Below are positions 1 through 64,000 of a stretch of 64,000 bases of DNA, one piece after another. The stretch comes from Sporocytophaga myxococcoides (GTDB lineage Bacteria; Bacteroidota; Bacteroidia; Cytophagales; Cytophagaceae). The stretch lies in the NCBI RefSeq assembly GCF_000775915.1, contig NZ_BBLT01000002.1:716384-780383 (forward strand), given 5' to 3'. The notes beneath the pieces are model-generated. The model did no database searches and was not told the origin of the DNA. It worked only from the letters and a program-made list of their open reading frames with translations. The position numbers and the translations under genes were made by a program. Positions within the stretch are counted from its first letter, which is position 1; each line of letters opens with the position of its first letter.

Positions 1-1
1 G

Positions 2-175
2 ACAGGACAGATTGTTGATCTTTTTTTTGAAAGCGAAGAATATTATGCTAATGTAATAGCCGGCAATATGCTGATTAAAGTAAAAGTGGATGACACAAGC
101 TTCAATATTGGAGACATTGTGCATTTAGCATTAAATGACTTTAACCCAACCATAAAAAGGATAAATACTACTTAA
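2..175 (+). CDS. 3' end of an upstream gene (C-terminal ~57 aa; beta-rich tail, possibly a TOBE/OB-like C-terminal domain of a transporter ATPase)
   Basis: Frame 2 is open from the window edge to a TAA at 173-175 (…IAGNMLIKVKVDDTSFNIGDIVHLALN…). No start codon is present, so the gene is truncated by the window. Confidence 0.3.
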   Translation, partial: TGQIVDLFFESEEYYANVIAGNMLIKVKVDDTSFNIGDIVHLALNDFNPTIKRINTT

Positions 176-243
176 AGTATAATAAGCAAAAACAATTTTC
201 ATTGAATTCAATTCATATTATACAGATGTATGTATAATGATAT

Positions 244-636
244 ATGTTTAAAGAGTTCAAGGAATTTATTTTAAGAGGAAATGTTATTGACTTGGCTGTC
301 GGCGTAATCATTGGTGCTGCTTTTGGAGATGTCGTCAAATCCCTCGTTAATGATGTTATTATGCCTCCAATAGGCTTATTGATTAAGGGAATAAATTTTA
401 AAGATCTGAAACTTGTCATAGGTGGTGAAACCAATAATCCGGTAACTTTTAACTATGGAAATTTCCTTCAGAATGTGTTAACTTTTTTAATCATTGCTGC
501 AGCAGTATTTCTTATGGTGAAGTTGGTAAATATGTTATACAAAAAGAAGGCTGCTGAAGAAAGTGCTGCAGGTAAACCATCCGCTGAAGAGGTTCTTTTG
601 ACACAAATAAGAGATTTATTAAAAGAAAGGAATTAG
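244..636 (+). CDS. mscL: large-conductance mechanosensitive channel MscL
   Basis: 130 aa. N-terminus MFKEFKEFILRGNVIDLAVGVIIGAAFG… followed by a second TM helix and a charged C-terminal helix, which is the canonical MscL architecture and length. Confidence 0.9.
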   Translation: MFKEFKEFILRGNVIDLAVGVIIGAAFGDVVKSLVNDVIMPPIGLLIKGINFKDLKLVIGGETNNPVTFNYGNFLQNVLTFLIIAAAVFLMVKLVNMLYKKKAAEESAAGKPSAEEVLLTQIRDLLKERN

Positions 637-1011
637 TAAAGTATGAGCAACAGAGAACGTTCCCCGATTTATTATTTCCTTGCCAGGATTATTGCTTTTC
701 TGGTTACGCTCTTCCTGCTATATTTTATCTTTGAGGTTTTATTCAAAAAATAATCCAATATTACTTAAGGAACTTTTCTTTTTTAAATGAGTTCAATACA
801 ACATTGATATCGGAATAGATTGTTCATCCTAAAATTTATTTTTCTTTTTTAAACATTTTTTAAGCTAATAGATTATTTCTCATTGAATTTGTAATCGCAA
901 AGACATGACTATTGGTAGATTTTTCCTGTTTGTATAAGGCTCTTGTATTGCAAGTTCTTTTGAATTAGTAATAATTATAACCCAATTAACATACTTAAAA
1001 GAAAACACTTT

Positions 1012-2028
1012 ATGACAAGAGTTGCAATCAACGGATTAGGCCGTATCGGAAGAGCCACTTTTAAAATCCTTATCGAAGATAAGGAAATGGAAATTGTAGC
1101 AGTGAATGATATCATTCCTCCTTATCAACTGGCTTATCTTCTGAATTTTGACACAGTTTATGGTAAAATGCCATCCAAAGTCAATTTTGATGATCACAAT
1201 CTTTATGTGAACGGAAAGACCATACGTGTCACTAATATCAGAGAACCTCAACATCTTCCATGGAGAGAAATGGGAGTTGATGTTGTATTTGAATGTAGTG
1301 GAATATTCAGAAAACGTGAAGAACTTCAGTTGCATTTGAATGCAGGAGCCAAACAAGTAATCCTTTCTGCTCCTGCTAAGACAGATGATGTGCAAACTGT
1401 TGTTCATAGGGTGAATCAGCCTGAGGAAAATGATAGTATAATATCCACTGCAAGTTGTACAACAAATTGTATAACTCCTGTTATTGAAATTCTAAATAGA
1501 AGAATAGGAGTTAAAAAAGCAGTATTGAATACCATACATGCTTATACTTCATCACAATCTTTGGTAGACGGACCGTCTAAAGATCAAAGAAGAGGTAGAT
1601 CGGCTGCGAATAACCTGATACCGACCACAACTGGAGCTGCAAGAGTAGCAGGAAAAGTGCTTCCGGAATTTGCCGGTAAGTTTGATGGACTTGCAATCAG
1701 AGGTCCTATTCCTGCCGGATCTGTTGCAGACATTACAATGATCATGAACAGGAATACATCTGTAGAAGAAATAAATAAAATATTCGGAGATGAAGCAGGC
1801 TCAGAAAGATATATGGGAGTGGTTGGTGTTAATATAGAACCAATTGTATCCTCAGATATTATCATGGACCCAAGAGCTGCTGTGATTGACCTTTCCCTAA
1901 CACAGGTTATCGATGGCGATCTTGTTAAGGTTATGGCTTGGTATGACAATGAATGGGGATATGCTAATCAAATGGTTAAAGAAGGTAAAAGAGTTTCTAA
2001 GCTTCAAATGGAATCAGTCATTATTTGA
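1012..2028 (+). CDS. gap: type I glyceraldehyde-3-phosphate dehydrogenase
   Basis: 338 aa. NAD-binding N-terminus INGLGRIGR and the catalytic SCTTNC motif are both present. Confidence 0.95.
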   Translation: MTRVAINGLGRIGRATFKILIEDKEMEIVAVNDIIPPYQLAYLLNFDTVYGKMPSKVNFDDHNLYVNGKTIRVTNIREPQHLPWREMGVDVVFECSGIFRKREELQLHLNAGAKQVILSAPAKTDDVQTVVHRVNQPEENDSIISTASCTTNCITPVIEILNRRIGVKKAVLNTIHAYTSSQSLVDGPSKDQRRGRSAANNLIPTTTGAARVAGKVLPEFAGKFDGLAIRGPIPAGSVADITMIMNRNTSVEEINKIFGDEAGSERYMGVVGVNIEPIVSSDIIMDPRAAVIDLSLTQVIDGDLVKVMAWYDNEWGYANQMVKEGKRVSKLQMESVII

Positions 2029-2050
2029 GTATGTAGTTTATAGGTTTAAA

Positions 2051-2089
2051 GGGCGAGGGATGACAGCAATGTTAGCCCTCGTTTTTTTA
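2051..2089 (+). terminator. rho-independent terminator after gap
   Basis: Stem cgaggg (2054-2059) pairs with ccctcg (2076-2081), followed by T7 at 2082-2088. Confidence 0.6.
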
Positions 2090-2154
2090 CACATACGAAG
2101 GGAACATTTCCTCTTTTTTCCTATGTTTTTATATAAAGGGAGGAGGAAAAGGTT

Positions 2155-2337
2155 ATGATTGTTACAACTGTGCCAAGAACAAAAGCAAAAAAGACAGATG
2201 AACCCAAACTGGTGAGATGTCCTATTTGCAGGGAGTTCATGGATATGAACAACTGGGGAAGTGTATTAAGTCACGAACATCGTGGTATGACTCATCATAT
2301 GTGGAAAAAATCAAAAGCTTGTAGTACCAGAAAATAG
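2155..2337 (+). CDS. small (60 aa) Cys/His-rich protein, possible zinc-ribbon; hypothetical
   Basis: A GGGAGGAGG Shine-Dalgarno-like run ends 5 nt upstream of the ATG. CPIC…H..H…HH…C residues are present. Terminator hairpins flank it at 2051-2089 and 2341-2366. Confidence 0.35.
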   Translation: MIVTTVPRTKAKKTDEPKLVRCPICREFMDMNNWGSVLSHEHRGMTHHMWKKSKACSTRK

Positions 2338-2340
2338 AAT

Positions 2341-2366
2341 AAGTCCGGGTGGACTTATTTTTTATT
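2341..2366 (+). terminator. rho-independent terminator
   Basis: aagtcc-gggt-ggactt hairpin followed by ATTTTTTATTT. Confidence 0.55.
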
Positions 2367-2399
2367 TGATATAGTGGTTGTTTTGTAAATGAGTAATAT

Positions 2400-2831
2400 A
2401 TGAAAAGCAAGATTCTGAATGAAGAAAGCGAAAGACGTTACTTACTAATTTTTGAAGAAGGAGAAGAGTTCATGGAGACTCTTGAAAAATTTGCAGAAGA
2501 TAATAATATCACTGCGGCATATTTTGAGGGTATAGGTGCATTTAAAAACGTTATTGTTTCTTATTTTGACTGGGAACGTAAGGAGTACCTTGAGAATCCT
2601 TTCAACGAACAAGTGGAGATATTATCATTAAATGGTGATATAGCTTGTACAGATGATAAGCCCAAGGTCCATGCACATGTAGTTTGTGGAAGGAGAGATG
2701 GTTCTGCAGTCGGAGGACATCTTTTTAAAGGATTTATCCGACCCACTCTGGAACTTGTATTATCTGAATCAGATAGGGTTTTAAAAAGGATTAGAGACCC
2801 TAAAACAGGAGTTTACCTTATAAATCTTTAA
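2400..2831 (+). CDS. PPC (DUF296) domain DNA-binding protein
   Basis: 143 aa. RYLLIFEEGEEFMETLEKFAEDNNITAAYFEGIGAF…HAHVVCG…GGHL pattern is typical of plant/prokaryote-conserved PPC domain proteins. Confidence 0.5.
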   Translation: MKSKILNEESERRYLLIFEEGEEFMETLEKFAEDNNITAAYFEGIGAFKNVIVSYFDWERKEYLENPFNEQVEILSLNGDIACTDDKPKVHAHVVCGRRDGSAVGGHLFKGFIRPTLELVLSESDRVLKRIRDPKTGVYLINL

Positions 2832-3070
2832 ATAAAAGGATTTATAAGGTTTTTAATTCAGGTTAAAGCAGATTTTGAAATCGTATAGATTTCATTGGTT
2901 ATTCAATATAAAAAGTAGATTGGGCATGACTTGATGTTCGTTTCTTTTATAGCTCAGTTGGGCAATTTTTAATTACTTAAAACAACTCATTTAATTTTAA
3001 TTTTCAAATTACTTTTTTTATATAATCCTGTTTGTGAAATTTGATATACCATAAAACTAATATAGACCTA

Positions 3071-3775
3071 ATGAAAATCGTTTATCTTTTTATCCTGACT
3101 TTAGCTATGTCATTACAAACTTCCTTTGGCCAGGAAACCAAAACCCGTACACTAACAGCAGTGGGTAGGGGAGAGATTAAAGCTGCTCCGGATCTGGTTG
3201 TTTTAAACCTAGATATTTCTGCAAAAAATATGGATTTCAACAAAGCGATAGAAGAGCTTAATAAAAAAGCCGCAGCTCTTGAAAAACAGATAGTTGCTGC
3301 AGGTTTTAAAAAGGAAGACCTGAAAACAACCTCATACACAGTTAATAAAAATTATGAATATCAAAATGGAAGATCTATAGATAGTGGTTTTATTGCAAAC
3401 CATTCATACACCCTGGAGTTTCCGAACGAACAATCAAAGATTGTTAATGTAGTTAAGTCCATTTCAAAAGGAGTTGATGTGACTTATAATTTTGGGTTCA
3501 CGCTTTCAGATGCGAAAAATAAAGAGTTAAAAGCGGAGTTACTAAAAAGAGCTGTTAAAGTTGCAACGGATGAAGCAACTGTCCTGGCCGCTGCCAGTGG
3601 AGTAAAGCTTAAGCAGATTAACGAGATCAATTATGGCTTGTCTGAAGTAGTACCTTTTGCAATGGCGAATGCCCGTATGGCAAAAATGTCTGCAGAAGGC
3701 GATTTCGCCGGTTTTGATGCAAAAGACATTTCTCTATCAGAGAAGGTAACGATTACATGGGAGATAACCCAGTAA
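3071..3775 (+). CDS. SIMPL/DUF541 (BP26/OMP28-like) periplasmic protein
   Basis: Signal peptide MKIVYLFILTLAMSLQTSFGQ, then …LTAVGRGEIKAAPDLVVLNLDISA… and a C-terminal …ISLSEKVTITWEI, which is the SIMPL domain layout. The start is taken at the internal Met at 3071 rather than at 3041. Confidence 0.6.
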   Translation: MKIVYLFILTLAMSLQTSFGQETKTRTLTAVGRGEIKAAPDLVVLNLDISAKNMDFNKAIEELNKKAAALEKQIVAAGFKKEDLKTTSYTVNKNYEYQNGRSIDSGFIANHSYTLEFPNEQSKIVNVVKSISKGVDVTYNFGFTLSDAKNKELKAELLKRAVKVATDEATVLAAASGVKLKQINEINYGLSEVVPFAMANARMAKMSAEGDFAGFDAKDISLSEKVTITWEITQ

Positions 3776-3776
3776 T

Positions 3777-4511
3777 TTAAACTGAGATCTCGTATAAAAA
3801 ATACCCTTGCTTGTAACCTGATTTTTCAAGCAGGGGTTTTGAAACATTAAATACTTTTACTCCTCTTGAAGTTTCTCCCTGAAGGCTTCCTATATGGGCA
3901 TGTCCATGAAATGTAACTTCTACTGACCTTCGGTTTATAGTATCTGCAAGTCTGGAAGACCCAAGAAATGGGAAAATCTGTTCTGGTTCTCCGATAACAG
4001 TAGCTTTAATGGGAGAATAATGAAGGATAACAACTTTTTTGATATCATCATCAATACGGGCGAGTGCCTTGTCAAGTTTAAGTGATTCCTCTACAGATTC
4101 CTGAACATATTTTTTATTCATTTTTTCTCCCCACATCGGTAGCATGTGTTTATCAAACCCTCCTCCAAACCCCTTTACTCCTGCAAATCCAATACCTTTT
4201 ATGATTATTGATTCTCCATCAAGAACATGGACATTGTGCTTTATAAGTTCATGTCTTATTTCTTCATGATGATCAAGTTCATAGTCATGATTTCCCAATA
4301 CACCAACAATGGGAATGTGTACGCCTTTGAGTTCTTCTCCAAGCAAAACAGCTTCCTGTATTTGACCAGTATCGGTAAGGTCTCCACAAAGCACAATTAT
4401 ATCAGCATGCTCTGCAATGTCTTTAAAGAATTGATTCCATTTGCCTTTGTCGGATTCCTTCACGTGTATATCTCCTAATGCTGCAATTTTAATAGTCTTG
4501 CCTGCTTCCAT
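3777..4511 (-). CDS. calcineurin-like metallophosphoesterase
   Basis: Motifs GDIH, GDLTDTG and GNHD are present in the order expected for phosphoesterase motifs I-III. Confidence 0.8.
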   Translation of the reverse strand: MEAGKTIKIAALGDIHVKESDKGKWNQFFKDIAEHADIIVLCGDLTDTGQIQEAVLLGEELKGVHIPIVGVLGNHDYELDHHEEIRHELIKHNVHVLDGESIIIKGIGFAGVKGFGGGFDKHMLPMWGEKMNKKYVQESVEESLKLDKALARIDDDIKKVVILHYSPIKATVIGEPEQIFPFLGSSRLADTINRRSVEVTFHGHAHIGSLQGETSRGVKVFNVSKPLLEKSGYKQGYFLYEISV

Positions 4512-4513
4512 TT

Positions 4514-5239
4514 TTAAATGCTTTTAACAGTAATTATTTTATAATGCCAGTCTATAATATCTATGGAATATTGGGTGTGATCTACAAGAGGCCCTCTGCA
4601 TACCTTTTCCACTGGAGCGGGTAGCTCATACTGGCCCTTAGCTCTCTCTAGCAGCATCTCAAACAACCATCTTGGTATCTTGTCCCTTTCGGAAGGGTAT
4701 ATAAACTGAAAATTCAGAAATTGGCCCAAAAGCAATTGCCAATGCTGATCAAGCCTTTGCAAAACTCTTTTCCAGTCGATATCCTCACTTTTTTTTAGAA
4801 TTATATGGTTAACATCGGAACCATCATAATGAGCTCTGTCCTGAATATAAATTTTACTCCATATCAGTTCTTCAGGTGCAACAAAATTAACCTTCACACC
4901 ATAAAGTTCTCCCGGCACAGCGTGTTCAAACCAGCTGTCGTCTACAGGACAAAGATTGTTTGTCGTGTTAAAGATAAAATCAACAAAATAATTATCCTTT
5001 AAAGCTTTGGCTATCCATCTGGCATCGGTGATTTCAACAGTCCAGCCATGGGAAGAAAGCAATTTCAGGATTTTTATATAATCGCCAGGTTTGCAAAATA
5101 AATCAAGATCTTTTTCCCTGATAATTCCTGTATAGTTTCTAAGTGCGACAGCTCCTCCAACAAGTATAGGCAAATTGTTTTCCGTTACAAATTCCAATAC
5201 TGATCGGAAAAATTCATGCGCCTCTTTTTTTAAAATCAT
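4514..5239 (-). CDS. nucleotidyltransferase-fold (Pol-beta-like) protein, hypothetical
   Basis: N-terminal LPILVGGAVALRNYTGIIREKDLDLF resembles a minimal NTase GG…D.D motif. Its stop lies 3 nt from the start of the downstream phosphoesterase, consistent with an operon. Confidence 0.4.
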   Translation of the reverse strand: MILKKEAHEFFRSVLEFVTENNLPILVGGAVALRNYTGIIREKDLDLFCKPGDYIKILKLLSSHGWTVEITDARWIAKALKDNYFVDFIFNTTNNLCPVDDSWFEHAVPGELYGVKVNFVAPEELIWSKIYIQDRAHYDGSDVNHIILKKSEDIDWKRVLQRLDQHWQLLLGQFLNFQFIYPSERDKIPRWLFEMLLERAKGQYELPAPVEKVCRGPLVDHTQYSIDIIDWHYKIITVKSI

Positions 5240-5372
5240 ACTTTAAATTCCCTCCTTTATCAAATAAATTCCACCTCTGGTTATTGATATAAATTTCCCT
5301 TTTGAAAAAAGATTGATTGTTTTACATCTTTGCTCAGTCTTTTAATCTGTTGTTATTAGGATTCGATACTCA

Positions 5373-6377
5373 TCAGATCTTTTCTAAAAGCTTTGGAACT
5401 CTTCTCTTTTTACCCAACAATATTGTGAATAGCAATGCTAGTGAACTGAATACAACCGATCCAAAAAGAAAAGATCCTGGAATTTTTCGGGAGGGACTGT
5501 CAATTTCCCATCCACCACTGATCGTAGCACATCTTTCATTGGACTGATAAAGGTTTCCCTTGGTATTCTTTGTATCTTCCAGACTAAAATGTCCGGTTAG
5601 CACAGCTTCCCTATAATCTTTATTGAAGCGCTTTCTGCCAAGAAATCTGAATAACTTAGAGAATCTTTTTTTTCTTTCAATGAAGGTTTCAGCCTTTGGT
5701 TTTGCAATAAGTTTGACAATTTGATCTGCTACTATATGGGGACTGAGAGGATTTCCCGGTGCCACTATTCTTTTGCCCATGTAATTGGCAGCCTGGTTAT
5801 AAATGGGAGTGTCTGTAGTATCAGGGATGATGCTGCAAATATGGATACCTTCTATATCAGAAAGTTCTTCTGCTAGACTCAGACTTAACCCCCTGATTCC
5901 AAATTGTGTCATGCTATAGGGGATGGCAAAAGGCTCACCAGCTATGCTTGCTACAGAACCAACATTAATTAATATGCCCTGCCTGTTATCTTTGAAATGT
6001 GGCACAATATGTTTGGCTCCATAAGCATATCCTAGCAGGTTTGTGTCCAGTACTTTTTTCAGATCTTCCGAAGGAATATCTTCCAGCCTTCCTAGAACAG
6101 TGACTGCTGCATTGTTGATCCAGACATCTACTTTCCCATATTCGGTAATAGCTTTGTCTATCAATATTTTTATTTCTGTTTCTTCAGAAACATCTGTGGA
6201 AACTGCAATTGCTTTGCCACCTAGTTTTACACATTCGTAAGCCAGATCTTCCAGGGCCTTTTTTCTTCGCGCTGCCAATACAAGATTAGATCCTTTTTTT
6301 GCCAGTTTTAATGCGGTAGCTCTTCCAATTCCACTTGATGCTCCGGTGATGACGACTACCAGGTTCTTTAATTTCAT
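5373..6377 (-). CDS. short-chain dehydrogenase/reductase (SDR) with C-terminal membrane anchor
   Basis: VVVITGASSGIGRATA (TGxxxGxG), NNAA and catalytic Y…K are present. Hydrophobic C-terminal tail. Confidence 0.85.
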   Translation of the reverse strand: MKLKNLVVVITGASSGIGRATALKLAKKGSNLVLAARRKKALEDLAYECVKLGGKAIAVSTDVSEETEIKILIDKAITEYGKVDVWINNAAVTVLGRLEDIPSEDLKKVLDTNLLGYAYGAKHIVPHFKDNRQGILINVGSVASIAGEPFAIPYSMTQFGIRGLSLSLAEELSDIEGIHICSIIPDTTDTPIYNQAANYMGKRIVAPGNPLSPHIVADQIVKLIAKPKAETFIERKKRFSKLFRFLGRKRFNKDYREAVLTGHFSLEDTKNTKGNLYQSNERCATISGGWEIDSPSRKIPGSFLFGSVVFSSLALLFTILLGKKRRVPKLLEKI

Positions 6378-6442
6378 ATAATAACGAGTCTGTATGCTTT
6401 AATCATAACCTTTAAAGTTTTATTATTGTTGAAATAGTAGCG

Positions 6443-7141
6443 ATGGAACAAGTAGCAGTAGTAACAGGTGCCAACAGAGGTATCGGATTGGAAATATCAA
6501 AGAGACTTGCGGATCTGGGATTTACAGTAATCTTTACAGCAAGGGATGAAGAAAAAGGACGGAAGGCAATGAATAGTCTCCTTAAGTCAGGAAGGAAGCT
6601 GGTTTTCTTTAAGCTTGATGTTACAGATAAAACGGATGGAATAAGGCTTTCTCAATTTCTTGAGAAGGAATATGGAAGGGTAGATGTTTTATTTAACAAT
6701 GCAGCTATTTTACCAGATGAAAATGAATCTGCAGTTTCAATAGATCTCTCCCTGGTAAGTAAAACTTTTGAAACGAATACAGTTGGAGCATTTAGAGTGG
6801 CTCAATCCGTTATTTCTTTGATGAAAAAAAATAATTACGGAAGGATCATCAATATCTCCAGTGGTCTGGGGGCGCTTAGCTCTATGGGAGGCGGTTATCC
6901 TGCCTATAGAATATCAAAAGCTTCCTTAAATGCTATTACAAAAATGCTTGCCGATGAACTTTCACATTTTAATATTTTAGTCAATAGTGTTGATCCAGGC
7001 TGGGTAAAGACTGATATGGGTGGCCCGAATGCAAGTAAAACTGCAGCTCAGGCAGTAGACAACATATTGTGGCTTGCACAACTGCCTGATAATGGCCCAT
7101 CAGGAAAATTCTTTAGAAATAAGGAGGAGGCTCTCTGGTGA
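6443..7141 (+). CDS. SDR-family oxidoreductase (carbonyl-reductase-like)
   Basis: VAVVTGANRGIGLEI…NNAAI…YRISKAS. Confidence 0.85.
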   Translation: MEQVAVVTGANRGIGLEISKRLADLGFTVIFTARDEEKGRKAMNSLLKSGRKLVFFKLDVTDKTDGIRLSQFLEKEYGRVDVLFNNAAILPDENESAVSIDLSLVSKTFETNTVGAFRVAQSVISLMKKNNYGRIINISSGLGALSSMGGGYPAYRISKASLNAITKMLADELSHFNILVNSVDPGWVKTDMGGPNASKTAAQAVDNILWLAQLPDNGPSGKFFRNKEEALW

Positions 7142-7160
7142 AAAGTTATTTTTGTGGAAT

Positions 7161-7733
7161 ATGGAAGGTACACTGCATCAGAATAAAACTTTCGAGAAAA
7201 TAATTTTCACCGAAAAAGAATTAAGAAACAGGGAATTTGAAGAATGTACTTTTATAAGCTGCGACTTTTTAAATAGTAATCTTTCAGGAAACACTTTTAC
7301 AGATTGCACTTTTATCAGTACTAATCTCACAATGGTAAAGTTGCAGGGAACCAGTCTCAAAAATGTTCATTTTAAAGAATCCAAAGTGATGGGGGTTGAT
7401 TTCAGTAAGTGTAAAGATTTCCTTTTCTCGGTTAGCTTTGATAATTGTATGGCAGACTATGCATCTTTTGCAGCGAAAAAGATGGTTAAAACAAAATTTA
7501 TAAACTGCTCTTTGAAAGGCACTCAATTAGCCGGAACAGATCTCACTTCCGCGCGATTCGATCATTGCAATCTGGATAGTGCAGTCTTTAACAAAACAAT
7601 CCTAAATGGTGCTGATTTTACTACTGCATATAACTTTACAATAGATCCTGAAATGAACAGCCTAAAGAAAGCAAAGTTTTCCATGGGTGGACTTTCTGGT
7701 TTATTGAACAAATATGACCTGTTGATAGAATAA
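7161..7733 (+). CDS. pentapeptide-repeat protein (Qnr/MfpA-like fold)
   Basis: Tandem A(D/N)LxX pentapeptides (…CTFISCDFLNSNLSGNTFTDCTFISTNLT…). The start is taken at the Met at 7161; the longer ORF beginning at 7074 would overlap the SDR. Confidence 0.75.
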   Translation: MEGTLHQNKTFEKIIFTEKELRNREFEECTFISCDFLNSNLSGNTFTDCTFISTNLTMVKLQGTSLKNVHFKESKVMGVDFSKCKDFLFSVSFDNCMADYASFAAKKMVKTKFINCSLKGTQLAGTDLTSARFDHCNLDSAVFNKTILNGADFTTAYNFTIDPEMNSLKKAKFSMGGLSGLLNKYDLLIE

Positions 7734-7876
7734 GGTGAACTTTTTTTAACATTTCGGTTGAAAAAATCTTAATTATCTGTCCAAAAGTTTTGAAGATATT
7801 ATAGACTAAAACCAATTGATTATCTGAAACTTTTGGGGATCTTTATGAATTAAATTAGATTTAGCTTTTTAAAAAT

Positions 7877-8173
7877 ATGAAATCTATCATCCGAGGTTCT
7901 CTGCTGCTTGCATGTATGGCTTGTTCAAAGCCTGAGAAAAAAGAACTTTCCATATCTGATTTTGAAACAAAGATAAAATCTGATATGGATTATTATTCAA
8001 TGGTGGAAACCTTTGGAAAGCCATCAAAAGACATAGGCAGAGGAATTCATATATATGTCTATGAACTCAAAGATTCTACCAAGATGTTGGTTGGATTCAC
8101 AGATAAAGTTTTGTATGCTAAGCAAATCAATCGTAAGGAAGAGATTGTTAAAGACCTGCTGGTAGGAAACTGA
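7877..8173 (+). CDS. small lipoprotein, hypothetical
   Basis: Lipobox LLLACMACS; 98 aa; no recognisable domain. Confidence 0.4.
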   Translation: MKSIIRGSLLLACMACSKPEKKELSISDFETKIKSDMDYYSMVETFGKPSKDIGRGIHIYVYELKDSTKMLVGFTDKVLYAKQINRKEEIVKDLLVGN

Positions 8174-8183
8174 GTTCAGGACG

Positions 8184-9203
8184 TCAGGCCCAGACTTTGG
8201 TTCCTTCTGTGCAGTTTTTGCACATTTCGATCTGACTTCTGCTTTTGAATAGCTGCTGTCTGAAGTTATTGTAACTTGTTCCAAACCATACTTCCTTAAA
8301 AGTATTTACCTGTAAGGCTCCGAGCTGATGCTGTGCGTCCTTATCGAAACAGCACGGAACTACTTTCCCATCCCAGGTGATTACGCAGGAATGCCACATT
8401 TTCCAGCATCCGTCATCGAGACTGTTTTTGATTTTATATTTTCCTGAAGCGTCTTTATAGTATCTGGAATATTTAACATTTTCAGGTATCAGGGTTGAGC
8501 CATCTTCATAGTCATAAATCTGAGCGGTCTTCAATCGAACTTCATCAACACCTAATTCCTTTGCTAGTTTTTGAACATCATCAATCTGATGTTCATTTGG
8601 TTTTACAACCAGAAATTGAAAAATGACATGTGGTGTCTGAGATTTAAGTTCTTTCTTCCACTTGATAATATTTCTGGTTCCCTCGATTACTTTATTCAGT
8701 TGGCCTCCTACGCGATAAGACTGGTAGGTCTCCTGAGTGGTACCATCTATAGAAATAATCAATCTGGATAATCCTGATTCCACTGTTTTTTTTGCGTTCT
8801 CTTCATTCAGATAATGCGCATTGGTGGAGGTTGCTGTATATATCTGATGGGATTTGGCAAACTTTACCATTGATAAAAATTCAGGATGCAGATAAGGTTC
8901 GCCCTGAAAATAAAAAGTAAGATAAGTCAGATGATCTTTCATCTGAATAATGACTTGTTCAAAAAGTCTGACTTCCAGCATTCCTGTAGGACGGGTAAAT
9001 GAACGCAGACCGCTGGGGCATTCCGGGCATCTTAAGTTACAGCTTGTAGTAGGTTCAAAGGAAATACTGACAGGTAAGCCAAGCGCATAGGGCTTTTTTA
9101 ACAGTCGGGAATAATAAAAGCTAAAAAGGACCAAAAATGCATTTTTGATCCTTTTTAGCTTGAACGAGGAAAGCAGATTCAGTGAATCATGAAATTTTCC
9201 CAT
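8184..9203 (-). CDS. radical SAM protein with C-terminal SPASM-like Cys cluster
   Basis: CNLRCPEC (Cx3Cx2C) near the N-terminus, and a C-terminal …CCFDKD…CKNCTEG cluster. Confidence 0.8.
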   Translation of the reverse strand: MGKFHDSLNLLSSFKLKRIKNAFLVLFSFYYSRLLKKPYALGLPVSISFEPTTSCNLRCPECPSGLRSFTRPTGMLEVRLFEQVIIQMKDHLTYLTFYFQGEPYLHPEFLSMVKFAKSHQIYTATSTNAHYLNEENAKKTVESGLSRLIISIDGTTQETYQSYRVGGQLNKVIEGTRNIIKWKKELKSQTPHVIFQFLVVKPNEHQIDDVQKLAKELGVDEVRLKTAQIYDYEDGSTLIPENVKYSRYYKDASGKYKIKNSLDDGCWKMWHSCVITWDGKVVPCCFDKDAQHQLGALQVNTFKEVWFGTSYNNFRQQLFKSRSQIEMCKNCTEGTKVWA

Positions 9204-9793
9204 TATTTTTTAGAAAGATATGATACTATTCCAGAATGAGGGTCTTCTTTTACAGAAGTCCAGGTAGTAGCAGAATTCTTTAAATATTCTTTTACTTTTT
9301 TCTGAGCAGAACGATCGCTGATTTTAAAATCAAAATAACCAGACTTCCAAGAGAAATCTTCATAAACGTTTTTGCGCAGTTCAATTAAGGATGCAGCTTT
9401 TAACCATGAAATCAAATGAAAAACAGATCCCTTTAGCATGAATGGATTTTTTCTTCCTACCATCAGACCAAAAGAGATTTCAAACCTGGATATATCGTGG
9501 ACTATAAAATTTCGCTTTCTGGTGTTAGAATCAATCTCCACTACAGCATGAAGGCAATTGGGCATGATCACGAAATCCTTGATAGTAATGTTGGAAAAAT
9601 GATCTTCAGCCTGGTTAAGATAGTCTTCAACTATTTTACCCGCCTCTGTCAGAATGATTTTTTTACCATCAACTTTACTCAGGATAAAGTTTTCATTGTT
9701 GGTTACAATAGTGAGGCAAAATTCGCCCTCCAGACCGTAATTTTCGTCTTTAAGCAGTTCTTCCAATTTGAAATTTCCGTATTCGTCTGCCAT
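9203..9793 (-). CDS. IS200/RAYT (Y1-transposase)-fold protein with degenerate HuH motif; likely non-transposase partner of the radical SAM enzyme
   Basis: The C-terminus FSWKSGYFDFKISDRSAQKKVKEYLKNS matches the RAYT/IS200 W..YWDh.IRD…YI.N tyrosine motif. Where HuH is expected the sequence is …MPNCLHAVVEI (second His missing). The stop overlaps the radical SAM start (ATGA at 9203). Confidence 0.4.
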   Translation of the reverse strand: MADEYGNFKLEELLKDENYGLEGEFCLTIVTNNENFILSKVDGKKIILTEAGKIVEDYLNQAEDHFSNITIKDFVIMPNCLHAVVEIDSNTRKRNFIVHDISRFEISFGLMVGRKNPFMLKGSVFHLISWLKAASLIELRKNVYEDFSWKSGYFDFKISDRSAQKKVKEYLKNSATTWTSVKEDPHSGIVSYLSKK

Positions 9794-9804
9794 AAAGGTA
9801 GAAA

Positions 9805-11076
9805 CTAAAAGGTTTTTGTGAAAGAAAAATTTAAACCGAGTCCGGAAGATTTAGAAGGCATTGCCACATATTCTATGAATAATCCGTTTAAAGAAATAAA
9901 ATATTTGTCTTTAAAAGATTTGGCTAAGCCCAACTCTACATCTCCTTTTCCGTACCCACCATATCCAAACGCAGGTATTACAATGAGGGTTTCGGTTATG
10001 TAATAAATTCCTTTTAAATACACCCTTGGTAGATAGCTCGCATTCCAAACATATTTTAATCCGCCTGAAAGACTGATTTTTGAATTCAGATGCTGCACAT
10101 ATTGAATGTGAAAAGTAGCAGGGATGAGGTATGAAATATTCTTTTTTGTATTTTGAATTTTCAGATCCTTAGCCAAAGAGTCCGGATTGTATCGATCAAG
10201 AAATCCATTATTCAGTGTGAAGATATCATCTACGAAAAATCCATCGTATCTGTAGGCGGAATCACCACGAAAGTTATTTAGATTCTTCCATCTGATAAAT
10301 CCTATGTCTCTGGCTTCCAGCAAAAGTGTTGACTTTTCACCGATCTGATATCTTCCATAAAGATTTAAGGAAGCGCCCAATCCATCAGAGCTGAAAGTTC
10401 CTTTGCTTCTGTCAGAATAAGAAATATTGGGATCTGCATTAATATCAATATAAGCTCCGGATGGTTCTGTATATAAATCGCCCCGGTTCAATATCGCCTG
10501 GTTAAATCTTCCTCCTCTTATGAAAGATATACCGCCTCCGACTCTTAATTTTTCATTCAGATCTTTTTCAAGACCTACATATAGACTTTGTGAATCAAAA
10601 TATCTGTATTTAAGAGGAGAGATGTTAATAGTTTGTCCTGCAAATCCGCTATTGCCTCTGAATACAAGCTCAAACAAGTCTTTAGAAAACCTGACATCCA
10701 GGTGTTCTTTATAATAAAGGCCAGCTAAAAAACTAGCAGAACCCAGGCTGGCTCTGCCGCTAATGCCGGCTGAAAAATCAAAGCCAAAGCGGTTGACTTC
10801 CTTTAGCCTGCTGCTCACCTGATCTTTTAATCCATTGTCAATAAAACCACCGAAAACCAGTTTTTTTATAAATGAACTGGTAACTGCATTGCTGTTATAA
10901 CCTGAGGTTGCAGTTATATCAAGGTAATCGGAATCCCCGGCCTCATTGGCATAAGCAGGATTTCTCAGATCATATAAAAATCTGAAATTTCTGTCAGTTT
11001 CGAGCTGACCGAAAGAGGAAGAAGCTATTAAAAAAAAGGCCAAAAGGTAAACGTATTTCATCACAGATTCAATCAT
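9805..11076 (-). CDS. predicted outer-membrane beta-barrel protein, hypothetical
   Basis: Signal peptide; alternating amphipathic beta-strands; ends …LNFSFTKTF with a C-terminal aromatic residue typical of OM barrels. Confidence 0.4.
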   Translation of the reverse strand: MIESVMKYVYLLAFFLIASSSFGQLETDRNFRFLYDLRNPAYANEAGDSDYLDITATSGYNSNAVTSSFIKKLVFGGFIDNGLKDQVSSRLKEVNRFGFDFSAGISGRASLGSASFLAGLYYKEHLDVRFSKDLFELVFRGNSGFAGQTINISPLKYRYFDSQSLYVGLEKDLNEKLRVGGGISFIRGGRFNQAILNRGDLYTEPSGAYIDINADPNISYSDRSKGTFSSDGLGASLNLYGRYQIGEKSTLLLEARDIGFIRWKNLNNFRGDSAYRYDGFFVDDIFTLNNGFLDRYNPDSLAKDLKIQNTKKNISYLIPATFHIQYVQHLNSKISLSGGLKYVWNASYLPRVYLKGIYYITETLIVIPAFGYGGYGKGDVELGLAKSFKDKYFISLNGLFIEYVAMPSKSSGLGLNFSFTKTF

Positions 11077-13130
11077 TCAATAGTTACATTAACATTTCCG
11101 GAAATAGTGACATCCAGTTCATAGTCACTGTAGATTTTATAATATTTTTCTGCAGGCTGTGTGTCAAAGACAGCTTTGAACACCATGTATTTGGAGTGCA
11201 GGATATTTTGAATAGAGTTTTCGTTGCTAAGATTATATTTGATAATACTTTGAGATTTGCCAACTGCTTTATCCCCATTAATAGGGGCAGGTTTAATAAA
11301 GTCAGGAGAAATAAGTGAATCCGTAAGGTTTTTATTAGCGTCCAGGAAATAAAGTTTTAGGTTCGCAGAGATCGGGAAACCATTATTAGCAATGAGATTC
11401 AGGTAACCACTTTTAACAGAGGCTTCCATTTCTTTTGTAAGAAATTCTATGGTATCAGAAAGTTGGAGTTTATTAGCCAAAAGGTTCAGAGGCACTTCCA
11501 TGTCCAGGAAAATATTCAGAGGTGAACCATAATAGGCAAATTGATTGGTGTTTTGAGGACTAAATTCAACATCTTTGTTAGCAAATGCGTGTACCTGGTA
11601 GTCGATTGAATGAGGCATCAAATTAAGAAGGTCTTTATCTTTTGTGCCCAGTGAAAGGGTAGAAGTTACAGATTGTAAGGGAGTTTCAATGGCAGGTTCA
11701 ATAACAGTGGATAAATTTTTGATTTCGACAGGAGTTGCACCAGGTCGACTTCCCTTGATACTACTGACATCCACAAAACCACTGACACCGATTCCGTTCT
11801 CTACCTTGATACCAATATTTGTAATTTCCTCGAATTTTAATTCTCCCCCGGTGACCTTCTTAAAGAGATCTACAGCAGCTGTACCTGTCTCAGTAACGCT
11901 ATATTGACCTAAGTAGCCCCTTACATATTCTGGGACCATATTTTCCATACTGATCTTTACAGACATGGAATCATTCAGCGAAAGGAAAATAAGCCTGCCG
12001 GTATATTCAATTCTTCCGGTAATTTTATTGAAGAATGCGTTGTAGGTTGTATCTCTTATTTCGCCTTTTGAATTCATACCTTTGAGACTCAGTATATATC
12101 CGGCAAGGTCATATTCTTTGACGAAGGGTTTACCTGCCTGATTTGGAGGTACAACATCCTCAATTTTGAATCGGGTACCTGCTTTATCTATGGCACCTGG
12201 AATGTCGTAAGTAAAATAAATATTGTCCTGAGCTGTACTTGTGACTTCTACCCGAACATTCCCGGAGCGTAATTTTGCTTCAGTTAATTTAACATCTCCC
12301 ATACTAACGAGATATACATAGTTGGAATCGTCGATTACATTCTGAGCAGGGAAAACTGCGGTTGCTGAATTTACCATTACATCCGAGATGTTAATGGTTA
12401 CTGTGATCGTTGAATTCGGGTCCATATAAGGTACATTGCCAACCCCAATCGTAGCCATATTCTGAACATAAGCATTCATTACAGATCCTTCAATTTTTTT
12501 CCCTGCAAGGTCTGTTGCTTTGACCTGAGGTGTGCCAGGTGTCAGATTTCTGAAGACTTCATTATAATAAATATTATTTCCGGAAGCATTTGTCAGCCTG
12601 AAATTGACAGAATCGATAGAAAACGGAAATTCGTTATTTACAGTAATTTCCATATTTCCTTCTTTTATGTCGGCTTCTGTGAAGAAAAGTCCTGTAGGAA
12701 GGGGTATGGGAGGTAAATTAATTCCGGAAATTGCAGGAACAGGACCGTTTTGTTGTTCAACATATTGTTTTAAATGTTCATTGCCAGGCTGATCAGCTAG
12801 CTGCTTCAGAGTAATTTTGTGTGAAAAGGTTTTGGAGTCCAGTTTAAGTTCGCTTAGTTTTCTTGAGGTATTGTATTCGGGGAAGTTCTGTTTTCCAAGA
12901 TTCAGCAGACTGTCCAGGGTCAAGGAATACAGCAGTTCTCTGTTTACAATTTTCAGACTGTTATCAGGATTTCTCTGAATAACACTGTCCTTAATGATAT
13001 CACCAATTCCAAGTTTAGTTTTAATAAGAGGTGCAAGAATTCCGGCATCCCAACGTGGTTTTTCAAACTCCTTTCTGCAGGATACAAATAATACAAATAA
13101 GAAAATGATTAATATATTGAAAGTCTTCAT
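11073..13130 (-). CDS. large lipoprotein, hypothetical
   Basis: Signal peptide and lipobox …LFVSC. 685 aa. Overlaps the downstream beta-barrel gene by 4 nt, suggesting an operon. Confidence 0.4.
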   Translation of the reverse strand: MKTFNILIIFLFVLFVSCRKEFEKPRWDAGILAPLIKTKLGIGDIIKDSVIQRNPDNSLKIVNRELLYSLTLDSLLNLGKQNFPEYNTSRKLSELKLDSKTFSHKITLKQLADQPGNEHLKQYVEQQNGPVPAISGINLPPIPLPTGLFFTEADIKEGNMEITVNNEFPFSIDSVNFRLTNASGNNIYYNEVFRNLTPGTPQVKATDLAGKKIEGSVMNAYVQNMATIGVGNVPYMDPNSTITVTINISDVMVNSATAVFPAQNVIDDSNYVYLVSMGDVKLTEAKLRSGNVRVEVTSTAQDNIYFTYDIPGAIDKAGTRFKIEDVVPPNQAGKPFVKEYDLAGYILSLKGMNSKGEIRDTTYNAFFNKITGRIEYTGRLIFLSLNDSMSVKISMENMVPEYVRGYLGQYSVTETGTAAVDLFKKVTGGELKFEEITNIGIKVENGIGVSGFVDVSSIKGSRPGATPVEIKNLSTVIEPAIETPLQSVTSTLSLGTKDKDLLNLMPHSIDYQVHAFANKDVEFSPQNTNQFAYYGSPLNIFLDMEVPLNLLANKLQLSDTIEFLTKEMEASVKSGYLNLIANNGFPISANLKLYFLDANKNLTDSLISPDFIKPAPINGDKAVGKSQSIIKYNLSNENSIQNILHSKYMVFKAVFDTQPAEKYYKIYSDYELDVTISGNVNVTIE

Positions 13131-13327
13131 AATCTGTTAAGTGCTTAGCTATAGGGAATTTGACGAAGCAAATGAGCTATATTACCATAAAGGTGAGTAG
13201 CATATATTCCGGATGAGACCAAAAGGTAATCATTGAATCGTACAAATTTGCTAAAATTCAAATACAATGCGATTACAATTTAGGGCTTTACGTGTATTAA
13301 TCGTTAAATTTCTGCCAAGATAATATA

Positions 13328-15232
13328 ATGGCCTCATTTTCAAGATTTATATTGCTATTGCTGCTGATCTGCAGTCTACCTGCTTTTCCCCAGATTTCAG
13401 GAGTAATAAATACTTATGCCAAAGTAACAGTAATAGATGAAACCTGCAATTCTGTTTCAATTGCTCCTGTTTCAGGTTTTTCTGTTGGAGACAAGGTGCT
13501 GATTATTCAGATGAAGGGAGGTGAGATCAACGAGTCTAACACTTCTTCTTATGGAAATCTTACTGGTGCAGGTTTTGGAAGTGCCGGCAATTATGAAATT
13601 AACGAAGTAGCAGCGATTAATGGTGCAATTCTATATTTAAAATATGAATTGATAAGAACTTATGATCCTACAAATAAAGTCCAGATAGTGAATATTCCTG
13701 TTTATACTGATGTATCAATAGATGGAGTGCTTACCAGTGCTCCATGGAATGGAGATACTGGAGGTGTTCTGATTTTTGAATCTACAGGTGATGTGACAAT
13801 GAATGCTGATATTGATGTTTCCGGAATGGGTTTTAGGGGTGGAGAATGCAGTTTAAACGGAGGTGATTGCGCTTATCTTCAGGATGGTCCTTATAATAGT
13901 CAAACTAATGCAGGAAGATCCGGAAAAAAAGGTGAAGGTGTTGCTGAATTTTCATCTGGAATGGAAACAGGAAGGGGAAAACAATTGAATGGAGGAGGAG
14001 CTGGTCTGGATTTAAATTCCGGAGGAGCCGGCGGGGGCAATTATGGTAATGGCGGTAATGGAGGAAATACTTCTTCAGGATGTGGAAATTTTGCTTCAAG
14101 CAATCCGGGAGTTGGAGGTTTGGGATTTACTACAACTATAGAAACTCAGAATAAAATCTTTCTTGGAGGCGGAGGCGGGGGAGGACATCAGGATAATGGT
14201 CTGTGCAATCCTGGTGGTAATGGAGGGGGAATAGTTATTATTAAAGCAGTTCGAATTGAAGGCAATGGTCATTCTATTTTAGCCAATGGAAATTCAGTTG
14301 CTGAAAATCTACCGGATCATGGAGATGGGAATGGTGGTGGTGGTGCAGGAGGAGCTGTGCTGCTGGATGCCTCTGTGTCTTCAAGTTTTATTTCAACACC
14401 CCCTAGTATAGATGTTTCAGGTGGAAGGGGAGGAAATACCAACAACCAGAATAGTCCAACCAGAAATTTCGGTCCCGGTGGGGGCGGTGGAGGGGGTGTT
14501 GTATGGCTAAAAGGATCTGCATCACCTGTTTTGCCCATTACAGTAGCTGGAGGATTACCCGGTAATTCAAGATTATGTGCATGTTCCCATGGAGCGGTGC
14601 AAGGTGCCAATGGGGCGACATTGTTAAATCTGGTACTCCCAATCAGTAATCCCGAAGGTGATGGAGTTTGTTACAAAACAACACCTGTTCACTTGTTAAG
14701 CTATACGGCGGTTCGGAAGGGTTGCTGCGCTTTGTTAAAATGGAACACAGTGTCAGAAAGCAAAAACAGATTTTTTACTATTGAAAAATCTGAAGACGGA
14801 GCTCATTTTTCTGAGATTGGGAGAGTGCCTGGTACTAATTCCTCAATTGTTTCTGAATATTTTTATAGTGATGATTTAAAAGGGAAAGAGGGCAAGTATT
14901 ACTATAAGTTAAGCCAGACAGATGAAAATGGAACAGTAAATTTCCTCGGCATACGAACAGTAGCAGTAGCGTTGGATGGAGAATTGAAGCTTGTCCAGAG
15001 CGTGTATCCTAATCCATTCACCAGGTCCGTGACCATTGAGTTAAATAGATATGAGAAAGGAATTTTAGTATCTATAGTTGATATGACCGGCCGTGTAGTG
15101 CTTCAAAACAGGGCAGATACAAAAGAAAGGGGAGAGGTAGTGCTTTTTCAGGAGCATCTACCTTCAGGTGCATATATCTTGATTGTTCGAAGTAATGGTA
15201 TTGAAGAAAAGATCCTCCTGATAAAAGAATAA
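13328..15232 (+). CDS. glycine-rich secreted protein with T9SS C-terminal sorting domain
   Basis: Signal peptide; long GGxGG/NGG-rich low-complexity core; C-terminal …YPNPFTRSVTIEL…GAYILIVRSNGIEEKILLIKE resembles a type-A T9SS CTD. Confidence 0.65.
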   Translation: MASFSRFILLLLLICSLPAFPQISGVINTYAKVTVIDETCNSVSIAPVSGFSVGDKVLIIQMKGGEINESNTSSYGNLTGAGFGSAGNYEINEVAAINGAILYLKYELIRTYDPTNKVQIVNIPVYTDVSIDGVLTSAPWNGDTGGVLIFESTGDVTMNADIDVSGMGFRGGECSLNGGDCAYLQDGPYNSQTNAGRSGKKGEGVAEFSSGMETGRGKQLNGGGAGLDLNSGGAGGGNYGNGGNGGNTSSGCGNFASSNPGVGGLGFTTTIETQNKIFLGGGGGGGHQDNGLCNPGGNGGGIVIIKAVRIEGNGHSILANGNSVAENLPDHGDGNGGGGAGGAVLLDASVSSSFISTPPSIDVSGGRGGNTNNQNSPTRNFGPGGGGGGGVVWLKGSASPVLPITVAGGLPGNSRLCACSHGAVQGANGATLLNLVLPISNPEGDGVCYKTTPVHLLSYTAVRKGCCALLKWNTVSESKNRFFTIEKSEDGAHFSEIGRVPGTNSSIVSEYFYSDDLKGKEGKYYYKLSQTDENGTVNFLGIRTVAVALDGELKLVQSVYPNPFTRSVTIELNRYEKGILVSIVDMTGRVVLQNRADTKERGEVVLFQEHLPSGAYILIVRSNGIEEKILLIKE

Positions 15233-15242
15233 TCTTTGTGAA

Positions 15243-15878
15243 TTAATAGCCCACAGTAAATCTGGTTTTTCTGAATTTGGGATTTTCTACCTCATTTAAA
15301 ATTGCTACGGCAAAGTCTTCCATTGATATCTTGCTGGTTCCTTCTGAGTCAATCAGTAATTTGTTGCCACTGATTCTAAAGATACCTGTTCTGTCTCCTG
15401 GTTCTATCAAAGCAGAGGGACTTATGTTCGTCCAATCCAAACCAAATTCCTTTTCATAAAGAGACAAAGCTTCTTTATGTGCTTTAGCTATTGGTTTCCA
15501 TTCCTGAGGAAATTCGGGAGAGTCAACGAGTAACCTTCCTTCTCCTACCTCAAGAGATCCTGCTCCTCCGACTGCAATAAGCCTTATTTTCCCAGAGCTT
15601 TTTATAGCAGTAATAAGTGCCTGGGTTGCTTTTATAAGGTTATCTGTTTCTTTCAAACCAGGACCAAAAGCGCTTATGACAACTTCTGAATTTCTAACTA
15701 TCTCAGAAATATGGTCAGGATCAAAAATGTCTCCCTGAACTATTTTTAACCTTGTTCCTGTATACGCTAGCTTTGAAGGATCTCTGACAATTGCTGTAAC
15801 TTCATGTCCTCTGCTTAAAGATTCTTTAAGTATTCTACTACCGATATGGCCGGTGGCTCCTATTAATGCTATTTTCAT
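15243..15878 (-). CDS. NAD(P)H-binding NmrA/SDR-a family oxidoreductase
   Basis: MKIALIGATGHIGSRI… Rossmann motif; 211 aa. Confidence 0.8.
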   Translation of the reverse strand: MKIALIGATGHIGSRILKESLSRGHEVTAIVRDPSKLAYTGTRLKIVQGDIFDPDHISEIVRNSEVVISAFGPGLKETDNLIKATQALITAIKSSGKIRLIAVGGAGSLEVGEGRLLVDSPEFPQEWKPIAKAHKEALSLYEKEFGLDWTNISPSALIEPGDRTGIFRISGNKLLIDSEGTSKISMEDFAVAILNEVENPKFRKTRFTVGY

Positions 15879-15982
15879 GTTTGGTCAAAATCTTTGAAAT
15901 GGTTGCCAGGAGTTATTAGAATATTGTCCGGCATTCTTTCCATAGATAAAGTTGTTTTATGAAAAAGTGTTGTATAATTTTT

Positions 15983-16414
15983 TCATGAAGCTTTAGGGAT
16001 AGAGGATTCATTTAGTACTTCAAGGTAAGTAATCAGAATAGGATCCTGCTCATTTTTTCTTATATACTCCTTTACTTTCCTCAGAAAATCCCACAAAGGC
16101 TCGTAATATTTATGATTGGTATTTACCTGAAGCTCATCTACAGTGAGAGTATTTCCTTTTTTTAATAATAAGTGAAGTGTAATAAAGAAATATGAAATAG
16201 GAAGTTTGCTGCCTTCCAGAACAGTCCCGCTTCTGATGGTTGTCCTGAATTTGCAGTCCTTGCACTGGAATTGTTGTTTGGATTTAAGCCAATAATGATG
16301 TGTAGAACCACATTTTTTGCAAACTACTCCTTTTTTCAGACGAAACTTTTTGAAAGCTTCAATAGCAAAACCTTCATCCTTATATACGTTTAGATATTCT
16401 ACTGTTGTCTGCAT
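15983..16414 (-). mobile_element. IS1595-family transposase N-terminal fragment (zinc-ribbon + HTH only; DDE domain absent)
   Basis: CKKCGSTHHYW…FQCKDCKFRTTIRSGTVLEGSKLPISYFF matches the IS1595 transposase zinc-ribbon N-domain. Only 143 aa, and no DDE-coding sequence follows. Confidence 0.5.
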
Positions 16415-16650
16415 AGTTTTTTTTATGGTTTAATGTCACGTTACAAAAGTAGTAATTCTATATTAAATCTATAGAGTAAAGGTACATTATTTTGGCTATT
16501 TTGGTGGTATGTTTCTCAGAATGATATTTATGTAAGTTTAACTTGTTGAATATTAGTGTTTTTTACTTTTGTTAAAGCAACTGTTAAATAATTAACAGTT
16601 AATTATTTAACATCATAAAACAGCGAATGGCTTAGAAGAGTTAAGAGCAA

Positions 16651-17781
16651 ATGACACATTTAAACGAAAGAAAATTTACAGATAACGCTTATTTTCGATT
16701 TTCGATATTAGTCATTTCCACCTATTTTTTCTTTTCAGGCCTTTATTATGTCCAGGGCATCATTTCACCCATACTATTTGCCGGTATTCTAGCTATGCTG
16801 GTTTTGCCAATTTGTAATAAACTCGAAGAAAAAAAGGTAAGCCGGGGAATTTCAATAGTAATATGTCTTTTGCTTATTTTACTGGTCGTTAGTAGTGTAA
16901 TATACCTGTTTACCTCTCAGCTTATAGAACTAAGTGATGATTTTCCATTTATCAAAAAAAGAGCGCTTGAGAAATATTCTGAGATTAATAAATTTATTGA
17001 ACAGGAAACAAGAATATCTGTGAGTAAGCAGAATTCGATGCTGAAAGAAGGTATTCAGAAATTTCTTTCCGGTGCAGGAGATACTTTTAAAGAAATATTG
17101 ATGAGTCTTAGCACCGGATTTGGCAATTTTCTTCTTGTTCTGATCTATATATTTTTCTTTTTATTACTCAGAGATAGAATAAAAAACTTTATTCTGATGC
17201 TGTTTAAGCCTGAATTACATGCGCAGGTAAATCTCATCATTAATAAAATCAAAAAACTTTCAATTCATTACTTGTCTGGATTATTAATTGAAATGATCAT
17301 ATATGGTGTGATTTCTTCAGCAGGATTTCTTCTTTTGGGATTGAAACAAGCTATATTTTTCGGTTTTCTTGGTGGTGTTCTAAATCTTATACCTTACCTG
17401 GGTGCACTTATAGGTGCCGCATTGCCTTTTGTTGTTGCATTAATATATGAGGATTCATTTATTTATCCTTTGGGAGTTATCGGAGTGGTTCTGGTGGTAC
17501 AGTTTATTGATAATAATTTTGTGACACCAAAAATCGTTGCTGGATATATAAGAATAAATGCTTTGGCCTCTATTATAGTTATTTTTATAGGAGGGGCAAT
17601 ATGGGGAATTGACGGGATGGTCTTGTTTCTTCCATTGCTGGGTATCATGAAAATTATCTGTGATAATATTCCTGTACTTAAGCCATACGGATATCTGGTT
17701 GGAGAAGATGATGAGGAAGCTAGTGGGGGATTTGGAACAAAATTGAAGGACTGGATACAAAAAAAGTTGAAGAAAAAATAG
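16651..17781 (+). CDS. AI-2E family transporter (PerM/UPF0118)
   Basis: 376 aa polytopic membrane protein with the GxxNLIPYLG signature region (…LNLIPYLGALIGAALPF…). Confidence 0.75.
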   Translation: MTHLNERKFTDNAYFRFSILVISTYFFFSGLYYVQGIISPILFAGILAMLVLPICNKLEEKKVSRGISIVICLLLILLVVSSVIYLFTSQLIELSDDFPFIKKRALEKYSEINKFIEQETRISVSKQNSMLKEGIQKFLSGAGDTFKEILMSLSTGFGNFLLVLIYIFFFLLLRDRIKNFILMLFKPELHAQVNLIINKIKKLSIHYLSGLLIEMIIYGVISSAGFLLLGLKQAIFFGFLGGVLNLIPYLGALIGAALPFVVALIYEDSFIYPLGVIGVVLVVQFIDNNFVTPKIVAGYIRINALASIIVIFIGGAIWGIDGMVLFLPLLGIMKIICDNIPVLKPYGYLVGEDDEEASGGFGTKLKDWIQKKLKKK

Positions 17782-17877
17782 ATAAGACAAGGTTGTCTTC
17801 CAAAATCAATTTTCTGAAAAAAAGTCATTGTTTTATTTATAGGATTAATTATTTAGTTCCTGTATCATAGCCAATAA

Positions 17878-18003
17878 ACCTCATCCCTAACCCTTCTCTT
17901 AAAGGAGAAGGAACAATCGCCGAGAAAATGTTGAATTAAAAGTGATATAACTAATAACATACGCATTAACCCTTTACTTCAGGAGAGGGATTTTGGGTGA
18001 GGT
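17878..18003. repeat. imperfect inverted-repeat element (two ~35-bp arms) between convergent genes
   Basis: Arm A 17878-17911 (acctcatccctaacccttctcttaaaggagaagg) and arm B 17969-18003 are about 70% reverse-complementary. Arm A also holds a perfect 7-bp hairpin at 17892-17911. Confidence 0.3.
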
Positions 18004-18061
18004 CTTTTAGAGTTTAAGCTAATCTGTCCATTATTTAGACAGCCTCTTATTTCATTCTCTA

Positions 18062-19669
18062 CTAATGAAACCTCGGACAAACTACTCTTCCGGTTCTTTT
18101 AATAATGACAACTTTATCCCTTGGGAATTTAACAGAGTAGCCCAATTTGATTTTAGAAGTCATGGAAGCAGGAATATCAAGCTTCCAGGTAAGTTTACCA
18201 TTTTCTTTGATATAAGAAGCCCCATCCTTTTCTTCCAATGATATCTGTATTTCTTCCTGTTGGGCTATTGGAATCTGATCAAAGATTTCAATCTGAACGG
18301 GTTTTGAATTAAGATTTCTCACATCAATTTCATAACTGAAACTTTCCACTAATTGTAATCCTATAAGCTTTCGTGTACTGAAATCTTTTTTCTTTACTCT
18401 TGATATTTGTATTGCAGGATCGGGGCCAAGTGAAAGTTCAAGAGAATCACCGGCAGCCAATGGATCTAGGTAAGTCTTGCCGGTATAAGTCCCATTCTGA
18501 TAAACGTTTACCTCACCTTCTATCAGCTTTAATCCTTCCCAGTCTTTAATTCTGGCTATTAGATAAGCTTTAGCATCAATCTTTGGTACAGACTGAAATA
18601 AATAGGAGGCTTCCAATATGGTTTGTTTTATATCAGCGAGGTATTCTCTTGTTGAAGAAGGAATGGTATGTTCTCCTTCGATATTAAAGATCATTTCACC
18701 TTCTTCCAACTCTATTTCCTGTTCTTCTGTAGCTCCTTTTTTGATTTGCTTTTTAGACAGAGAACCTTCATTTCCAGATTCATAATATCCATAGTTTTTA
18801 CCAGTCCTTTTTTTCTGATGATAAGATAATACCCATGTTTCTAATATTGGAGCCGTAAGGGATCTGGAAGGATTTCCCGCGTGAAGGGAAATTTTACTAC
18901 TGTTCCAGTTTTCTCCTGAGTTATTAAGAATATTGGCTTTGTATTCAAGTTTTAAAGGCTCCTGTATGTTTTTATAGAAAACAGAAAATATGGGAGACCA
19001 TCCACAGGATTTTACATAGTAGTTAAGTGTGAAGGTAACTTTCTGCTGTATAGAACTTTCAGCCAATAGGTATATATGTGCCGAAGCTGCGGAGTCTGCA
19101 CTTAATATCTGTTTCTGACGTTTTATAAGTTTTTGAAGTTTTTTATTTAATTGCTGTTTCTCGTCTTCTCTTTGCAATAAGAGATTATTGATCTCATCCA
19201 GCTTTTTTCTTGTATAGGTCAAAGCATTGTCTAGTTCGGTAACAGAAAGGCCCTGGGCATTTCCAATACGTTTGGAGTTGGCAAGAAGAGATTTCCTTTC
19301 TTCTTCCAATGCATCGTGTTGAAGTATTTTATATTCAATCTTTGTATTAATTTTTTCAATGCTGTCATTCAATTTACCAAGCTCTTCTGTTTGCTTCCAT
19401 TCGTTTGAGAAGTCTGTTCTGCTTGAAACGGAAACAATCTTTACCATAGGTGTCGATGAAATATGAAGACTGGCAGGATCAATATTTGAAGAAAGGCCGG
19501 TTATGATCATTTCTGTTTTCCCCGGATTTAGCTGAATACTAAAGGTTCTGCTGATTTCAGCTCCTTGTGAAAACACACTGACTTCTTTGATTTCAGAGTT
19601 ATCAATAATTTTTTGTCCCTGTATTTTAAATGAAAAAAATAAAAGGAAAAGCAGGAAAAATGATCTCAT
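18062..19669 (-). CDS. DUF4139/DUF4140 (MuiA-like) family protein
   Basis: Signal peptide; N-terminal …VSVFSQGAEISRTFSIQL…ITGLSSNIDPASLHIS (DUF4140-like); central coiled coil; 535 aa. Confidence 0.5.
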   Translation of the reverse strand: MRSFFLLFLLFFSFKIQGQKIIDNSEIKEVSVFSQGAEISRTFSIQLNPGKTEMIITGLSSNIDPASLHISSTPMVKIVSVSSRTDFSNEWKQTEELGKLNDSIEKINTKIEYKILQHDALEEERKSLLANSKRIGNAQGLSVTELDNALTYTRKKLDEINNLLLQREDEKQQLNKKLQKLIKRQKQILSADSAASAHIYLLAESSIQQKVTFTLNYYVKSCGWSPIFSVFYKNIQEPLKLEYKANILNNSGENWNSSKISLHAGNPSRSLTAPILETWVLSYHQKKRTGKNYGYYESGNEGSLSKKQIKKGATEEQEIELEEGEMIFNIEGEHTIPSSTREYLADIKQTILEASYLFQSVPKIDAKAYLIARIKDWEGLKLIEGEVNVYQNGTYTGKTYLDPLAAGDSLELSLGPDPAIQISRVKKKDFSTRKLIGLQLVESFSYEIDVRNLNSKPVQIEIFDQIPIAQQEEIQISLEEKDGASYIKENGKLTWKLDIPASMTSKIKLGYSVKFPRDKVVIIKRTGRVVCPRFH

Positions 19670-19865
19670 ACTTGAATAGTTTTTATTTAATTATGTTTTA
19701 ATAAAAAAGGTAAGCGTAGTGGATCTTAAAAAGGTTGAGTTAATTAGTTCAAAATAGTTGTTAAAATAATTTTGCCAATTTTTGCATTTAAAGAAATGTT
19801 TCAAAAACCAATAAAATCATGCTGGTGATGGATAGAGAGACGCCAGCATGGCGTCTCTACCTACT

Positions 19866-21614
19866 TTAAACTTTAAACTTATTACTTACAACTTTCTCCC
19901 CCCATTCCATATCTCCCGGTAATTCTAAAGAATTAAACTCAAGATGAAGTACTCTCCGGTGTTTCTGATTTGTCACTTTCGAAGAAGCATGTAATAAAAG
20001 CGGTTTCATAAAATGTATTCCACCAGCTTTAACTTCGCAAGGTAGTGCCATACTGTTCTGAGTGATGGTTGCTATCTGATCATTATTGAGTTTCTTTTGA
20101 TGAGATCCAGGGATTATTTTTAATCCACCATTTCTTTCATCCGTGTCATCCAGATGGATTCTGATGGTCAGAGTGTTTTTGAGAATGTCTTCGGGTGGAC
20201 AAACGCTGATTACACTGCCTTTTTGAGTCCATCCTGTATAACCTACAGTTTCTGTTTTTTTATTGACATTAATCGTGATATCCTGATGCCAGGTAACATA
20301 CCAGTTGGATTCAGGAGGTTTATCAAAATAAATGGCTTTGGTTAAAAACAGATTGTCTCCTTTGCTGGCAAGTATTTTCTTTAAGTTTTTATTAAAGAGA
20401 AAAGATTTAAGCTCTGGAATTTCAATTAATAATTGTCTGATAGCATATACCTGTTTATCTCCTTTTGGAAGTGTTTTGTTAAAATACTCCTGAATAATAG
20501 TTTTAATTTTGTTGACTTCTTTTTTAGTATATACATTTTGCAAGATAGCGGAGCCTCTTCCTTCTGCTTTCTGCAAGGCCGTTTTTATGCCCGAGGAAGT
20601 AAGGTCCGCATCATACAAGTCCAACGCATGAGCCAGTCTTTCTCTGATTCTTCTTTTCAGAGTCTCAGGCTTGATCACTCTGACTGCATCTCCAAATCCA
20701 AGTATTTCTTTTTCCAGTTCGAAGTTAAGCTGGACTTTTAACGAGATTACTATACCATTGTCAGTGGTCTCAATGACTTGCTGTGAATGATGAAGGGGTT
20801 TGGTAATTACATAAGGAGCATTTGTCCGATCTACAAAAAGCATTACATTTTCGGGCTCACCATTAGGATTTACAGAAACACCGATTACGTCTTTGAAATA
20901 GTCCTTGATATCATCCTGTTTATATTTTATATAAGATACATTAGAAGGAGATAATCCTTCGATTCGGTCCAGAGCCAGATTTAACATAGGCTGTCCTCTT
21001 TTGGTGATGCCAAGTACAAACCATCTGTTACGGTATTCTTTTAATAAATAGGGATGAAAGGACAAGGTGTTTGCTGTTCTTGATTTGAAAGACTTGTATA
21101 CAATATTCAAAGGTGTTTCATTGATAATGGCCTGATACAAACTATCCAGATACTGAAGACCTTTGAGGTTTTCATTTTTTTCAAAATCAATGACTGAACT
21201 TTTATTGGTTTTGGAAGAATGTATTTTATCTTCCAGTCGCTGTACCATACCGCTCAGTTCCTGAAAATGACTAAAACCACTGAATTGCTTTAACAATTCT
21301 ACCACTTCAGTGAGCTTATTCAAATCCTGTCCGGTTAATGGGATATTGGTGATGGAATAATCTGGGTCTTCATAGGTATAATATTTTTTATCCAAAACGA
21401 TAATAGGAGCATTATAGCCCAGTTTATCGCTCCTCATCATCTGAATATCCATTTGGATGGACCTTTTGCTAATTCCCTTGTCAATTCCCTCGTATTCATA
21501 AAGTGCTTCAGAACAAGCTTCGATCAGGTCATCCAGTGTCCATTTTCTGTACCTATTCTGTAAGCAGTTGTCAATGGTCTTATAGCGTATCAGTGCGTTT
21601 CGGTTTACTGGCAT
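19866..21614 (-). CDS. WYL-domain transcriptional regulator fused to a phytanoyl-CoA dioxygenase (PhyH)-like Fe(II)/2OG oxygenase domain
   Basis: N-terminal MPVNRNALIRYKTIDNCL… is a wHTH typical of Bacteroidetes YafY/WYL regulators. The C-terminal ~250 aa carries …WHQD…HLDDTDERNGGLKIIPGSH…, a PhyH-like 2-His-1-carboxylate pattern. The start is taken at Met23; the ORF is open back to 21680. Confidence 0.6.
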   Translation of the reverse strand: MPVNRNALIRYKTIDNCLQNRYRKWTLDDLIEACSEALYEYEGIDKGISKRSIQMDIQMMRSDKLGYNAPIIVLDKKYYTYEDPDYSITNIPLTGQDLNKLTEVVELLKQFSGFSHFQELSGMVQRLEDKIHSSKTNKSSVIDFEKNENLKGLQYLDSLYQAIINETPLNIVYKSFKSRTANTLSFHPYLLKEYRNRWFVLGITKRGQPMLNLALDRIEGLSPSNVSYIKYKQDDIKDYFKDVIGVSVNPNGEPENVMLFVDRTNAPYVITKPLHHSQQVIETTDNGIVISLKVQLNFELEKEILGFGDAVRVIKPETLKRRIRERLAHALDLYDADLTSSGIKTALQKAEGRGSAILQNVYTKKEVNKIKTIIQEYFNKTLPKGDKQVYAIRQLLIEIPELKSFLFNKNLKKILASKGDNLFLTKAIYFDKPPESNWYVTWHQDITINVNKKTETVGYTGWTQKGSVISVCPPEDILKNTLTIRIHLDDTDERNGGLKIIPGSHQKKLNNDQIATITQNSMALPCEVKAGGIHFMKPLLLHASSKVTNQKHRRVLHLEFNSLELPGDMEWGEKVVSNKFKV

Positions 21615-21804
21615 TATATAAGTTGTAAGTAGTAAGTTATAAGTTTTAAGGAGATGTACTGTCTGTTCATAGTTTATCAACTCCTTCCAGCTCCCTCCTT
21701 ATGTTAAATTTAAAAAAAATATTTTACACCTGCGCAAAAATAATGCGTAGTGACTTTTCAATTTTGATTCAATAATTTAAATAACTGATATTTAAATCTT
21801 GAAA

Positions 21805-21830
21805 CCCTCTCCGCAAAATGGCGGAGGGGC
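21805..21830. promoter_or_regulatory. GC-rich hairpin in the AT-rich WYL/rtcB divergent intergenic region
   Basis: ccctctccgc-aaaatg-gcggaggggc, a 9-bp stem with one bulge. Confidence 0.3.
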
Positions 21831-21934
21831 TCTCGTAAGAGAAATTATACTAAAAGAATTTCTGTTTTAAATAATTGGTTATTAAATAGATGATCAGATT
21901 TTTTTAATAATTAAAGAGATGAGGGAATTTAATA

Positions 21935-23359
21935 ATGCAGAATAAAGGGAAAATAAACGGAAATCAGTTAATTGAAATTGGATATCCGGAAGGTAAGGTA
22001 ATTGGTATAGCTCTGGAGGTTATTCAAAAAGAGTACTCCTTAATGGAGCCGGACGAAGTGCTTGACATAATGAAAAATGTTTTGGCTTCTCCATCAGATT
22101 TTCTTAATGATTTAAAAACGTCTTTTATTGCTGAAGAATTGCTGAAACCGAATAAAAAGGATGAGATAATCGAACTTTTACCTTCTCCTCGTTTATATAA
22201 AATCTATGGAAAAGAAGGAATTGAAGCGGGAGCTATCAAACAGATGGACACAGCCATGAGACTTCCTGTTTCCATTGCAGGTGCTTTAATGCCTGATGCA
22301 CATCAGGGGTATGGACTACCAATAGGTGGAGTCCTTGCTACAAGAAATACAGTAATACCTTATGGTGTAGGTGTGGATATCGGATGTCGTATGTGTATGT
22401 CCATTTTTGATATACCCGCAGGTTATGTAGAAACAGGAAAAGGAGATCTGATGAAGATGCTTGTTAATAATACTATGTTCGGCAGAGCTACTTTTAAGAA
22501 GCCCAAAGATCATGAAATTATTTCAAATCCCCTTTTCTCTGAAATTGAAATTCTGAGAGGTCTCAAAGAAAGGGCATATGCTCAACTTGGATCATCAGGT
22601 GGTGGAAACCACTTTGTGGAATTTGGTATAGTTGAGGTGGTAGATTCTAATAATGAATGGAATATCGCTCCTGGAAAGTATTTATCACTCTTGTCGCACT
22701 CAGGCTCAAGAGGAATGGGAGCAACGATTGCAAATTATTATACAAAACTGGCAATGGAAACTTGCAAGTTGCCTCAGGAAGCTAAACACCTTGCCTGGCT
22801 TGATCTTGATACTGAAGCAGGGCAAGAGTACTGGCTTGCCATGAATCTTGCAGGAGATTATGCATCAGCCTGTCATCATCAGATCCATGAAAGAATGGCT
22901 ATTGGCTTAAGAACCAATCCTGTTGCTATGATTGAGAACCATCATAATTTTGCATGGAAAGAAAAGGATGAGAAAGGCAATGATGTAATCGTTCATAGAA
23001 AGGGAGCAACCCCTGCTGGCAAAGGTGTATTGGGTATTATTCCAGGTTCTATGACTGCTCCGGGTTATGTGGTAAGAGGTAAAGGTGATGAAGCATCTGT
23101 TAACTCTGCTTCCCATGGTGCGGGACGTGCAATGTCCAGAACGCAGGCTAAGAATACTCTTAAGCCGGAGACGGTAAAGCAGCAATTACAAAAGGCAGGC
23201 GTTGAATTGATTGGCTCTGGGTTGGACGAAGCACCGATGGCTTATAAAGACATCAGGACTGTTATGGAAGCTCAGAAAGATCTTGTTGAAGTTGTAGGAG
23301 TGTTCTTACCGAAAATCGTTAGAATGTGTGGAGATGAGAAGTTTCAGGAGGTTGATTAA
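21935..23359 (+). CDS. rtcB: RNA-splicing ligase RtcB
   Basis: 474 aa. GGGNHF, metal-binding His cluster and catalytic-His context (…HRKGATPA…) are present. Confidence 0.9.
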   Translation: MQNKGKINGNQLIEIGYPEGKVIGIALEVIQKEYSLMEPDEVLDIMKNVLASPSDFLNDLKTSFIAEELLKPNKKDEIIELLPSPRLYKIYGKEGIEAGAIKQMDTAMRLPVSIAGALMPDAHQGYGLPIGGVLATRNTVIPYGVGVDIGCRMCMSIFDIPAGYVETGKGDLMKMLVNNTMFGRATFKKPKDHEIISNPLFSEIEILRGLKERAYAQLGSSGGGNHFVEFGIVEVVDSNNEWNIAPGKYLSLLSHSGSRGMGATIANYYTKLAMETCKLPQEAKHLAWLDLDTEAGQEYWLAMNLAGDYASACHHQIHERMAIGLRTNPVAMIENHHNFAWKEKDEKGNDVIVHRKGATPAGKGVLGIIPGSMTAPGYVVRGKGDEASVNSASHGAGRAMSRTQAKNTLKPETVKQQLQKAGVELIGSGLDEAPMAYKDIRTVMEAQKDLVEVVGVFLPKIVRMCGDEKFQEVD

Positions 23360-23389
23360 AAAGATTTTGTTGGTCAAGGACTCCTATTA

Positions 23390-23428
23390 GAAAAAAAAGG
23401 ATCATGATAGTAATGATCCTTTTTTTAT
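23390..23428. terminator. bidirectional terminator between rtcB and the RT gene
   Basis: A8 run, then aggatcat-gatagta-atgatcct hairpin, then T7. Confidence 0.65.
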
Positions 23429-23446
23429 GTCTACATGACTTCAAGA

Positions 23447-24958
23447 TTACCAGAATTTCCACCAGGGTTTCTTCTTTATTGCTTCCGGATTGATTTTGCT
23501 ATCAGGAGCTTCCGGGACCTTTGGTTTATGTTTTATTACATGTTTGTAACGATGCGTTTCAAGTATTTTTTTTACCCTTTCTTCCAATGGTTTTCCTTTC
23601 TCCGGATTAACCATCTTTACAAAGTTGGCATATCCTTTTATTGAAGCAAGAAGGTTGGTGCTGTTGTTCCAGTGTTTTCCTTTTATTGTTCCTTCTTTTT
23701 CTATTTGATGCAACAGGGCTCTGAATTTATCCAATTCCTTTCTGCATAAACTTGGTTTATCATTTACTATAATTCCTGTTACTTCCTTTCTCGCTCCTTT
23801 CCGCAGCACACGAAGCTTATCAGGATTAATATAAAGCTTTTCATCTTTGATTATTTTTTTAACAAAACCTAAAAGAGTTGAAGTATTAGATGTTGCTATT
23901 CCTGAAGCAGAGAAAGTAAGATCGTCTGCATATCTTGTGTAATTGAAATGAAGTTTATAAGCAATACCTTTTAATCTCTTATCAAGTTTACGACAAATAA
24001 GATTAGTGATCGCAGGGCTTGTTGGAGCGCCTTGCGGGAGGAATCTTTCACTTCCTGCGGCATAGTATGTTTCTCCGTCCAGTTCCACCTGATCACAATC
24101 GGGTTCAGTACAGATCAATGCAAATATTGTTGAAATCTGTTCTGAATAACCCAATGCAATAAACAAACCTTTTACCCTTCGATAGTTGATAGAAGGGAAG
24201 AAATCTTTAAGATCTATATTCACAACTACCTCTGCTTTTACATGTGGTAAAGCATTGCTGACGATAGATCTTTTCTTTATAAAACCATGTGCAGATTCTG
24301 TTGCATCTATTTTATTAAGTATGTTTTCAAGTATCCAGTGCTGAGCTTTTTTAAGCCTTGGCATAGGAGTGGAGATAAGACGTTTGCCTCCTGTTTTTTT
24401 AGGTATGTAAAACCTTCTGTAATGATTGATTTTACTGATTGTTCTATTATAAGAAAGAAACTTTAGTTCACCGATCGTTATCTTCATGGCAGCGGATAAC
24501 TCTTCTGCTGTTTGAAATACAGGCAACTGGTATTTTAAAAGCTTGTTGCTATCGCTTACTTGATTATTCAGACCTTTAGAAACTTTCTCTCCAAGATAAA
24601 TGATATTTTTATCTTTAAGTTCTTTCCATCGTGCAGCTTTGGCTTCCCTTTTTTGCTTTCTGAGAATTTTGTTTTCTTCTCTTTTTTTTCTGGATTGCTC
24701 AAGCCTCGCTTTCCTTACCTGTTTAAGCGCTTCTTCTCTGTTTTGATAAATCCGCTGCTGCTGAAGTAATTTATTCAGTTCTTTGATAAGGTCAGCCTCT
24801 TTGTGGATCAGCATTTCCGGAATTTCCGAAACTCCTTCATCACTTTTCCAGAAGCCCAGACGCTTCATCTCTTCAAGTATGACAGCATTTCTGCCGCTTG
24901 CTTTGATGCGCTCGTACAACTGCTGTCTGGTTGGCTGAGAGTTTTCTGTGTTGACCAT
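23447..24958 (-). CDS. retron-type reverse transcriptase with ~150-aa Lys/Arg-rich coiled-coil N-terminal extension and ~90-aa C-terminal extension
   Basis: KRSIVSNALPH contains the retron NAxxH motif and DLKDFFPSI follows it. LPQGAPTSPAITNLI, YTRYADD (YADD catalytic motif) and RKEVTGIIV (retron VTG motif) are present. The start is taken at the Met at 24958, just downstream of the a2 repeat; the ORF is open back to 25021. Confidence 0.8.
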   Translation of the reverse strand: MVNTENSQPTRQQLYERIKASGRNAVILEEMKRLGFWKSDEGVSEIPEMLIHKEADLIKELNKLLQQQRIYQNREEALKQVRKARLEQSRKKREENKILRKQKREAKAARWKELKDKNIIYLGEKVSKGLNNQVSDSNKLLKYQLPVFQTAEELSAAMKITIGELKFLSYNRTISKINHYRRFYIPKKTGGKRLISTPMPRLKKAQHWILENILNKIDATESAHGFIKKRSIVSNALPHVKAEVVVNIDLKDFFPSINYRRVKGLFIALGYSEQISTIFALICTEPDCDQVELDGETYYAAGSERFLPQGAPTSPAITNLICRKLDKRLKGIAYKLHFNYTRYADDLTFSASGIATSNTSTLLGFVKKIIKDEKLYINPDKLRVLRKGARKEVTGIIVNDKPSLCRKELDKFRALLHQIEKEGTIKGKHWNNSTNLLASIKGYANFVKMVNPEKGKPLEERVKKILETHRYKHVIKHKPKVPEAPDSKINPEAIKKKPWWKFW

Positions 24959-24970
24959 AGAAGTATAAAA

Positions 24971-25197
24971 AATGGTAGTGTACAGGACATTCTTCGTCAT
25001 TCTGAGGACCGGATTGGTCAACTCCAGCGAGACGTCACTATATGCTTATTTCAATTCCTGGAATTCTTACCGGAAATGAGCATATAGTGGCAGGATCGCA
25101 CAGTTAAGAACGAGCCGGTGGCGCGTTAGTAAGCTGTGTACAAGGACTGTGATACACAGCCCGGGTTGCAAGATTTTAATACCCTGCCACTACCATT
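24971..25197 (-). ncRNA. putative retron msr/msd non-coding RNA
   Basis: 10-bp perfect inverted repeats aatggtagtg (24971-24980) and cactaccatt (25188-25197) bound the region in an a1/a2-like arrangement. Inside are a 17-bp bulged stem (25035-25051 / 25072-25089) and a 7-bp hairpin (25134-25159). It lies immediately 5' of the RT ATG on the same strand. Confidence 0.5.
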
Positions 25198-25198
25198 A

Positions 25199-25230
25199 CA
25201 AAGCTAAATTTTAAATTTATCTGTTACAAA
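25199..25230 (-). promoter_or_regulatory. Bacteroidetes sigma-A-type promoter for the msr/msd-RT transcript
   Basis: On the minus strand, TTTG at 25230-25227 is followed by a 20-nt spacer and TAGCTTTG at 25206-25199. This predicts a start about 7 nt downstream, at the a1 repeat. Confidence 0.45.
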
Positions 25231-25232
25231 CT

Positions 25233-26876
25233 TTAATACAAATTTTGTTTCTTTCTGAATGCAATTCTCAATGCAAGCATATGCTCACATGGTCCCTGCA
25301 TCAACTTATTTTGATGAAAGAAATTACAACTACACTTCCCGCTTACAATTCTTTCATCACTATCAATCACAAGTTCTGGGTTATACGTTTTGTTATCCTC
25401 TTTAACGGTTCCTGTCAACTTTTGCTTTCCTTCGGATACATCTGCTTTGAATTGGATGCTCCGGTTGTCAAAGAACCTATTGGCTTTTTCTTCTCTTGCA
25501 TTAGAAAATCTTAATGCTTCAAGGGGTAATGTTTCTCTTGAAATCTCTCTTATCCGATAACAATTATTGTTGAGATCATAAATAGCCTTTCCCTGTTGGG
25601 TAAACGCGGACAAAGCTCCAAGGACAAGCGATTTGTCCAGTTGTAGTCTTGAAGCCAGTACTTCCGGCTTTTCAACCCACTTTTCTTTTAGTCCGATAAA
25701 AACCTTTTGCATGGTCATGGCATCAGCTTCTGCTCTCGGAGCAAGAAGATCAAAGTTGCCCATGCGTGACCAGTCATTGGCAGTCCAGCCGGACAAGCCA
25801 AGTGTGAAATTCATTTCACCTAAATCTGCTATGTAAAAGGAGGGAAGCCCTGAACCTAAAAGAACTACTTTAATAGAATTTGTTACAGGTATTAATCTTT
25901 CTAAGAGTAATAATCTTCTTCTTCCCCATACTTTTATTTCTTTGGGTTCATTACCAGTGTAAATAGATCTGAGGCATTTGATCTCGTAGTTCCAGGGTTC
26001 AAAAATCATTCTTACAGGTTCCCCAGGCTTCAGAATATATCGGATGTATCTTGGTCCTTCTTTTTCTTTATGTCTTTTGAGTATAAAGCAGATGTTGTAA
26101 ACATCCATTGGATGCAATTCGAAAGATGTTGCCGGAATAGACATTGCAGAGCTCACCTGAAGAAATCCTCTTACCCAGCTTGCCGGTACATCAATCTTCA
26201 CTTCTTTATAGCTTTCTTCTGCAGTAGTCTGAACTTCAAATCCGGAAGGATCTATGTTGAAATGTGTATCTTTATATTCTCTTATCTTCTGAAATTCATT
26301 ATACAGACTGGAAGAATAATCAATATTGGTTGTACCGCACTTAAACTCACTTAAATTTTTAAATACATTGTAGTTACATCCAAGCTTGCCGTAAGAAGAT
26401 TCGTCCTGACTGAAACATTCAAAAAATAATTCATCAGGATGAACTGTTATGACGGGATCATAAACCCTCATCAATTCCGGGCTGGTCCGGTAGAGGTACT
26501 GGAAATATTTGTTTTGAGCTTTGTAGAAGGGCTCCATTACATTGTATTTTTCCCTTCTTACTTTTTCTAGCTCTACCCTTATGCCTTTAAGTTTTTGCTC
26601 TACGTCTTCTGCTCCTCCTAAATATTGTGCAAGCCAGATATCTTCCTGCTCTTTTGCCCATGTCTTATAGTCTGTTTTATCTTTAGGTTTAAAACGGAAA
26701 TCAGAAACTACTATGTCATGAAGTGCAGATATGGCTTCTCTGAACGGAATATGTTTGTTAAGATACCCGGAGAAGTAGGTTGGTTCTCGGTATATATCAG
26801 GTGCGAAATTCATGCTTGTAGAGCCTGATGTATTTTTAACCGTGGTATCTCCTTTAAATTTATAATTGAATTCCAT
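25233..26876 (-). CDS. SWIM zinc-finger domain protein
   Basis: C-terminal …CSCNFFHQNKLMQGPCEHMLAL is a CxC…CxH SWIM finger. 547 aa. Its start lies 3 nt from the stop of the WGR gene. Confidence 0.65.
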   Translation of the reverse strand: MEFNYKFKGDTTVKNTSGSTSMNFAPDIYREPTYFSGYLNKHIPFREAISALHDIVVSDFRFKPKDKTDYKTWAKEQEDIWLAQYLGGAEDVEQKLKGIRVELEKVRREKYNVMEPFYKAQNKYFQYLYRTSPELMRVYDPVITVHPDELFFECFSQDESSYGKLGCNYNVFKNLSEFKCGTTNIDYSSSLYNEFQKIREYKDTHFNIDPSGFEVQTTAEESYKEVKIDVPASWVRGFLQVSSAMSIPATSFELHPMDVYNICFILKRHKEKEGPRYIRYILKPGEPVRMIFEPWNYEIKCLRSIYTGNEPKEIKVWGRRRLLLLERLIPVTNSIKVVLLGSGLPSFYIADLGEMNFTLGLSGWTANDWSRMGNFDLLAPRAEADAMTMQKVFIGLKEKWVEKPEVLASRLQLDKSLVLGALSAFTQQGKAIYDLNNNCYRIREISRETLPLEALRFSNAREEKANRFFDNRSIQFKADVSEGKQKLTGTVKEDNKTYNPELVIDSDERIVSGKCSCNFFHQNKLMQGPCEHMLALRIAFRKKQNLY

Positions 26877-26879
26877 CCC

Positions 26880-29800
26880 TTATTTCTTTACATATTCAGA
26901 ATAATCAACTACTTTAACAAAGTTATGCAATGAAGGATATTTTTTCCGGATATCTCTGAGTATGTCAATACATCCGGCTTTTTCTGAAATAGCCATAGAC
27001 CCTGAAGCTCTATTCAGAATTTCTGATGCAGTTTGTGCAACGGTTTCATTTTTCATAGCTTCTTTTTTCAGAAAATCCAGTGCGCGCAATTTTGCTACTT
27101 TCCCTTTATTTACCTGAGAAAGTAAGGTGACAAAATATAGCTTCAGTTTTTCAATTACATCTGGTTTGTCTCCGGCGTATGTTTCAAGATATGATGAAGT
27201 AAATAGCTGCAATCTTGTATCCGGGTGCTGACTTAATTTTAATAAATATTCTTCTCCGTCTTCGATCTTAAAGGATTTGGTAATCATTTCCTTTCCAAAG
27301 TTTTGAACAGTTTCTCTTGTGCTGTCGCAAAGAGCAATAAGGTTTTCAGCAGACCAGTCTTCTTGTTTGAATGTATTTCTGAAATAATCAAAAGCAAAGT
27401 TTCTTGTGTCTTCCCAGTCAGAATCTACAATCCTTAATGCTTCTTCTTTATTTTCCTTTATCCTGAGATGGTTGTTATTGTAGTAGTTCCACGCATACTT
27501 TCTTATCTCTTCATTTGGATTACCCGAAATCTTCACAATTTCAGAGATTGATAATTCCTCTTCTCTGATTGTCATTTTTAGTAAAGCAGCACCAAGTAAC
27601 TGTGCAGATTTAAATTTTGAATGAAGGAGTAAAAGTCCCTGATTTTTATTGATGTATGACAAGCTGCCAGAAAGCTCCGTTATTAAGAGGTTAAGTAAAT
27701 CATGATGTACCCCTTCATAAGTTTCCTTCATCAGAAATGCGGGAACAAACAAGTCGATAAGCTCATTCCCGAATGCAGGGTATGCCTTCGTGAGATTTGC
27801 AATGATTGGTTTTACTGCATTTCGTACATCCGGAAGTGGTGATAAACAAAAGCTGATAAGGAGTTCTTTTTTTTCTATCAGAGAAGTTTCAGGAAATCTT
27901 CCTAACAGCTCGATACCTGCAGTTCTCGCTTTTTCATTTTCTGATTTTAAAAGAGCTTGAAGGAGTTCACTAGGAATAAGTTCAGGATTTAGTTTTTTGT
28001 GTACCAGTATAGAACCTGCAATGGCATGTACTTCCGGTGAAAAATGTTGAAGCAGATCTTTGATGATATCTGTTCCTATAAAATCAAGCTGGTTTCCGAA
28101 TATATCCAGCATTGTTTGACCTGTATGTGAAATAAAGAGCTTATCTTCTTCCGATCGAACTTCAGTCTGGATAATGGTAGCAAGTATTTTCCCAATGACT
28201 ATTTCAGCTTGTTGATCAGGAATGTTTGCTGAGATTAGTAGTGACCTTACTTTGGTTTGTATGAAAGAATTCCTAAGGAAAATCAATTCAGTAACGAATT
28301 CTGAATTACTTATGAATACTTGTTTCTGCTCTTCAATCCATTGCAAAGCCTGAATGCTGGCTTCTTCAAGAGGACTTTGAAGCATCCCGATTAGAAGTTG
28401 TGTGTCAGGATTAGCGGAATTATAAGCTTTCATAGCTTCTTCCAATCCAACCTTTCTTGTTATCTCAAAAGCAGCATTCAGAATATCTACAATATTTTCT
28501 GTTGTAAGCTGATTAGCGAATTCGGGGTTTGCTTTAAATACCTTTAATGCAAACTCATGTACCTGTAAAGATCTTGAGCACGATAAGAGCTTTATAACTT
28601 CATTTGCCGCGGTGTCCCAGAGTTCGGGAAAGGCCTCTTCTCTTTGTAATGGCGCTTCATTACCTGGAATATAAGGCTCTATACATTGCCATCCGCTTGG
28701 GCCCAAAGAGTATCTTGGACTGTTTTGAAAGAGTATGAAATTATATGCTTTGTATATAGCATTAGCTTCGAAATATGTTTTTGTCTCAATTACATCGTGC
28801 CTTTTGGTTTGCTTGTTATATACATAAGTATAGGTGGAGCGATGATAGGAAGGTTTGCTGTCTTTGCTATCATCAAAAGCCAATAATACTCCACAAGCCA
28901 TTTCCTTATACGATGAAGATTTAACTTCACCAAGCCTCTTAAGTGATCTGACTACTCTTGCAGAAAGATACCTTTTGGTTTTACTGCTAAAAGCTCCTTT
29001 ATCACTGTATGGACCTGGAGAATGTTTATCAATATTTTTTGTTATGATCCCAAAAGTTTCATAATCTTCCCACATCTCAGCCATTTTAAAGATATGTCTG
29101 ATATGTTTGAAATAATTGTAGGTAAGAGGAACATTATTGATTATACGTGATAATATTCTCTTTAATTCTCTATTATCATGAGATAAACGATAAAGGGAAG
29201 ACAGATACTCGTTGGATGTTGATTGGGTTTTAAAGAGTAATTCCTTTAATTGAATATGAAGCCCTGAATAATTTCCTACCAGCAATAATTTCTTTATATG
29301 TTCTGGAAGTGTTGCAAGAAGATACTCTCCGGCTGTTTTTCTCTCTGCAGGATCTGATATCCTGAATAAAGCTTCTGATATGATATCATTTACATGTTGA
29401 GGATAGTCATGATTCTGTTGCAATGACTTAAGAAAAGAGGCTGAGTTTGAATTACCGCATTTTCCGATTGTCCATATTGCAGAATAAACGGAAATGTTGT
29501 CAGAAAGGTCTGTCAATTTTTGAATTAAGGGAATTGCTTCATGTATATTGAGTTCGCCTGCTCTCCAGAATACTCTTGACAAAGGCCAGTTTTCGGGTTG
29601 ATCACCATCTACTGCATTCTTTAAAATTTTAAGAATGGCTTTCTTTCTGCGGTCATTGTCTTTTGCGCCTTGAACAGGCTTACTGACAATCCCCATTGGC
29701 TCACCTTCTGTGGAATATCCCTTGCTTCTTTTTTCCTTTTCCAGCGCATCAAAAACTTTATTTGCTTCCTGCAGGTCAACAGGAAAAATAGTTTTGGTAC

Positions 29801-29939
29801 CTTCTTTCAGGGTTGCGCCTCTTCTTCCATATCTGAAATTAACCAGAAATCCTCCTCCGGATTCGCAAAGGTCAATTTCATATACTTTGTCCGAGGTTCC
29901 TTCCTGAAAGTATAATTTTATTTGCTTTATCAGTTTCAA
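26880..29939 (-). CDS. WGR-domain protein with long HEAT/ARM-like helical repeat region (MolR/YehI-like)
   Basis: N-terminal …TSDKVYEIDLCESGGGFLVNFRYGRRGATLKEGTKT…KGY is a WGR domain. An ~850-aa helical region follows. Confidence 0.7.
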   Translation of the reverse strand: MKLIKQIKLYFQEGTSDKVYEIDLCESGGGFLVNFRYGRRGATLKEGTKTIFPVDLQEANKVFDALEKEKRSKGYSTEGEPMGIVSKPVQGAKDNDRRKKAILKILKNAVDGDQPENWPLSRVFWRAGELNIHEAIPLIQKLTDLSDNISVYSAIWTIGKCGNSNSASFLKSLQQNHDYPQHVNDIISEALFRISDPAERKTAGEYLLATLPEHIKKLLLVGNYSGLHIQLKELLFKTQSTSNEYLSSLYRLSHDNRELKRILSRIINNVPLTYNYFKHIRHIFKMAEMWEDYETFGIITKNIDKHSPGPYSDKGAFSSKTKRYLSARVVRSLKRLGEVKSSSYKEMACGVLLAFDDSKDSKPSYHRSTYTYVYNKQTKRHDVIETKTYFEANAIYKAYNFILFQNSPRYSLGPSGWQCIEPYIPGNEAPLQREEAFPELWDTAANEVIKLLSCSRSLQVHEFALKVFKANPEFANQLTTENIVDILNAAFEITRKVGLEEAMKAYNSANPDTQLLIGMLQSPLEEASIQALQWIEEQKQVFISNSEFVTELIFLRNSFIQTKVRSLLISANIPDQQAEIVIGKILATIIQTEVRSEEDKLFISHTGQTMLDIFGNQLDFIGTDIIKDLLQHFSPEVHAIAGSILVHKKLNPELIPSELLQALLKSENEKARTAGIELLGRFPETSLIEKKELLISFCLSPLPDVRNAVKPIIANLTKAYPAFGNELIDLFVPAFLMKETYEGVHHDLLNLLITELSGSLSYINKNQGLLLLHSKFKSAQLLGAALLKMTIREEELSISEIVKISGNPNEEIRKYAWNYYNNNHLRIKENKEEALRIVDSDWEDTRNFAFDYFRNTFKQEDWSAENLIALCDSTRETVQNFGKEMITKSFKIEDGEEYLLKLSQHPDTRLQLFTSSYLETYAGDKPDVIEKLKLYFVTLLSQVNKGKVAKLRALDFLKKEAMKNETVAQTASEILNRASGSMAISEKAGCIDILRDIRKKYPSLHNFVKVVDYSEYVKK

Positions 29940-30261
29940 ACAAATTAGAATTAAAAGTTTTCTGATTAAAAATCAATATCATTCAAAATATGAAGTGACA
30001 AAGTAGTTAATATGTATAGCAATTTCCAATAAATAGCAATTTTTTCGTTTGGAAGTAAGTTATAAAGTTGGAATCGACGTTGTTAAAGAAGTTTAAGTTA
30101 GGAAAAATGAACCGTTTATTTTTTCTTGAAAAAATTTAAATTTTATAGTTCTTTTTGTATATATTTGATTATCATTTTTAGTTGAGGTAAGAATAACTTT
30201 TAACCATTTATATATTAACCTTTTTGTCATATAATCGTAATCAAAATACAATTCTGAATCA

Positions 30262-30897
30262 ATGAATGAGTTATTAACTGAATCTTTTAAAAATTCAAAT
30301 TTACCAGTTACAATTTTACTTCTTCTGGTATTGTTTTACTGGGTTATAAACCTGATTGGGATATTTGATCTGGAAATGTTGAGTGGGGATGCAGAACTGG
30401 ATAAGGGACATGTTGAAGTTGAAACTGATTCTGATTCAATATTAGGAAAAACCTTTGATTTCGGAGATCTTCCAATTGCCATTGTGATCAGTTTTTTTGT
30501 ACTCTTTTTCTGGATGATTACAATATTGACAAATTATTATCTGGGAAATTCTTCCTTATTTTTTGCCTTGATTATATATCTTCCTGCAATCATCGGGTCT
30601 TTTATTGTAACGCGCATCATCTCGATTCCGCTCGCGAAAATATATAGTTTGCTGAAGTTAAATACAGAAGAGGCAGAAACCGTTAGTGATTATACCGGTG
30701 CTATCTGTATGGTTTTTGTGGAAGCTACTTCGGAAAGAAATGGTCAGGGTGAGATCAATAGAAATGGAGATCCTATCAGGGTTAATATCAGGACCTATCC
30801 TGGTAAACAGATGTTAAAGGGGAGCTCAGCACTTTTAATTGAATATATCAAAGGTGGTGATTACTATATCGCTGAGCCATACGATTCCGAAAGATAA
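30262..30897 (+). CDS. NfeD-like membrane protein (short NfeD/YuaF type) preceding flotillin
   Basis: 2-3 N-terminal TM helices and a C-terminal beta-rich soluble domain (…GAICMVFVEATSERNGQGEIN…IRVNIRTYPGKQ…) consistent with an NfeD OB-fold. It sits 46 bp upstream of a flotillin gene. Confidence 0.5.
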   Translation: MNELLTESFKNSNLPVTILLLLVLFYWVINLIGIFDLEMLSGDAELDKGHVEVETDSDSILGKTFDFGDLPIAIVISFFVLFFWMITILTNYYLGNSSLFFALIIYLPAIIGSFIVTRIISIPLAKIYSLLKLNTEEAETVSDYTGAICMVFVEATSERNGQGEINRNGDPIRVNIRTYPGKQMLKGSSALLIEYIKGGDYYIAEPYDSER

Positions 30898-30943
30898 ACT
30901 AATACTAAACACATATTAACAACTCTTATAAATCTTAAATCCA

Positions 30944-33058
30944 ATGTTAGAGAATGTATTAATGACGACAATTCTGATAGGAATTTTTTTCGTCGTGATG
31001 ATCCTTGTTCTGTTAGTAAAATGGTATAAGAAAGTACCGCAAGGAAAGGCCATAGTACGAACAGGCGCAGGAGGAACAAAGGTTACATTTACCGCTATGT
31101 TCGTGATTCCGGTTCTTCATAAAATGGAGATTATGGATATTTCTTTGAAAACGCTTCATATTAAAAGAATTGGAAAAGACGGACTTATTTGTCAGGATAA
31201 CATTCGTGCAGACATAGAAGTGGCTTTTTTTGTAAGAGTTAATAAAGGTGTAGAAGATGTTGTAAAGGTTGCTCAGACAATTGGTTGCGAGCGTGCTTCC
31301 CACAAGGAAACCCTTGTTTCTATTTTTGATTCAAAATTTTCAGAGGCACTAAAAACAGTAGGCAGAAGATTTGATTTTGTTTCGCTTTATTCCGATAGAG
31401 ATAAATTCAAAAAAGAAATACTAGATATCATCGGAACTGATCTTAACGGTTATCATCTTGATGATTGTGCAATAGATTATCTTGAGCAGACACCGCTTGA
31501 GTTTATGAAGACCGATAATATCCTTGACTCACAAGGTATCAAGAAAATTACCGAGATCACTGCTCAGCAAAAAATTCTTGCAAATGAAATCAAAAGAAAT
31601 GAAGAGAAGGTACTTCGTAAGCAGGATGTAGAAGCCAAGGAAGCTATTTTAGAGCTTAACCGTCAGCTTGCTGAAACAGAAGAAAGGCAGCAAAGAGAAA
31701 TTGCTATCATTCGTGCAAGAGAAAAAGCTGAAGCTGAAAAGGTAATGTCAGAAGAGAAACTAAAATCTGAACTGGCAAGAATAAAATCAGAAGAAGGTAT
31801 TCAGGTTGCAGAGGAAAATAAACAGAGGCAAATTATTGTGGCTTCTAAGAGCAAAGAGAGAACCGATGCAGTGGAAACACAACGTGTGGAGAAAGATAAA
31901 TTACTTGAAGCAAACGAAAAAGAAAGAGTTGTTGCTCTGGCAATAATCGAAAAGGATAAAGCTCTTGAGGAAGAAAAGAAAAACATTCAGGATGTGATCA
32001 GAGAGCGCGTAATGGTTGAAAAAACGGTTGTTACTGAAGAGGAAAAGATAAAGGATGCAAAAGCATTTGCTGAAGCAAACAGAAATAAGGAAGTAGCAAT
32101 TACGAATGCGACAACTCAAGCGGAAGAGTTGAAGGTGAAAGAAATTAAAATGGCAGAAGCAATGAAAGCAGCTGCTGAGATCAAAGCATTGCAGTTAATG
32201 TTGGAAGCAGAAGCTGCACAAAAAGCATCTGCAAGTCAGGCAGACGCCAGAAGAACAATTGCAGAGGTAACAATACTTGAGGAATCAACGAAAGGGTTGG
32301 CTGAAGCTCAGGTGATCGAAGCTAAAGCGAAAGCCCAGGAAAAACAAGGGACTACAGAGGCCCTGGTTTTTGAGAAAAAATCTGTTGCAGAAGCGAAAGG
32401 CATAGAAGCGAAAGCAACCGCAGAGGCAAAAGGTATTGAAGCCAAAGCTGCTGCTGATGAGAAAAAGGGTACAATGGAAGCTACAGTTTTACACAAGAAG
32501 ATGGAAGCAGAAGCTCAGGGTATCACTCAGAAAGCCGATGCTATGAAGAAACTGGATGGGGTTGGTAAAGATCACGAAGAATTTAAACTTAAACTGGATA
32601 AAGAGAAATCTATCGAGCTTGCTGAAATCAACATTCAAAAAGATATTGCCGAAGCCCAGGCTAAAGTTATCTCTGAAGCATTGAAGGCTTCTAAGATAGA
32701 GATTGTTGGTGGCGAAACAATGTTCTTTGATAAAATCGTTGGTTCAATCACAAAAGGAAAGTCACTTGATAAGATGGTGGACAATAGTAAGCTTCTTACG
32801 GATATCAAAGGATCCTTTTTAGGTGATGGAAATGAAAACTTACTTGAAAGAATACAGGATCTGTTAGGTAAGCATAAGCTTTCTACCGAAGATATCAAGA
32901 ACCTGTCTATATCTGCTCTGATATTAAAATTAAGTTCAGGAACTGTTGATAATGCCCTTAAAAATACACTTGCTTCTGTATTGAATGAGGCAAGGGATCT
33001 GGGAATTGCAAACCAGACGCTTGAGAACCTTGGAATAAAGATTAAAACAAAAGAATAA
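30944..33058 (+). CDS. flotillin-family SPFH/band-7 protein with long Glu/Ala/Lys-rich coiled-coil region
   Basis: N-terminal TM, then …VRTGAGGTKVTF…IPVLHKMEIMDISLKTLHI… (SPFH), then a ~400-aa EA-repeat region including AKGIEAKATAEAKGIEAKAAADEKKG repeats. Confidence 0.85.
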   Translation: MLENVLMTTILIGIFFVVMILVLLVKWYKKVPQGKAIVRTGAGGTKVTFTAMFVIPVLHKMEIMDISLKTLHIKRIGKDGLICQDNIRADIEVAFFVRVNKGVEDVVKVAQTIGCERASHKETLVSIFDSKFSEALKTVGRRFDFVSLYSDRDKFKKEILDIIGTDLNGYHLDDCAIDYLEQTPLEFMKTDNILDSQGIKKITEITAQQKILANEIKRNEEKVLRKQDVEAKEAILELNRQLAETEERQQREIAIIRAREKAEAEKVMSEEKLKSELARIKSEEGIQVAEENKQRQIIVASKSKERTDAVETQRVEKDKLLEANEKERVVALAIIEKDKALEEEKKNIQDVIRERVMVEKTVVTEEEKIKDAKAFAEANRNKEVAITNATTQAEELKVKEIKMAEAMKAAAEIKALQLMLEAEAAQKASASQADARRTIAEVTILEESTKGLAEAQVIEAKAKAQEKQGTTEALVFEKKSVAEAKGIEAKATAEAKGIEAKAAADEKKGTMEATVLHKKMEAEAQGITQKADAMKKLDGVGKDHEEFKLKLDKEKSIELAEINIQKDIAEAQAKVISEALKASKIEIVGGETMFFDKIVGSITKGKSLDKMVDNSKLLTDIKGSFLGDGNENLLERIQDLLGKHKLSTEDIKNLSISALILKLSSGTVDNALKNTLASVLNEARDLGIANQTLENLGIKIKTKE

Positions 33059-33082
33059 CACGTCAAGATTTATTAAGTAATC

Positions 33083-36000
33083 ATGGCAGAAGTTAAACCT
33101 GAGAATACTTCAGATTCTAAAGCAGTGCAACTTGATTCCGGTACTTATGAAGTTTTGCGAAGCAGACTTGATAAGTCAGGCAAGGACCTAAGGGAAAGAC
33201 TGGGGAAACTTAACGAAGACAGAAAGAATGTATTCGGCGCTATAGAGCAAAAGCTCGTAGCAACAGCAAGGATTACCACGGAAAATAATTGTGTACCCAG
33301 AGATATGGTTTCTCTGGGTACTTATCTTTTATTCGGATACAACGTCCATATTGGATTAAGATCAGAAACCGTTCTAACGGATGTATTCAGCATCTATCAG
33401 TATAAAGACCATTCATTTGTTCATGCTGGGCTTAATAAAATCCAGACTGAACTTTTTGAATCGGATTTTAAAGAACTTTATAAGTATTACAAAAGTACTT
33501 CCTTTGAAAAGTTTGCAATTATTGGTCCTTATATGTACATGATCTTCCGCGTCGGAAAAGGCGCGAAGGACATTAAGACATTTAAATGGCTCATAAGTGG
33601 CGAGGAGTTGAAATATGAAGGAAACAGAAGCGAACATGAATATAAGTTTCCTCCTCAATATGGATTCGAATGGGAGCGCACATCAAGGGATTATCACAGA
33701 AAGGGTAAGCACCCTCATGTATCCGTACTTGACAAAGTCTTCATAGAAACGATAGGGGGGGATTTAACAGTTAAGATTGAAGACAATACTGAAGACGGGG
33801 AAGGTATCTACTCCGAACCTGTTGAAGATAAAGATCAGAGACTGGATGATGCAGAGATGTATTATGCAGATCTGGGAAATATCATTCTGCTGAAGATAAA
33901 ACCTTTTAAAGAGGACCAATTCAGATATATAGTCTATAACGATAAAATTAAGAAGGCACAGAGGATTGACGCAATAAAGGATTCCTGTGTTTTGCTTCCT
34001 GAAAGCCACGGAATTATTTTTTCGAAGGGATATTATCTCCAGACTGGAGAGTTTAAACTTTTTGATAACGACCTTCAGGGACTTAGGTTTGAAAAGAGAA
34101 TTCAGTCTCCTAATGGGGAAGATTATTTATATGTGTTTTATAATGACGAGCATGGTGCATATATTCTGCTTCCATATAATCTTATAGAACAAAAGGTTGA
34201 CAACCTTATTCTTTGTCATGGTTACTCTATATTTGACAATGGAGAGCTGATCTATTTTAACGATCAGAATGAACCTTCAAAACATCATACCATTCAGATA
34301 TGGAGTTCTGCTTATTTCAGCAGTACCTATATTCCTCCGATAGTTCCAGATTCTTATTTGTATAAAATCGGAAACAAGGACATCGTCCGTTGTATGGCCG
34401 AATGTTCGGAAGTGCTCGGCCTCCTTTCCAAAAACGACGAAGCTTATTCAAATTTATATCTAGATATTGTCAAGATCAGCACGGACCTGCTTGATTCTTA
34501 TTATTGGATCAGGGAAGAGGCTACATTCAACCTGGCTCAGCCTGTTGCAGAAATTAAATCAACAGCTGCTGCTACCATTGAGGAATTTGAAAAGGTAGTC
34601 AGGATAAAAAGGAATACATTAGATCAGGTTAAAAAACAATCAGACCGGGCAAAAGCTATTCTTGATCAGATAAAGCGCGACAGGTTTGAAGACATCAATA
34701 CTTTTGTAAATATTCTTTCTGAGTTAAGGTCATTGAGAGGGGATATTATTTCTCTGAAAGAACTCAGGTATGTCGATCTTATTGCTGTCAGCGATCTTGA
34801 AATGAACATATCGGATGAAACGGAAAAGCTTTCGGCAAAGTGCGTTGAGTTCCTCTTGCAGGAAAAGGCTTTGCTTCCTTACCATGAAAGGGTAACTTTT
34901 TTAAATGCTGCTGCCGAAAAGGTAACGAAGGTTACCGAAGCGAATAAGACTGAAGAGGAGATCGCTCAGGTCAGTAATGAGCTTGAAATGCTGATTCAGA
35001 TTGTCAGCAACCTGAAGATTGAAGATGCAACTCAGACGACCAAAATCATAGATACGATTTCTCTCATTTTTTCTGAGATCAATAAATTAAAGGCTTCTCT
35101 TAAAAACAGAAAACTGGAGTTAAGGAGATCTGAAAGTGAAGCGGAATTTAATTCTCAGATAAAACTATTGGATCAGTCCATAGTAAACTATCTGGATTTA
35201 AGTTCTACGCCTGAGAAATGTGAAGAGTTTCTTTCTAAGCTTATGATACAGCTGGAAGAACTGGAAGCTAAATTTCCCGACTTCGATGGTTTTATCAAAA
35301 TAGTTTCTGAAAAAAGAGAAGAGCTTTACGGAGCCTTTGAAAACCGTAAGCTGTCTTTAATAGAAGCTCGTAACAACAGGGCCAACGCCCTCATGAGCGC
35401 TGCGGAGCGTATCTTGTCCGGAGCAAAAAACAGAGTGGCTACTTTCGATACAGCTGCTGAGATCAATGGCTATTTTGCCTCTGATTTGATGATGGACAAA
35501 CTCAGGGATATTGTAAAGCAGTTAAATGATCTAAGTGATACTATAAAGGCGGATGACATTCAGGGCCGTATGAAAAACCTCCGTGAAACAACACTGAGAC
35601 AATTGAAGGATAAGAAAGAGTTGTTTGTCGGAGGTGCTAATGTTGTAAAATTCGGAAATTATAATTTTTCTGTAAACACACAGGCTCTAGAGCTTGCAAT
35701 GGTGAACAGGCACGAAGAAATGTTTTTTCATATCACCGGCACAAGCTTCTTTGAAAAAGTAACAGATCCTGAATTCCTCAATACCAAGTCTTTCTGGAAT
35801 CAACACCTGATATCTGAAAACGACTATGTTTACAGAGGAGAATACCTGGCTTGGCTTCTTTTTAATGAAGGTCAGGTAAACTCTAAATATGATAAAGAAA
35901 ATTTAGTTAAGCTGGACGAGCCTTCTCTTACTGTCGTAGTTCAGGAATTCATATCCAACAGATATTCCGAAGGGTATGTCAAAGGAGTGAATGACAGGGA

Positions 36001-37990
36001 TGCTGCTTTGATACTTAAAGCGCTGCTCCACATTGAAGGTGGCCTTGATTTACTCAAATATGCTTCTGAGGCAAGGGCATGTGCAAGATTTTACTGGTTG
36101 CATGTTCTTGATGAAAACGCAAGAAGAAGCTTTGATTTAAGATTAAAAGGAATAGGAAGCATTCTTAAAATTTTCCCGGGAAAAAATACACATCAAGAGA
36201 TCATCAGTCTTCTTAAAACAGGGATACAAAAGTTTATAGAACAGACTCGTTTTTTTGAAGCAGAAATTGCTGCTGAAGCAGCGGATTACCTGTTTGATGA
36301 GATGGTAAGAGGGAATGTATTTGTCATTAGTCATGAGGCTCTGGAGCTAACAAAGGCTTTTAATGCATTCCTGAAGAAGAAGAAATATGAAGAGGAATGT
36401 ATTGCATCGGTACAAAATCTTGACGGCAATCCTGTTAATCAGTTTGACCTGACAAGAAACTGGCTGAAAGCATTTATTGATAGCGAAAAATCTGCCAGTC
36501 ATGAGTTTGTGGATGAAGCAGCTGTCATACTATTGTCAGGCATCGATAATTGTAAGGAAATCATTGCTAAATCTGAAGTTGTATTGGAGGGATTATCCGG
36601 AAGTCACAGCTTGATTCAGAAAGGTAACTATCTGTTTCATTTTAATAAATTCGTAAAGAAATTATCACGCTACCAAAGAGAAGTTGTTGCGGGTTATTCA
36701 GCTTATGTGAAGAAGAAAAGCGCATTAACGGAAAGCTTTAGAGCTGACTTGCGCCTTGAAGAATATAAAACAAATGTGCTAAGTTCATTCGTGCGTAATA
36801 AGCTGATTGATGATGTCTATCTTCCTTTAATAGGTGCAAACCTTGCAAAACAGATAGGAGTGGTGGGAGAGAACAAACGTACTGATCAGATGGGAATGTT
36901 GCTTCTGATATCTCCGCCCGGCTATGGTAAAACCACTTTGATGGAATATGTTGCTAACAGGCTGGGATTGATCTTTATGAAGATCAATGGTCCGGCTATA
37001 GGACATAAGATCACTTCAGTGGATCCATCGGAAGCACAGAATGGCGCTGCAAGGGAGGAGCTGGAAAAACTGAATCTCGCATTTGAGATGGGCGATAATG
37101 TCATGATTTATCTGGATGATATTCAGCATTGCAATCCTGAGTTTCTTCAAAAGTTTATTTCTCTTTGTGATGCACAAAGGAAGATCGAAGGTATCTATAA
37201 AGGGAAGTCCAAAACATATGATTTCCGTGGAAAGAAAGTCTGCGTGGTAATGGCAGGAAACCCTTATACAGAAAGCGGTGAAAAATTCAGAATACCTGAT
37301 ATGCTTTCCAACAGGGCAGATACCTATAATCTTGGAGATATCATAGGTGACAAAGCAGATGTGTTTAAGTTAAGTTATATAGAAAACTGCCTGACCTCAA
37401 ACACGATTACTTCAAAGGTTGCCAATAAAAGTCTTAAAGACATTTACTCTTTTGTTAAAATTGCCGAAACCGGTGATAGCTCGGGTCTTGATTTTGAAGT
37501 ATCCTACGCTGCTGAAGAAACTAATGAGATCGTATCTGTTATTCAGAAGTTACTTTCAATCAGAGATGCTGTGCTTAGAGTTAATCAGGAATACATCCAT
37601 TCGGCCTCGCAGGCAGAAGAATTCAGAAATGAGCCGGTATTTAAGCTCCAAGGTTCTTACCGGAATATGAACAAGATGGCGGAGAAAGTTGTGCCAGTGA
37701 TGAATGATGAGGAATTAAAAATGCTTATCAATACCCATTACCAGAACGAAGCACAGACGTTGACTACAGGTGCTGAGGCTAATCTGCTGAAATTTAAAGA
37801 TATTACAGAAAGAATTACTCCTGAAGAGAAGGCAAGATGGGAAGAAATTAAGACGACCTTTAAGAAAAATCAACGCTTTAAGGGCATCGGAGATTCAGGT
37901 CAGATAACTCAACTGCTTACACAGCTTGCAGTGCTTGGAGAGGGTGTTGAAGGTATAAAAAATGCAATAGAGAAAAAGTCTTCCGAATAG
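33083..37990 (+). CDS. giant (1635 aa) protein with central coiled coil and C-terminal MoxR/AAA_5-type AAA+ ATPase domain
   Basis: Walker A LLISPPGYGKTTLMEY, Walker B VMIYLDDIQH, and sensor-1/Arg region VCVVMAGNPYTESGEKFRIPDMLSNRADTY of the MoxR/dynein-like type. 24 bp downstream of flotillin. Confidence 0.6.
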   Translation: MAEVKPENTSDSKAVQLDSGTYEVLRSRLDKSGKDLRERLGKLNEDRKNVFGAIEQKLVATARITTENNCVPRDMVSLGTYLLFGYNVHIGLRSETVLTDVFSIYQYKDHSFVHAGLNKIQTELFESDFKELYKYYKSTSFEKFAIIGPYMYMIFRVGKGAKDIKTFKWLISGEELKYEGNRSEHEYKFPPQYGFEWERTSRDYHRKGKHPHVSVLDKVFIETIGGDLTVKIEDNTEDGEGIYSEPVEDKDQRLDDAEMYYADLGNIILLKIKPFKEDQFRYIVYNDKIKKAQRIDAIKDSCVLLPESHGIIFSKGYYLQTGEFKLFDNDLQGLRFEKRIQSPNGEDYLYVFYNDEHGAYILLPYNLIEQKVDNLILCHGYSIFDNGELIYFNDQNEPSKHHTIQIWSSAYFSSTYIPPIVPDSYLYKIGNKDIVRCMAECSEVLGLLSKNDEAYSNLYLDIVKISTDLLDSYYWIREEATFNLAQPVAEIKSTAAATIEEFEKVVRIKRNTLDQVKKQSDRAKAILDQIKRDRFEDINTFVNILSELRSLRGDIISLKELRYVDLIAVSDLEMNISDETEKLSAKCVEFLLQEKALLPYHERVTFLNAAAEKVTKVTEANKTEEEIAQVSNELEMLIQIVSNLKIEDATQTTKIIDTISLIFSEINKLKASLKNRKLELRRSESEAEFNSQIKLLDQSIVNYLDLSSTPEKCEEFLSKLMIQLEELEAKFPDFDGFIKIVSEKREELYGAFENRKLSLIEARNNRANALMSAAERILSGAKNRVATFDTAAEINGYFASDLMMDKLRDIVKQLNDLSDTIKADDIQGRMKNLRETTLRQLKDKKELFVGGANVVKFGNYNFSVNTQALELAMVNRHEEMFFHITGTSFFEKVTDPEFLNTKSFWNQHLISENDYVYRGEYLAWLLFNEGQVNSKYDKENLVKLDEPSLTVVVQEFISNRYSEGYVKGVNDRDAALILKALLHIEGGLDLLKYASEARACARFYWLHVLDENARRSFDLRLKGIGSILKIFPGKNTHQEIISLLKTGIQKFIEQTRFFEAEIAAEAADYLFDEMVRGNVFVISHEALELTKAFNAFLKKKKYEEECIASVQNLDGNPVNQFDLTRNWLKAFIDSEKSASHEFVDEAAVILLSGIDNCKEIIAKSEVVLEGLSGSHSLIQKGNYLFHFNKFVKKLSRYQREVVAGYSAYVKKKSALTESFRADLRLEEYKTNVLSSFVRNKLIDDVYLPLIGANLAKQIGVVGENKRTDQMGMLLLISPPGYGKTTLMEYVANRLGLIFMKINGPAIGHKITSVDPSEAQNGAAREELEKLNLAFEMGDNVMIYLDDIQHCNPEFLQKFISLCDAQRKIEGIYKGKSKTYDFRGKKVCVVMAGNPYTESGEKFRIPDMLSNRADTYNLGDIIGDKADVFKLSYIENCLTSNTITSKVANKSLKDIYSFVKIAETGDSSGLDFEVSYAAEETNEIVSVIQKLLSIRDAVLRVNQEYIHSASQAEEFRNEPVFKLQGSYRNMNKMAEKVVPVMNDEELKMLINTHYQNEAQTLTTGAEANLLKFKDITERITPEEKARWEEIKTTFKKNQRFKGIGDSGQITQLLTQLAVLGEGVEGIKNAIEKKSSE

Positions 37991-38005
37991 GGGAAGACTT
38001 TTTTA
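37977..38005 (+). terminator. rho-independent terminator of the NfeD-flotillin-ATPase operon
   Basis: agtcttcc-gaatag-ggaagact followed by T7; overlaps the stop codon. Confidence 0.6.
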
Positions 38006-38066
38006 TAGGAATTTAAAAAAGAAAGATCAATTGAGATAACTAAAAAAGGCCTTTTTTACAGATAGT

Positions 38067-38498
38067 TTGATGGAGAATCATATACGAGAAGTCTATAATT
38101 GTATTTTAGAATTCGAAAAACATGTTGAGTTAACTGATCGAATATTTAAAAATCATTATAAGATTTTAGTTTCGCCATTTAAGGCTTTAAGGGAAAAATT
38201 AGTACCTAGGATGGGAACATTGAAGTATGAAGGAGGGGAAATTAGTTTTCGATTTCATGGGTATGGTTGCCAATTCAATTTCTCGGGTTTGATCATTGAT
38301 TATGATTATGGACAACCTCCTGATTTTAACTACGAAGGTTTTGATTCATGGAAGTTATTTCAGTTTATACTATCACAGAAAAAGTATGAGAATTTGAAAG
38401 ATGAACCTCTATTTAATTCTATAATACTCGAAATGGATTCAAGAAAGATTATTGAAAAAGTCAATCCCCAATATCATACTTTTAAACTGGTAGAGTAG
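38067..38498 (+). CDS. hypothetical protein (143 aa)
   Basis: Clean ORF with no recognisable motif. Convergent with the PLD nuclease. Confidence 0.35.
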   Translation: MMENHIREVYNCILEFEKHVELTDRIFKNHYKILVSPFKALREKLVPRMGTLKYEGGEISFRFHGYGCQFNFSGLIIDYDYGQPPDFNYEGFDSWKLFQFILSQKKYENLKDEPLFNSIILEMDSRKIIEKVNPQYHTFKLVE

Positions 38499-38583
38499 TG
38501 ACCATTAAAACAAAATATTGATCATATGCTCTCTTAGTAAATAAAGGTGGAAATATAGCCGCTTTTACATGACTTTTTATTTC

Positions 38584-39021
38584 TCAATAATCCTCCATCT
38601 GCTCCCAGAGCTTATCAAACTCCCCTTTAAAATCTTTTACTATTCCCTTATCTGAAGTAAACACAATGTTTTCGTGATTGTATAAAGCCGCACTCCTTGT
38701 CCAGTTGTAACTGCCTGTAAGAGCTATTTTGTTATCTATAATAGCAAACTTGTGATGCATATGATAAGGAGACTTGTCAACCTTTATCTCAATGCCAGAT
38801 CTGTGCAGCTTATCGATATCCGACCCGTCATCATAACATTTGTCATTATCAGTAATTATTCTGATATCTATACCAAATTGGTGCCTTGCAATAATAACGT
38901 CCGTGATAAGGTCATCGCTGATGGTAAAGACACAAATTTTGATTGAAGAAACGGATTGATGGAGTTGTTCAATGATGGCCTGGCGACAATCTTCACCGGG
39001 ACTGAAAAATACTTTGTTCAT
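38584..39021 (-). CDS. PLD-family (Nuc-like) endonuclease, single HKD motif
   Basis: …HMHHKFAIIDNKIALTGSYNWT… is HxK(x4)D(x6)GSxN. 145 aa, typical of dimeric Nuc-type nucleases. Confidence 0.8.
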   Translation of the reverse strand: MNKVFFSPGEDCRQAIIEQLHQSVSSIKICVFTISDDLITDVIIARHQFGIDIRIITDNDKCYDDGSDIDKLHRSGIEIKVDKSPYHMHHKFAIIDNKIALTGSYNWTRSAALYNHENIVFTSDKGIVKDFKGEFDKLWEQMEDY

Positions 39022-39052
39022 AAGAATACAGCCTTAAGAGGCTGAAATTAAG

Positions 39053-39073
39053 AAGGCCACAGGTAGTGGCCTT
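39053..39073 (-). terminator. hairpin terminator after pspA
   Basis: aaggccac-aggta-gtggcctt 8-bp stem between the pspA stop and the nuclease start. Confidence 0.4.
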
Positions 39074-39085
39074 TATGTGATCGGA

Positions 39086-39817
39086 TTAATTTTCTAATTT
39101 TTTGGTAGAGTCAATTGCAATTTTTGCTTTCAGGTGTGCAAGAGAATCGGCAATTAATGGATGTGTAAGACTGCCTTCCAGCGCCTTATTGATTTGATCA
39201 TCCACAGATTTATTATTATCTGCTATTTCTCCATAAGACTGTGCCAGCGCCTCTTCCTGATTTATTTTATCTTTCATTTTCTCCAGCATTCTTAGAGTAT
39301 TATTGGCATCAAGTCCTGCAAGTTTCTGGTTAAAATCTTTAGTACTCTTTGCAACTTTTACACGGGCTTTCAGAGTGTCAAGTTCACCTTCCCAACCATC
39401 TATTTTACTTTTTAGCAGTTTATTGTTGCTCTCAATTTTTGAGGCCATATCGTTGTATTGCTTTACAGTATTGCTTAATGTCTCTATCTGAGAAAGAGCG
39501 GAATGTCTTTTCATTAAAGCTTCACTTGCAAGTCTGTCCCCTTCAACAGGATCAAGACCGCCTGATTGAGCTTTCTGTAAGAGCAGCATTGCTTTATGCT
39601 CATATTCCAATGCTACTTTATTTTTTTCTTTCTGGTCGTTTTCCGCTTTTATGGCAAGGGCTTTAACCTCAGCAAGGCTTTTCAGTCCTTTGTTCAGATC
39701 TTCACGAAGATCCCGTAATCCCTGCTCAATCATATTAATAGGATTTTCAAGTTTATCAAGAGCAGCGTGTGCTTCAGCTTCACCAATTTTAAAAAGACGT
39801 TTGAACCAGTTTAACAT
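39086..39817 (-). CDS. pspA: PspA/IM30 family protein
   Basis: 243 aa all-helical. N-terminal MLNWFKRLFKIGEAEAHAALDKLENPINMIEQGLRDL is typical of PspA/Vipp1. Confidence 0.85.
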   Translation of the reverse strand: MLNWFKRLFKIGEAEAHAALDKLENPINMIEQGLRDLREDLNKGLKSLAEVKALAIKAENDQKEKNKVALEYEHKAMLLLQKAQSGGLDPVEGDRLASEALMKRHSALSQIETLSNTVKQYNDMASKIESNNKLLKSKIDGWEGELDTLKARVKVAKSTKDFNQKLAGLDANNTLRMLEKMKDKINQEEALAQSYGEIADNNKSVDDQINKALEGSLTHPLIADSLAHLKAKIAIDSTKKLEN

Positions 39818-39861
39818 TTTACAAATTTTAAGATATCCGATTTAATTGTATTGATTAACGG

Positions 39862-40209
39862 TTAATGCTGTCCGTTAAATTTTTTTTCAAAATAATTATA
39901 CGCCTCATTCAATTTCCTGGTTATTTCCTCAGCTATTTTGCGTTTCTCTTCAGAATGAACGTGTTTATCAGGATGATATTTCCTGATCAGCTCTTTATAC
40001 GATACTTTAATTTCACTAAAACCTGCACCATATTTCACCTCAAGATTGGCGCAGTATTCTGCTTCTTTCTTTAAACCCGGGTCCATTGGCTTTGTCGGAG
40101 GATGATCTGTGTTTTCAAACGAATCTTTTCCAATTTCTAAATCCTCTTTCGAAAGTTTTGTTTTCGGAAGGCTTGATTTCAGGATCTTGAAGAATCTTTT
40201 TATCAACAT
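39862..40209 (-). CDS. J-domain (DnaJ-like) protein
   Basis: …YKELIRKYHPDK… is the HPD J-domain signature. Confidence 0.7.
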   Translation of the reverse strand: MLIKRFFKILKSSLPKTKLSKEDLEIGKDSFENTDHPPTKPMDPGLKKEAEYCANLEVKYGAGFSEIKVSYKELIRKYHPDKHVHSEEKRKIAEEITRKLNEAYNYFEKKFNGQH

Positions 40210-40874
40210 AAAAAACTGTATTCCAATTTATAAAAAAATACTTACAATGAAAAATGTTAGTTGAATTATCCTATGAAGAATACTTGGGCAAATATTAAAG
40301 GATAAGATGCAAATAGGAGTATTTGTGATACCTCCTGTGATCCAGCAGATCTGTTGCTAACTTTATTAAAGGTAACTGAAGTTCTGTTTAATTTGAAATG
40401 GATAGAATGCTCAACTTGCACCTCCTTTTAAAAAGCCAAAGTCAGGTTTTTAAAACAAATTAAAGATGGTTCAGATGTCAGACTTATAATCAATGCTGAT
40501 CAATATCTCTCAGGTGACTGTATAACTGCAAAGTTTAAAATCCGGGAATGTGAATCCGGGATTTTTTCAATTTGGTATTTTTAAATGCCCAGGACTATGA
40601 TTTTCATACTAGGAAAGGATTTTTTTTCAAAGTCATTTTTAAATCAAATTTTTTACTGAATCTTCCAAGTTGTCGTAGTATGGAATATAGGTGTAGAATT
40701 TAACTTCCTCTCGCTTCTTTTTTTTTAAATGTTTAAACTATCCAATTTATTATCAGTTAAATACATTGGTGGGTTTAAAAAGATCAAATTTTTCTGGTAA
40801 AAATTATATTTTAATGGTTACATTTACTTTTGAAAAAGTATAAAGTTTTCATCCTCTAATTAAAAAGTTTCGAA

Positions 40875-43800
40875 ATGAGATACTCTAAAATCGAAAAGAT
40901 CATCTATGTTTTCGTTGCTATTATGCTTACTTCCAATGTAGGGCAGACCCAGATTAATACTCCATCTGGTGCAACTAAACCATTCGGTTCCAACGCATCC
41001 TATGCATATGGAATGATGCCTTCGAACCTTCCCACCACCGGAAGTTATGGCAAAGCATCTGAAATAGCCTCTATATATAATCAATGGAAAACGGATTATG
41101 TGGAAAATTGTGGCAGCGATAGGGCACGAGTTAAATTTGATAATACAAGCCAAACAGTTTCAGAAGGGATTGGATATGGTATGTTATTAGCAGCATATGC
41201 AGCGGATAAGGACTTGTTTAACAGGCTTTGGGCATATTATAAATCGCATAGAAATGCTAATGGGGTTATGCACTGGAGAATTGATGGATGTAATAGTGTG
41301 AGTGGGCAAAATGGAGCTACGGATGCAGAGTTGGATGCTGCCATGGCATTGATCGTTGCCAATTATCAATGGCCTAATACAACTTCTCCTCACCCATATA
41401 AATCTGATGCGGTAGCTTTAATAAATGCCATAAAAAACCATGAAATCAATAAATCTGATGGAACTTTCGAGAATGGAGATATGTGGAAGCCTGCTTGCCG
41501 GAATCCATCTTATCAGGCTCCTGGATATGCCAGAGTATTTAAGGTGTTTATGGCAGAAAATGGAAATGCAGATAATGCATTTTGGGACAATGTAGTGGCG
41601 AAAACAGAAGGTTTATTGATAAACAATGCACATTCTTCCTCTGGCTTGGCTACTAACTGGTGTACACCACAAGGACCTCCTAGTGACGCATGCAGCGGGT
41701 CTGGAACTAGACCTGATAAATTCGGGTTTGATGCCTGCAGAGCGCCCTGGAGACAGGCCACGAACTATATTTGGTTTGGTTCTTCAGGAATGCAGACGAT
41801 CATTAATAAACAGGCTGATTTATGGATAGGAAAAGGGGGAGCCGGTTCTGTTCAAGGTGGAGATAATATGAATCACGATGGCAGTGGATCAGGTTATCAT
41901 AATTCAGCCTTCGTAGGCATGGTTGGAGCTATGTCTTTGGCAGCTTCTAATACATCTGCTCATCAGAGTTTCTGCAACGCAATGTACAGTGAGAATAAAA
42001 ACAGTAATCTGGCTCCGAATTACTTTTCAAAGATCCTTCAAATGATTGGATTGTTTGTACAAACGGGTAATTTCTGGAATCCATATCAGGCAGGTGGAAC
42101 AAACAATGAATCTCCAACGGTATCTTTAACTTCTCCGCCAGGAAATATTACTGTTTGCCTGGGAGCAGGTATTTCACTGGCAGCAAATGCGACGGATTCG
42201 GATGGTACAATCAGCAAAGTAGAGTTTTATAATGGTACTACATTAATCACGTCCATCACTTCTTCTCCGTATTCATACAACTGGACTAATGCTCCGGCTG
42301 GCACACTTACTGTAACAGCAAAAGCTTATGACAACAATAATGCAGTCACTACTTCTGCTTCAAGAACTATTACTGTCAACAATTCGCCAGCAGCGCCAGG
42401 GGTAACCGCCAATGTTAATTATTGTCTGGGAGCTTCCGCTTCAGCTTTAACAGCTACAGGAACCTCATTAAAATGGTATACGCAGGCTACAGGGGGAACT
42501 TCCAGTACAACTGCTCCCACACCTTCTACAACTTCCGCAGGCACTCAAACTTATTATGTGTCTCAGACTACCAATGGATGTGAAAGTTCAAGAGCGAGTA
42601 TAACTGTGACCGTATCTCAAGCAACAGCACCGACAGTTACTTCACCTATAAATTATTGTCAGGGAGCAACAGCTTCTGCTTTAACAGCCACAGGAAACTC
42701 TTTAAAATGGTATACGCAAGCAACCGGAGGAACTTCCAGTACAACTGCGCCTACACCTTCTACAACTTCAACAGGCACTCAAACTTATTATGTGTCTCAG
42801 ACTATCGGCGGATGTGAAAGCCCAAGAGCAAGTATAACTGTTAATGTTTCTCAGTTACCCGTAGCTCCTGTTGCGACTTCTTCCATTAGTTATTGCCAGG
42901 GGGCAACCGCTTCTGCTTTAACTGCGTCAGGAGCTTCCTTGAAATGGTATACGGTTGCTACAGGTGGTACTTCTAGCACAACAGCGCCGGTACCTACAAC
43001 AACTGTTGCAGGAACTCAGACTTTTTATGTCTCTCAATCATCAGGAGGATGTGAAGGCCCAAGAGCAAGTATCACTGTAACTGTTATTCAAAGTTCAGCC
43101 CCGGTTGTAACTTCTTCAATAAGCTATTGTCTGGGAGCAACTGCATCAGCTTTAACAGCAACAGGTACCTCATTGAAATGGTACACCGTGCCATCTGGCG
43201 GAACTTCTTCTGGGACAGCACCAATACCATCAACAGCGTCTGCAGGTACTCAAACTTATTATGTCTCTCAGACTTCCGGTAATTGTGAAAGTCCAAGAGC
43301 AGCCATAACTGTTACAGTCATCCAGACAGCCGTTCCGGTTGTAACTTCTCAGGTAAATTATTGTCAGGGAACTCCGGCATCTCCGTTAACTGCTTCAGGA
43401 ACTTCTTTAAAGTGGTATACTGCAGCTACAGGTGGTACATCAAGCACAACAGCGCCTACACCTTCTACTACAAATACCGGAACTCAGAATTATTGGGTTT
43501 CTCAAACGGGTAATGGATGTGAAAGTCCTCGCGCTCAGATAACCGTGTCTGTCGGAGCAGCAACTGCTGCACCTACTGTAGTCTCTCCGATTTCTTATTG
43601 CCAGGGAGTTACCTCAACAGCTTTAAATGCTTCAGGTACAAATCTTAAATGGTATACTTCAGCTACAGGCGGAACAGGATCAGCTGTTGCACCTACTCCT
43701 TCAACTCAGGTAGCAGGTACTACATCTTATTATGTTTCTCAGACAGGAAGTGGCTGTGAAAGTGCCAGGACAGAAATTAAAGTTACTATAAAAGCTGCTC

Positions 43801-44879
43801 CTTCTGCACCGTCGGTTCAGACTCCTATTGTTTACGGATTGTCAGAATTATCAATACCATTAACAGCTTCAGGCACCAATCTGAAATGGTATACAACTCA
43901 GACAGGAGGAACAGGTTTGGCAGTGGCACCTACTCCTTCAACAACTGCTGTTGGAACTACTACCTATTATGTAAGTCAGACCAATGCCGAAGGCTGTGAA
44001 AGTTCAAGAGCTGCAATTGTTGTTAATGTGTTGGATCTTCTTCCGGTATACAGAGCAGCTGCAGCCCCGGTTATTGATGGTGAGGAAGATGATATATGGA
44101 GTAGTGCGGTGGAAAAAAATATCTCCAAAGTAATATTGCCTACAGTATCCAGTACTGCAGATTTGTCAGGAACATTCAAGGTTCTATGGAATGATCAGTA
44201 TTTCTATCTTTTAGCAGATATTACAGATGATGTAAAAATCAGTGACAGTGATCCTGTTTATGAAGATGATGGTGTAGAATTATTTTTCGATATAGGAAAT
44301 AATAAAACATCAACTTATCAGAATAACGATGTTCAGTACACTTTCAGATGGAATAGCACCACTGTATCTTCCAATCCGGCAGGAAGATCTGTTGCAGGAA
44401 TTAATTATTCCATGAAAGCAACTACTACTGGATATGTTTTTGAGGTAAGAATTCCATGGTCATCCCTTCAGGCTTCTCCGCTTGCTGGTCAATTGCACGG
44501 GTTTGATATTCATATTAACGATGATGACAATGGAGGTGGTCGTGATGGAAAAATGTCGTGGACATCAGTTAATGATGATGCCTGGCAAAATCCTTCTCTC
44601 TTTGGAACAATGCTTCTTAAAGAGCTTCCGGTTGTAGCTGGGATACCAAATGGAAATATCTCCGGACTAAAATATTATCCTAATCCTTTCAGTAACTTTG
44701 TAGAAATTGAAGGATTGAGCGGAGAAGTAAGTTACTCATTGGTTAATATAAATGGTCAAACCGTTCAATCGGGAAAAACAACTGGAAAAATCAATACAGA
44801 TTGTATACCGGGGGTTTATAGTTTAATTCTCAATTTGGATTCCGGAAATCAGTATATTAAACTGGTTAAAGTAGATTAA
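40875..44879 (+). CDS. GH8 glycoside hydrolase with Ig-like tandem repeats, CBM9-like module and T9SS C-terminal sorting domain
   Basis: GH8 catalytic region …QTVSEGIGYGMLLAAYA…. Nine ~85-aa Cys-pair repeats (YCxGA.ASALTA.G.SLKWYT…TQTYYVSQT.NGCES.RA.ITVTV). CBM9-like …APVIDGEEDDIWS…LWNDQYFYLLADITDD…. C-terminal T9SS CTD. Confidence 0.8.
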   Translation: MRYSKIEKIIYVFVAIMLTSNVGQTQINTPSGATKPFGSNASYAYGMMPSNLPTTGSYGKASEIASIYNQWKTDYVENCGSDRARVKFDNTSQTVSEGIGYGMLLAAYAADKDLFNRLWAYYKSHRNANGVMHWRIDGCNSVSGQNGATDAELDAAMALIVANYQWPNTTSPHPYKSDAVALINAIKNHEINKSDGTFENGDMWKPACRNPSYQAPGYARVFKVFMAENGNADNAFWDNVVAKTEGLLINNAHSSSGLATNWCTPQGPPSDACSGSGTRPDKFGFDACRAPWRQATNYIWFGSSGMQTIINKQADLWIGKGGAGSVQGGDNMNHDGSGSGYHNSAFVGMVGAMSLAASNTSAHQSFCNAMYSENKNSNLAPNYFSKILQMIGLFVQTGNFWNPYQAGGTNNESPTVSLTSPPGNITVCLGAGISLAANATDSDGTISKVEFYNGTTLITSITSSPYSYNWTNAPAGTLTVTAKAYDNNNAVTTSASRTITVNNSPAAPGVTANVNYCLGASASALTATGTSLKWYTQATGGTSSTTAPTPSTTSAGTQTYYVSQTTNGCESSRASITVTVSQATAPTVTSPINYCQGATASALTATGNSLKWYTQATGGTSSTTAPTPSTTSTGTQTYYVSQTIGGCESPRASITVNVSQLPVAPVATSSISYCQGATASALTASGASLKWYTVATGGTSSTTAPVPTTTVAGTQTFYVSQSSGGCEGPRASITVTVIQSSAPVVTSSISYCLGATASALTATGTSLKWYTVPSGGTSSGTAPIPSTASAGTQTYYVSQTSGNCESPRAAITVTVIQTAVPVVTSQVNYCQGTPASPLTASGTSLKWYTAATGGTSSTTAPTPSTTNTGTQNYWVSQTGNGCESPRAQITVSVGAATAAPTVVSPISYCQGVTSTALNASGTNLKWYTSATGGTGSAVAPTPSTQVAGTTSYYVSQTGSGCESARTEIKVTIKAAPSAPSVQTPIVYGLSELSIPLTASGTNLKWYTTQTGGTGLAVAPTPSTTAVGTTTYYVSQTNAEGCESSRAAIVVNVLDLLPVYRAAAAPVIDGEEDDIWSSAVEKNISKVILPTVSSTADLSGTFKVLWNDQYFYLLADITDDVKISDSDPVYEDDGVELFFDIGNNKTSTYQNNDVQYTFRWNSTTVSSNPAGRSVAGINYSMKATTTGYVFEVRIPWSSLQASPLAGQLHGFDIHINDDDNGGGRDGKMSWTSVNDDAWQNPSLFGTMLLKELPVVAGIPNGNISGLKYYPNPFSNFVEIEGLSGEVSYSLVNINGQTVQSGKTTGKINTDCIPGVYSLILNLDSGNQYIKLVKVD
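42380..44030 (+). repeat. nine near-identical ~255-bp in-frame tandem repeats inside the GH8 gene
   Basis: The repeated DNA units …tattgtc/cagggagc…ttaaaatggtatac…caaacttattatgtgtctcagac…tgtgaaag… are visible directly in the sequence. Confidence 0.75.
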
Positions 44880-44905
44880 TTTATAAAGGTATAATTATAA
44901 TTAAA

Positions 44906-44938
44906 AAGGTGCATTGTAATTCGATGCACCTTTTTTTG
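44906..44938 (+). terminator. rho-independent terminator after GH8 gene
   Basis: aaggtgcat-tgtaattcg-atgcacct followed by T7. Confidence 0.7.
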
Positions 44939-45055
44939 TTTTATAAAGGCTTTATTTAATTCATATTTAAAGAGTAAATTGTGTATGTTTCAGGTTAATG
45001 ATTAAATTTCAGACTATGAATTTTTCAATATACTTTTGTTAAAATAATTATCTCT

Positions 45056-46654
45056 ATGTATATCCTTTTTCCCGGTCGTCATCAGCTGCTCACAGATTTT
45101 CAGTTTAAGTATTTATATAGAATTATTCAGGCTGGACTTGAAAATGAAGTTGACGTTTATGGCAATCCACTTGGTATTTCAGAGAGAATAAAAGCAATCA
45201 TTTTTGCTGTGACTTCTGCCAATCATTCCAATACAAGACGAAACCCATTGCCATTCTATCTCAGGGCAATAGCATTGGAAACCTTTTCGGATAATCTGAA
45301 CATTCCTTCTTACATCTACGGAATTGAAGATGTAGGTAATAGGGATGATTTTGCAACTTATACAATCAAGCGAATAAAGCATGAGAGTGACGGCCATATT
45401 GATATGAAGCCTGAAAATACTGTTGTGGTGTGTTCCACACCTGTGATGAATATGTATCAGAAGCTGGGATTTAGAATTTTGCCTGCTGAACTGGAAGATG
45501 TAAAGACCTGGAGATTGTTGACTGATCAACCTTGGGATCTGGTAGAACATGTTGCTAAAGGAATTGAGGACTGGAGAACAGATAAACATCTTCTTAGTAA
45601 AATTCATCCTGCATCTTATAACGTTTGGTTGCGTTATAATGTCGGGGGTAAGGTCCGGATTTTGTTTAGTGATAAGATCGTAGGTGAAGACGGAGATATC
45701 ACAGCAACACGGGACTATAACTCTTATGTAAGGCAGATGGATGAAATAGCAGAGATGAAATATAATGATACTGCCATTCATGTGAAGCCGGGCAGAATAG
45801 GGGATATCGGGTGTGCAGTAGGATCATGGATTAAGTTAGCATGTCAGGATGCGCGTCTGAGAGAATCTGATTTTTATGGAATTGAAGTATCGCGCCATTT
45901 ATTCGAAATTTGTCAGCAAAGAAAAAATAATGGAGAGTTTCAGAATCCTTTTGTGTTTTTTGCCCAGAAGAATGCGGTGACAGGATTGGTATTTGATCAA
46001 AGATCCATGAATACCATCTTCACATCTTCGCTTACTCATGAGATAGAGTCGTATGGCTCCAGAGAAGACTTGATTAAGTTCATTAAAAATCGTTATGATG
46101 AATTGATGATCGGTGGCGTATGGATCAATAGAGACGTTGTAGGACCTGAGAATAAAGAGGAGGTTGTTTATATGGATCTGAATAAGAATGATGGAAGGAA
46201 CGATGATTTTGAACTGGAGATTACAGAAAGAACAGAGTTGTCAAAGTATCTTGAAGGTCTTTCTACTTATGGAAGGTTTAGAAGATTCTCAAGAGACTTT
46301 AGAAGAAAGGAGGGGTATCATCTGGAATATCATGAGAAAAGCATCAATGGTCAATCTTTAATAGAGCTTACACTCAGAGATGCAACAGAGTTTATAACTA
46401 AGAAGGATTATACAGACAACTGGATGAGTGAGATGCACGAAACCTTTGCCTTCTGGTCTTTCAGCGAGTGGAAAGCAGAAATGGAAAAAACAGGATTTGA
46501 AGTAAGCACACAGTCTGTAGTCTTTTCCAATCCATGGATTGTCGAGAACAGGTTTAAAGGTAAAGTTGAGTTGTATAGAATAGAAAATGGTAATCTTTCT
46601 TTAATGGATTACCCAGTGACAAATATGTTTCTGATAGCAGAAAGGAAAATATAA
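45056..46654 (+). CDS. hypothetical two-domain protein: N-terminal nucleotidyltransferase-like alpha/beta domain and C-terminal class-I SAM-methyltransferase-like domain
   Basis: N-terminal LFPGRHQLLTDFQFKYL is reminiscent of, but degenerate from, the GRFQP.H.GH cytidylyl/adenylyltransferase motif. Central …GRIGDIGCAVGSW… is Gly-rich, like a SAM-binding loop. Confidence 0.35.
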   Translation: MYILFPGRHQLLTDFQFKYLYRIIQAGLENEVDVYGNPLGISERIKAIIFAVTSANHSNTRRNPLPFYLRAIALETFSDNLNIPSYIYGIEDVGNRDDFATYTIKRIKHESDGHIDMKPENTVVVCSTPVMNMYQKLGFRILPAELEDVKTWRLLTDQPWDLVEHVAKGIEDWRTDKHLLSKIHPASYNVWLRYNVGGKVRILFSDKIVGEDGDITATRDYNSYVRQMDEIAEMKYNDTAIHVKPGRIGDIGCAVGSWIKLACQDARLRESDFYGIEVSRHLFEICQQRKNNGEFQNPFVFFAQKNAVTGLVFDQRSMNTIFTSSLTHEIESYGSREDLIKFIKNRYDELMIGGVWINRDVVGPENKEEVVYMDLNKNDGRNDDFELEITERTELSKYLEGLSTYGRFRRFSRDFRRKEGYHLEYHEKSINGQSLIELTLRDATEFITKKDYTDNWMSEMHETFAFWSFSEWKAEMEKTGFEVSTQSVVFSNPWIVENRFKGKVELYRIENGNLSLMDYPVTNMFLIAERKI

Positions 46655-46686
46655 ATTTTATTCAAAAGGAAATAAGACTGCTATTC

Positions 46687-46974
46687 TTATTTCCTTTCAT
46701 TTTCTTTCATATTTTTTCTAATACTATCAGCCTGCTCCAAAAACCTGTTGATATGGTAAAATTCCTCTGCTATGTGAGAAAGGTTTTTCTCCTGATCTTT
46801 CCTGTTGAAGAAAATTAAATGTTGAATAAATACCTCCCATAAAGTTTTTTGAAATTGAGCCGGTGAAATGTGTGCAAAAAGATTTTCTGTAGCCCTTAAA
46901 AGTTTTATGTGTTCTTCTTTCAACAGATAGACCGAAGGCTTTTCGGAAGAAAGCGGTAGCTCGTTGTTGTTCAT
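46687..46974 (-). CDS. hypothetical protein (95 aa)
   Basis: Charged, helical-looking ORF. Preferred over the overlapping alternative frame 46727-46981. Confidence 0.3.
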   Translation of the reverse strand: MNNNELPLSSEKPSVYLLKEEHIKLLRATENLFAHISPAQFQKTLWEVFIQHLIFFNRKDQEKNLSHIAEEFYHINRFLEQADSIRKNMKENERK

Positions 46975-47116
46975 GATACAATTTTTATTGATTAACAGTG
47001 TGCTTTGTCTCTGAAATTCAAGTGCAATTATAAAATTTTAATTTTTAGTTTGCTACTAAATAATAGGAATTATTTCATGGTAACTTTTTAAGAGCTTTTC
47101 TTATTGTTTTGTTTAT

Positions 47117-47395
47117 ATGGCAACAGCAAAAAAGAAGGTGACAGCTAAGAAGGTAACTTCTTCCTCGAAAAAGAAAGTGACTCCAGAAGTATCCAAATTG
47201 GCGACCAGAATTAGGTCTCTAAGAATAAAACAGGGATATACTAACTATGAAAATTTTGCATTTGATAAAGACTTACCAAGGGCTCAATTTGGTAGATACG
47301 AAAAAGGAGAGGATATACGTTTTACCAGTCTGATGAAAGTCATAAAGGCATTTGGAATGACTCCTAAAGAATTTTTCAGTGAAGGATTTGATTAA
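47117..47395 (+). CDS. XRE-family HTH regulator with Lys-rich N-terminal tail
   Basis: …LATRIRSLRIKQGYTNYENFA…SLMKVIKAFGMTPKEFF is a Cro/C1-type HTH. Confidence 0.6.
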   Translation: MATAKKKVTAKKVTSSSKKKVTPEVSKLATRIRSLRIKQGYTNYENFAFDKDLPRAQFGRYEKGEDIRFTSLMKVIKAFGMTPKEFFSEGFD

Positions 47396-47416
47396 AATTG
47401 CTCTAATTCTATAATT

Positions 47417-48169
47417 ATGAAATCATTTAACTTTTTTTTGCTACCCGCATTTTTTTTTATAACCTCATTTATCTCTCTGAATGACTTCCTTTCTGAGCAA
47501 AAGAAATTTGAACGTGTAAGAACTGCATATAAGGAAAAAGGAACTTTTATTGAGGAGCAATTAAAGAAATCAAACATCCGTATTGGTGAATTGCAGATCT
47601 TGATTACTGTTTATAAAGAAGAGCAGGAGTTGGAGATTTATGTAAAAAACAGAAGTGATAAAAGTTATAAAAAACTTTTAACTTATAAGATCTGCGAAAG
47701 CTCTGGTGTATTGGGGCCTAAAAGAAGAAAAGGAGATTATCAGGTTCCTGAAGGTTTTTATTACATTGACAGATTTAATCCCGCAAGTAGTTTTTATTTA
47801 TCCCTTGGTATAAATTATCCTAATAAATCAGATAGAATTAAAAGCAGTGCGAAAGATCTTGGAGGGGATATATTTATTCATGGAGAGTGTGTAACCATTG
47901 GCTGTATGCCGATGACCAACGATAAGATAAAGGAAATTTATCTGTATGCAATACAGGCCAGACAGAACGGTCAGAATCAAATCCCTGTAAATATTTATCC
48001 TTTTAGAATGACTGATGAAAATTTCAAAAAGTATGAGTCGAAATATAAAGATGATAAGGCTTTGATTGGGTTCTGGACTAATCTCAAAACTGGCTATGAT
48101 AAATTCTTCAAGGATAAATTGACTATGAAAGTAACTGTTTTAGAGAATGGAGATTATCGTTTTAACTAG
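47417..48169 (+). CDS. L,D-transpeptidase (YkuD-fold) family protein
   Basis: …GDIFIHGECVTIGCMPM… matches the catalytic H…G…C region of L,D-transpeptidases. Signal peptide present. Confidence 0.6.
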   Translation: MKSFNFFLLPAFFFITSFISLNDFLSEQKKFERVRTAYKEKGTFIEEQLKKSNIRIGELQILITVYKEEQELEIYVKNRSDKSYKKLLTYKICESSGVLGPKRRKGDYQVPEGFYYIDRFNPASSFYLSLGINYPNKSDRIKSSAKDLGGDIFIHGECVTIGCMPMTNDKIKEIYLYAIQARQNGQNQIPVNIYPFRMTDENFKKYESKYKDDKALIGFWTNLKTGYDKFFKDKLTMKVTVLENGDYRFN

Positions 48170-48528
48170 TTTCAGAAGCATTCTTGAAATCAAATTTAAA
48201 ATCGGGAACACCTTGTTCAATTGCTTTTGAAATTTTCAACTAATTAGCCGAGTATAGCGCTTGTAACAGAGTTCTAATAATTATAATTTCAAGAGGTAAG
48301 TAACTTTTAGCCTTCTTTTGATTCCGGCTTTTATTAACTTCAAAAAAGTTCTCAACTATCTTAATATTTTGAATTATAATAGTGCTTTATAAATTCACAT
48401 TTGAAAATTAGAAATTGTTGGATCCTCCTGAAGTATAGAGATTGAAAACATTATTAAAGTTAATTTGATATCAAAAGGGGAAATAAAGAAAAAAAATCCT
48501 GTTTTGTCAACAGGATTTTACTAACTAA

Positions 48529-49029
48529 TTAAGCATAGGTAAGAGCTTCAGCACCCAGCTGTTTAAGAAACCCGTGCATGCCTCCATTTGTAAGTCTTTC
48601 AACAGTGACCATTATTATTTTATCACCTTTAAATGTTACTGTAAAATTTTCTTTTGGATTCATTGCTTTTTTATTTGTTGGTGGAATAGCAGGTTTACCA
48701 GCATAGATACTAGGCATTTCATGTGTGAAGGTACCACTTGCCTGTATTACACCGTTTACAAGGTTTCCTCTTTCCGATAAATCTCTGATGTTAAATTTAA
48801 AATCAGGAACACCGATGCATAATTTCTCCTGAAAGTCCATCCATTCTTCTTTTCCCATTGGCTGCTGAGGTGCACCTAATAACTGGAAACCTGGTAATAA
48901 ATAACTTTTGGCTTCCTCGAAATTACCCTGTTCCATTAAGCCATAAAATTTTTTTACAATCTCAATCTTCTCCATAAAGAAATCTTTATTAGAAGAACCG
49001 TAATGAATTAAGATTTGTTGAAGCTTCAA
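48529..49029 (-). CDS. NTF2-like/SnoaL-like small protein, hypothetical
   Basis: ~150-aa alpha+beta pattern beginning …IEIVKKFYGLMEQGNFEEAKSYL…. The true start is probably the internal Met at 48975. Confidence 0.35.
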   Translation of the reverse strand: MKLQQILIHYGSSNKDFFMEKIEIVKKFYGLMEQGNFEEAKSYLLPGFQLLGAPQQPMGKEEWMDFQEKLCIGVPDFKFNIRDLSERGNLVNGVIQASGTFTHEMPSIYAGKPAIPPTNKKAMNPKENFTVTFKGDKIIMVTVERLTNGGMHGFLKQLGAEALTYA

Positions 49030-49461
49030 TTGTTGTAAGGAAATAAGTCCTATTCAGGAAACAGAAACGTACTTAATGTGTTATTAAGTCTTGTAAGAAA
49101 GTTGAATGCTAAGCCTGATATAGCTCCAACCAAAGAGTTTCAGAATCTCGTGGATAATTCCTTTGTATTCATTGATATCAATCAGGAAGACATTCAGGCT
49201 GTAACCTTTTATGGATGGCTCAAAGTTAAATGCAGAAGATGAAGTATTATGAGGATTTGCTTGAACTTGTTAAAAGCTGAAAGTTGAAAGCAAAAAGCTT
49301 AAAGTTTAAGGAATAAAGTGATTGTTAGGTTTAATAATAAAGCTACAAAGTTGCCAATCGTTTTCTATAGCAGATGGAATAATTTTTAAGCAGCAAAACT
49401 AAAGTCCATCTCCTTTAGGACATGGCCCTCAACTTAACGGAAGGTCATATAGAACTTTTGG

Positions 49462-49535
49462 TTTTGTCATCCCGAGGAACGAGGGATCTAGGTTTCTTTA
49501 TGCCTCAGGTCCTTCTCAGGGTCAGGATGACAAAG
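49462..49535. repeat. 10-bp inverted repeat enclosing ~50 nt (possible terminator or small structured element)
   Basis: tttgtcatcc (49463-49472) pairs with ggatgacaaa (49525-49534). Confidence 0.25.
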
Positions 49536-49609
49536 AAGTTCATCTTATTATTAACAATACTTGTCAGAATGAGTCTGTAATGCTAAGATGACTATGTCCT
49601 TAGGTTACT

Positions 49610-50599
49610 CTATTTCAAAAACCTCTTTAATTCTGCTGCCGCATGCAATACAAGAGATTTCGTTTCAGGTATCTCAGCGAGACCATTTAGCATGCCAAAA
49701 TCATGAATTACACCATTATATCGAATGGTAGTAACTTTTACTCCGGCTTCGTCAAGCTTGCGGCCATATGCTTCTCCCTCATCTCTGAGTATATCGTTCT
49801 CTGCAACCTGAATCAATGTGGGAGGTAATCCCTTTAATTGATCTTTAGTTGCTTGCAATGGAGATGCATAAATCTCCTTACGTTGCTTTGGATCTTTAGT
49901 ATAGAGATCATACATCCACATCATCAGCGATTTTGTAAGGAAACGTTGTTCTCCAAATTGTTTATAAGAATCTGTTTCAAAATTTGAATCAACTATGGGC
50001 CACATCAGTATCTGTAGTTTAATATGTGGTCCGCCTTTTTCTTTTGCCATCAATGTTGTTACAGTACTCATATTACCGCCGACACTATTTCCCACGATGG
50101 CCATATTGGTACCATCAACATTGATCTCATCTCCATGTTCCGCTACCCATTTGGTTGCCGCATATATTTCATTTATTGCCTGTGGATATTGTGCTTCAGG
50201 TGTACGCGTATAATTCACAAATACAGCAGCAAACCCAGACAGTACTACCAGATCTCTTACCAGACGCTGATGAGTCGGAAAGTCTCCAAGTATCCAGCCA
50301 CCTCCATGAATGAACATGAAAACAGGAAGTTTTCCTTTTACTCCTTCAGGACGTACTATATTCAAATTAATGGTATATCCATCTGCATTAATGGTTTTCT
50401 CTGAAACTTCTATGCCTGAAAGATCAACTTTAACAGATTTCTGTGCCTCAACCAATACATTTTTCGCATCTTCATATGAAAGACTTTCCACAGGAGGTCC
50501 TCCTGAATTCAATACCTTTAAGAAATTTTTTACTTCTTTTGTAAGACGCGGATCACTTGCATAATCCACTTTTTCTTTTTCCAAAATTGTCGTATCCAT
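49610..50599 (-). CDS. alpha/beta-hydrolase, hormone-sensitive-lipase-like esterase
   Basis: HGGGW oxyanion motif and GNSVGGN (GxSxG) nucleophile elbow. Confidence 0.85.
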   Translation of the reverse strand: MDTTILEKEKVDYASDPRLTKEVKNFLKVLNSGGPPVESLSYEDAKNVLVEAQKSVKVDLSGIEVSEKTINADGYTINLNIVRPEGVKGKLPVFMFIHGGGWILGDFPTHQRLVRDLVVLSGFAAVFVNYTRTPEAQYPQAINEIYAATKWVAEHGDEINVDGTNMAIVGNSVGGNMSTVTTLMAKEKGGPHIKLQILMWPIVDSNFETDSYKQFGEQRFLTKSLMMWMYDLYTKDPKQRKEIYASPLQATKDQLKGLPPTLIQVAENDILRDEGEAYGRKLDEAGVKVTTIRYNGVIHDFGMLNGLAEIPETKSLVLHAAAELKRFLK

Positions 50600-50854
50600 T
50601 CCCTCTTAATTATATTTCAACTTCACCAACTTATTTTTAAATTTACCATATAGGCCAAACCCTTTATTTATTATTTAAACTTTCTATTAATTTTAAATGT
50701 TCGTCATTTAATGTTATGCGTTATAATGATCAGAGCTTCATTTGTTTGTGATGACTTTAGAAATGGAATTGAAAAAGGACCTTATTTCTCTTTTACTTTA
50801 CTTCTTAAAAACATTTAAATTCTGTTATTTTGGTATAGTTGATTTCTGTGATAT

Positions 50855-51880
50855 ATGGATTCTTTAACCCAGATAGTTTTAGGAGCGGCAGTAGGAGAAG
50901 CTGTTTGCGGAAAGAGAGCAGGGAACAAAGCACTGCTGTGGGGAGCTATAGCAGGAACAATTCCTGATCTTGATATACTTGCTAATCCTTTTCAGGATGT
51001 GGTTGAACAATTGACTTTCCACAGAGGTATTACGCATTCATTATTATTTGCAGTTGTTGTATCTCCACTCTTAGCATATCTGTTGAAGATCATTTACAAA
51101 AGAGATGCTACAACATATATGGACTGGTTCTGGCTGTTTTTCCTGGGTTTTACAACACATTCATTACTTGATTGCTTTACTACGTGGGGAACAAAAGTCT
51201 TTTATCCATTCAGCAATTATGCTGTTTCCTTTCATAATATTTTTGTAATAGATCCACTTTATACTGTTCCTTTTATCTTATGCCTGATACCAGTTTTCTT
51301 TTACAGAAAAGAAGATAGAAGAAGGCGTTGGTGGACCTTTGCGGGTATAGGCATTAGTTCGGTCTATATGATGATTACGTTGGTGGAAAAGTTTGCGGTT
51401 AATAATGTATTTGAAAGGAATTTTAAAGATCAGCATATAAAAGTTATAAGATATTCAACAAAGCCTACTCCATTTAACACTGTTCTATGGAACGCAACAG
51501 CTGAAGTAGATTCTGGTTATTACATAGGGTATTATTCTTTATTGGATAAAGGCAAAGATGTGAAGTTTAAGTACTTCCCTAAAAACCATCAATTGCTTTA
51601 TGACTATTTACAGAATGAAAAGTTACAGACATTGCTGGGAATTACTGAAGGATATTATACTGTAGAAAGACAAAACGATGGCTACCTTATTAATGATCTT
51701 CGTTTTGGACAGCTGGACGGCTGGGGAGAAGGTAAAGAGGGATTTACATTTGCTTATAAAATAACTCCTGATCATAACAGTTTAAAGTTTTCTCGGACAT
51801 CCAATAACCTTAAAAAAGCCAGATCTTTGATGCCGATGTTATGGAAACGTATTTTGGGAGAAAATCCAGTTGCAAATTAA
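50855..51880 (+). CDS. membrane-bound metal-dependent hydrolase (DUF457/YdjM-like)
   Basis: N-terminal MDSLTQIVLGAAVGEA…HRGITHSLLFAVV is characteristic of this family. Confidence 0.6.
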   Translation: MDSLTQIVLGAAVGEAVCGKRAGNKALLWGAIAGTIPDLDILANPFQDVVEQLTFHRGITHSLLFAVVVSPLLAYLLKIIYKRDATTYMDWFWLFFLGFTTHSLLDCFTTWGTKVFYPFSNYAVSFHNIFVIDPLYTVPFILCLIPVFFYRKEDRRRRWWTFAGIGISSVYMMITLVEKFAVNNVFERNFKDQHIKVIRYSTKPTPFNTVLWNATAEVDSGYYIGYYSLLDKGKDVKFKYFPKNHQLLYDYLQNEKLQTLLGITEGYYTVERQNDGYLINDLRFGQLDGWGEGKEGFTFAYKITPDHNSLKFSRTSNNLKKARSLMPMLWKRILGENPVAN

Positions 51881-52159
51881 TTATTCTATAGACTATCGGA
51901 TTAATCTGATAGTAGGGTTATTTTTGTGTTATTTTAATTTTTAATTTAATTATATAAAGAGGTGTTTGGGTTCATCATGCTCGTTATTAGCTAATAAGCT
52001 GAGCCTTAAAACTATTGTAGAATGGATATTTTTAAGAGAAATATGCTCAAATCCTTTTCGTTTTGTTAATATCATTACCTACATTAGTTACATAGATTGA
52101 GGCTTTGAGAAATCAGGCGTCAAGAGTTTTTTGTTGTTGGAATTTAAAGATGTACCACT

Positions 52160-53452
52160 ATGAATATACAAATTCCTGAAAGCAACCTTAAAAGAGTCGT
52201 GATTATCGGTGCCGGTTTCGGCGGATTAGCCCTTGCACGAGAGCTTGCTTCCAAAAATTTCCAAATTGTTCTTATCGATAAAAATAACTATCACCAGTTC
52301 CAGCCTTTATTTTATCAGGTCGCCACATCAGGATTGGAGCCCAGTGCTATTTCATTTCCTTTGCGAAAAGTATTTCATTCTTATTCCAATGTTCATATTC
52401 GTATTACTGAAGTAAAGGAAATATATACACAAAGCTCTGAAGTAGTTACATCTCTTGGAACTTTAAAGTATGATTATCTCGTGCTAGCGATGGGAGCAGA
52501 TACTAATTACTATGGTAATAAATCTGTGATGCAAAAGGCAATGCCAATGAAATCAGTTGGAGAAGCGCTTGCTATTCGCAATACTTTATTGCAGAATCTT
52601 GAAGATGCTTTATCTGTAGAAGATCAAAAGGAGAAACAAAGACTTTTAAATATTGTAGTTGTAGGTGGCGGGCCCACCGGTGTAGAGGTTTCCGGAACTC
52701 TTGCCGAAATGAAAAGGACAGTATTACCTAAGGATTTTCCCGATCTTGATTTTACAGGAATGAATATATTCCTGATTGAAGCCGGGAAGAAAGTGCTAGG
52801 GCCAATGTCTTCTATTGCTTCTGAAAAGGCTACAGAATATCTAAAAAAACTGGGTGTTATCGTTCACACAGGAATTGGAGTAAAAGACTTTGATGGTGAA
52901 ACAATTTATCTCGGTGATGGATCTACTATTGAAAGCAAGAACCTCATCTGGGCCGCAGGAGTAAGGGCTAATAGCATTGTTGGTATACCTGAAACCTCAA
53001 TGCATAAAAATGGTAGGATCATTGTGGACAGATATAACAGGGTACAGAGCTTTGAAAATATCTTCGCACTAGGTGATCAGGCATTTATGGAAGAGGATAA
53101 GTTTCCAAATGGACATCCTCAGGTGGTGCAGCCCGCAGTACAGCAGGCAAAGCTGCTTGCCAAAAATTTGGTCAATAGCCAAAAAGGAAAAGCATGGAAA
53201 CCATTCAGCTATAATGATCTTGGTTCTATGGCTACTGTCGGAAGAAACCTAGCTGTAGTGGATTTACCTTACATCAAATTTCAAGGCTTCTTTGCCTGGT
53301 TGTTCTGGATGTTCGTCCACTTGATGTCTATAGTGGGAGTCAAAAACAGACTTTTGATTTTCATTAACTGGTTCTGGAATTACCTGACATATGATCAGTC
53401 ACTTCGTCTGATCATGAAGCCGAAAGAGAAGGAAGTAGGGGAGAAAGCGTAA
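52160..53452 (+). CDS. ndh: type II NADH:quinone oxidoreductase (NDH-2)
   Basis: RVVIIGAGFGGL…, a second GxGxxG (VVVGGGPTGVE), and a C-terminal membrane-associated tail. Confidence 0.85.
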   Translation: MNIQIPESNLKRVVIIGAGFGGLALARELASKNFQIVLIDKNNYHQFQPLFYQVATSGLEPSAISFPLRKVFHSYSNVHIRITEVKEIYTQSSEVVTSLGTLKYDYLVLAMGADTNYYGNKSVMQKAMPMKSVGEALAIRNTLLQNLEDALSVEDQKEKQRLLNIVVVGGGPTGVEVSGTLAEMKRTVLPKDFPDLDFTGMNIFLIEAGKKVLGPMSSIASEKATEYLKKLGVIVHTGIGVKDFDGETIYLGDGSTIESKNLIWAAGVRANSIVGIPETSMHKNGRIIVDRYNRVQSFENIFALGDQAFMEEDKFPNGHPQVVQPAVQQAKLLAKNLVNSQKGKAWKPFSYNDLGSMATVGRNLAVVDLPYIKFQGFFAWLFWMFVHLMSIVGVKNRLLIFINWFWNYLTYDQSLRLIMKPKEKEVGEKA

Positions 53453-53658
53453 AAGTTGAAAGTCAAAAGTTGAAAGTCAAAAGTTTAAAGTATGAAGAGT
53501 GGAAGTGGTTGTTTGAGTAGCAAAAGATTTTTACTACTTTATTCATGCTCGTACAGTTGCTAATATTTTCATTATTAGGGTTCAACTATAGATGGAGTCA
53601 TTTTAAATCAACTTAAAATGACTCCTTTATTTTTTACATATTATGCGATTTTTTAAAA

Positions 53659-53735
53659 CTTTCAACTTTCAACTTTCGACTTTCGACTTTCGACTTTCAA
53701 CTTTCAACTTTCGACTTTCAACTTTCAACTTTTTG
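53659..53735 (+). repeat. heptanucleotide tandem repeat (CTTTCRA)x10 plus one degenerate unit
   Basis: ctttcaa/ctttcga units run without gaps from 53659 to 53728, ending 53-60 bp before the ATG at 53788. A short opposite-sense array (gttgaaagtcaaaa)x2 lies at 53455-53490. Confidence 0.85.
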
Positions 53736-53787
53736 CTCTTTCCGCTTTAAATCCTTAACTTGAACTGATTTAAACTGAGAAATTTTT

Positions 53788-55110
53788 ATGAGTGATGATA
53801 TTATCGCTAGTTTGAGAGAAGCATTAAATTTTTCTCCTGAAAACTTGCCGTTAAGAATATACCTCGCCGAGAGTTTGTTTAAGCTAAACAATTTGGAAGA
53901 AGCTGAGAAAGAGTTTAAGCTGGTTTTAAACAGAGAGTCAGACAATGCCAAAGCGAAACTTGGTCTGGCTAAAATTTACTTAAGTCAGGGCAATTATTCC
54001 ACAGGGATTGTAGTGCTGGAAGATCTGGTGCATTCAGACAATGCAGATTCTGAATCGTTGCTTTTGTTTGCCAAACTTCTTCTTAAAGAAAACTCAATAG
54101 AGGAAGCTATGAAATACTACAAGCGAGTGCTTGAATTAAATCCTGCCTTGCTGGATGAAGAGTTGGACAGTTTGAGAAATCCGAATCACTATTTTGCATC
54201 TGAAGATGATGATTTTGTAGCGGAGGTGGAAAGGAATTCAATGCCAGTTGAAAGACCAAAGATAACATTCGAAGATGTAGGAGGGATGGAACATGTGAAG
54301 GAGGAAATCAAAATAAAAATCATCCATCCTATGCAACACCCTGAGCTTTATAAGGCTTATGGTAAAAAAATAGGTGGAGGGATATTGCTTTATGGCCCTC
54401 CCGGATGCGGAAAAACTCACCTTGCAAGGGCTACAGCTGGTCAGGTTGATGCAAAATTCATTTCCGTAGGGATTAATGATATATTAGACATGTGGATCGG
54501 AGGCAGTGAAAAGAATCTCCATCACTTGTTCGAAATGGCCAGACAAAATGTACCTTGTGTATTGTTTTTCGACGAGGTAGACGCTCTGGGTGCAAGCCGG
54601 TCCGATATGAAACAATCGTCAGGGAGGCATCTGATTAACCAGTTTCTGTCTGAACTTGATGGTATAGAAAGTTCCAATGAAGGGCTGCTGGTATTAGCTG
54701 CAACCAATGCACCCTGGCATCTTGATTCCGCTTTCAGAAGGCCTGGAAGATTCGATAGAATAATATTCGTGCAACCGCCTGATGAAGAAGGTAGAAATGG
54801 TATTCTGAAAGTTTTGCTAAAGGATAAACCGCTTAAAGATATCGATTACAATAAGATAGCAAAAGAAACCAGGGACTTTTCTGGGGCAGACCTGCAGGCG
54901 CTGGTGGATTTTACAATCGAAGAAAAACTGCGTGAATCCTTTAAAACAGGAATCCCGGAACCAATAGAAACAAAAGATTTACTTAGGGCTTTAAAGAAAG
55001 TAATACCATCTACAAAAGAATGGTTTACAACTGCAAGAAATTATGCATTGTATTCTAATGAATCCGGATTATACGATGATATTTTGAAGTATTTAAATAT
55101 TAAAAAATGA
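53788..55110 (+). CDS. TPR-repeat + AAA-family ATPase
   Basis: N-terminal TPRs; …LLYGPPGCGKTHLA… Walker A, …LFFDEVDAL… Walker B, and second region of homology. Confidence 0.8.
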   Translation: MSDDIIASLREALNFSPENLPLRIYLAESLFKLNNLEEAEKEFKLVLNRESDNAKAKLGLAKIYLSQGNYSTGIVVLEDLVHSDNADSESLLLFAKLLLKENSIEEAMKYYKRVLELNPALLDEELDSLRNPNHYFASEDDDFVAEVERNSMPVERPKITFEDVGGMEHVKEEIKIKIIHPMQHPELYKAYGKKIGGGILLYGPPGCGKTHLARATAGQVDAKFISVGINDILDMWIGGSEKNLHHLFEMARQNVPCVLFFDEVDALGASRSDMKQSSGRHLINQFLSELDGIESSNEGLLVLAATNAPWHLDSAFRRPGRFDRIIFVQPPDEEGRNGILKVLLKDKPLKDIDYNKIAKETRDFSGADLQALVDFTIEEKLRESFKTGIPEPIETKDLLRALKKVIPSTKEWFTTARNYALYSNESGLYDDILKYLNIKK

Positions 55111-56357
55111 TCTTTAATTCCAGCGAGAGAGCGAGATTACTGATAGATCAGAGGCGGTTTAAAGAGGCAGAAGAGGAACTTAAAAAATGTCTTTCTTCTG
55201 ACCCCAATAATCCTGAAGTTTTCTCCTTGCTTTGCATCTGTAAATGGCACGAAGGTAAGTATGATGAAGCTGAAGATTTTATAAAAAGTGCTATAAGTCT
55301 GGCTCCGGCAAATCCTTATCTTTTATATATTTTTTCTAAAGTACTGCTCGATCAGGATAAGCTTGACCAGGCTGAAAAATATATTATAGAGGCTATTTCT
55401 ATTGACCCACTGGTAGCTGACTTCTTCGGACTAAGAGCCTCTGTGTTTCTGCAAAGAAAAAATTGGGAGCTGGCATTACATTATGCAAATAAAGGACTTG
55501 CTCTTGAGCCTGACAATCTTGGTTGTCTGAACATCCGTTCTACGGCACTCCTGAAACTTGATAGAAAGGAAGAGTCTTATGATACCATTCATGAAGCTCT
55601 GCATTATGATCCTGAAAATCCCATCACCCATTCAAACCTTGGTTGGGGATTGCTGGAGAAGGGAGACCATAAAAAGGCTTTGGTACATTTTGGGAAAGCA
55701 CTTCAGATTGATCCTGAACTGGAATATGCCAAACATGGTCTGGTAGAAAGCCTTAAAGCAAGATATTGGATATATAGAATATTTTTAAAATATGCTTTCT
55801 GGATAGGGAATATGAAAAGTGGTGCTCAATGGGCTATCCTCATTGGCTTTTTCTTTGGGTCAAAGGTATTGAGTTTCCTTGCTGACAGAATTCCTGCTTT
55901 GAATCCATTTATTTTACCCTTTATTATTCTTTATATTCTTTTTGCAATATCCACCTGGATCATCCGACCTATTACTAATCTCTTCCTGAGACTAAATGTG
56001 TACGGAAGATATGCGCTTACTCAAACTGAAATCCAAACATCGAATTTTGTAGGCGTATCGGTATGTATAGGTTTAATCTCTTTGCTGGCATATCCTTTTT
56101 TTATGAATGATTTATTGTTGTATACAGGAATTTTTGGCCTGTCTATGATGATTCCTTTGTCAAGTATGCTTAATCCCCCTAAAAAGAATAATAAGAGAAT
56201 GCTTATCATTTATACATCTATATTAGGTTTGATTGGAGTTTCAGGATTATTCTGTTTTGCATCTGGACTTGAGGTTGCAGAATCCCTGGGAATTATATAT
56301 CTGATAGGAATTATGTTATTTCAATGGGTTAGTAATGCATTGATAATAGGAAGATAA
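55107..56357 (+). CDS. TPR-repeat protein with C-terminal polytopic membrane domain
   Basis: ATGA overlap with the AAA gene. Six TPR-like repeats followed by 5-6 TM helices. Confidence 0.55.
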   Translation: MIFNSSERARLLIDQRRFKEAEEELKKCLSSDPNNPEVFSLLCICKWHEGKYDEAEDFIKSAISLAPANPYLLYIFSKVLLDQDKLDQAEKYIIEAISIDPLVADFFGLRASVFLQRKNWELALHYANKGLALEPDNLGCLNIRSTALLKLDRKEESYDTIHEALHYDPENPITHSNLGWGLLEKGDHKKALVHFGKALQIDPELEYAKHGLVESLKARYWIYRIFLKYAFWIGNMKSGAQWAILIGFFFGSKVLSFLADRIPALNPFILPFIILYILFAISTWIIRPITNLFLRLNVYGRYALTQTEIQTSNFVGVSVCIGLISLLAYPFFMNDLLLYTGIFGLSMMIPLSSMLNPPKKNNKRMLIIYTSILGLIGVSGLFCFASGLEVAESLGIIYLIGIMLFQWVSNALIIGR

Positions 56358-56425
56358 AAAAACAATCCGGTAAGAATAAGTTCTGAACCGGATTGTTTCT
56401 ATCCGTAAAATAAATCTTTATTCTT

Positions 56426-57184
56426 TTATCTTACGCTATAACCATATTTTCTGAAAACACTTTTAGCCTTTTCTGTAAATAAGTATTTATAAAATTGCTC
56501 AGCTTCCTTAAAGTTTTGTTCTTGATTCTTCTTCAAAAGGACTACTCCTTGTGCAATAGGACTATAGGATTTTGCATCAATTTCAATCCAGGTGCCTTTG
56601 TCTTTCATCTCAGGGCTTAAAACGACTGATTTAGCTGTAAAACCGAGGTCAGCAGCTCCTGATACAACGTATTGATTTACCTGAGAAATGCTTTCTCCAT
56701 TTACAATCCTGGTTTCAATCGTTTTATATATATTATAATAATTCAATATTTCAATTGCTGCTTCCCCATATGGCGCTAACTTTGGATTTGCAATGGCCAC
56801 TTTATCGAATTTATCCGATAAAAGAAGCGTCTTTATATTACTTTTTTCAAGCTTACTCATTGACCATAAAACCAGGCTTCCATATGCATATATTTCTGGT
56901 TTTGTGGTAGCAAGGCCTTCTTTATATAAAGCATCCGGAAACTGCGTGTCTGCTGAAAGAAAAATATCAAAAGGAGCACCTTCTTTTACCTGCGCTGTTA
57001 TTTTCCCGGAAGAGTTTATAATTAACTCCAGATGAATGCCAGTTTCCTTTTCGAAATTTTTTTTAATTTCCTTCATTGCAAACTGAGCATTGGCAGCAAC
57101 AGCAACAGTAACGATCTTTTGTGCAAAGCCTTTGCTGGTTAATACCAGTAAAATAAGTAGTAAATGAATATTCTTGATTATCAT
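56426..57184 (-). CDS. modA: molybdate ABC transporter substrate-binding protein
   Basis: Signal peptide; …VAANAQFAMKEI…SSGKITAQVKEGAPFDIFLSAD… is ModA-typical. Confidence 0.85.
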   Translation of the reverse strand: MIIKNIHLLLILLVLTSKGFAQKIVTVAVAANAQFAMKEIKKNFEKETGIHLELIINSSGKITAQVKEGAPFDIFLSADTQFPDALYKEGLATTKPEIYAYGSLVLWSMSKLEKSNIKTLLLSDKFDKVAIANPKLAPYGEAAIEILNYYNIYKTIETRIVNGESISQVNQYVVSGAADLGFTAKSVVLSPEMKDKGTWIEIDAKSYSPIAQGVVLLKKNQEQNFKEAEQFYKYLFTEKAKSVFRKYGYSVR

Positions 57185-57236
57185 ATTACCAAACTATTAC
57201 TTAGGAGAATAATGATAAATAAAAAAGGTTATAATA

Positions 57237-57584
57237 CTATAATACTATTTTAAAAGACTGCTCCTGAAGGAATTCATTAAATGCTCTCTCCAGATTATCA
57301 AATTCAAGAATAGCCTTTTCTCCTTCTTCAGTTAGGATTGTTCCTCCACCTTTTTTACCTCCGGTTTTGGTAGAAACTAGTTTAATAGCCGAATTGTGTT
57401 CATAGAGTCAATAAGTCTCCATGCATGTCTAGGCCATGTTCATTGATTTAGCGGCCTGTGTAATTGAACCGTACTCTTTGATTTTTTTAAAAAGTTCTAC
57501 TCTTCAGGAACCTAAAAAGGCTCCATCTCCGCTTTGGACCCAGATATGGCCATTCACCAGATAGTCCTTTTTCTCCATCGTCAT
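57237..57584 (-). pseudogene. disrupted ModE-N-terminal-like (molybdate-responsive wHTH) gene
   Basis: Minus-strand translation gives MTMEKKDYLVNGHIW…; …RVELFKKIKEYGSITQAAKSMNMA*; …RHAWRLIDSMNTI…; and …TKTGGKKGGGTILTEEGEKAILEFDNL… in three different frames with in-frame stops. No ORF of 60 aa or more survives here. Confidence 0.45.
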
Positions 57585-57814
57585 AGTTTTGTAAACATAA
57601 GGAATAATGTAGTAAGTAAAAATACTTGTTTTTTATTAAGTGAAAATGCTTAATGATTAAATTTTATGTTAAATGATGAGGAGATTGGGAGATGTCCAAA
57701 ATTTATATACTTATAAATAGTTCCACTCTTCCGTCTCTCCAAGGATTTGGAGGAGTGGACTACAACAATTTTTAATCGATGAGGCTTAATTAATTAGGAA
57801 CAAATTAATTAATT

Positions 57815-58918
57815 ATGTGTAATAATCATGATCCTAATCACAGGCATTCGATTCACTGTATCCTTGCTCCACATATTCTCAAAGCCATTGTTAAAAATGG
57901 CACTTCGGAACAAAGACAGAAAGCGATGGCCACTCTTGCTAATGACAGTACCTTCAGAGCATTGAGAAATTTTACCAATGCTTCTTTAGCAGGAACTGGT
58001 CCTGTAACTATGATTAGTCCGGGTAAGAAACAGAGAACTATCATAGATGCTAAAAATATGCAGAGCACAGAAGGGAAAATAGTTCGGTTCGAAGGCGATC
58101 CTGCTACCAATGATCCAGCTGTGGATGAAGCATATGATGGTCTGGGCATTACTTATGATTTTTTCTGGAATATTTTCGAAAGACATTCTATAGATGATGA
58201 AGGTATGCCATTGCAGGGAATTGTTCACTTCGGAAAAGAATACAACAATGCTTTCTGGGACGGTCAGAAGATGACATTCGGAGATGGTGACGATGATCTC
58301 TTTAAGAGATTTACCATTTCTCTTGATGTGATTGGACACGAGCTTGCTCATGGTGTAACGGAAGATGAAGCAGGACTGGTATATTTCAATCAGGCTGGAG
58401 CGCTAAATGAATCTATGTCCGATGTATTTGGATCTATGGTTAAACAATTTAAACTTAACCAGACATCAGATAAAGCTGACTGGCTTATTGGGGCAGAGCT
58501 TCTTTCTGAGAAGATAAACGGAAAAGCATTAAGGTCTATGAGTGATCCCGGATCTGCTTACGATGATCCTGTATTGGGGAAAGATCCTCAGCCCAAACAT
58601 ATGAATGATTTCGTGAATACATTTGAAGACAATGGAGGTGTGCATATCAATTCAGGTATCCCAAACCGTGCATTTTATCTGGCAGCAACAAACATTGGAG
58701 GTTTTGCCTGGGAAAGAGCTGGTAAAATCTGGTATGAAACACTTAAGGATGCCCGATTGAGAGCTAACACAGGATTTAAACGATTTGCAAATCTTACAGT
58801 TTACAATGCAATAAGACTATTCGGACAAGGCAGCGTGGAAGAACAAGCTGTACAAAATGCCTGGAACGAAGTTGGTATTACAACATCCATTAAAGAACCA
58901 TTGCAATATGCTCATTGA
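57815..58918 (+). CDS. M4-family zinc metallopeptidase, protealysin-like (no signal peptide)
   Basis: HELAHGV (HExxH), a downstream ESMSD Glu ligand, …GGVHINSGIPN…, and a short N-terminal propeptide-like region without a signal sequence. Confidence 0.85.
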   Translation: MCNNHDPNHRHSIHCILAPHILKAIVKNGTSEQRQKAMATLANDSTFRALRNFTNASLAGTGPVTMISPGKKQRTIIDAKNMQSTEGKIVRFEGDPATNDPAVDEAYDGLGITYDFFWNIFERHSIDDEGMPLQGIVHFGKEYNNAFWDGQKMTFGDGDDDLFKRFTISLDVIGHELAHGVTEDEAGLVYFNQAGALNESMSDVFGSMVKQFKLNQTSDKADWLIGAELLSEKINGKALRSMSDPGSAYDDPVLGKDPQPKHMNDFVNTFEDNGGVHINSGIPNRAFYLAATNIGGFAWERAGKIWYETLKDARLRANTGFKRFANLTVYNAIRLFGQGSVEEQAVQNAWNEVGITTSIKEPLQYAH

Positions 58919-59213
58919 ATTTAAATCAGATGGAGGGATTGCGTATTTCCCGGGATTGAACAGATCCAAACTGATTAATACAGACTCGTTAAGTAATGAG
59001 GATTCAATGAAAGCTAAAGAACTTGTACAGAAGTGCAGGTTCTTTAGCATTTCTTATAATGAAGTGCCTCAAAGAGGAGCAGATAGAAAGACCTATACAA
59101 TCAGCGTGACTGATGGCGATAATAAAAATACAATCAGAGTTTCAGATCCTGTAGAAGACGAAGCTTTAGCCGATCTGATAAGTTTTCTGAGTAAGCTAAG
59201 CAGGAAAGTCTAA
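58908..59213 (+). CDS. emfourin-like (M4in) small protein, probable inhibitor of the adjacent M4 peptidase
   Basis: 101-aa ORF starting with ATG at 58908 and overlapping the protease stop by 11 nt. The call rests on the size and position known for protealysin-emfourin operons; no motif-level evidence is available. Confidence 0.45.
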   Translation: MLIEFKSDGGIAYFPGLNRSKLINTDSLSNEDSMKAKELVQKCRFFSISYNEVPQRGADRKTYTISVTDGDNKNTIRVSDPVEDEALADLISFLSKLSRKV

Positions 59214-59268
59214 TGTTCCGATATAGAACCAGGTTTGTCAAACAATTTATGAAGAGCGTTTGAATTTT

Positions 59269-61158
59269 TTACCTTATCAATATCCTTTCAAAAAACAACT
59301 TATTACCAACTGCTACCTGAATGACATATACTCCTGGTTTAAATCTTTCTTTTATAGGCAGAACTGTTCTGGCAGACGTAATATCACATGTGGTTTTTTC
59401 ATTGTACTGTTTTTTACCTTTTGTGTCAAATACTAAAATATGAATACGTGGATCATTAACATACCCAAGGAGGCTTAGCGTGATAGTGCCTTTGTCAGCA
59501 GGATCCATATATGCAAGAATTTTTGCAATAGAATCTACTCCGGAGGCAGGTATCAATTCTATATTTTCGGTTTCTTCATATGGAGTAATAAATGGTGAAA
59601 GTCTTTTTCCCGGTATTGGCCGTTCAAGAGTACCATCAGGAAGTCTCCAGCCAACAGAGATATGATCAATTTTCAGGCTTTCTTTATGAAGCGCTTCTAT
59701 ATAATATTTTTTGTCAGCTTCCAGATATATACCTTCAGATTTTTGTTCAGGAAATTTTGACCATTCCTGGAAGAATGAAGAAGTAGGTACATATGCTATT
59801 TTGGCCTTATTTTCAACGCTATCATCTTTGCTAAGCCACAACTCTCCTTGTTCATCCGACGCTATCCAGAAATAGTAGGTTCCTGAAGCAGGAGGATAAA
59901 TATACCCGCTAATCCTTGTACCGTAGTTGTCCATCAGATTTTCGGGTCCTTCAAATTGGGTGATAAGAACTTTTCCATTGGGAGGCAACTGATGTGGAAT
60001 TTTATCAACTGTTGTACCTCTTACGCTAGTCCAGAATTCGCGAAGTATATAACCTTTATTTGTATATACATTTGTATGCGTATCCCTGAGTGCAGCAACC
60101 ATCGTAATGTCATCATGATACTGTTCATCCGAATTATTACTTTTATCCTTTGATTCGAAGGTGAAATTATTCGACAGAAACTTGTTCACTTCCGGAACTG
60201 GCGTGTATACAGCTGTGTAAATAGTATTTTCGCCAGGTTTAATTTTAAAATTATCCTTTAATCCTATCGGTTCCCAGTGATCAAATCTGTATCGGATGCC
60301 ATTCATTATCTGGTCCGGAACACTGGCCAAGTTTCTGTAAGTGCCTGCAATGTCTGTAAAGCTATATGGAGCTTCAATTATAGAACCATCCAGAGAAATT
60401 TTTAAACCGGGAGGATTAGTTAATAATTTAATCTGAATTTTTTTAGGTGTAATATCAACGTATTTCGTATCTGTAAAACCATCCTGATCTCTTACAGTTA
60501 ATGAAAGCCTATAATAGGCCTTGTCATCCTGTATCTGGTGGTTTGGAACAACAAAGTATCCTTCCCTTATGCCTTCAGTTGTTATGATAACTTTGGGCGG
60601 GAGATCTTTTATGTTTCCTTTTTGATGAAACTCAAGCTTCCAGAGAAATGAAGATTTATTAAGAATGCCATTTTCAAAATCATTGCCGCCCCCAAGAAAT
60701 CTTATAGTATCTCCAATGCTAAATGTATTTCCAAAAGTCGGGTTAATGAGCATTGCGTTGGGAGGAAAATTATCTGCAACATCCAGCTTTGCTGTGTCGC
60801 TCTTTGTAGTTCCGAAGGCATTGCTGATTTCAACATGATAATACCCAGTATCCTTTAACTGAACTATAGAAAAAAATAAGCTTCGTGATGTTGCATCTTT
60901 TATGATGACTCCGTTTTTCTTCCATTGAATAGAGTATGGGGACTTATCTTCAATATCCACGGAAAACATTACATTGGAAGTTTTAGCTACTCTCAACCCT
61001 TTGGGCTGGCGAATAATTTTGGGCAAATGAGTGGCAGAGTCAGCTGAGATACCGGTATTCCCGGAAGATTGTTCAGAATTTTCTTTTATTTGTGCTGATA
61101 AATCTAATATAATCGCAATAAATAAAATTGAAATCAAAGATGTAAACAGATACTTCAT
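59269..61158 (-). CDS. secreted Ig-like/PKD-like domain protein with T9SS C-terminal sorting domain
   Basis: Signal peptide; N-terminal Ig-like domain (…YHVEISNAFGTTKSD…); C-terminal …PGVYVIQVAVGNKLFFERILIR CTD. Confidence 0.6.
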   Translation of the reverse strand: MKYLFTSLISILFIAIILDLSAQIKENSEQSSGNTGISADSATHLPKIIRQPKGLRVAKTSNVMFSVDIEDKSPYSIQWKKNGVIIKDATSRSLFFSIVQLKDTGYYHVEISNAFGTTKSDTAKLDVADNFPPNAMLINPTFGNTFSIGDTIRFLGGGNDFENGILNKSSFLWKLEFHQKGNIKDLPPKVIITTEGIREGYFVVPNHQIQDDKAYYRLSLTVRDQDGFTDTKYVDITPKKIQIKLLTNPPGLKISLDGSIIEAPYSFTDIAGTYRNLASVPDQIMNGIRYRFDHWEPIGLKDNFKIKPGENTIYTAVYTPVPEVNKFLSNNFTFESKDKSNNSDEQYHDDITMVAALRDTHTNVYTNKGYILREFWTSVRGTTVDKIPHQLPPNGKVLITQFEGPENLMDNYGTRISGYIYPPASGTYYFWIASDEQGELWLSKDDSVENKAKIAYVPTSSFFQEWSKFPEQKSEGIYLEADKKYYIEALHKESLKIDHISVGWRLPDGTLERPIPGKRLSPFITPYEETENIELIPASGVDSIAKILAYMDPADKGTITLSLLGYVNDPRIHILVFDTKGKKQYNEKTTCDITSARTVLPIKERFKPGVYVIQVAVGNKLFFERILIR

Positions 61159-61293
61159 TTTATTTCCAATATGAAGTAAGAAACCCGTTACAATTCTAAA
61201 AGTTAAACAGCTGTATGCTGCTCAGGGAAAGCTTTGAAAGATTTTACTTTTCAGGGAAAATTAAATCGGAAAAATATAAAGTTTGAGTTGAAT

Positions 61294-62265
61294 TCAATAT
61301 CGACTGGTTATTTCTAATATAAAAGCCTGAAGGTCCTGATTCATAAGTCTTGTAGATGCCTGCACTTCATTAAGCATACTTGATCTGGTTCGAAGCATAC
61401 CTTTGGTATAGGTTCCACCCACTCCAAAAAGCAGTTGCTTTTCCTGGTTAGATACTTCAGAACCTTCTGCTTCCAGCTTTAGCTCTTTCCAACGGTTTTT
61501 AATATTGTGTACGACTGAATATTCATGTGTATTGCTAAAAAAAGGTTCTTTGAGCAGATACCAGATAGATGGAGGAAAAATCTTTGAGTTGTCCGGATCA
61601 TTCCAGATTTCTGCAAGCAAATTTCTTTTATGGTAATATTTAACTTTGGTCTTAATGAATAATATACTTAATCCGAAAGAAGCGCTGATTACTCCTCCAC
61701 TAATGGCAATTGCATCTTGTTGTGTATCGTTTAGCTTTTGGCTGGCAAGGGTACCTGCAATGGTTAGAAATGCACCGGAAGTAATAGAGAGTACCGTTAG
61801 CAGGTTATTCCGACTGTTTTCTCTTTCAGTAAGATAGTCAGCTAATATTTCAGCTCTTTCTCCTTCGCAATCCAGTTCTGCCGCAATGCTTTCAATTTCA
61901 GTGGAAATGAGCATTACCTGTGTAAGTACTTTATTTTTAGAGTTAATATATTTTATTCTTATTGAATCAGTAGGATTCTTGTCATAAATTTTCTTTGTAC
62001 TATCCAGCTTTAGTAATTCCTCAAAAACACCTGCTGCATTGGCAACTAGTAGGGTATGAGCACTAAAAGCTCCTGTATTTTTTCTGCTTAAAACCTCCTT
62101 AGTAGGCAAAGGGTAAAGGGTGGAATCATAATGATAACTAATAGCAGGTGAGCAATATCCGGAATCAAATTGACTGGCTGCTTTTTGGCTTTTGGTTCCA
62201 ACACAACTTGCTGAAATTAAGAAAAGACACCCAAGAAGATGTGAAATTTGTCCCTTGTTGAACAT
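61294..62265 (-). CDS. hypothetical lipoprotein with internal TM helices
   Basis: Lipobox …LISASC, two hydrophobic helices, no recognisable domain. Confidence 0.35.
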   Translation of the reverse strand: MFNKGQISHLLGCLFLISASCVGTKSQKAASQFDSGYCSPAISYHYDSTLYPLPTKEVLSRKNTGAFSAHTLLVANAAGVFEELLKLDSTKKIYDKNPTDSIRIKYINSKNKVLTQVMLISTEIESIAAELDCEGERAEILADYLTERENSRNNLLTVLSITSGAFLTIAGTLASQKLNDTQQDAIAISGGVISASFGLSILFIKTKVKYYHKRNLLAEIWNDPDNSKIFPPSIWYLLKEPFFSNTHEYSVVHNIKNRWKELKLEAEGSEVSNQEKQLLFGVGGTYTKGMLRTRSSMLNEVQASTRLMNQDLQAFILEITSRY

Positions 62266-62369
62266 TGTTTTAAGCTTATTTAAAAAATAGCATTACAATT
62301 CTGTCACAAGGAATAAATTGAAATGATAAAAGAATGTTTATCGATCAGGAAAAATTAGATCAGATCTAT

Positions 62370-62849
62370 CTATTGCTCAATATGGCCTTCATGAACAAGT
62401 TGCAGGAAGGAAGGTAAATCGCAATCCTGGTCTTTTTTACATAATTTTAAAAAAGCCAGCCATTTCTCAAAATCATCTCCCCAGGAAAAATCACCCCTGA
62501 GAATGGACCCAAAACTTTCTTTGATTTCTTCAGCATGACTACATAATTCTTTCAGATTCGATTCACCTTCAGGTTGATCAATACTTGTCTTTCCTTTAAG
62601 CCCAAAGAATGCTGAAAGGTAAAATTTGGGAAACCATCGGCTTTTTCCCCTCGGATTATAAATAGATATGGTTAATTCGTTGTTTTCTTTACCTAAAAAT
62701 ATACCTGCCCAGCGGGATTCAAGATAAATCTCATCTCTTAATTCCTTACTTACATTCATGGAAAACTGAGTCATAAGTTGCTCAAAAGCTTCTTTAACTT
62801 CCTGGCAAAAAAGACTGTTGTTGTCAATTTGAAGATCCTGGGTATTCAT
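62370..62849 (-). CDS. hypothetical protein (159 aa)
   Basis: Clean ORF with no recognisable motif. Confidence 0.35.
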   Translation of the reverse strand: MNTQDLQIDNNSLFCQEVKEAFEQLMTQFSMNVSKELRDEIYLESRWAGIFLGKENNELTISIYNPRGKSRWFPKFYLSAFFGLKGKTSIDQPEGESNLKELCSHAEEIKESFGSILRGDFSWGDDFEKWLAFLKLCKKDQDCDLPSFLQLVHEGHIEQ

Positions 62850-63182
62850 ATAATTACATTTAATAAACTAACCGGGAAGAGGCATAAGAGTTTTTACTCT
62901 AAAGCACTCTCTGGGGTTTCACGATAAATGAAAAAGAACTTTTGAAACTAAAGAAATCCTCAATATTCGGACCAAGTTCTTCTTATAGACAGATAAAATG
63001 TTCAGATGGTTGCTGTTGGAATATCAATCCCCTTCATTTCATATTTTCATGCTTGATTAAATTTTTATATAAAGATCAGAATTCTTCAGGTTGTATATTC
63101 CTTTCTCTCTTTTTCCAGGTGTTTACAAAAAAGAGGCCGTCCATTTCAGACGGCCTCTTCCAAAATTATTTACTATTAACCT

Positions 63183-64000
63183 TTATTCCTTAATGATTCT
63201 GATTGTTTCAACTTTGCTTTCATAGACTACTTTTAAAAGATAAACACCAGTTTTAATGTCACTTGCCGGAATTGAGAATTTACCATTGGTGATTTTCTGA
63301 TTTCCTCCTTTGAATTTATTACCAAAATTGTCATACAATTCAAATGTAGCAATGGTTGAAGCTTCAGTAGTTTGTACGGTTACGTTGATGAAATCTCCAA
63401 CTGGGTTCGGTACTACTGATATTGCAATGGCTGGCGCTGAAGATACAGGCTCGGAAATAGTATCTTCGTTATTCTGGTCACCATAAGGATTAATTACCTG
63501 GAGTGCTTTAGCCAAAGAATTGTTCGTCTCATTCGTTTCAATTATCTGCTTGTAATGATCTGCTACAAACAATAATTTATAACTTCCCTGATTGATGTAA
63601 TATGGAACTCTAAACTCTCCAGAAACAGGTACAGAAGATTTAGAAAGCATACCAGGAACACCCAATGTTCCTATAAATATATCATCAGGAGAAAGTGCTT
63701 CATCACTGGACAAGTAGTATCCTAAATTGAAGTATGATACATCTGAATTTCCGGAATTACTTATTGTTGCTTTGAAATAAACTGTTTGTTCTACTGTGAC
63801 CTTTGAGCTTACAGATGCACTCTTCACAAACAGATCTCTTGTTGCAGCTTCAATAGAAATTTTCTTAGAAACAATGTTATTGTTTTCATTCATCTCAGGC
63901 TGGTTCTTGCCACCATCAGCTACAAATACAATATAGTAGTCTCCAGCCGCAAGATATTCAGGAAGATAAAGTGATTGGTTGAACGGAACAGAGGCTTCTG
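63183..64000 (-). CDS. CARDB-domain protein with T9SS C-terminal sorting domain (5'-truncated by window edge)
   Basis: The frame is open from the window end. Repeated …YFKATISNSGNSDVSYF… CARDB-like units. C-terminal …GVYLLKVVYESKVETIRIIKE CTD. Confidence 0.6.
   Translation of the reverse strand, partial: EASVPFNQSLYLPEYLAAGDYYIVFVADGGKNQPEMNENNNIVSKKISIEAATRDLFVKSASVSSKVTVEQTVYFKATISNSGNSDVSYFNLGYYLSSDEALSPDDIFIGTLGVPGMLSKSSVPVSGEFRVPYYINQGSYKLLFVADHYKQIIETNETNNSLAKALQVINPYGDQNNEDTISEPVSSAPAIAISVVPNPVGDFINVTVQTTEASTIATFELYDNFGNKFKGGNQKITNGKFSIPASDIKTGVYLLKVVYESKVETIRIIKE

What the first reader, a model, noticed from the sequence alone, without database searches (positions are those of the whole stretch)
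24958..25235. Retron-type RT preceded by a structured ~225-nt region with a1/a2-like inverted repeats and a promoter
The RT carries the retron-diagnostic NAxxH (SNALPH) and VTG motifs plus YADD. A perfect 10-bp inverted repeat (24971-24980 / 25188-25197) brackets the non-coding region immediately 5' of the RT ATG, as the a1/a2 repeats bracket msr/msd. Inside it are a 17-bp bulged stem and a 7-bp hairpin. A Bacteroidetes -33/-7 promoter (TTTG-20nt-TAGCTTTG) is placed so that transcription would begin at the a1 repeat. Retrons are poorly documented in Bacteroidota.
Basis: partly seen in the sequence, partly recalled or inferred. Interest (0 to 1): 0.8.

Follow-up and report, generated by a model that had tools for sequence, protein, structure and literature searches.

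The report
Type XIII retron with its ncRNA
The structured non-coding stretch in front of this reverse transcriptase is a genuine retron msr-msd RNA gene of an already classified kind (type XIII, the family of the classic myxobacterial retron Mx162), so the finding is correct but ordinary.

Summary
The 274-nt spacer 24959-25232 (minus strand) contains the reported repeats and folds far better than shuffles (z = -5.7).

The interpretation also holds. The RT (24958-23447) best matches the PADLOC profile RT_XIII (626 bits; next profile 310). The two genes upstream on the same strand match SWIM_XIII and WGR_XIII. This is the complete type XIII retron operon of Mestre et al. 2020.

The same RNA core lies upstream of the RT in 54 of 80 related loci from many phyla. 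A 47-pair consensus structure is 89% paired (71% in shuffles), and 35 pairs show compensatory changes. The a1/a2 stems differ in sequence between loci, yet each a1 pairs with its own a2.

The conserved context predicts the branching G at 25169 and the opposing G at 24995.

The source is Sporocytophaga myxococcoides, whose annotation names only an "RNA-directed DNA polymerase". Type XIII retrons in Bacteroidota are already counted in surveys, so this is a new member of a known kind.

msDNA production and the effector mechanism remain untested.

Two side observations may be new. Seven related loci carry 2-3 tandem ncRNA copies before one RT. A medium-confidence model of the SWIM partner resembles DNA sliding clamps.

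The parts
26880..29939 (-). WGR domain plus HEAT/ARM-repeat protein (1019 aa), the first gene of the operon and the accessory partner of type XIII retrons
   Evidence: PADLOC WGR_XIII, E = 0, 1135 bits, covering the full length. Pfam WGR at residues 13-78 and HEAT_2. Its stop codon lies 3 nt before the SWIM start codon. A homologue lies next to the RT in 55 of 80 loci. No relative in the PDB.
25233..26876 (-). SWIM zinc-finger protein (547 aa), the primary partner and putative effector of type XIII retrons
25199..25230 (-). Bacteroidota-type promoter-like motif: -33 TTTG (25230-25227), a 20-nt spacer, then -7 TAGCTTTG (25206-25199)
   Evidence: Exact match, ending 1 nt before a1. The count in the window is not above chance. 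The placement recurs in L001, L057, L007, L013 and L043, and as near matches in L002 and the Chitinophaga loci, but in none of 39 non-Bacteroidota loci. Function is inferred; there are no transcript data.
25178..25197 (-). a1, the 5' arm of the terminal stem of the ncRNA
   Evidence: Pairs with 24991-24971 (20 bp, one bulge, -24.7 kcal/mol). The equivalent arms in 36 other ncRNA copies differ in sequence but pair with their own partner.
25169..25173 (-). Conserved UCUU closing pairs (25173-25170) followed by the predicted branching G (25169), within the motif CTTGCA
   Evidence: Columns 54-57 pair with columns 249-252 in 97% of cells. CTTGCAA is also found in 13 of 14 aligned hits that were not selected by this motif. 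Its role as the priming 2'-OH is inferred from retron biology and is not tested.
25144..25162 (-). msr hairpin (8 bp, 3-nt loop)
   Evidence: Helix 2 of the consensus: 99.7% of cells paired, and 5 of 8 pairs show changes on both sides.
25102..25119 (-). 5' strand of the long-range helix joining the 3' part of msr to the 3' flank of msd; the reverse transcript probably ends near here
   Evidence: Helices 3 and 4 pair with 25023-25008. They are 92-98% paired, and 7 pairs show changes on both sides. The termination site is inferred.
   Evidence: I1. Helices 5-7 of the consensus: the sequence is hypervariable between loci, yet all 21 pairs show compensatory changes.
25008..25023 (-). 3' strand of the long-range helix (GGAGTTGA...CCGGT)
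   Evidence: GAGTTGA is nearly invariant.
24971..24995 (-). Opposing G (24995) in the conserved ACGAAG, closing pairs AAGA (24994-24991), and a2, the 3' arm of the terminal stem (24991-24971)
   Evidence: CGAAG is found in 17 of 18 aligned hits that were not selected by this motif.
23447..24958 (-). Retron reverse transcriptase (503 aa), with an N-terminal extension of about 140 aa and a conserved C-terminal KKPWWKFW tail
   Evidence: PADLOC RT_XIII, E = 1e-188. Pfam RVT_1 at residues 185-387. NAxxH, YADD and VTG are invariant in 32 homologues, and M1 is nearly invariant, which supports the start codon at 24958. It is identical to GAL84345.1 of Sporocytophaga myxococcoides.

Best explanation
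This is a complete type XIII retron of Sporocytophaga myxococcoides, arranged as WGR/HEAT gene, SWIM gene, msr-msd ncRNA gene and RT gene, all on the minus strand.

Proposed mechanism:
1. Transcription starts a few bases into a1 from a Bacteroidota-type promoter, and possibly also by read-through from the two upstream genes.
2. The RNA folds so that a1 (25197-25178) pairs with a2 (24991-24971). This places G25169 opposite G24995.
3. The RT, translated from ATG 24958, binds the msr part.
4. The RT uses the 2'-OH of G25169 to prime DNA synthesis on the template, starting next to 24995.
5. It copies through the msd hairpin and stops near the msr/msd junction, around 25100-25125.
6. RNase H removes the copied template. 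This leaves a branched msDNA of roughly 105-130 nt, mostly a long DNA hairpin.
7. The RT-msDNA complex then works together with the SWIM and WGR/HEAT proteins, most likely as a phage-sensing abortive-infection system.

Shown here: the identity of the four parts, the conserved RNA structure and its covariation, and the conserved G contexts. Inferred from established retron biology (Mx162, Ec86): priming, msDNA length and the defence role.
For: Proteins: RT_XIII, SWIM_XIII and WGR_XIII match at E = 1e-188, 7e-236 and 0. NAxxH, YADD and VTG are invariant. The nearest solved structures are retron RTs.

Gene order: WGR-SWIM-ncRNA-RT recurs in most of the 80 loci and in Ohtaekwangia koreensis.

RNA: the fold z-score is -5.67. 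The RNA core is found in 54 of 80 loci, always on the RT strand upstream of the RT. The 47-pair consensus is 89.2% paired against 71.4% in shuffles and at most 49% when partners are slid. It has 346 cells with changes on both sides, against 113 in shuffles. a1/a2 pairing is specific to the cognate partner. The branch and opposing G contexts are conserved even in hits not selected for them.

Classification: Mestre et al. 2020 define type XIII as RT clade 10 plus a SWIM/DEDE protein plus a WGR/HEAT protein, with its own ncRNA family and with Mx162, Mx65, Sa163 and Ne144 as members.
Against: - There is no experimental evidence for msDNA in this organism.
- No Rfam family matches the RNA, so the match to the published type XIII ncRNA model is indirect. 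It rests on myxobacterial loci aligning in the same family.
- The promoter pattern is not statistically special in the window.
- No defence phenotype or mechanism for any type XIII retron was found in the searchable literature. Mestre et al. also note vertical inheritance of this type, which fits a housekeeping role as well as it fits defence.
- In this lineage a1 can pair almost as well with the 5' base of the msd hairpin (-23.3 against -24.7 kcal/mol), so the fold in the cell may differ.
Confidence: 0.93

Rival explanations
1. It is a true retron, but its role is cellular rather than antiviral. The type XIII module would be a vertically inherited, domesticated system, for example in DNA metabolism or development of a gliding, microcyst-forming bacterium.
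For: Mestre et al. report a moderate correlation of type XIII with host 16S (0.78) and suggest domestication. The SWIM partner is unusually conserved across phyla, at 60-76% identity. The neighbouring genes in the window are not recognised defence genes. The SWIM model resembles DNA sliding clamps rather than a known toxin.
Against: Every retron type with a tested function acts in phage defence (established knowledge; summarises it). Type XIII is spread patchily over at least eight phyla in the 80 loci. Neighbourhoods differ even between related genera, which suggests mobility.
Confidence: 0.2
2. The structured spacer is a cis-regulatory leader or attenuator for the RT gene, or a terminator for the SWIM gene. 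It would not be a template for msDNA.
For: It lies between two genes. In the window a T-run follows a2 (CACTACCATTTTTTAT), 11 nt before the start codon.
Against: The T-run is not general: only 2 of 37 copies have it. The architecture is that of msr-msd: terminal repeats that covary, a conserved G on each side of the stem end, a short 5' hairpin, and a long hairpin that is hypervariable but always paired. In seven loci the element occurs in 2-3 tandem copies with different hairpins. That makes no sense for a leader.
Confidence: 0.04
3. The RT belongs to a non-retron class: group II intron, diversity-generating retroelement (DGR), or Abi/UG/DRT.
For: The Pfam RVT_1 domain is shared by all of these classes.
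Against: All 25 listed PADLOC hits are retron RT profiles. In the PDB, group II RTs and Drt2 score 40 orders of magnitude worse than retron RTs. No group II intron RNA or any other Rfam family is found in the window. No direct repeat of 30 nt or more lies within 21000-31000, so there is no DGR template/variable repeat pair.
Confidence: 0.01

Closest known systems
Retron type XIII (Mestre et al. 2020, RT clade 10), with experimentally known members Retron-Mxa1 (Mx162), Mxa2 (Mx65), Sau1 (Sa163) and Nex2 (Ne144)
   Same: - An RT with an N-terminal extension that matches the RT_XIII profile over its full length.
- A SWIM/DEDE protein and a WGR-HEAT protein as partners, in the usual order upstream of the RT.
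- The ncRNA lies between SWIM and RT, with a1/a2, one msr hairpin and a long msd hairpin.
- Myxobacterial loci (Archangium, Hyalangium, Myxococcaceae) align in the same RNA family.
   Different: - The host is a Cytophagales bacterium (Bacteroidota), and the ncRNA is preceded by a Bacteroidota-type -33/-7 motif.
- The distance between the two conserved Gs is 174 nt. This predicts an msDNA of about 105-130 nt, shorter than Mx162's 162 nt (the Mx162 figure is from my memory of the classical papers).
- msDNA has not been shown for this member.
Retron Ec86 / Eco1 (type II-A), the best-understood retron and the closest solved RT structure
   Same: The RT core is homologous (E = 2e-45 over residues 139-472). 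The logic of the ncRNA is the same: a1/a2, branching G, msd hairpin.
   Different: Ec86 RT lacks the N-terminal extension of about 140 aa and the C-terminal KKPWWKFW tail. Its effector is an N-glycosidase/NDT-like protein that forms filaments with RT-msDNA, not SWIM plus WGR/HEAT proteins. The RNA families are unrelated in sequence.
DNA sliding clamps (PCNA, DnaN, 9-1-1, herpesvirus UL44); resemblance at the level of fold for the SWIM partner only
   Different: Sequence identity is 6-15% and TM-score is below 0.5. The model is only of medium confidence (mean pLDDT 64), and part of the aligned region is low-confidence. There is no evidence of ring formation. The protein also has a winged helix and a SWIM zinc finger, which clamps lack.

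Membership tests
Retron (general) | RT with the retron-specific NAxxH motif and VTG triplet, plus catalytic YADD | tested here: met
   SNALPH, YADD and VTG are present and invariant in 32 homologues.
Retron (general) | An adjacent ncRNA gene on the same strand, with terminal inverted repeats a1/a2 that enclose msr hairpin(s) and a long msd stem-loop | tested here: met
   the consensus structure has strong covariation, and a1/a2 pairing is cognate-specific across 37 copies.
Retron (general) | A conserved branching G at the inner end of a1, with a G opposite it before a2 | tested here: met
   G25169 lies in CTTGCA and G24995 in ACGAAG. Both motifs are conserved, including in hits not selected by them. 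Only position and conservation were tested, not the chemistry.
Retron (general) | Production of branched RNA-linked msDNA | not testable with these tools
   This needs msDNA extraction with RNase and debranching treatment, or RT-DNA sequencing.
Retron type XIII | RT belongs to clade 10 | tested here: met
   RT_XIII profile: 626 bits over residues 3-484, against 310 bits for the next profile. No tree was built.
Retron type XIII | A linked protein with the central DEDE motif, a winged helix and a C-terminal SWIM finger CxCx12CxH | tested here: met
   [not shown]
Retron type XIII | A preceding gene for a WGR-like plus HEAT/ARM repeat protein | tested here: met
   WGR_XIII, E = 0. Pfam WGR and HEAT_2.
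Retron type XIII | ncRNA of the type XIII structural family | tested here: inconclusive
   The published covariance model and figure are not available here, and Rfam has no matching family. Indirect support: the RNA family built here includes loci of Myxococcota and eight or more other phyla, all next to RT_XIII-like RTs.
Anti-phage defence system | Confers phage resistance | not testable with these tools
   No experiment on any type XIII retron was found in the searchable literature.
Diversity-generating retroelement (DGR) | A template repeat and a variable repeat near the RT | tested here: not met
   No direct repeat of 30 nt or more in 21000-31000.
Group II intron | Intron RNA domains around the RT ORF | tested here: not met
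   No Rfam match in the window at gathering threshold, or at E <= 10 around the RT start. Group II RTs are only distant matches.

The most novel reading that the evidence does not exclude
The type XIII partner protein may not be a transposase-like nuclease. It may instead be a clamp-fold DNA-binding protein (clamp-like module, winged helix and SWIM finger) that grips the msDNA hairpin. In this reading the retron works through msDNA-scaffolded assembly rather than a simple toxin. Related loci with 2-3 tandem ncRNAs that share msr but differ in the msd hairpin would then be natural 'retron arrays', in which one RT makes several msDNA species, for example to sense different triggers.
Probability: 0.2. 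Interest if true: 0.6.

Novelty: new member of a known kind. Interest (0 to 1): 0.3.

Why it matters
For this genome, the result adds an unannotated ncRNA gene. It also turns three vaguely named genes ("RNA-directed DNA polymerase" and two genes deposited as hypothetical proteins, which RefSeq names SWIM zinc finger family protein and WGR domain-containing protein) into one defined system.

More broadly, type XIII is among the most widespread retron types and includes the first retron ever found (Mx162). Yet no effector mechanism, structure or phenotype for it was found in the searchable literature.

The 37-sequence RNA alignment gives exact coordinates for the predicted branching G and template. 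This would let someone test msDNA production, or engineer this retron in a Bacteroidota host.

The tandem ncRNA arrays and the clamp-like model of the SWIM protein are leads for that open question. They concern the family rather than this window.

Tried and rejected
- Rfam at E <= 10 around the spacer and at gathering threshold over the whole window gave only chance-level hits (snoRNA, miRNA); no retron msr family matched.
- The sigma-70 promoter and intrinsic-terminator scan of 23200-30400 gave counts equal to shuffles.
- I considered that the a1/a2 stem plus the T-run after a2 acts as a terminator between the ncRNA and the RT. The T-run is present in only 2 of 37 copies, so I dropped the idea.
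- I considered the 8-bp hairpin I9 (25160-25153 / 25140-25133). It is not conserved in L002, and the homologues support the overlapping hairpin 25162-25155 / 25151-25144.
- I considered that RtcB is a functional partner of the retron. It is adjacent only in the window, L001 and L070, and absent in Ohtaekwangia koreensis, so I rejected this as a general link.
- I checked whether the retron sits in a defence island. No PADLOC hits were found in its neighbours, apart from a weak viperin-like hit of a radical SAM/SPASM protein 14 kb away.
- My first selection of ncRNAs used a regex on TTGC...CGAAG, which makes the invariance of those motifs in alignment A2 circular. I rechecked with profile hits not selected that way.
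- The supplementary files of Mestre 2020 are not held, so its list of type XIII members and its RNA model could not be consulted.
- Literature searches for natural tandem retron ncRNAs, and for a clamp-like SWIM partner, found nothing.
- I did not build a covariance model. The nhmmer profile plus the pair counts answered the question.
Full report
**What is there**

On the minus strand the window carries three closely spaced genes.
- 29939-26880: a 1019-aa protein.
- 26876-25233: a 547-aa protein that starts 3 nt after the stop codon of the first.
- 24958-23447: a 503-aa reverse transcriptase. It follows a 274-nt spacer.

The finding concerns that spacer and the RT.

**Check of the observation**

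They are invariant in an alignment of 32 homologues of 53-91% identity.

The perfect 10-bp inverted repeat 24971-24980 / 25188-25197 is real. It is the outer half of a 20-bp stem with one bulge, 25197-25178 with 24991-24971. The 17-bp stem is 25036-25052 / 25073-25089.

The spacer folds at -89.4 kcal/mol. Shuffles average -62.5 (z = -5.67). A perfect inverted repeat of 10 nt or more appears in 3.3% of dinucleotide shuffles, and the region has three.

The motif TTTG-N20-TAGCTTTG lies at 25230-25199 and ends one base before the repeat. The pattern alone is no rarer than chance in this AT-rich window (2 found, 2.7 expected).

**What the proteins are**

Against PADLOC profiles:
- The RT matches RT_XIII (E = 1e-188, 626 bits, residues 3-484). 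The next profile scores 310 bits, and every listed hit is a retron RT profile.
- The 547-aa protein matches SWIM_XIII (E = 7e-236).
- The 1019-aa protein matches WGR_XIII (E = 0).

Pfam sees only RVT_1 in the RT, and WGR plus HEAT repeats in the large protein.

Mestre et al. 2020 define retron type XIII by exactly this set:
- RT clade 10;
- a protein with a DEDE motif, a winged helix and a C-terminal SWIM finger CxCx12CxH;
- a preceding WGR/HEAT-ARM protein.

Its experimentally known members are Mx162, Mx65, Sa163 and Ne144, and it has an ncRNA structure of its own.

The window protein has CSCx12CEH. It also has Dx7Dx4Ex32Dx38E, with all five acidic residues invariant in 37 homologues.

The nearest solved structures to the RT are retron RTs: Ec86 at 2e-45, then Ec67, Kva2 and Ec78. 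Group II intron RTs (5e-6) and Drt2 (1e-4) are far behind.

The window contains no Rfam family. No direct repeat of 30 nt or more lies near the RT. This removes the group II intron and DGR readings.

The three proteins are identical to GAL84345.1, MYP_1574 and MYP_1575 of Sporocytophaga myxococcoides. There they are named "RNA-directed DNA polymerase" and, for the other two, hypothetical protein.

**Is the spacer an msr-msd gene?**

I fetched 80 genomic loci that encode relatives of the RT. They come from Bacteroidota, Myxococcota, Cyanobacteria, Acidobacteriota, Verrucomicrobiota, Planctomycetota, Pseudomonadota and Bacillota.

By tblastn, a SWIM homologue is adjacent in 67 loci and a WGR homologue in 55. 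Most of the rest are truncated contigs. The usual order is WGR, SWIM, spacer, RT. In three Bacteroidota loci the pair lies downstream of the RT instead.

The spacers share blocks of sequence:
- CTTGCA;
- a short hairpin;
- GC.TCACTGG..C.CTCTT.ACTGTGCG;
- a long hairpin of variable sequence;
- CGCT.GAGTTGA...CCAGTCC;
- ACGAAG.

RNAalifold on 37 copies gives a 47-pair consensus. Counting on the alignment gives these figures:
- 89.2% of cells are paired, against 71.4% in column shuffles and 35-49% when partners are slid by 1-3 columns.
- 35 pairs have changes on both sides.
- 346 cells have such changes, against 113 in shuffles.

The msr hairpin is 99.7% paired. In the long hairpin every pair covaries.

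The flanking a1/a2 arms do not align between loci, but they pair within each locus. The duplex energy of a1 with its own a2 averages -42.5 kcal/mol. With the a2 of another locus it averages -18.1. In 30 of 37 copies no foreign a2 does as well, and most of the exceptions involve close relatives.

A sequence profile of the core finds the element in 54 of 80 loci, always on the RT strand, upstream of the RT in nearly every case, and once in the window (25176-24990). It also finds it in the Ohtaekwangia koreensis locus.

My first selection used the motifs TTGC and CGAAG, so I checked the hits that were not selected that way. CTTGCAA occurs in 13 of 14 of them and CGAAG in 17 of 18.

**Anatomy in the window (minus strand)**

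- Promoter-like motif: 25230-25199.
- a1: 25197-25178.
- Conserved closing pairs: UCUU 25173-25170 with AAGA 24994-24991.
- Predicted branching G: 25169.
- msr hairpin: 25162-25155 / 25151-25144.
- Long-range helix: 25119-25102 with 25023-25008.
- msd hairpin: 25097-25029.
- Opposing G: 24995.
- a2: 24991-24971.
- RT start codon: 24958.

**Promoter**

An exact -7 motif TAnnTTTG lies directly upstream of a1 in 6 of 16 Bacteroidota loci and in none of 39 loci from other phyla. Most other Bacteroidota loci show near matches: TAGCTTTA in L002 and GATCTTTG in Chitinophaga.

This supports a dedicated promoter. It remains an inference, and base composition may contribute to the contrast.

**How it most likely works**

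By analogy with Mx162 and Ec86 (established knowledge), the steps would be:
1. The transcript folds.
2. The RT binds msr.
3. The 2'-OH of G25169 primes cDNA synthesis, starting next to 24995.
4. Synthesis passes through the msd hairpin and stops near the msr/msd junction.
5. RNase H trims the template.

The G-to-G distance of 174 nt suggests an msDNA of about 105-130 nt. None of these steps is shown here.

The role of the SWIM and WGR/HEAT proteins is unknown. I found no experimental paper on a type XIII effector, and neither protein has a relative in the PDB.

**Effector lead**

An AlphaFold2 model of the SWIM protein was built with 37 homologues. Mean pLDDT is 64. Residues 240-440 and 460-547 are good; residues 1-67 and 134-231 are poor.

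The strand-helix pattern of residues 250-361 is that of one clamp domain. The invariant acidic residues lie in the poorly modelled part. I treat this as a lead, not a result.

**Comparison and novelty**

The element meets every testable defining feature of a retron and of type XIII. The one exception is a direct match to the published type XIII RNA model, which I could not obtain.

A 2026 survey already counts 143 type XIII retrons, 13 of them in Bacteroidota, and 306 retron candidates in that phylum. Standard defence-annotation profiles would flag this locus.

It is a new member of a known kind. What is new for this genome is the ncRNA gene and its coordinates.

**Verdict**

Interest is 0.3.

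Noticed in passing
L003 2950-3399; L007 2261-3057; L010 1032-1520; L011 5272-5949; L016 5381-5889; L023 5350-5887; L029 5081-5539: In 7 of the 54 related loci with the ncRNA, 2-3 complete ncRNA copies lie in tandem upstream of a single RT. The copies share the msr core (76-100% identity) but differ in the msd hairpin (39-79%) and in a1/a2. Where tested (L003, L007, L010, L023, L029), each a1 pairs with its own a2. The window has only one copy. I found no description of natural retron ncRNA arrays in the searchable literature.
   Followed up: partly
[not shown]
   Followed up: partly
window 25183-25192 with 25085-25094 (-): a1 can pair almost as well with the 5' base of the msd hairpin (perfect 10 bp, -23.3 kcal/mol) as with a2 (-24.7). 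The 5' base of the msd stem resembles a2 (CCTGCCACTA against CCTGTACACTA). A similar alternative pairing at the same position is seen in L001 and L002, and by eye in L081, but not in more distant loci. It could be an alternative fold or a relic of a duplication.
   Followed up: partly
window 24958-25000 (-): The RefSeq model WP_197060033.1 (517 aa) is 14 codons longer than the 503-aa protein, which places its start at ATG 25000. That is inside the conserved ACGAAG motif and a2 of the ncRNA. Homologue alignment supports the ATG at 24958. The longest ORF starts even further upstream, at TTG 25021.
   Followed up: yes
window 23447-23470 (-), the RT C-terminus: The RT ends in KKPWWKFW. This tail is nearly invariant across 32 homologues from several phyla (K497, P498, W499, W500, K501, W503). 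It may be a docking peptide for a partner protein.
   Followed up: no
window 19866-23359: An RtcB RNA ligase gene (21935-23359, +) is convergent with the RT. It is divergent from a WYL-WCX-PhyH fusion protein (19866-21680, -), which looks like a regulator-target pair. RtcB is next to the retron only in L001 and L070, not in Ohtaekwangia koreensis, so the link to the retron is probably incidental.
   Followed up: partly
window 30262-37990 (+) and 39086-39817 (-): Upstream of the operon on the other strand lie three genes. The first is a small protein that looked membrane-associated by eye (no Pfam hit). The second is a 704-aa protein that looked coiled-coil and flotillin-like by eye (no Pfam hit). 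The third is a 1635-aa DUF3686/DUF7902/AAA ATPase. A PspA/IM30 gene follows. None matches a PADLOC defence profile.
   Followed up: no
window 8184-9203 (-): A radical SAM/SPASM protein gives a weak match to prokaryotic viperin profiles (E = 2e-13). This is probably a generic radical-SAM similarity.
   Followed up: no

Follow-up and report, generated by a model that had tools for sequence, protein, structure and literature searches.

WGR-HEAT and SWIM zinc-finger proteins as conserved partners of a probable type XIII retron in a Sporocytophaga-like genome

Gene content and organization of the locus

The window (the whole stretch of DNA that was analysed, 64,000 nt) contains a cassette in which a gene for a WGR-HEAT protein, a gene for a SWIM zinc-finger protein, an msr-msd non-coding RNA (ncRNA) and a reverse transcriptase (RT) follow one another on one strand (Table 1). 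An earlier, sequence-only reading of this DNA had placed the WGR-HEAT and SWIM genes 3 nt apart, co-directional with the RT and 38 nt ahead of the first retron repeat, with the RT convergent to rtcB, and the open reading frames, the sequence and the coordinates agree with it on each of these points. The junction between the two genes reads AAA TAA ggg ATG GAA; 38 nt separate the end of the SWIM stop codon, at 25233, from 25194, where GGTAGTGGCAGG of the a1 repeat begins. The A-run, the AGGATCAT/ATGATCCT hairpin and the T-run that separate the RT from rtcB probably form, judging from their sequence, a bidirectional terminator at which the retron operon ends. This hairpin is absent from the output of a consensus promoter and terminator scan, which does not cover Bacteroidota promoters and whose results were at the level of shuffled sequence. 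We do not count rtcB as part of the system and rejected it as the retron effector, as it is convergent, lies behind the terminator-like hairpin and is conserved only in a 90%-identical relative (L001). Other conflict-type genes are found in the same window, namely a WYL-WCX fusion, RtcB and a DUF3686 AAA giant.

Table 1. Features of the retron cassette and its borders (positions in the window)
Feature	Position	Strand	Basis or remarks
Type XIII retron cassette (probable)	23447-29939	-	WGR-HEAT gene, SWIM gene, msr-msd ncRNA, RT; all co-directional
WGR-HEAT/ARM gene, 1019 aa, TTG start; Mestre cluster 216, PADLOC WGR_XIII	26880..29939	-	PDLC02973 E=0, 1135 bits, residues 1-1014
WGR domain, residues 1-78	29706..29939	-	Pfam PF05406 at 13-78, 25.8 bits (cut-off 22)
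Alpha-solenoid (HEAT/ARM-like) scaffold, residues 91-1000, small beta insert 365-419	26940..29669	-	AF2 model
SWIM zinc-finger gene, 547 aa, ATG start; Mestre cluster 114, PADLOC SWIM_XIII	25233..26876	-	PDLC02972 E=6.9e-236, residues 1-544
SWIM N-terminal region, residues 1-137, beta strands and long helical pair	26466..26876	-	Alignment to RT-less relatives
Acidic motif D140-x7-D148-x4-E153-x32-D186-x38-E225 (Mestre 'DEDE' motif, PMC7736814)	26202..26459	-	64-homologue alignment
DNA-clamp-like domain, residues 250-361, two beta-alpha-beta-beta-beta units	25794..26129	-	
Winged-helix domain, about residues 386-442	25551..25721	-	
SWIM zinc finger CxCx12CxH (C515, C517, C530, H532)	25281..25334	-	Translation; residues invariant in 64-homologue alignment
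Retron ncRNA msr-msd	24971..25197	-	36-sequence alignment
ncRNA: a1	25178-25197		
ncRNA: msr hairpin	25144-25162		
ncRNA: long msd stem-loop	25008-25119		
ncRNA: a2	24971-24991		
Retron RT, 503 aa from ATG 24958, clade 10 / RT_XIII, N-terminal extension of ~150 aa	23447..24958	-	PADLOC RT_XIII E=6.7e-189
A-run, hairpin, T-run between convergent RT and rtcB	23391..23427	.	Read from sequence
rtcB	21935..23359	+	ORF listing; convergent with RT

Reverse transcriptase and ncRNA

The RT carries an RVT_1 domain (1.6e-24), and the score of the PADLOC RT_XIII model far exceeds those of the other retron RT models. Its NAxxH (N235, A236, H239), VTG (393-395) and YADD (343-346) motifs are invariant in the RT alignment, and its best relative in the PDB is the Ec86 RT (2e-45), with the RTs of Ec67, Ec78, Ec83 and Eco8 also matching. 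We place the start of the protein at ATG 24958 because homologues are about 500 aa long, the RT_XIII match to the longer ORF does not begin before residue 22, and positions 24971-25021 are taken up by the conserved ncRNA, including its a2 arm. The upstream candidates, TTG 25021 and ATG 25000, were rejected: both overlap the conserved ncRNA, and homologues begin at the equivalent of ATG 24958.

For the ncRNA, RNAalifold predicts 51 base pairs from the 36-locus alignment, 41 of them with compensatory changes, and the minimum free energy of -87 kcal/mol (z = -5.6) is reached with a1 and a2 paired. The nhmmer match in the window has E=3e-40, and across 131 loci the a1/a2 helix has a median length of 12 bp, compared with 8 bp in shuffles. 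CTTGC is invariant in the alignment, and the G at 25169 within it is, from its sequence context, a candidate for the branching G of the msDNA. The nearer inverted repeat CCTGCCACTA, at about 25086-25095, was discarded as a2, the comparative data putting a2 behind a conserved ACGAAG motif at the position given in Table 1. A search of the whole window with Rfam at gathering thresholds returned no family and left the type XIII msr-msd undetected.

Domain structure of the partner proteins

The TTG start of the WGR-HEAT gene is credible because the N-terminus that it yields, MKLIKQIKLYFQEGTSDKVYEIDLCE, agrees with MKLxxQxxLxFQEGxSDKVYEIDLCE, the consensus of the family, and the length of 1019 aa is shared by the closest homologues. 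A search with the WGR model, which had been recommended with the sequence-only reading, finds the domain above the Pfam cut-off in this protein; AF2 models it as a four-stranded beta sheet and a helix (E2-13, E16-27, E30-39, E45-48, H56-72), and it is predicted to be a nucleic-acid-binding module. Beyond it, the model (mean pLDDT 89.1) is a pure solenoid scaffold with a Pfam HEAT_2 match at residues 631-708 (28.9 bits, cut-off 27.7), and its Foldseek matches in the PDB are generic HEAT scaffolds (SCC2, SF3B1, CAND1, PP2A-A, karyopherins). Neither Pfam, the AF2 model nor Foldseek against the PDB detected a catalytic domain, the Pfam DUF4132 model did not match, and a sequence search of the PDB gave no meaningful match. 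The protein has in common with PARP-type and bacterial WGR proteins (e.g. the MolR/YehH-like WGR-DUF4132 proteins) an N-terminal WGR domain above the Pfam cut-off followed by a helical region, but it differs from them in having neither a PARP catalytic domain nor DUF4132, its C-terminal part being formed by about 900 residues of HEAT solenoid.

Homologues of the SWIM protein are 48-76% identical across phyla, a conservation about equal to that of the RT, and at 50% identity the family falls into 1493 clusters. The zinc finger named in the sequence-only reading, for which a SWIM model search had been suggested, is borne out by the intact CxCx12CxH motif and by Pfam matches in 62 of 64 homologues, although the protein's own match at residues 507-536 (18.6 bits) falls slightly below the cut-off of 19.6. 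All 64 homologues retain D140, D148, E153, D186 and E225, which form a candidate metal-binding or catalytic site. As modelled, the protein looks like a PCNA-like clamp fold joined to a winged helix, and not like a transposase. Compared with sliding clamps (PCNA, 9-1-1, herpesvirus UL44, bacterial beta clamp), the clamp-like domain of the SWIM protein shows 5-14% identity and no clamp match in Pfam and, unlike them, it is one of several domains in a protein that also has a zinc finger and a winged helix. The likeness is one of predicted fold, and we do not take it as family membership. Pfam searches of the 64 homologues with E values up to 5 found no clamp, DDE, transposase or nuclease family, and PDB sequence searches with the protein and with the 64-sequence profile gave no meaningful match. 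Clamp-like folds are not known to be catalytic. We found no prior description of the predicted clamp-like fold of the SWIM partner in the type XIII literature that we searched.

The acidic residues have been read differently. Mestre et al. suggested that the SWIM protein is a domesticated DDE/DEDE transposase (IS256 or Mutator-like) with an RNase H-like catalytic core (PMC7736814); it would then act as a classical two-metal nuclease. The invariant D-x7-D-x4-E-x32-D-x38-E spacing is in keeping with such an origin, and the region around this motif is the part of the protein that AF2 models poorly (pLDDT below 50), which leaves room for a fold other than the one seen elsewhere in the model. MULE transposases, too, have a C-terminal SWIM finger. 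We regard this transposase reading as distinctly unlikely.

Assignment to retron type XIII

Type XIII retrons were defined by a clade-10 RT and a type-specific msr-msd together with a SWIM protein of cluster 114 and a WGR-like HEAT/ARM protein of cluster 216 (Mestre et al. 2020, NAR 48:12632, PMC7736814). In that study, cluster 114 is characterized by a SWIM CxCx12CxH finger, a DEDE motif and a winged helix, the RT is reported to co-evolve with cluster 216, and Retron-Mxa1/Mx162, Mxa2/Mx65, Nex2/Ne144 and Sau1/Sa163 are listed as members. PADLOC-DB represents the type by the models WGR_XIII, SWIM_XIII, HEAT-ARM_XIII and RT_XIII, and all three proteins of our locus are matched over their full length (WGR_XIII E=0, SWIM_XIII 6.9e-236, RT_XIII 6.7e-189). 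The SWIM protein has the DEDE motif, the winged helix and the C-terminal CxCx12CxH finger of cluster 114, and the WGR-HEAT protein shows the features of cluster 216, with a WGR_XIII match over residues 1-1014, Pfam WGR and HEAT_2 domains, an AF2 solenoid and a 3-nt gap to the SWIM gene. We consider it highly probable that the locus is a type XIII retron of the canonical form, carried by a Sporocytophaga-like member of the Bacteroidota, with the WGR-HEAT and SWIM proteins as its partners. Its parts list is identical to that of the 'retron XIII' of PADLOC and DefenseFinder, its gene order is the majority order and there is no structural difference; the present copy comes from a Sporocytophaga-like Cytophagales genome, and its nearest database proteins are 90-96% identical. 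The proposal that a WGR/SWIM effector is not among the described retron types does not hold, since this combination has been type XIII since 2020 (PMC7736814, Table 1 and text) and PADLOC-DB has models for it. A retron with WGR-HEAT and SWIM partners is, hence, already known, having been catalogued in 2020 and being detected automatically by PADLOC. In a 2026 survey, the type has 143 candidates and a broader taxonomic spread than any other retron type.

Conservation of the gene neighbourhood

We assessed the linkage of the genes in 80 genome loci with RT homologues and 80 metagenome loci with SWIM homologues. Both partner genes lie on the same strand as the RT in 56 of the 61 RT loci with enough flanking sequence, spread over at least seven phyla. 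Among the 80 RT loci, WGR-SWIM-RT is by far the most frequent order (50 loci), followed by RT-WGR-SWIM (5) and SWIM-RT-WGR (1), always on a single strand, and nine further loci end at a contig edge yet show the SWIM gene. Five loci with full flanks are without both partner genes, neither occurring within 10 kb; inspection of these revealed no alternative conserved effector, although several cyanobacteria have an RNase III gene there. Conversely, an RT is present in 54 of 65 informative SWIM loci (15 of the 80 were too short, and 11 have no RT nearby); some close SWIM homologues lack an RT within 6 kb and, in two cases, the WGR gene as well. The ncRNA follows the SWIM gene within 400 nt in 121 of 135 loci and is kept behind it in 9 of the 11 loci that have no RT nearby. 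Physical linkage of the ncRNA gene is to the 3' end of the SWIM gene, and it persists in loci whose RT is located elsewhere.

The three genes and the ncRNA are shared by Bacteroidota, Cyanobacteria, Verrucomicrobiota, Acidobacteriota, Myxococcota, Pseudomonadota and Planctomycetota, with differing flanking genes, and the arrangement is far beyond chance because the same order and strand recur in dozens of unrelated genomes. The sequence-only reading had chosen conservation of the neighbourhood as the test by which its proposal of a retron effector module could be refuted, along with the existence of a different conserved partner for the RT. The linkage proved strong in both directions and extends to the ncRNA, and no other partner emerged. 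The two genes can, hence, be called the partner module of the retron on the strength of these counts, whereas the word effector describes a putative role.

Relatives without a reverse transcriptase

More distant SWIM relatives (about 23% identical; L081 and L082) occur without an RT and are paired with solenoid proteins of the DUF6493/DUF7824/DUF7825 kind, as in Asticcacaulis pASDW145_1 and a Diaphorobacter plasmid. Homology of these SWIM proteins to the type XIII protein starts at its residue 138 and extends to the C-terminus (hhalign probability 99.3%; PADLOC SWIM_XIII 1e-50), and they share its zinc finger; their partner is a solenoid protein of about 850-980 aa, no RT is annotated nearby, and the gene order is reversed, with SWIM first. 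Of the acidic residues, D140, E153, D186 and E225 are kept in an RT-less relative and D148 is replaced by H. The first 137 residues are missing: hhalign of the 64-homologue profile against the L081 protein begins at residue 138, the SWIM_XIII profile matches of L081 and L082 start at position 102 or later, and many representative SWIM clusters match profile positions 110-545 only. This N-terminal region is a candidate for a retron-coupling module. The DUF6493-type partner has no WGR domain, and neither BLASTP nor hhalign detected homology between it and the WGR-HEAT protein or its profile. RT-less pairs of this kind were not found described in the type XIII literature that we searched.

That such a pair can function without a retron is the one observation in favour of the alternative raised in the sequence-only reading, namely that a retron has inserted next to an independent WGR-SWIM system and the genes are chance neighbours. 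In the RT-less relatives themselves, however, the first 137 residues are missing, and the partner has no detectable homology to WGR-HEAT. The recurrence of the three genes and the ncRNA with order and strand unchanged in at least seven phyla with differing flanks, and the start of the ncRNA tens of nt behind the SWIM stop codon in 121 of 135 loci, also contradict a chance association. We consider it extremely improbable; the neighbourhood counts effectively refute it.

Possible mechanism and function

The characterized tripartite retrons (Ec86/type II, Ec78 and Ec83/type I-A, Ec48/type IV, Eco8) also place an RT and msr-msd beside accessory genes and have a homologous RT core in common with our locus, and by analogy type XIII likely shares their logic of an effector guarded by msDNA. 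In contrast to these systems, the type XIII partners have no NDT, Septu ATPase/HNH, TOPRIM, 2TM, TIR or protease domain; they are two large proteins without a recognizable toxin domain, encoded upstream of the ncRNA, and the ncRNA gene remains with a partner gene when the RT is displaced.

We propose a chain of events tentatively, as possible rather than probable. The RT would copy the msd stem-loop into msDNA, with priming from the invariant G of CTTGC, and a complex of the WGR-HEAT and SWIM proteins would bind the RT-msDNA particle. Contacts to nucleic acid may be provided by the WGR domain, the winged helix, the SWIM finger and the PCNA-like domain, with the HEAT solenoid serving as a scaffold. 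The coupling surfaces could lie in the N-terminus of the SWIM protein, which is specific to retrons, and in the N-terminal extension of the RT. As in other retrons, a disturbance of the msDNA during infection might free or activate the complex. The sole candidate for a catalytic centre is the D140/D148/E153/D186/E225 cluster, through which the complex would attack nucleic acid and cause abortive infection.

A different role for a genuine module also has to be considered, in which the msDNA serves DNA repair or recombination, genome maintenance or regulation, or in which the partners act in the biogenesis or stabilization of the msDNA. The correlation of 0.78 between type XIII and host 16S, with vertical inheritance in myxobacteria, has been taken to suggest descent within lineages and possibly a role other than defence (PMC7736814). 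The unusually strong conservation of the SWIM protein across phyla points in the same direction, as do the predicted folds (WGR, PCNA-like, winged helix, SWIM), which belong to DNA-handling proteins and not to toxins. No defence phenotype was found in the literature: searches for functional work on type XIII, for Mx162 effectors and for a link to clamps brought up no toxicity, nuclease activity, msDNA binding or phage defence for the partner proteins, and no function or structure has been published for the two large partners, as far as the searched literature shows. On the other hand, the patchy but broad distribution and the unconserved flanking genes fit a cassette that moves horizontally, the invariant acidic residues hint at an enzymatic activity, and the window holds the other conflict-type genes noted above. 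To our knowledge, every retron type tested so far works in defence. We regard a module without an effector function in abortive infection as unlikely, and retain the defensive chain as the working model.

As to the origin of the system, a further proposal is possible but doubtful. The core of the SWIM protein would consist of a PCNA-like clamp, a winged helix and a zinc finger, in place of a DDE transposase, and would grip the msDNA stem-loop; the ncRNA gene would be an appendage of the SWIM gene and not of the RT; and type XIII would have arisen when an RT-less module of a SWIM protein and a solenoid, of the DUF6493 kind, gained an RT, a WGR domain and the N-terminal adaptor. An ncRNA that is an appendage of the SWIM gene would explain the putative split loci of cyanobacteria, in which WGR-SWIM-ncRNA and RNase III-RT occupy separate sites.

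Conclusions

Type XIII contains the earliest described retrons (Mx162, Mx65). The attachment of the ncRNA to the SWIM gene, the predicted clamp-like fold of the SWIM protein with its invariant acidic cluster, and the RT-less relatives that pair SWIM with DUF6493 proteins provide experimental handles on the function of this type.

Identity and layout of the locus

Judged by its profile matches, the locus is a canonical member of retron type XIII, a class that had been catalogued before. The PADLOC-DB type XIII models match three proteins, each from end to end: the WGR-HEAT protein (WGR_XIII, E = 0, 1135 bits, residues 1-1014), the SWIM protein (SWIM_XIII, 6.9e-236) and the reverse transcriptase (RT_XIII, 6.7e-189, well ahead of all other retron RT models). 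The RT contains the Pfam domain RVT_1 and the hallmarks NAxxH, VTG and YADD, and its closest solved relative is the Ec86 RT (2e-45). Pfam places a WGR domain (residues 13-78) and HEAT_2 (residues 631-708) in the 1019-aa protein, both above cut-off, and a SWIM finger at residues 507-536 of the 547-aa protein, which at 18.6 bits falls just short of the cut-off (19.6) and in which the CxCx12CxH motif is literally present (C515, C517, C530, H532). The published definition of type XIII comprises RTs of clade 10 together with two linked proteins, with Mx162, Mx65, Ne144 and Sa163 as listed members and Dx7[D]x4Ex30-32Dx37E as the motif of the SWIM protein (Mestre et al. 2020, PMC7736814); a 2026 preprint gives 143 candidates, with the broadest phylum range among types. 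The counterpart here is D140-x7-D148-x4-E153-x32-D186-x38-E225, and each of the five residues is invariant across 64 homologues. The sequence-only reading had described the genes, their spacing and their domains correctly, as the ORF map, the junction sequence, Pfam and the SWIM motif confirm, and its proposal of an effector module holds in substance; its claim that a WGR/SWIM effector is absent from described retron types is wrong, because the arrangement is that of published type XIII, for which dedicated PADLOC-DB models exist.

Four genes are consecutive in the ORF map: WGR-HEAT, SWIM and RT on the minus strand, and rtcB on the plus strand. The first two are separated by 3 nt (AAA TAA ggg ATG), and the a1 arm of the retron ncRNA, GGTAGTGGCAGG, starts at 25194, 38 nt from the SWIM stop codon, which ends at 25233. 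Comparative mapping of a1 and a2 sets the RT start at ATG 24958 (503 aa) and not at an upstream TTG, which was rejected on account of the conserved ncRNA with its a2 arm.

Features of the retron locus and its surroundings (nucleotide positions in the window, or residues where stated)
Feature	Position	Strand	Description	Source
WYL + WCX fusion gene	19866-21680	-	604 aa, C-terminal PhyH-type (phytanoyl-CoA dioxygenase-like) domain; adjoins rtcB	
rtcB	21935-23359	+	474 aa; convergent with RT	ORF map
Terminator-like element	23391-23427		A-run, AGGATCAT/ATGATCCT hairpin, T-run; between RT and rtcB	
RT ORF	23447-25021	-		ORF map
T-run after a2	24962-24970		ATTTTTT	
a2 arm	24971-24991		pairs with a1	Window fold
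a1 arm	25178-25197		20 nt; pairs with a2	Window fold
SWIM gene	25233-26876	-	547 aa	ORF map
WGR-HEAT gene	26880-29939	-	1019 aa	ORF map
Three-gene block	30262-37990	+	co-directional; divergent from retron	
PspA/IM30 gene	39086-39817			
WGR beta sheet and helix	residues 1-78		followed by linker	WGR-HEAT model
Alpha-solenoid	residues 91-1000		small beta insert, 365-419	WGR-HEAT model

The rtcB gene lies outside the system, and its candidacy as a retron component was rejected, since among 80 RT loci it occurs only in L001, a 90%-identical Sporocytophaga MAG, at the same position. Its product matches Pfam RtcB and is a divergent homologue of this RNA ligase, as it scores far under the NCBIfam equivalog cut-offs. 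The element between RT and rtcB is likely a bidirectional terminator; a consensus scan did not report it. WYL regulators are frequent in defence and RNA-repair settings, and the dioxygenase fusion next to rtcB is unusual. In the three-gene block, possibly a further system for conflict or stress, the first two proteins (211 and 704 aa) match no family in Pfam, PADLOC or NCBIfam; the third, of 1635 aa, has an AAA domain at its C-terminus besides DUF7902 and DUF3686 ('ATPase involved in DNA repair', 3.9e-183).

Linkage of the RT with its partner genes

A profile search with RT homologues gave 80 genome loci (46-90% identity) from Bacteroidota, Cyanobacteria, Verrucomicrobiota, Acidobacteriota, Myxococcota, Alpha-, Beta- and Gammaproteobacteria, Planctomycetota and others, in which partner genes were sought by tblastn with the proteins of the window. 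The order is WGR-SWIM-RT at 50 of the 80, RT-WGR-SWIM at five and SWIM-RT-WGR at one, and the three genes share a single strand at all 56 complete loci. Nine loci are truncated by a contig end with SWIM still visible, ten are too short for judgement, and five (four cyanobacteria, one planctomycete) have neither gene by tblastn despite full 10-kb flanks. Conversely, a SWIM profile search gave 80 metagenome loci (57-75% identity), 54 with an RT, 15 too short, and 11 without an RT within at least 2.5 kb downstream. The sequence-only reading named two findings that would count against its module, RTs that never neighbour these genes, and WGR-SWIM pairs equally common without an RT together with a different conserved partner for this RT; neither was obtained, with linkage at 56 loci from RT to partners and at 54 from SWIM to RT, and the partner-module reading therefore stands over that of an independent neighbouring system.

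The ncRNA follows the partner genes

About 230 nt of intergenic sequence could be aligned from 36 loci, with the near-invariant blocks CTTGCA, ACGC.TCAC, TCTT.ACTG and GAGTTGA...CCAGTC...ACGAAG. In the RNAalifold prediction an msr hairpin is accompanied by a long msd stem with interruptions, and 41 of the 51 pairs show compensatory double changes; the window ncRNA has a folding energy of -87 kcal/mol (z = -5.6). The pairing places a2 at its tabulated position, and a nearer repeat at ~25090 was rejected; the median length of the longest gapless a1/a2 helix is 12 bp over 131 loci, versus 8 bp in shuffled sequences. In 65 of these 131 loci at least five consecutive Ts come after the a2 arm, so that helix and T-run together look like an intrinsic terminator between ncRNA and RT, a layout that leaves transcription of the RT to be explained.

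An nhmmer profile found the ncRNA core in 139 of 161 sequences, at most 400 nt downstream of the SWIM gene at 121 of 135 informative loci and at most 400 nt upstream of the RT at 112 of 130. In split cassettes it is the partner genes that keep the ncRNA, since 9 of 11 SWIM loci without a nearby RT retain it after the SWIM gene and no nhmmer match was obtained at three RT-only loci of cyanobacteria (L014, L018, L029). We did not find this described in the type XIII literature searched, and it is additional evidence of functional coupling. The data show a cassette of four parts that are inherited together, with covariation in its retron ncRNA.

RT genes without partners within 10 kb (L014, L018, L029, L032, L059) and WGR-SWIM-ncRNA blocks without an RT within 6 kb (among L095, L102, L103, L108, L110, L112, L114, L120 and L124) are apparent split type XIII retrons. 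The RT-only loci L032 and L059 do give an ncRNA match, L112 is a lone SWIM gene with ncRNA, and L052 and L120 have two ncRNA copies each. In several cyanobacterial relatives (L024, L032, L034, L036, L066, L076, L079) an RNase III gene (Ribonuclease_3 + dsrm, ~228 aa; e.g. L032:9136-9822) lies directly upstream of the RT, in L024 and L034 with the WGR-SWIM-ncRNA block on its other side, and elsewhere at a locus whose 10-kb flanks contain neither partner gene. The window has no RNase III gene; the enzyme may be a lineage-specific processor of the msr-msd transcript.

Protein models and the wider SWIM family

The WGR-HEAT model is of high confidence (pLDDT 89.1); its Foldseek matches are generic HEAT scaffolds only (SCC2, SF3B1, CAND1, PP2A-A, karyopherins), and no catalytic domain was detected. 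The SWIM model (pLDDT 60.5) is confident at residues 250-360, 385-440 and 460-547, the first of these with a predicted clamp-like fold. No relative was found among solved structures, and no transposase, DDE or clamp family was found by sequence in any of the 64 homologues. The transposase origin suggested by Mestre et al. (PMC7736814) is not supported by the modelled fold, but keeps a small probability because the acidic-motif region itself (residues 138-247) is poorly modelled (pLDDT <50).

The SWIM profile matches 1493 clusters at 50% identity (404 at E <=1e-30), many of them just at profile positions ~110-545. A Clostridium butyricum megaplasmid (L083, NZ_CP132345.1) carries a ~32% identical homologue flanked by an RT_XIII gene and a 978-aa protein with a weak WGR_XIII match (1.9e-18) and no Pfam family. 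In this Firmicutes variant of type XIII the RT start overlaps the SWIM end (8806 vs 8809), leaving no intergenic space at the usual position, so the msr-msd must be elsewhere or differ. More distant relatives in Asticcacaulis and Diaphorobacter (~23% identical) have no RT, and their SWIM gene precedes one for an 850-980-aa solenoid protein with DUF6493, DUF7824 and DUF7825. By hhalign, such an RT-less SWIM protein aligns to residues 138-540 of the window's family (probability 99.3%) and, like the window's, keeps D140, E153, D186, E225 and the zinc finger. Unlike it, the examined RT-less relatives lack the N-terminal 137 residues, and their partners have no WGR domain; between the DUF6493 partner and the WGR-HEAT protein no homology could be detected. 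We propose the SWIM N-terminus and the WGR domain as candidate surfaces for coupling the module to RT-msDNA.

Mechanism

The RT would copy the msd stem into msDNA, with the invariant G in CTTGC (25169) as its priming site, and the RT-msDNA particle would serve as the assembly site for WGR-HEAT and SWIM, until perturbation of the msDNA during infection released an activity centred on the SWIM acidic cluster. We hold this whole chain tentatively, at somewhat worse than even odds. The main rival, a DNA-handling role outside defence, seems to us unlikely, and would accord with the vertical inheritance reported by Mestre et al. (PMC7736814), a SWIM protein that is very highly conserved, and two proteins in which no toxin-like domain was found. 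The literature searched yielded no experimental study of how type XIII retrons function. What remains of interest in this retron is the mechanism of the type XIII class as a whole, together with the tie between ncRNA and SWIM gene, the predicted clamp-like fold, the DUF6493-associated relatives and the split loci of cyanobacteria with their RNase III gene.

Follow-up and report, generated by a model that had tools for sequence, protein, structure and literature searches.

Why does a gene for a giant AAA+ ATPase follow the genes for an NfeD-like membrane protein and a flotillin? The question is raised by a locus of Sporocytophaga myxococcoides, near the middle of the 64,000-nucleotide stretch of DNA that we analysed (the window; GCF_000775915.1, NZ_BBLT01000002.1:716384-780383). 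Three ORFs lie on the + strand: gene 1 (30262–30897; 211 amino acids), which encodes a YqiJ/YuaF (DUF1449, short NfeD-like) family membrane protein; gene 2 (30944–33058; 704 amino acids), which encodes a flotillin-like SPFH protein; and gene 3 (33083–37990; 1635 amino acids), which encodes the giant ATPase, a soluble protein. The gaps between them are just 46 and 24 bp, in agreement with the compact three-gene operon of an earlier, sequence-only reading. That reading also placed a strong terminator after gene 3, and we do find an intrinsic-terminator-like 13-bp hairpin on the + strand (37972–38004; ΔG = −17.2 kcal/mol, z = −5.1), which overlaps the stop codon of gene 3 and runs into a T-tract. 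A consensus terminator scanner did not call this hairpin, presumably because the stem reaches into the T-run. Upstream of gene 1, the divergent intergenic region (29940–30261) is 322 bp long and 21.7% GC, which matches the AT-rich region of about 320 bp that had been described. We consider it a putative promoter region: it has one candidate for a −7 box of the Bacteroidota type (TATATTTG, 30160–30167 on the + strand). Matches to sigma-70-like promoters in this region were no more common than in shuffled sequences, and predicted RNA structure on its − strand was not above shuffles either (z = +0.94).

The proteins encoded by genes 1 and 2 had been called NfeD-like and flotillin, and both labels hold up. 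The gene 1 protein has three hydrophobic segments followed by a β-rich C-terminal domain. It has no direct match in sequence searches of Pfam, NCBIfam, or PDB. When its family profile (A1) was compared to E. coli YqiJ with hhalign, they aligned over 130 columns with a probability of 91.7% (E = 7.7e-7). Furthermore, the orthologue from Hymenobacter is annotated as "DUF1449 family protein", and in 67 loci the flotillin gene is preceded by a homologue of gene 1. We assign gene 1 to the short-form NfeD-like family (YqiJ/YuaF, DUF1449). The gene 2 protein has an N-terminal transmembrane segment (hydrophobic residues 8–27, followed by basic residues), an SPFH domain, a long helical region rich in E, A, and K, and a conserved C-terminal segment. 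Its profile (A2) aligns to the E. coli flotillin YqiK over 411 columns (99.9%, E = 1.4e-35, 30% identity), and the orthologue from pQBR103 is described in RefSeq as "SPFH domain-containing protein". Sequence searches of Pfam (Band_7, PF01145, and Flot), NCBIfam, PADLOC, and PDB gave no match to gene 2, even using the family profile. We classify gene 2 as a divergent flotillin subfamily that misses the threshold of Pfam's Band_7. Both identities are visible solely by comparing profiles. The order of the two genes, with the NfeD-like transmembrane protein before the flotillin, is the same as in yqiJ-yqiK of E. coli and yuaF-floT of B. subtilis (the SPFH2 group of Hinderhofer et al. 2009, PMC2636767), and the homology to these pairs is significant at the profile level. 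Unlike the E. coli pair, in which no ATPase gene follows yqiK, the operon continues with gene 3; also, the gene 2 protein is about 150 amino acids longer than YqiK, besides being too divergent for Band_7.

Gene 3 belongs to a large family, with more than 4674 homologues at E ≤ 1e-10 from the Bacteroidota, Planctomycetota, Pseudomonadota, Spirochaetota, Riflebacteria, and Actinomycetota. The N-terminal 480 or so amino acids were thought to have no recognizable domain, but residues 35–474 (33185–34504, + strand) match Pfam's DUF3686 (E = 3.9e-183). In a structural model, this domain has an N-terminal helix and then about seven blades of four β-strands each, so it is predicted to be propeller-like (a roughly seven-bladed β-propeller). 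The middle region (residues ~480–850) is predicted to be helical and partly heptad-periodic; by a crude measure, the periodicity is found at residues 490–561, 650–692, and 753–805. Residues 451–700 contain few prolines or glycines, and residues 595–677 (34865–35113, + strand) match DUF7902 (PF25472, E = 4.4e-27).

Towards the C-terminus, Walker and sensor motifs mark an AAA+ module (residues ~1240–1460; 36800–37462, + strand), and Pfam's AAA and AAA_5 both exceed their cut-offs. Walker A is GYGKT (with K1283), Walker B ends in DD (1345–1346), sensor 1 is N1393, and R1411 is the candidate for the arginine finger. All of these are invariant across 72 homologues that are about 41–66% identical overall, so the ATPase is probably active. 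The model of the module has a β-hairpin before sensor 1, and among solved structures it comes closest to two MoxR proteins, NorQ and CbbQ. The predicted fold is closest to the MoxR chaperone-type AAA+ proteins, probably on the pre-sensor-1-hairpin/MoxR side, which fits the earlier description of gene 3 as a giant MoxR-like protein; a placement in the MoxR/dynein/midasin group (pre-sensor-1 β-hairpin, helix-2 insert) is tentative. In other ways, gene 3 does not resemble the MoxR systems that it matches best by structure (NorQ-NorD, CbbQ-CbbO, and E. coli YehL-YehP). MoxR proteins have about 250–500 amino acids and are paired with a VWA protein, whereas gene 3 has 1635 amino acids, with propeller and coiled coil fused to the ATPase, has no VWA gene nearby, and has no sequence similarity to YehL. 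Specifically, we found no VWA gene among the window's ORFs (using Pfam), among the recurrent neighbour clusters of 79 loci with gene 3, or in loci L081, L082, and L084–L088, which were annotated or pre-scanned.

The 79 loci come from a genome scan for gene 3, and 69 of them have enough flanking sequence to score the full trio. In 72 of the 79 loci, the gene just before gene 3, in the same orientation, is a homologue of gene 2, and all three genes are found in synteny in 67 of the 69, across several phyla. Such an arrangement is far from what chance would give. Flotillin and NfeD-like genes closely accompany the ATPase, a link that the sequence-only reading had asked to have checked, and genes 1–3 are a genuine bacterial operon that is widely conserved. 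Besides these, the conserved genes of the neighbourhood belong to envelope stress (PspA, YjfI/CesT, yjfKLMC-like genes, and rhomboid). Within 10 kb of gene 3, PspA is found in 41 of the 79 loci, a YjfI-like DUF2170 protein in 38, rhomboid in 26, and phospholipase D (PLD) in 24. For instance, Cytophagaceae bacterium ABcell3 has gene 1, gene 2, gene 3, DnaJ, and PspA on one strand, and both Sanyastnella and a plasmid record of Hymenobacter sp. DG25B have CesT/Tir, PspA, and genes 1–3 in that order.

The same association is found in the window, where the true partner operon of genes 1–3 is one that was overlooked in the earlier reading. Directly downstream, and convergent with genes 1–3, is a J-domain–PspA–PLD operon (38584–40209, − strand). 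The first gene (39862–40209) encodes a J-domain protein of 115 amino acids (Pfam DnaJ, E = 7.9e-9) with an HPD motif (KYHPDK). The second (39086–39817) encodes PspA/IM30, a bacterial ESCRT-III-like protein, with 243 amino acids (PF04012, E = 7.4e-36). The last (38584–39021) encodes a single-HKD PLD-like hydrolase of 145 amino acids (PLDc_2, E = 4e-31) in which the motif HxK..D..GSxN is visible. This protein is 44–52% identical to gammaproteobacterial PLDs that are encoded on the same strand as gene 3 and within about 0.6 kb downstream of it. Of 21 such loci, 8 have the PLD gene right beside gene 3, and several others have a rhomboid gene in between. The convergent arrangement of the PLD is also seen in locus L084. 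Likewise, PspA is immediately preceded by a DnaJ gene in L084, L085, and L087, and in L081, L086, L087, and L088, PspA and genes 1–3 form one co-directional cluster.

PspA, the flotillin, the YqiJ-type transmembrane protein, and the AAA+ protein with β-propeller and coiled coil are all encoded within 30262–39817, and the same set of four is clustered in L081, L084, L086, L087, and L088. This architecture is already known from comparative genomics. The ATPase had been considered not to be a described flotillin partner, but Ravi et al. (mSystems 2024, PMC11237479; preprint 2020) describe exactly such operons, with PspA, CesT/Tir, a band-7/flotillin protein, YqiJ/YuaF, and a novel AAA+ protein, with or without PLD. 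They also report that abbreviated flotillin/YqiJ/AAA+ operons are widespread. Their study was purely computational; it proposes an ATP-dependent role in membrane remodelling or as a chaperone, and also the assembly of membrane-linked complexes. Our literature search found no experiment on any member of the gene 3 family. The components correspond closely: a flotillin with a transmembrane segment, band-7 domain, and coiled coil; a YqiJ/YuaF protein with three transmembrane segments; PspA; an HKD phospholipase D; and an AAA+ protein with a β-propeller and an N-terminal coiled coil in their account, or a β-propeller and a coiled coil in ours. There are also differences. In S. myxococcoides, the system is split over two convergent operons, and the CesT/Tir (YjfI-like) gene before PspA is replaced by the gene for the J-domain protein, which is not mentioned in the main text of PMC11237479. 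A DUF2170 protein, used as a tblastn query, had no significant match in the window (E = 0.079).

With moderate confidence, we propose that genes 1–3 and the J-domain–PspA–PLD operon are the form that the PspA/flotillin/YqiJ/AAA+ envelope-stress system takes in the Cytophagaceae, and that they make up a scaffold and a motor. The scaffold would be the YqiJ/NfeD-like protein, with three transmembrane segments, and the YqiK-type flotillin; we infer a topology with the bulk of the flotillin facing the cytoplasm. The motor would be the soluble MoxR-like ATPase, with its N-terminal β-propeller and long helical arms. Flotillin and YqiJ may form an oligomeric SPFH microdomain or cage at the inner membrane face, and this assembly would recruit PspA to damaged membrane. 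Similarly, PspA of B. subtilis depends on an SPFH protein to reach the membrane (PMC8581546). There, ydjFGHI encodes the SPFH protein YdjI together with PspA (PMC9239133), but it has no AAA+ ATPase and YdjI is from another SPFH subgroup. The gene 3 protein would oligomerise via its AAA+ ring, dock via the propeller and the coiled-coil arms, and use ATP to assemble, remodel, or disassemble polymers of flotillin and/or PspA. The J-protein would recruit DnaK for the turnover of PspA; oligomers of the chloroplast protein VIPP1 are controlled by Hsp70 (PMC12798727). The PLD enzyme may tune the local lipid, or it may serve as a nuclease. Judging from sequence, the most likely function of the system would be ATP-driven remodelling of flotillin/PspA membrane assemblies.

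Some observations do not fit this proposal well. MoxR proteins normally pair with a VWA partner, and there is none here. Single-HKD enzymes may be nucleases rather than lipases. And in two loci (L010 and L032), the ATPase is present without an adjacent flotillin. Also, about half of the loci have no PspA within 10 kb, which rules it out as the obligate substrate.

We also considered that gene 3 might be a MoxR-type maturation chaperone for a membrane client inside the flotillin microdomain (for instance, to insert or activate a protein complex), instead of remodelling polymers of flotillin or PspA. SPFH cages are known to house client AAA+ machines, as HflK/C does, and the nearest structures to gene 3, NorQ and CbbQ, are chaperones that activate NOR and Rubisco. 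The assembly of membrane-linked complexes is likewise among the proposals in PMC11237479. However, there is no VWA adaptor near gene 3, nor is there a conserved gene nearby for a candidate client: PspA, PLD, and rhomboid alone recur. We view a maturation chaperone as unlikely, while taking it seriously.

On the other side of the divergent intergenic region are adjoining genes (23447–29939) that match PADLOC's models for a type XIII retron (the classification of Mestre et al. 2020, as encoded in PADLOC-DB). The matches are full-length: WGR_XIII with E = 0 (to a protein with WGR and HEAT), SWIM_XIII with E = 6.9e-236, and RT_XIII with E = 6.7e-189. The 211-bp spacer between the SWIM and RT genes folds at −69.2 kcal/mol (z = −3.6), which makes it a candidate for a structured ncRNA, putatively the msr/msd of the retron. 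It has no match in Rfam, and the copies in four genomes are 98% identical, too alike to look for covariation. Given the full-length matches and the candidate ncRNA, WGR, SWIM, and RT form a self-contained retron. The retron genes adjoin the flotillin/ATPase operon only in three loci from Sporocytophaga and are absent from the other 76 of the 79. No retron-type gene (RT, SWIM, or WGR) was called beside the operon in L084 or L087; the gene call that precedes gene 1 in L084 has AIRS domains. Because their shared presence is limited to Sporocytophaga, the retron falls outside the flotillin/ATPase system, and the operon has no conserved link to it.

An adjoining retron might still suggest that genes 1–3 act in anti-phage defence or abortive infection, with the flotillin and the AAA+ protein sensing infection at the membrane and an HKD nuclease as the effector, all within a defence island. 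Defence systems often include large AAA+/NTPase proteins, the small single-HKD protein might act as a nuclease of the Nuc type, and there are copies of the system on megaplasmids such as pQBR103. Against this, genes 1 and 2 have no match in PADLOC-DB v2, and the one match of gene 3, to mad8 (E = 1.1e-3), is a weak P-loop similarity. A search of 50,697 phage records found no copy of the ATPase, and only 13 of 72,556 plasmid records have one. Furthermore, PLD is present in just 24 of the 79 loci, and the conserved neighbours are envelope-stress genes rather than variable defence genes. A role in defence seems improbable to us.

The sequence-only reading had instead suggested a functional link between genes 1–3 and the divergent WGR/SWIM genes, by analogy to the yeh cluster of E. 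coli. The domain content that it gave for that cluster is correct: in RefSeq, yehF has WGR (PF05406), yehI is DUF4132, yehL is MoxR, and yehQ is SWIM, with the VWA gene yehP also in the cluster. The genes in the window are indeed adjacent across a shared 322-bp region, and the AAA+ domain of gene 3 is MoxR-like. But the WGR, SWIM, and RT proteins match the type XIII retron from end to end, and the adjacency is confined to 3 of 79 loci, all from Sporocytophaga (an AIRS-domain gene takes that place in L084, and L087 has no adjoining retron-type gene called). We also found no pairwise similarity between the window's proteins and YehI, YehQ, or YehL, and no VWA gene. The co-occurrence data largely refute a single yeh-like system, which we consider very improbable.

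Least credible of all is that gene 3 is an SbcC/SMC-like DNA repair ATPase, as implied by its name at NCBI ("DNA repair ATPase") and by Pfam's text for DUF3686 ("ATPase involved in DNA repair"): a gene for an HTH plus S24 LexA-like regulator does lie beside the cluster in L081 and L086, but we found no nuclease, helicase, SMC-hinge, or DNA-binding domain in gene 3, its ATPase is AAA+ rather than of the ABC/SMC type, its conserved partners are all membrane proteins, and we found no paper backing the name, which has no support here and which presumably arose because the coiled coil resembles that of COG0419, "ATPase involved in DNA repair".

Bacteria are regarded as lacking a Vps4-like ATPase (PMC7619361). 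As in the ESCRT-III/Vps4 (CdvB/CdvC) systems, a polymer-forming protein of the ESCRT-III superfamily (PspA) is encoded beside a large AAA+ ATPase, and the proposed logic is the same: a polymer and a motor to disassemble it. The analogy is functional only, because the AAA+ domain of gene 3 is probably on the pre-sensor-1-hairpin/MoxR side (with a hairpin in the model) and not in the classical Vps4/Cdc48 clade; unlike Vps4, gene 3 also has no MIT domain. We speculate, tentatively, that the giant DUF3686 ATPases are the missing bacterial counterpart of Vps4: non-homologous and MoxR-derived, they would dock on flotillin cages through the propeller and coiled coil and would disassemble or recycle polymers of flotillin and/or PspA during membrane repair, and in the Cytophagaceae, a dedicated J-protein would also hand PspA to DnaK.

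Genes 1, 2 and 3 lie on the + strand at 30262-30897 (211 amino acids), 30944-33058 (704 amino acids) and 33083-37990 (1635 amino acids), with gaps of 46 and 24 bp, just where the sequence-only reading had put them. That reading had also proposed a strong terminator after gene 3, and we found a perfect 13-bp hairpin (37972-38004; -17.2 kcal/mol, z = -5.1 relative to shuffles) that overlaps the TAG stop codon and leads into a T-tract. A simple consensus terminator scanner did not list this hairpin, presumably because the stem reaches into the T-run. The AT-rich divergent spacer upstream of gene 1 is also as described (29940-30261, 322 bp, 21.7% GC). It has one candidate for a Bacteroidota-type -7 box (30160-30167). 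Promoter matches in a sigma-70 scan were not enriched relative to shuffled sequences (32 found versus 26 ± 5).

Genes 1 and 2 had been labelled as NfeD-like and flotillin. Neither protein matched Pfam, NCBIfam, PADLOC or PDB sequences, and their family profiles did not match PDB either. Only hhalign comparisons with E. coli YqiJ and YqiK gave identities: using profiles built from homologues in 26 other genomes and compared with proteins taken from E. coli MG1655, gene 2 matches the flotillin YqiK (probability 99.9%, E = 1.4e-35, 411 columns) and gene 1 matches YqiJ (probability 91.7%, E = 7.7e-7). RefSeq names the orthologues “DUF1449 family protein” (gene 1) and “SPFH domain-containing protein” (gene 2). 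Given these matches and names, both labels are right, for a divergent subfamily. A crude heptad test on gene 2, whose sequence is Ala-rich, was uninformative.

The N-terminal region of gene 3 had been described as having no recognisable domain. It belongs to a recognised family, DUF3686 (Pfam; residues 35-474, E = 3.9e-183), although it is true that no function is assigned to that family. Searched against 1.84 billion representative proteins, DUF3686 gave 733 matches, and in all of them the domain is at the N-terminus of a protein of 1600-1900 amino acids or of an obvious fragment. Pfam also places DUF7902 at residues 595-677 and, more weakly, AAA/AAA_5 at residues 1273-1397. Region 480-850 has few Pro and Gly residues and shows heptad periodicity in part. 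The predicted model of residues 1000-1635 (pLDDT 79.8) has a helical domain followed by an AAA+ core, in which a β-hairpin precedes sensor 1, and Foldseek also ranked NorQ first. Sequence-only matches to PDB favoured Cdc48/RuvB, but they span the Walker A region alone, and as evidence for the AAA+ clade we set them aside for the structure comparisons. Across 72 homologues that are otherwise about 41-66% identical, the Walker A (GYGKT) and Walker B (DD) motifs, the sensor-1 Asn and an Arg residue are invariant. Judging from its sequence, the ATPase is probably active.

The gene 3 family is large (over 4674 clusters at E ≤ 1e-10) and is found in Bacteroidota, Planctomycetota, Pseudomonadota, Spirochaetota, Riflebacteria and Actinomycetota. 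Three loci from metagenome-assembled genomes are 93-97% identical to the window over gene 3. We scanned 79 genome loci that carry gene 3 homologues. In 72 of them, the gene just before gene 3, in the same orientation, is a gene 2 homologue, and an HMM found gene 1 in 67. Where genes 1 or 2 are missing, the contig stops too early, with just two exceptions to the synteny: in an uncultured bacterium (L010) and a Methyloprofundus MAG (L032), the sequence extends ~9-10 kb upstream of the giant ATPase, yet neither flotillin nor YqiJ is encoded next to it. In these loci the ATPase is not scattered without flotillin or NfeD neighbours, the outcome that the sequence-only reading had listed as refuting. 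The trio is a conserved operon for a putatively membrane-anchored flotillin, an NfeD-like partner, and a MoxR-like AAA+ protein, catalytically intact by its motifs, with a predicted propeller and helical arms.

By clustering the neighbouring ORFs of the 79 loci, we found that the trio frequently clusters with PspA/IM30 (41/79 loci). Other recurrent partners are a YjfI-like DUF2170 gene (38/79), a rhomboid (26/79), a single-HKD PLD (24/79) and a Zn-ribbon protein (21/79). A Pfam scan of the remainder of the window showed that recurrent partners are present there too, in a convergent operon on the - strand: a 115-amino-acid J-domain protein with the HPD motif (39862-40209), PspA (39086-39817) and an HKD PLD (38584-39021, 145 amino acids). 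The PspA of the window is divergent: tblastn with a gammaproteobacterial PspA as the query did not find it, but Pfam did. The window's PLD is 44-52% identical to PLDs of gammaproteobacterial clusters, whose genes closely follow gene 3 in the same orientation. Its ORF has 145 codons from an ATG, while the orthologue at locus L001 was called with a start further upstream (158 amino acids); we chose the shorter, putative start because the translation of 38584-39060 (-) was reported to contain one stop codon. A DUF6896 gene (38067-38498, + strand, 143 amino acids; Pfam E = 1e-24) separates the terminator of the ATPase gene from the PLD gene. Among the 79 related loci only L001 has it, and L084, a relative whose gene 3 is 73% identical, has no gene called there. 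Probably, it is an inserted gene with no relation to the flotillin/ATPase system.

L084 has the same convergent arrangement as the window. In Cytophagaceae bacterium ABcell3 (L087), gene 1, gene 2, gene 3, DnaJ and PspA are on a single strand. In Sanyastnella (L088) and in a plasmid record of Hymenobacter sp. DG25B (L081), the order is CesT/Tir, PspA, gene 1, gene 2, gene 3, and in a Fulvivirgaceae genome (L086) the order is the same except that five other genes stand between gene 2 and gene 3. The Cytophagaceae loci encode a small J-domain protein with the HPD motif directly upstream of PspA (window 39862-40209 (-), L084 748-1077, L085 9510-9872, L087 9597-9950), and in the three other Bacteroidota (L081, L086, L088) the YjfI-like CesT/Tir chaperone gene takes its position. 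The replacement of CesT/Tir by a J-domain gene appears to be a Cytophagaceae variant. Its place beside PspA suggests, by analogy to chloroplast VIPP1, that DnaK/Hsp70 may control PspA; PMC12798727 and PMC10602608 concern Hsp70 control of VIPP1 oligomers, which the window's J-domain gene echoes.

Two other arrangements are worth describing. In Hymenobacter (L081, 610-1395) and in the Fulvivirgaceae genome (L086, 8421-9203), the CesT/Tir-PspA-YqiJ-flotillin(-ATPase) cluster is divergent from a regulator gene with HTH and Peptidase_S24 (LexA-like) domains; the gene in the equivalent place in L088 encodes a regulator with HTH alone. This regulator, which is absent from the window, is possibly a dedicated repressor of the system. 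Also, Pseudomonas fluorescens SBW25 megaplasmid pQBR103 (86395-103335) carries the genes for the YqiJ-like protein, the SPFH protein and the giant ATPase together. Directly before them are rhomboid, DUF2491, DUF350, DUF1190 and glutathionylspermidine-synthase-family genes, similar to yjfKLMC; two PspA-associated operon classes are merged on this plasmid.

Contrary to the sequence-only reading, the giant ATPase has already been described as a partner of flotillin, by Ravi et al. (mSystems 2024, PMC11237479; preprint 2020), although purely computationally. They reported operons of CesT/Tir-PspA with three further proteins, one of which is a 3-TM YqiJ/YuaF protein. Some of these operons also have an HKD phospholipase D, and abbreviated flotillin/YqiJ/AAA+ operons are widespread. 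In their system CesT/Tir precedes PspA, while the window has a J-domain gene instead, which is absent from the main text of that paper. Our literature searches for DUF3686/PF12458, for “DNA repair ATPase” with flotillin, and for bacterial flotillin with AAA+ and PspA found nothing, and we found no experimental paper on the gene 3 family. Systems of this kind had thus been described in silico before; the one in the window is a further member, with a minor J-domain variation. Overall, the observation behind the earlier reading was confirmed, and its interpretation held in part only.

We propose an SPFH assembly of flotillin and YqiJ that faces the cytoplasm and would recruit PspA; in B. subtilis, YdjI recruits PspA (PMC8581546). 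The ATPase ring would then spend ATP to assemble or disassemble flotillin/PspA polymers, or to mature a client that they hold. The J-protein might bring DnaK to PspA, and the HKD enzyme might change cardiolipin or another phospholipid, or be a nuclease. PspA, unlike flotillin, is not an invariant neighbour, so the more likely direct partner of the ATPase is flotillin/YqiJ. It is also possible that gene 3 is a MoxR-style client chaperone. We considered that this might be an anti-phage system, but it has no meaningful PADLOC match, is absent from the phage records searched and is rare on plasmids. Public databases call this large family “DNA repair ATPase,” but nothing that we found supports the name.

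The sequence-only reading had suggested a functional link between the trio and the divergent WGR/SWIM genes, by comparison with the E. coli yeh cluster. Those genes match PADLOC's type XIII retron models at full length: a WGR+HEAT protein (26880-29939, E = 0), a SWIM protein (25233-26876, 7e-236) and a reverse transcriptase with an N-terminal extension (23447-25021, 7e-189), all on the - strand. By these matches, 23447-29939 (-) is a complete type XIII retron. The 211-bp SWIM-RT spacer (25022-25232, -) has a long-stemmed predicted fold (-69.2 kcal/mol, z = -3.6) and is 98% identical in four genomes, while the flanking proteins are less conserved (84-96%); this spacer is a good candidate for the msr/msd RNA. 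Rfam had no match in the whole window. We dropped the 322-bp divergent region (29940-30261) as the site of the retron's RNA because it has no RNA structure. Just past the retron, two divergent genes encode a WYL-WCX-PhyH fusion protein (19866-21680, -) and an RtcB RNA ligase (21935-23359, +), and 19866-23359 looks like a WYL-regulated RNA-repair module. RefSeq confirms the content that the reading gave for the yeh cluster. However, when the window's proteins were compared with YehI, YehQ and YehL by BLASTP, no similarity turned up, nor is there a VWA partner, so the proposed link is unsupported. Retron genes adjoin the trio only in three Sporocytophaga loci; the called gene upstream of gene 1 in L084 has AIRS domains, and no retron-type gene was called beside the cluster in L087. 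This co-occurrence counts against a joint system of the trio and the retron, which we reject, and the adjacency in the window should not be taken as a functional link.

In bacteria, flotillins and PspA/ESCRT-III proteins have a central part in organising and repairing membranes. The window holds nothing categorically new, but it is a tidy example, with all of the partners within 10 kb, and its J-domain variant points to Hsp70 involvement. An AAA+ protein of 1600-1900 amino acids that is syntenic with flotillin/NfeD, and often with PspA, in many phyla is an obvious candidate for the motor for disassembly. A Vps4-like ATPase appears to be absent from bacteria (2025 review, PMC7619361), and the gene 3 family bears on what replaces it.
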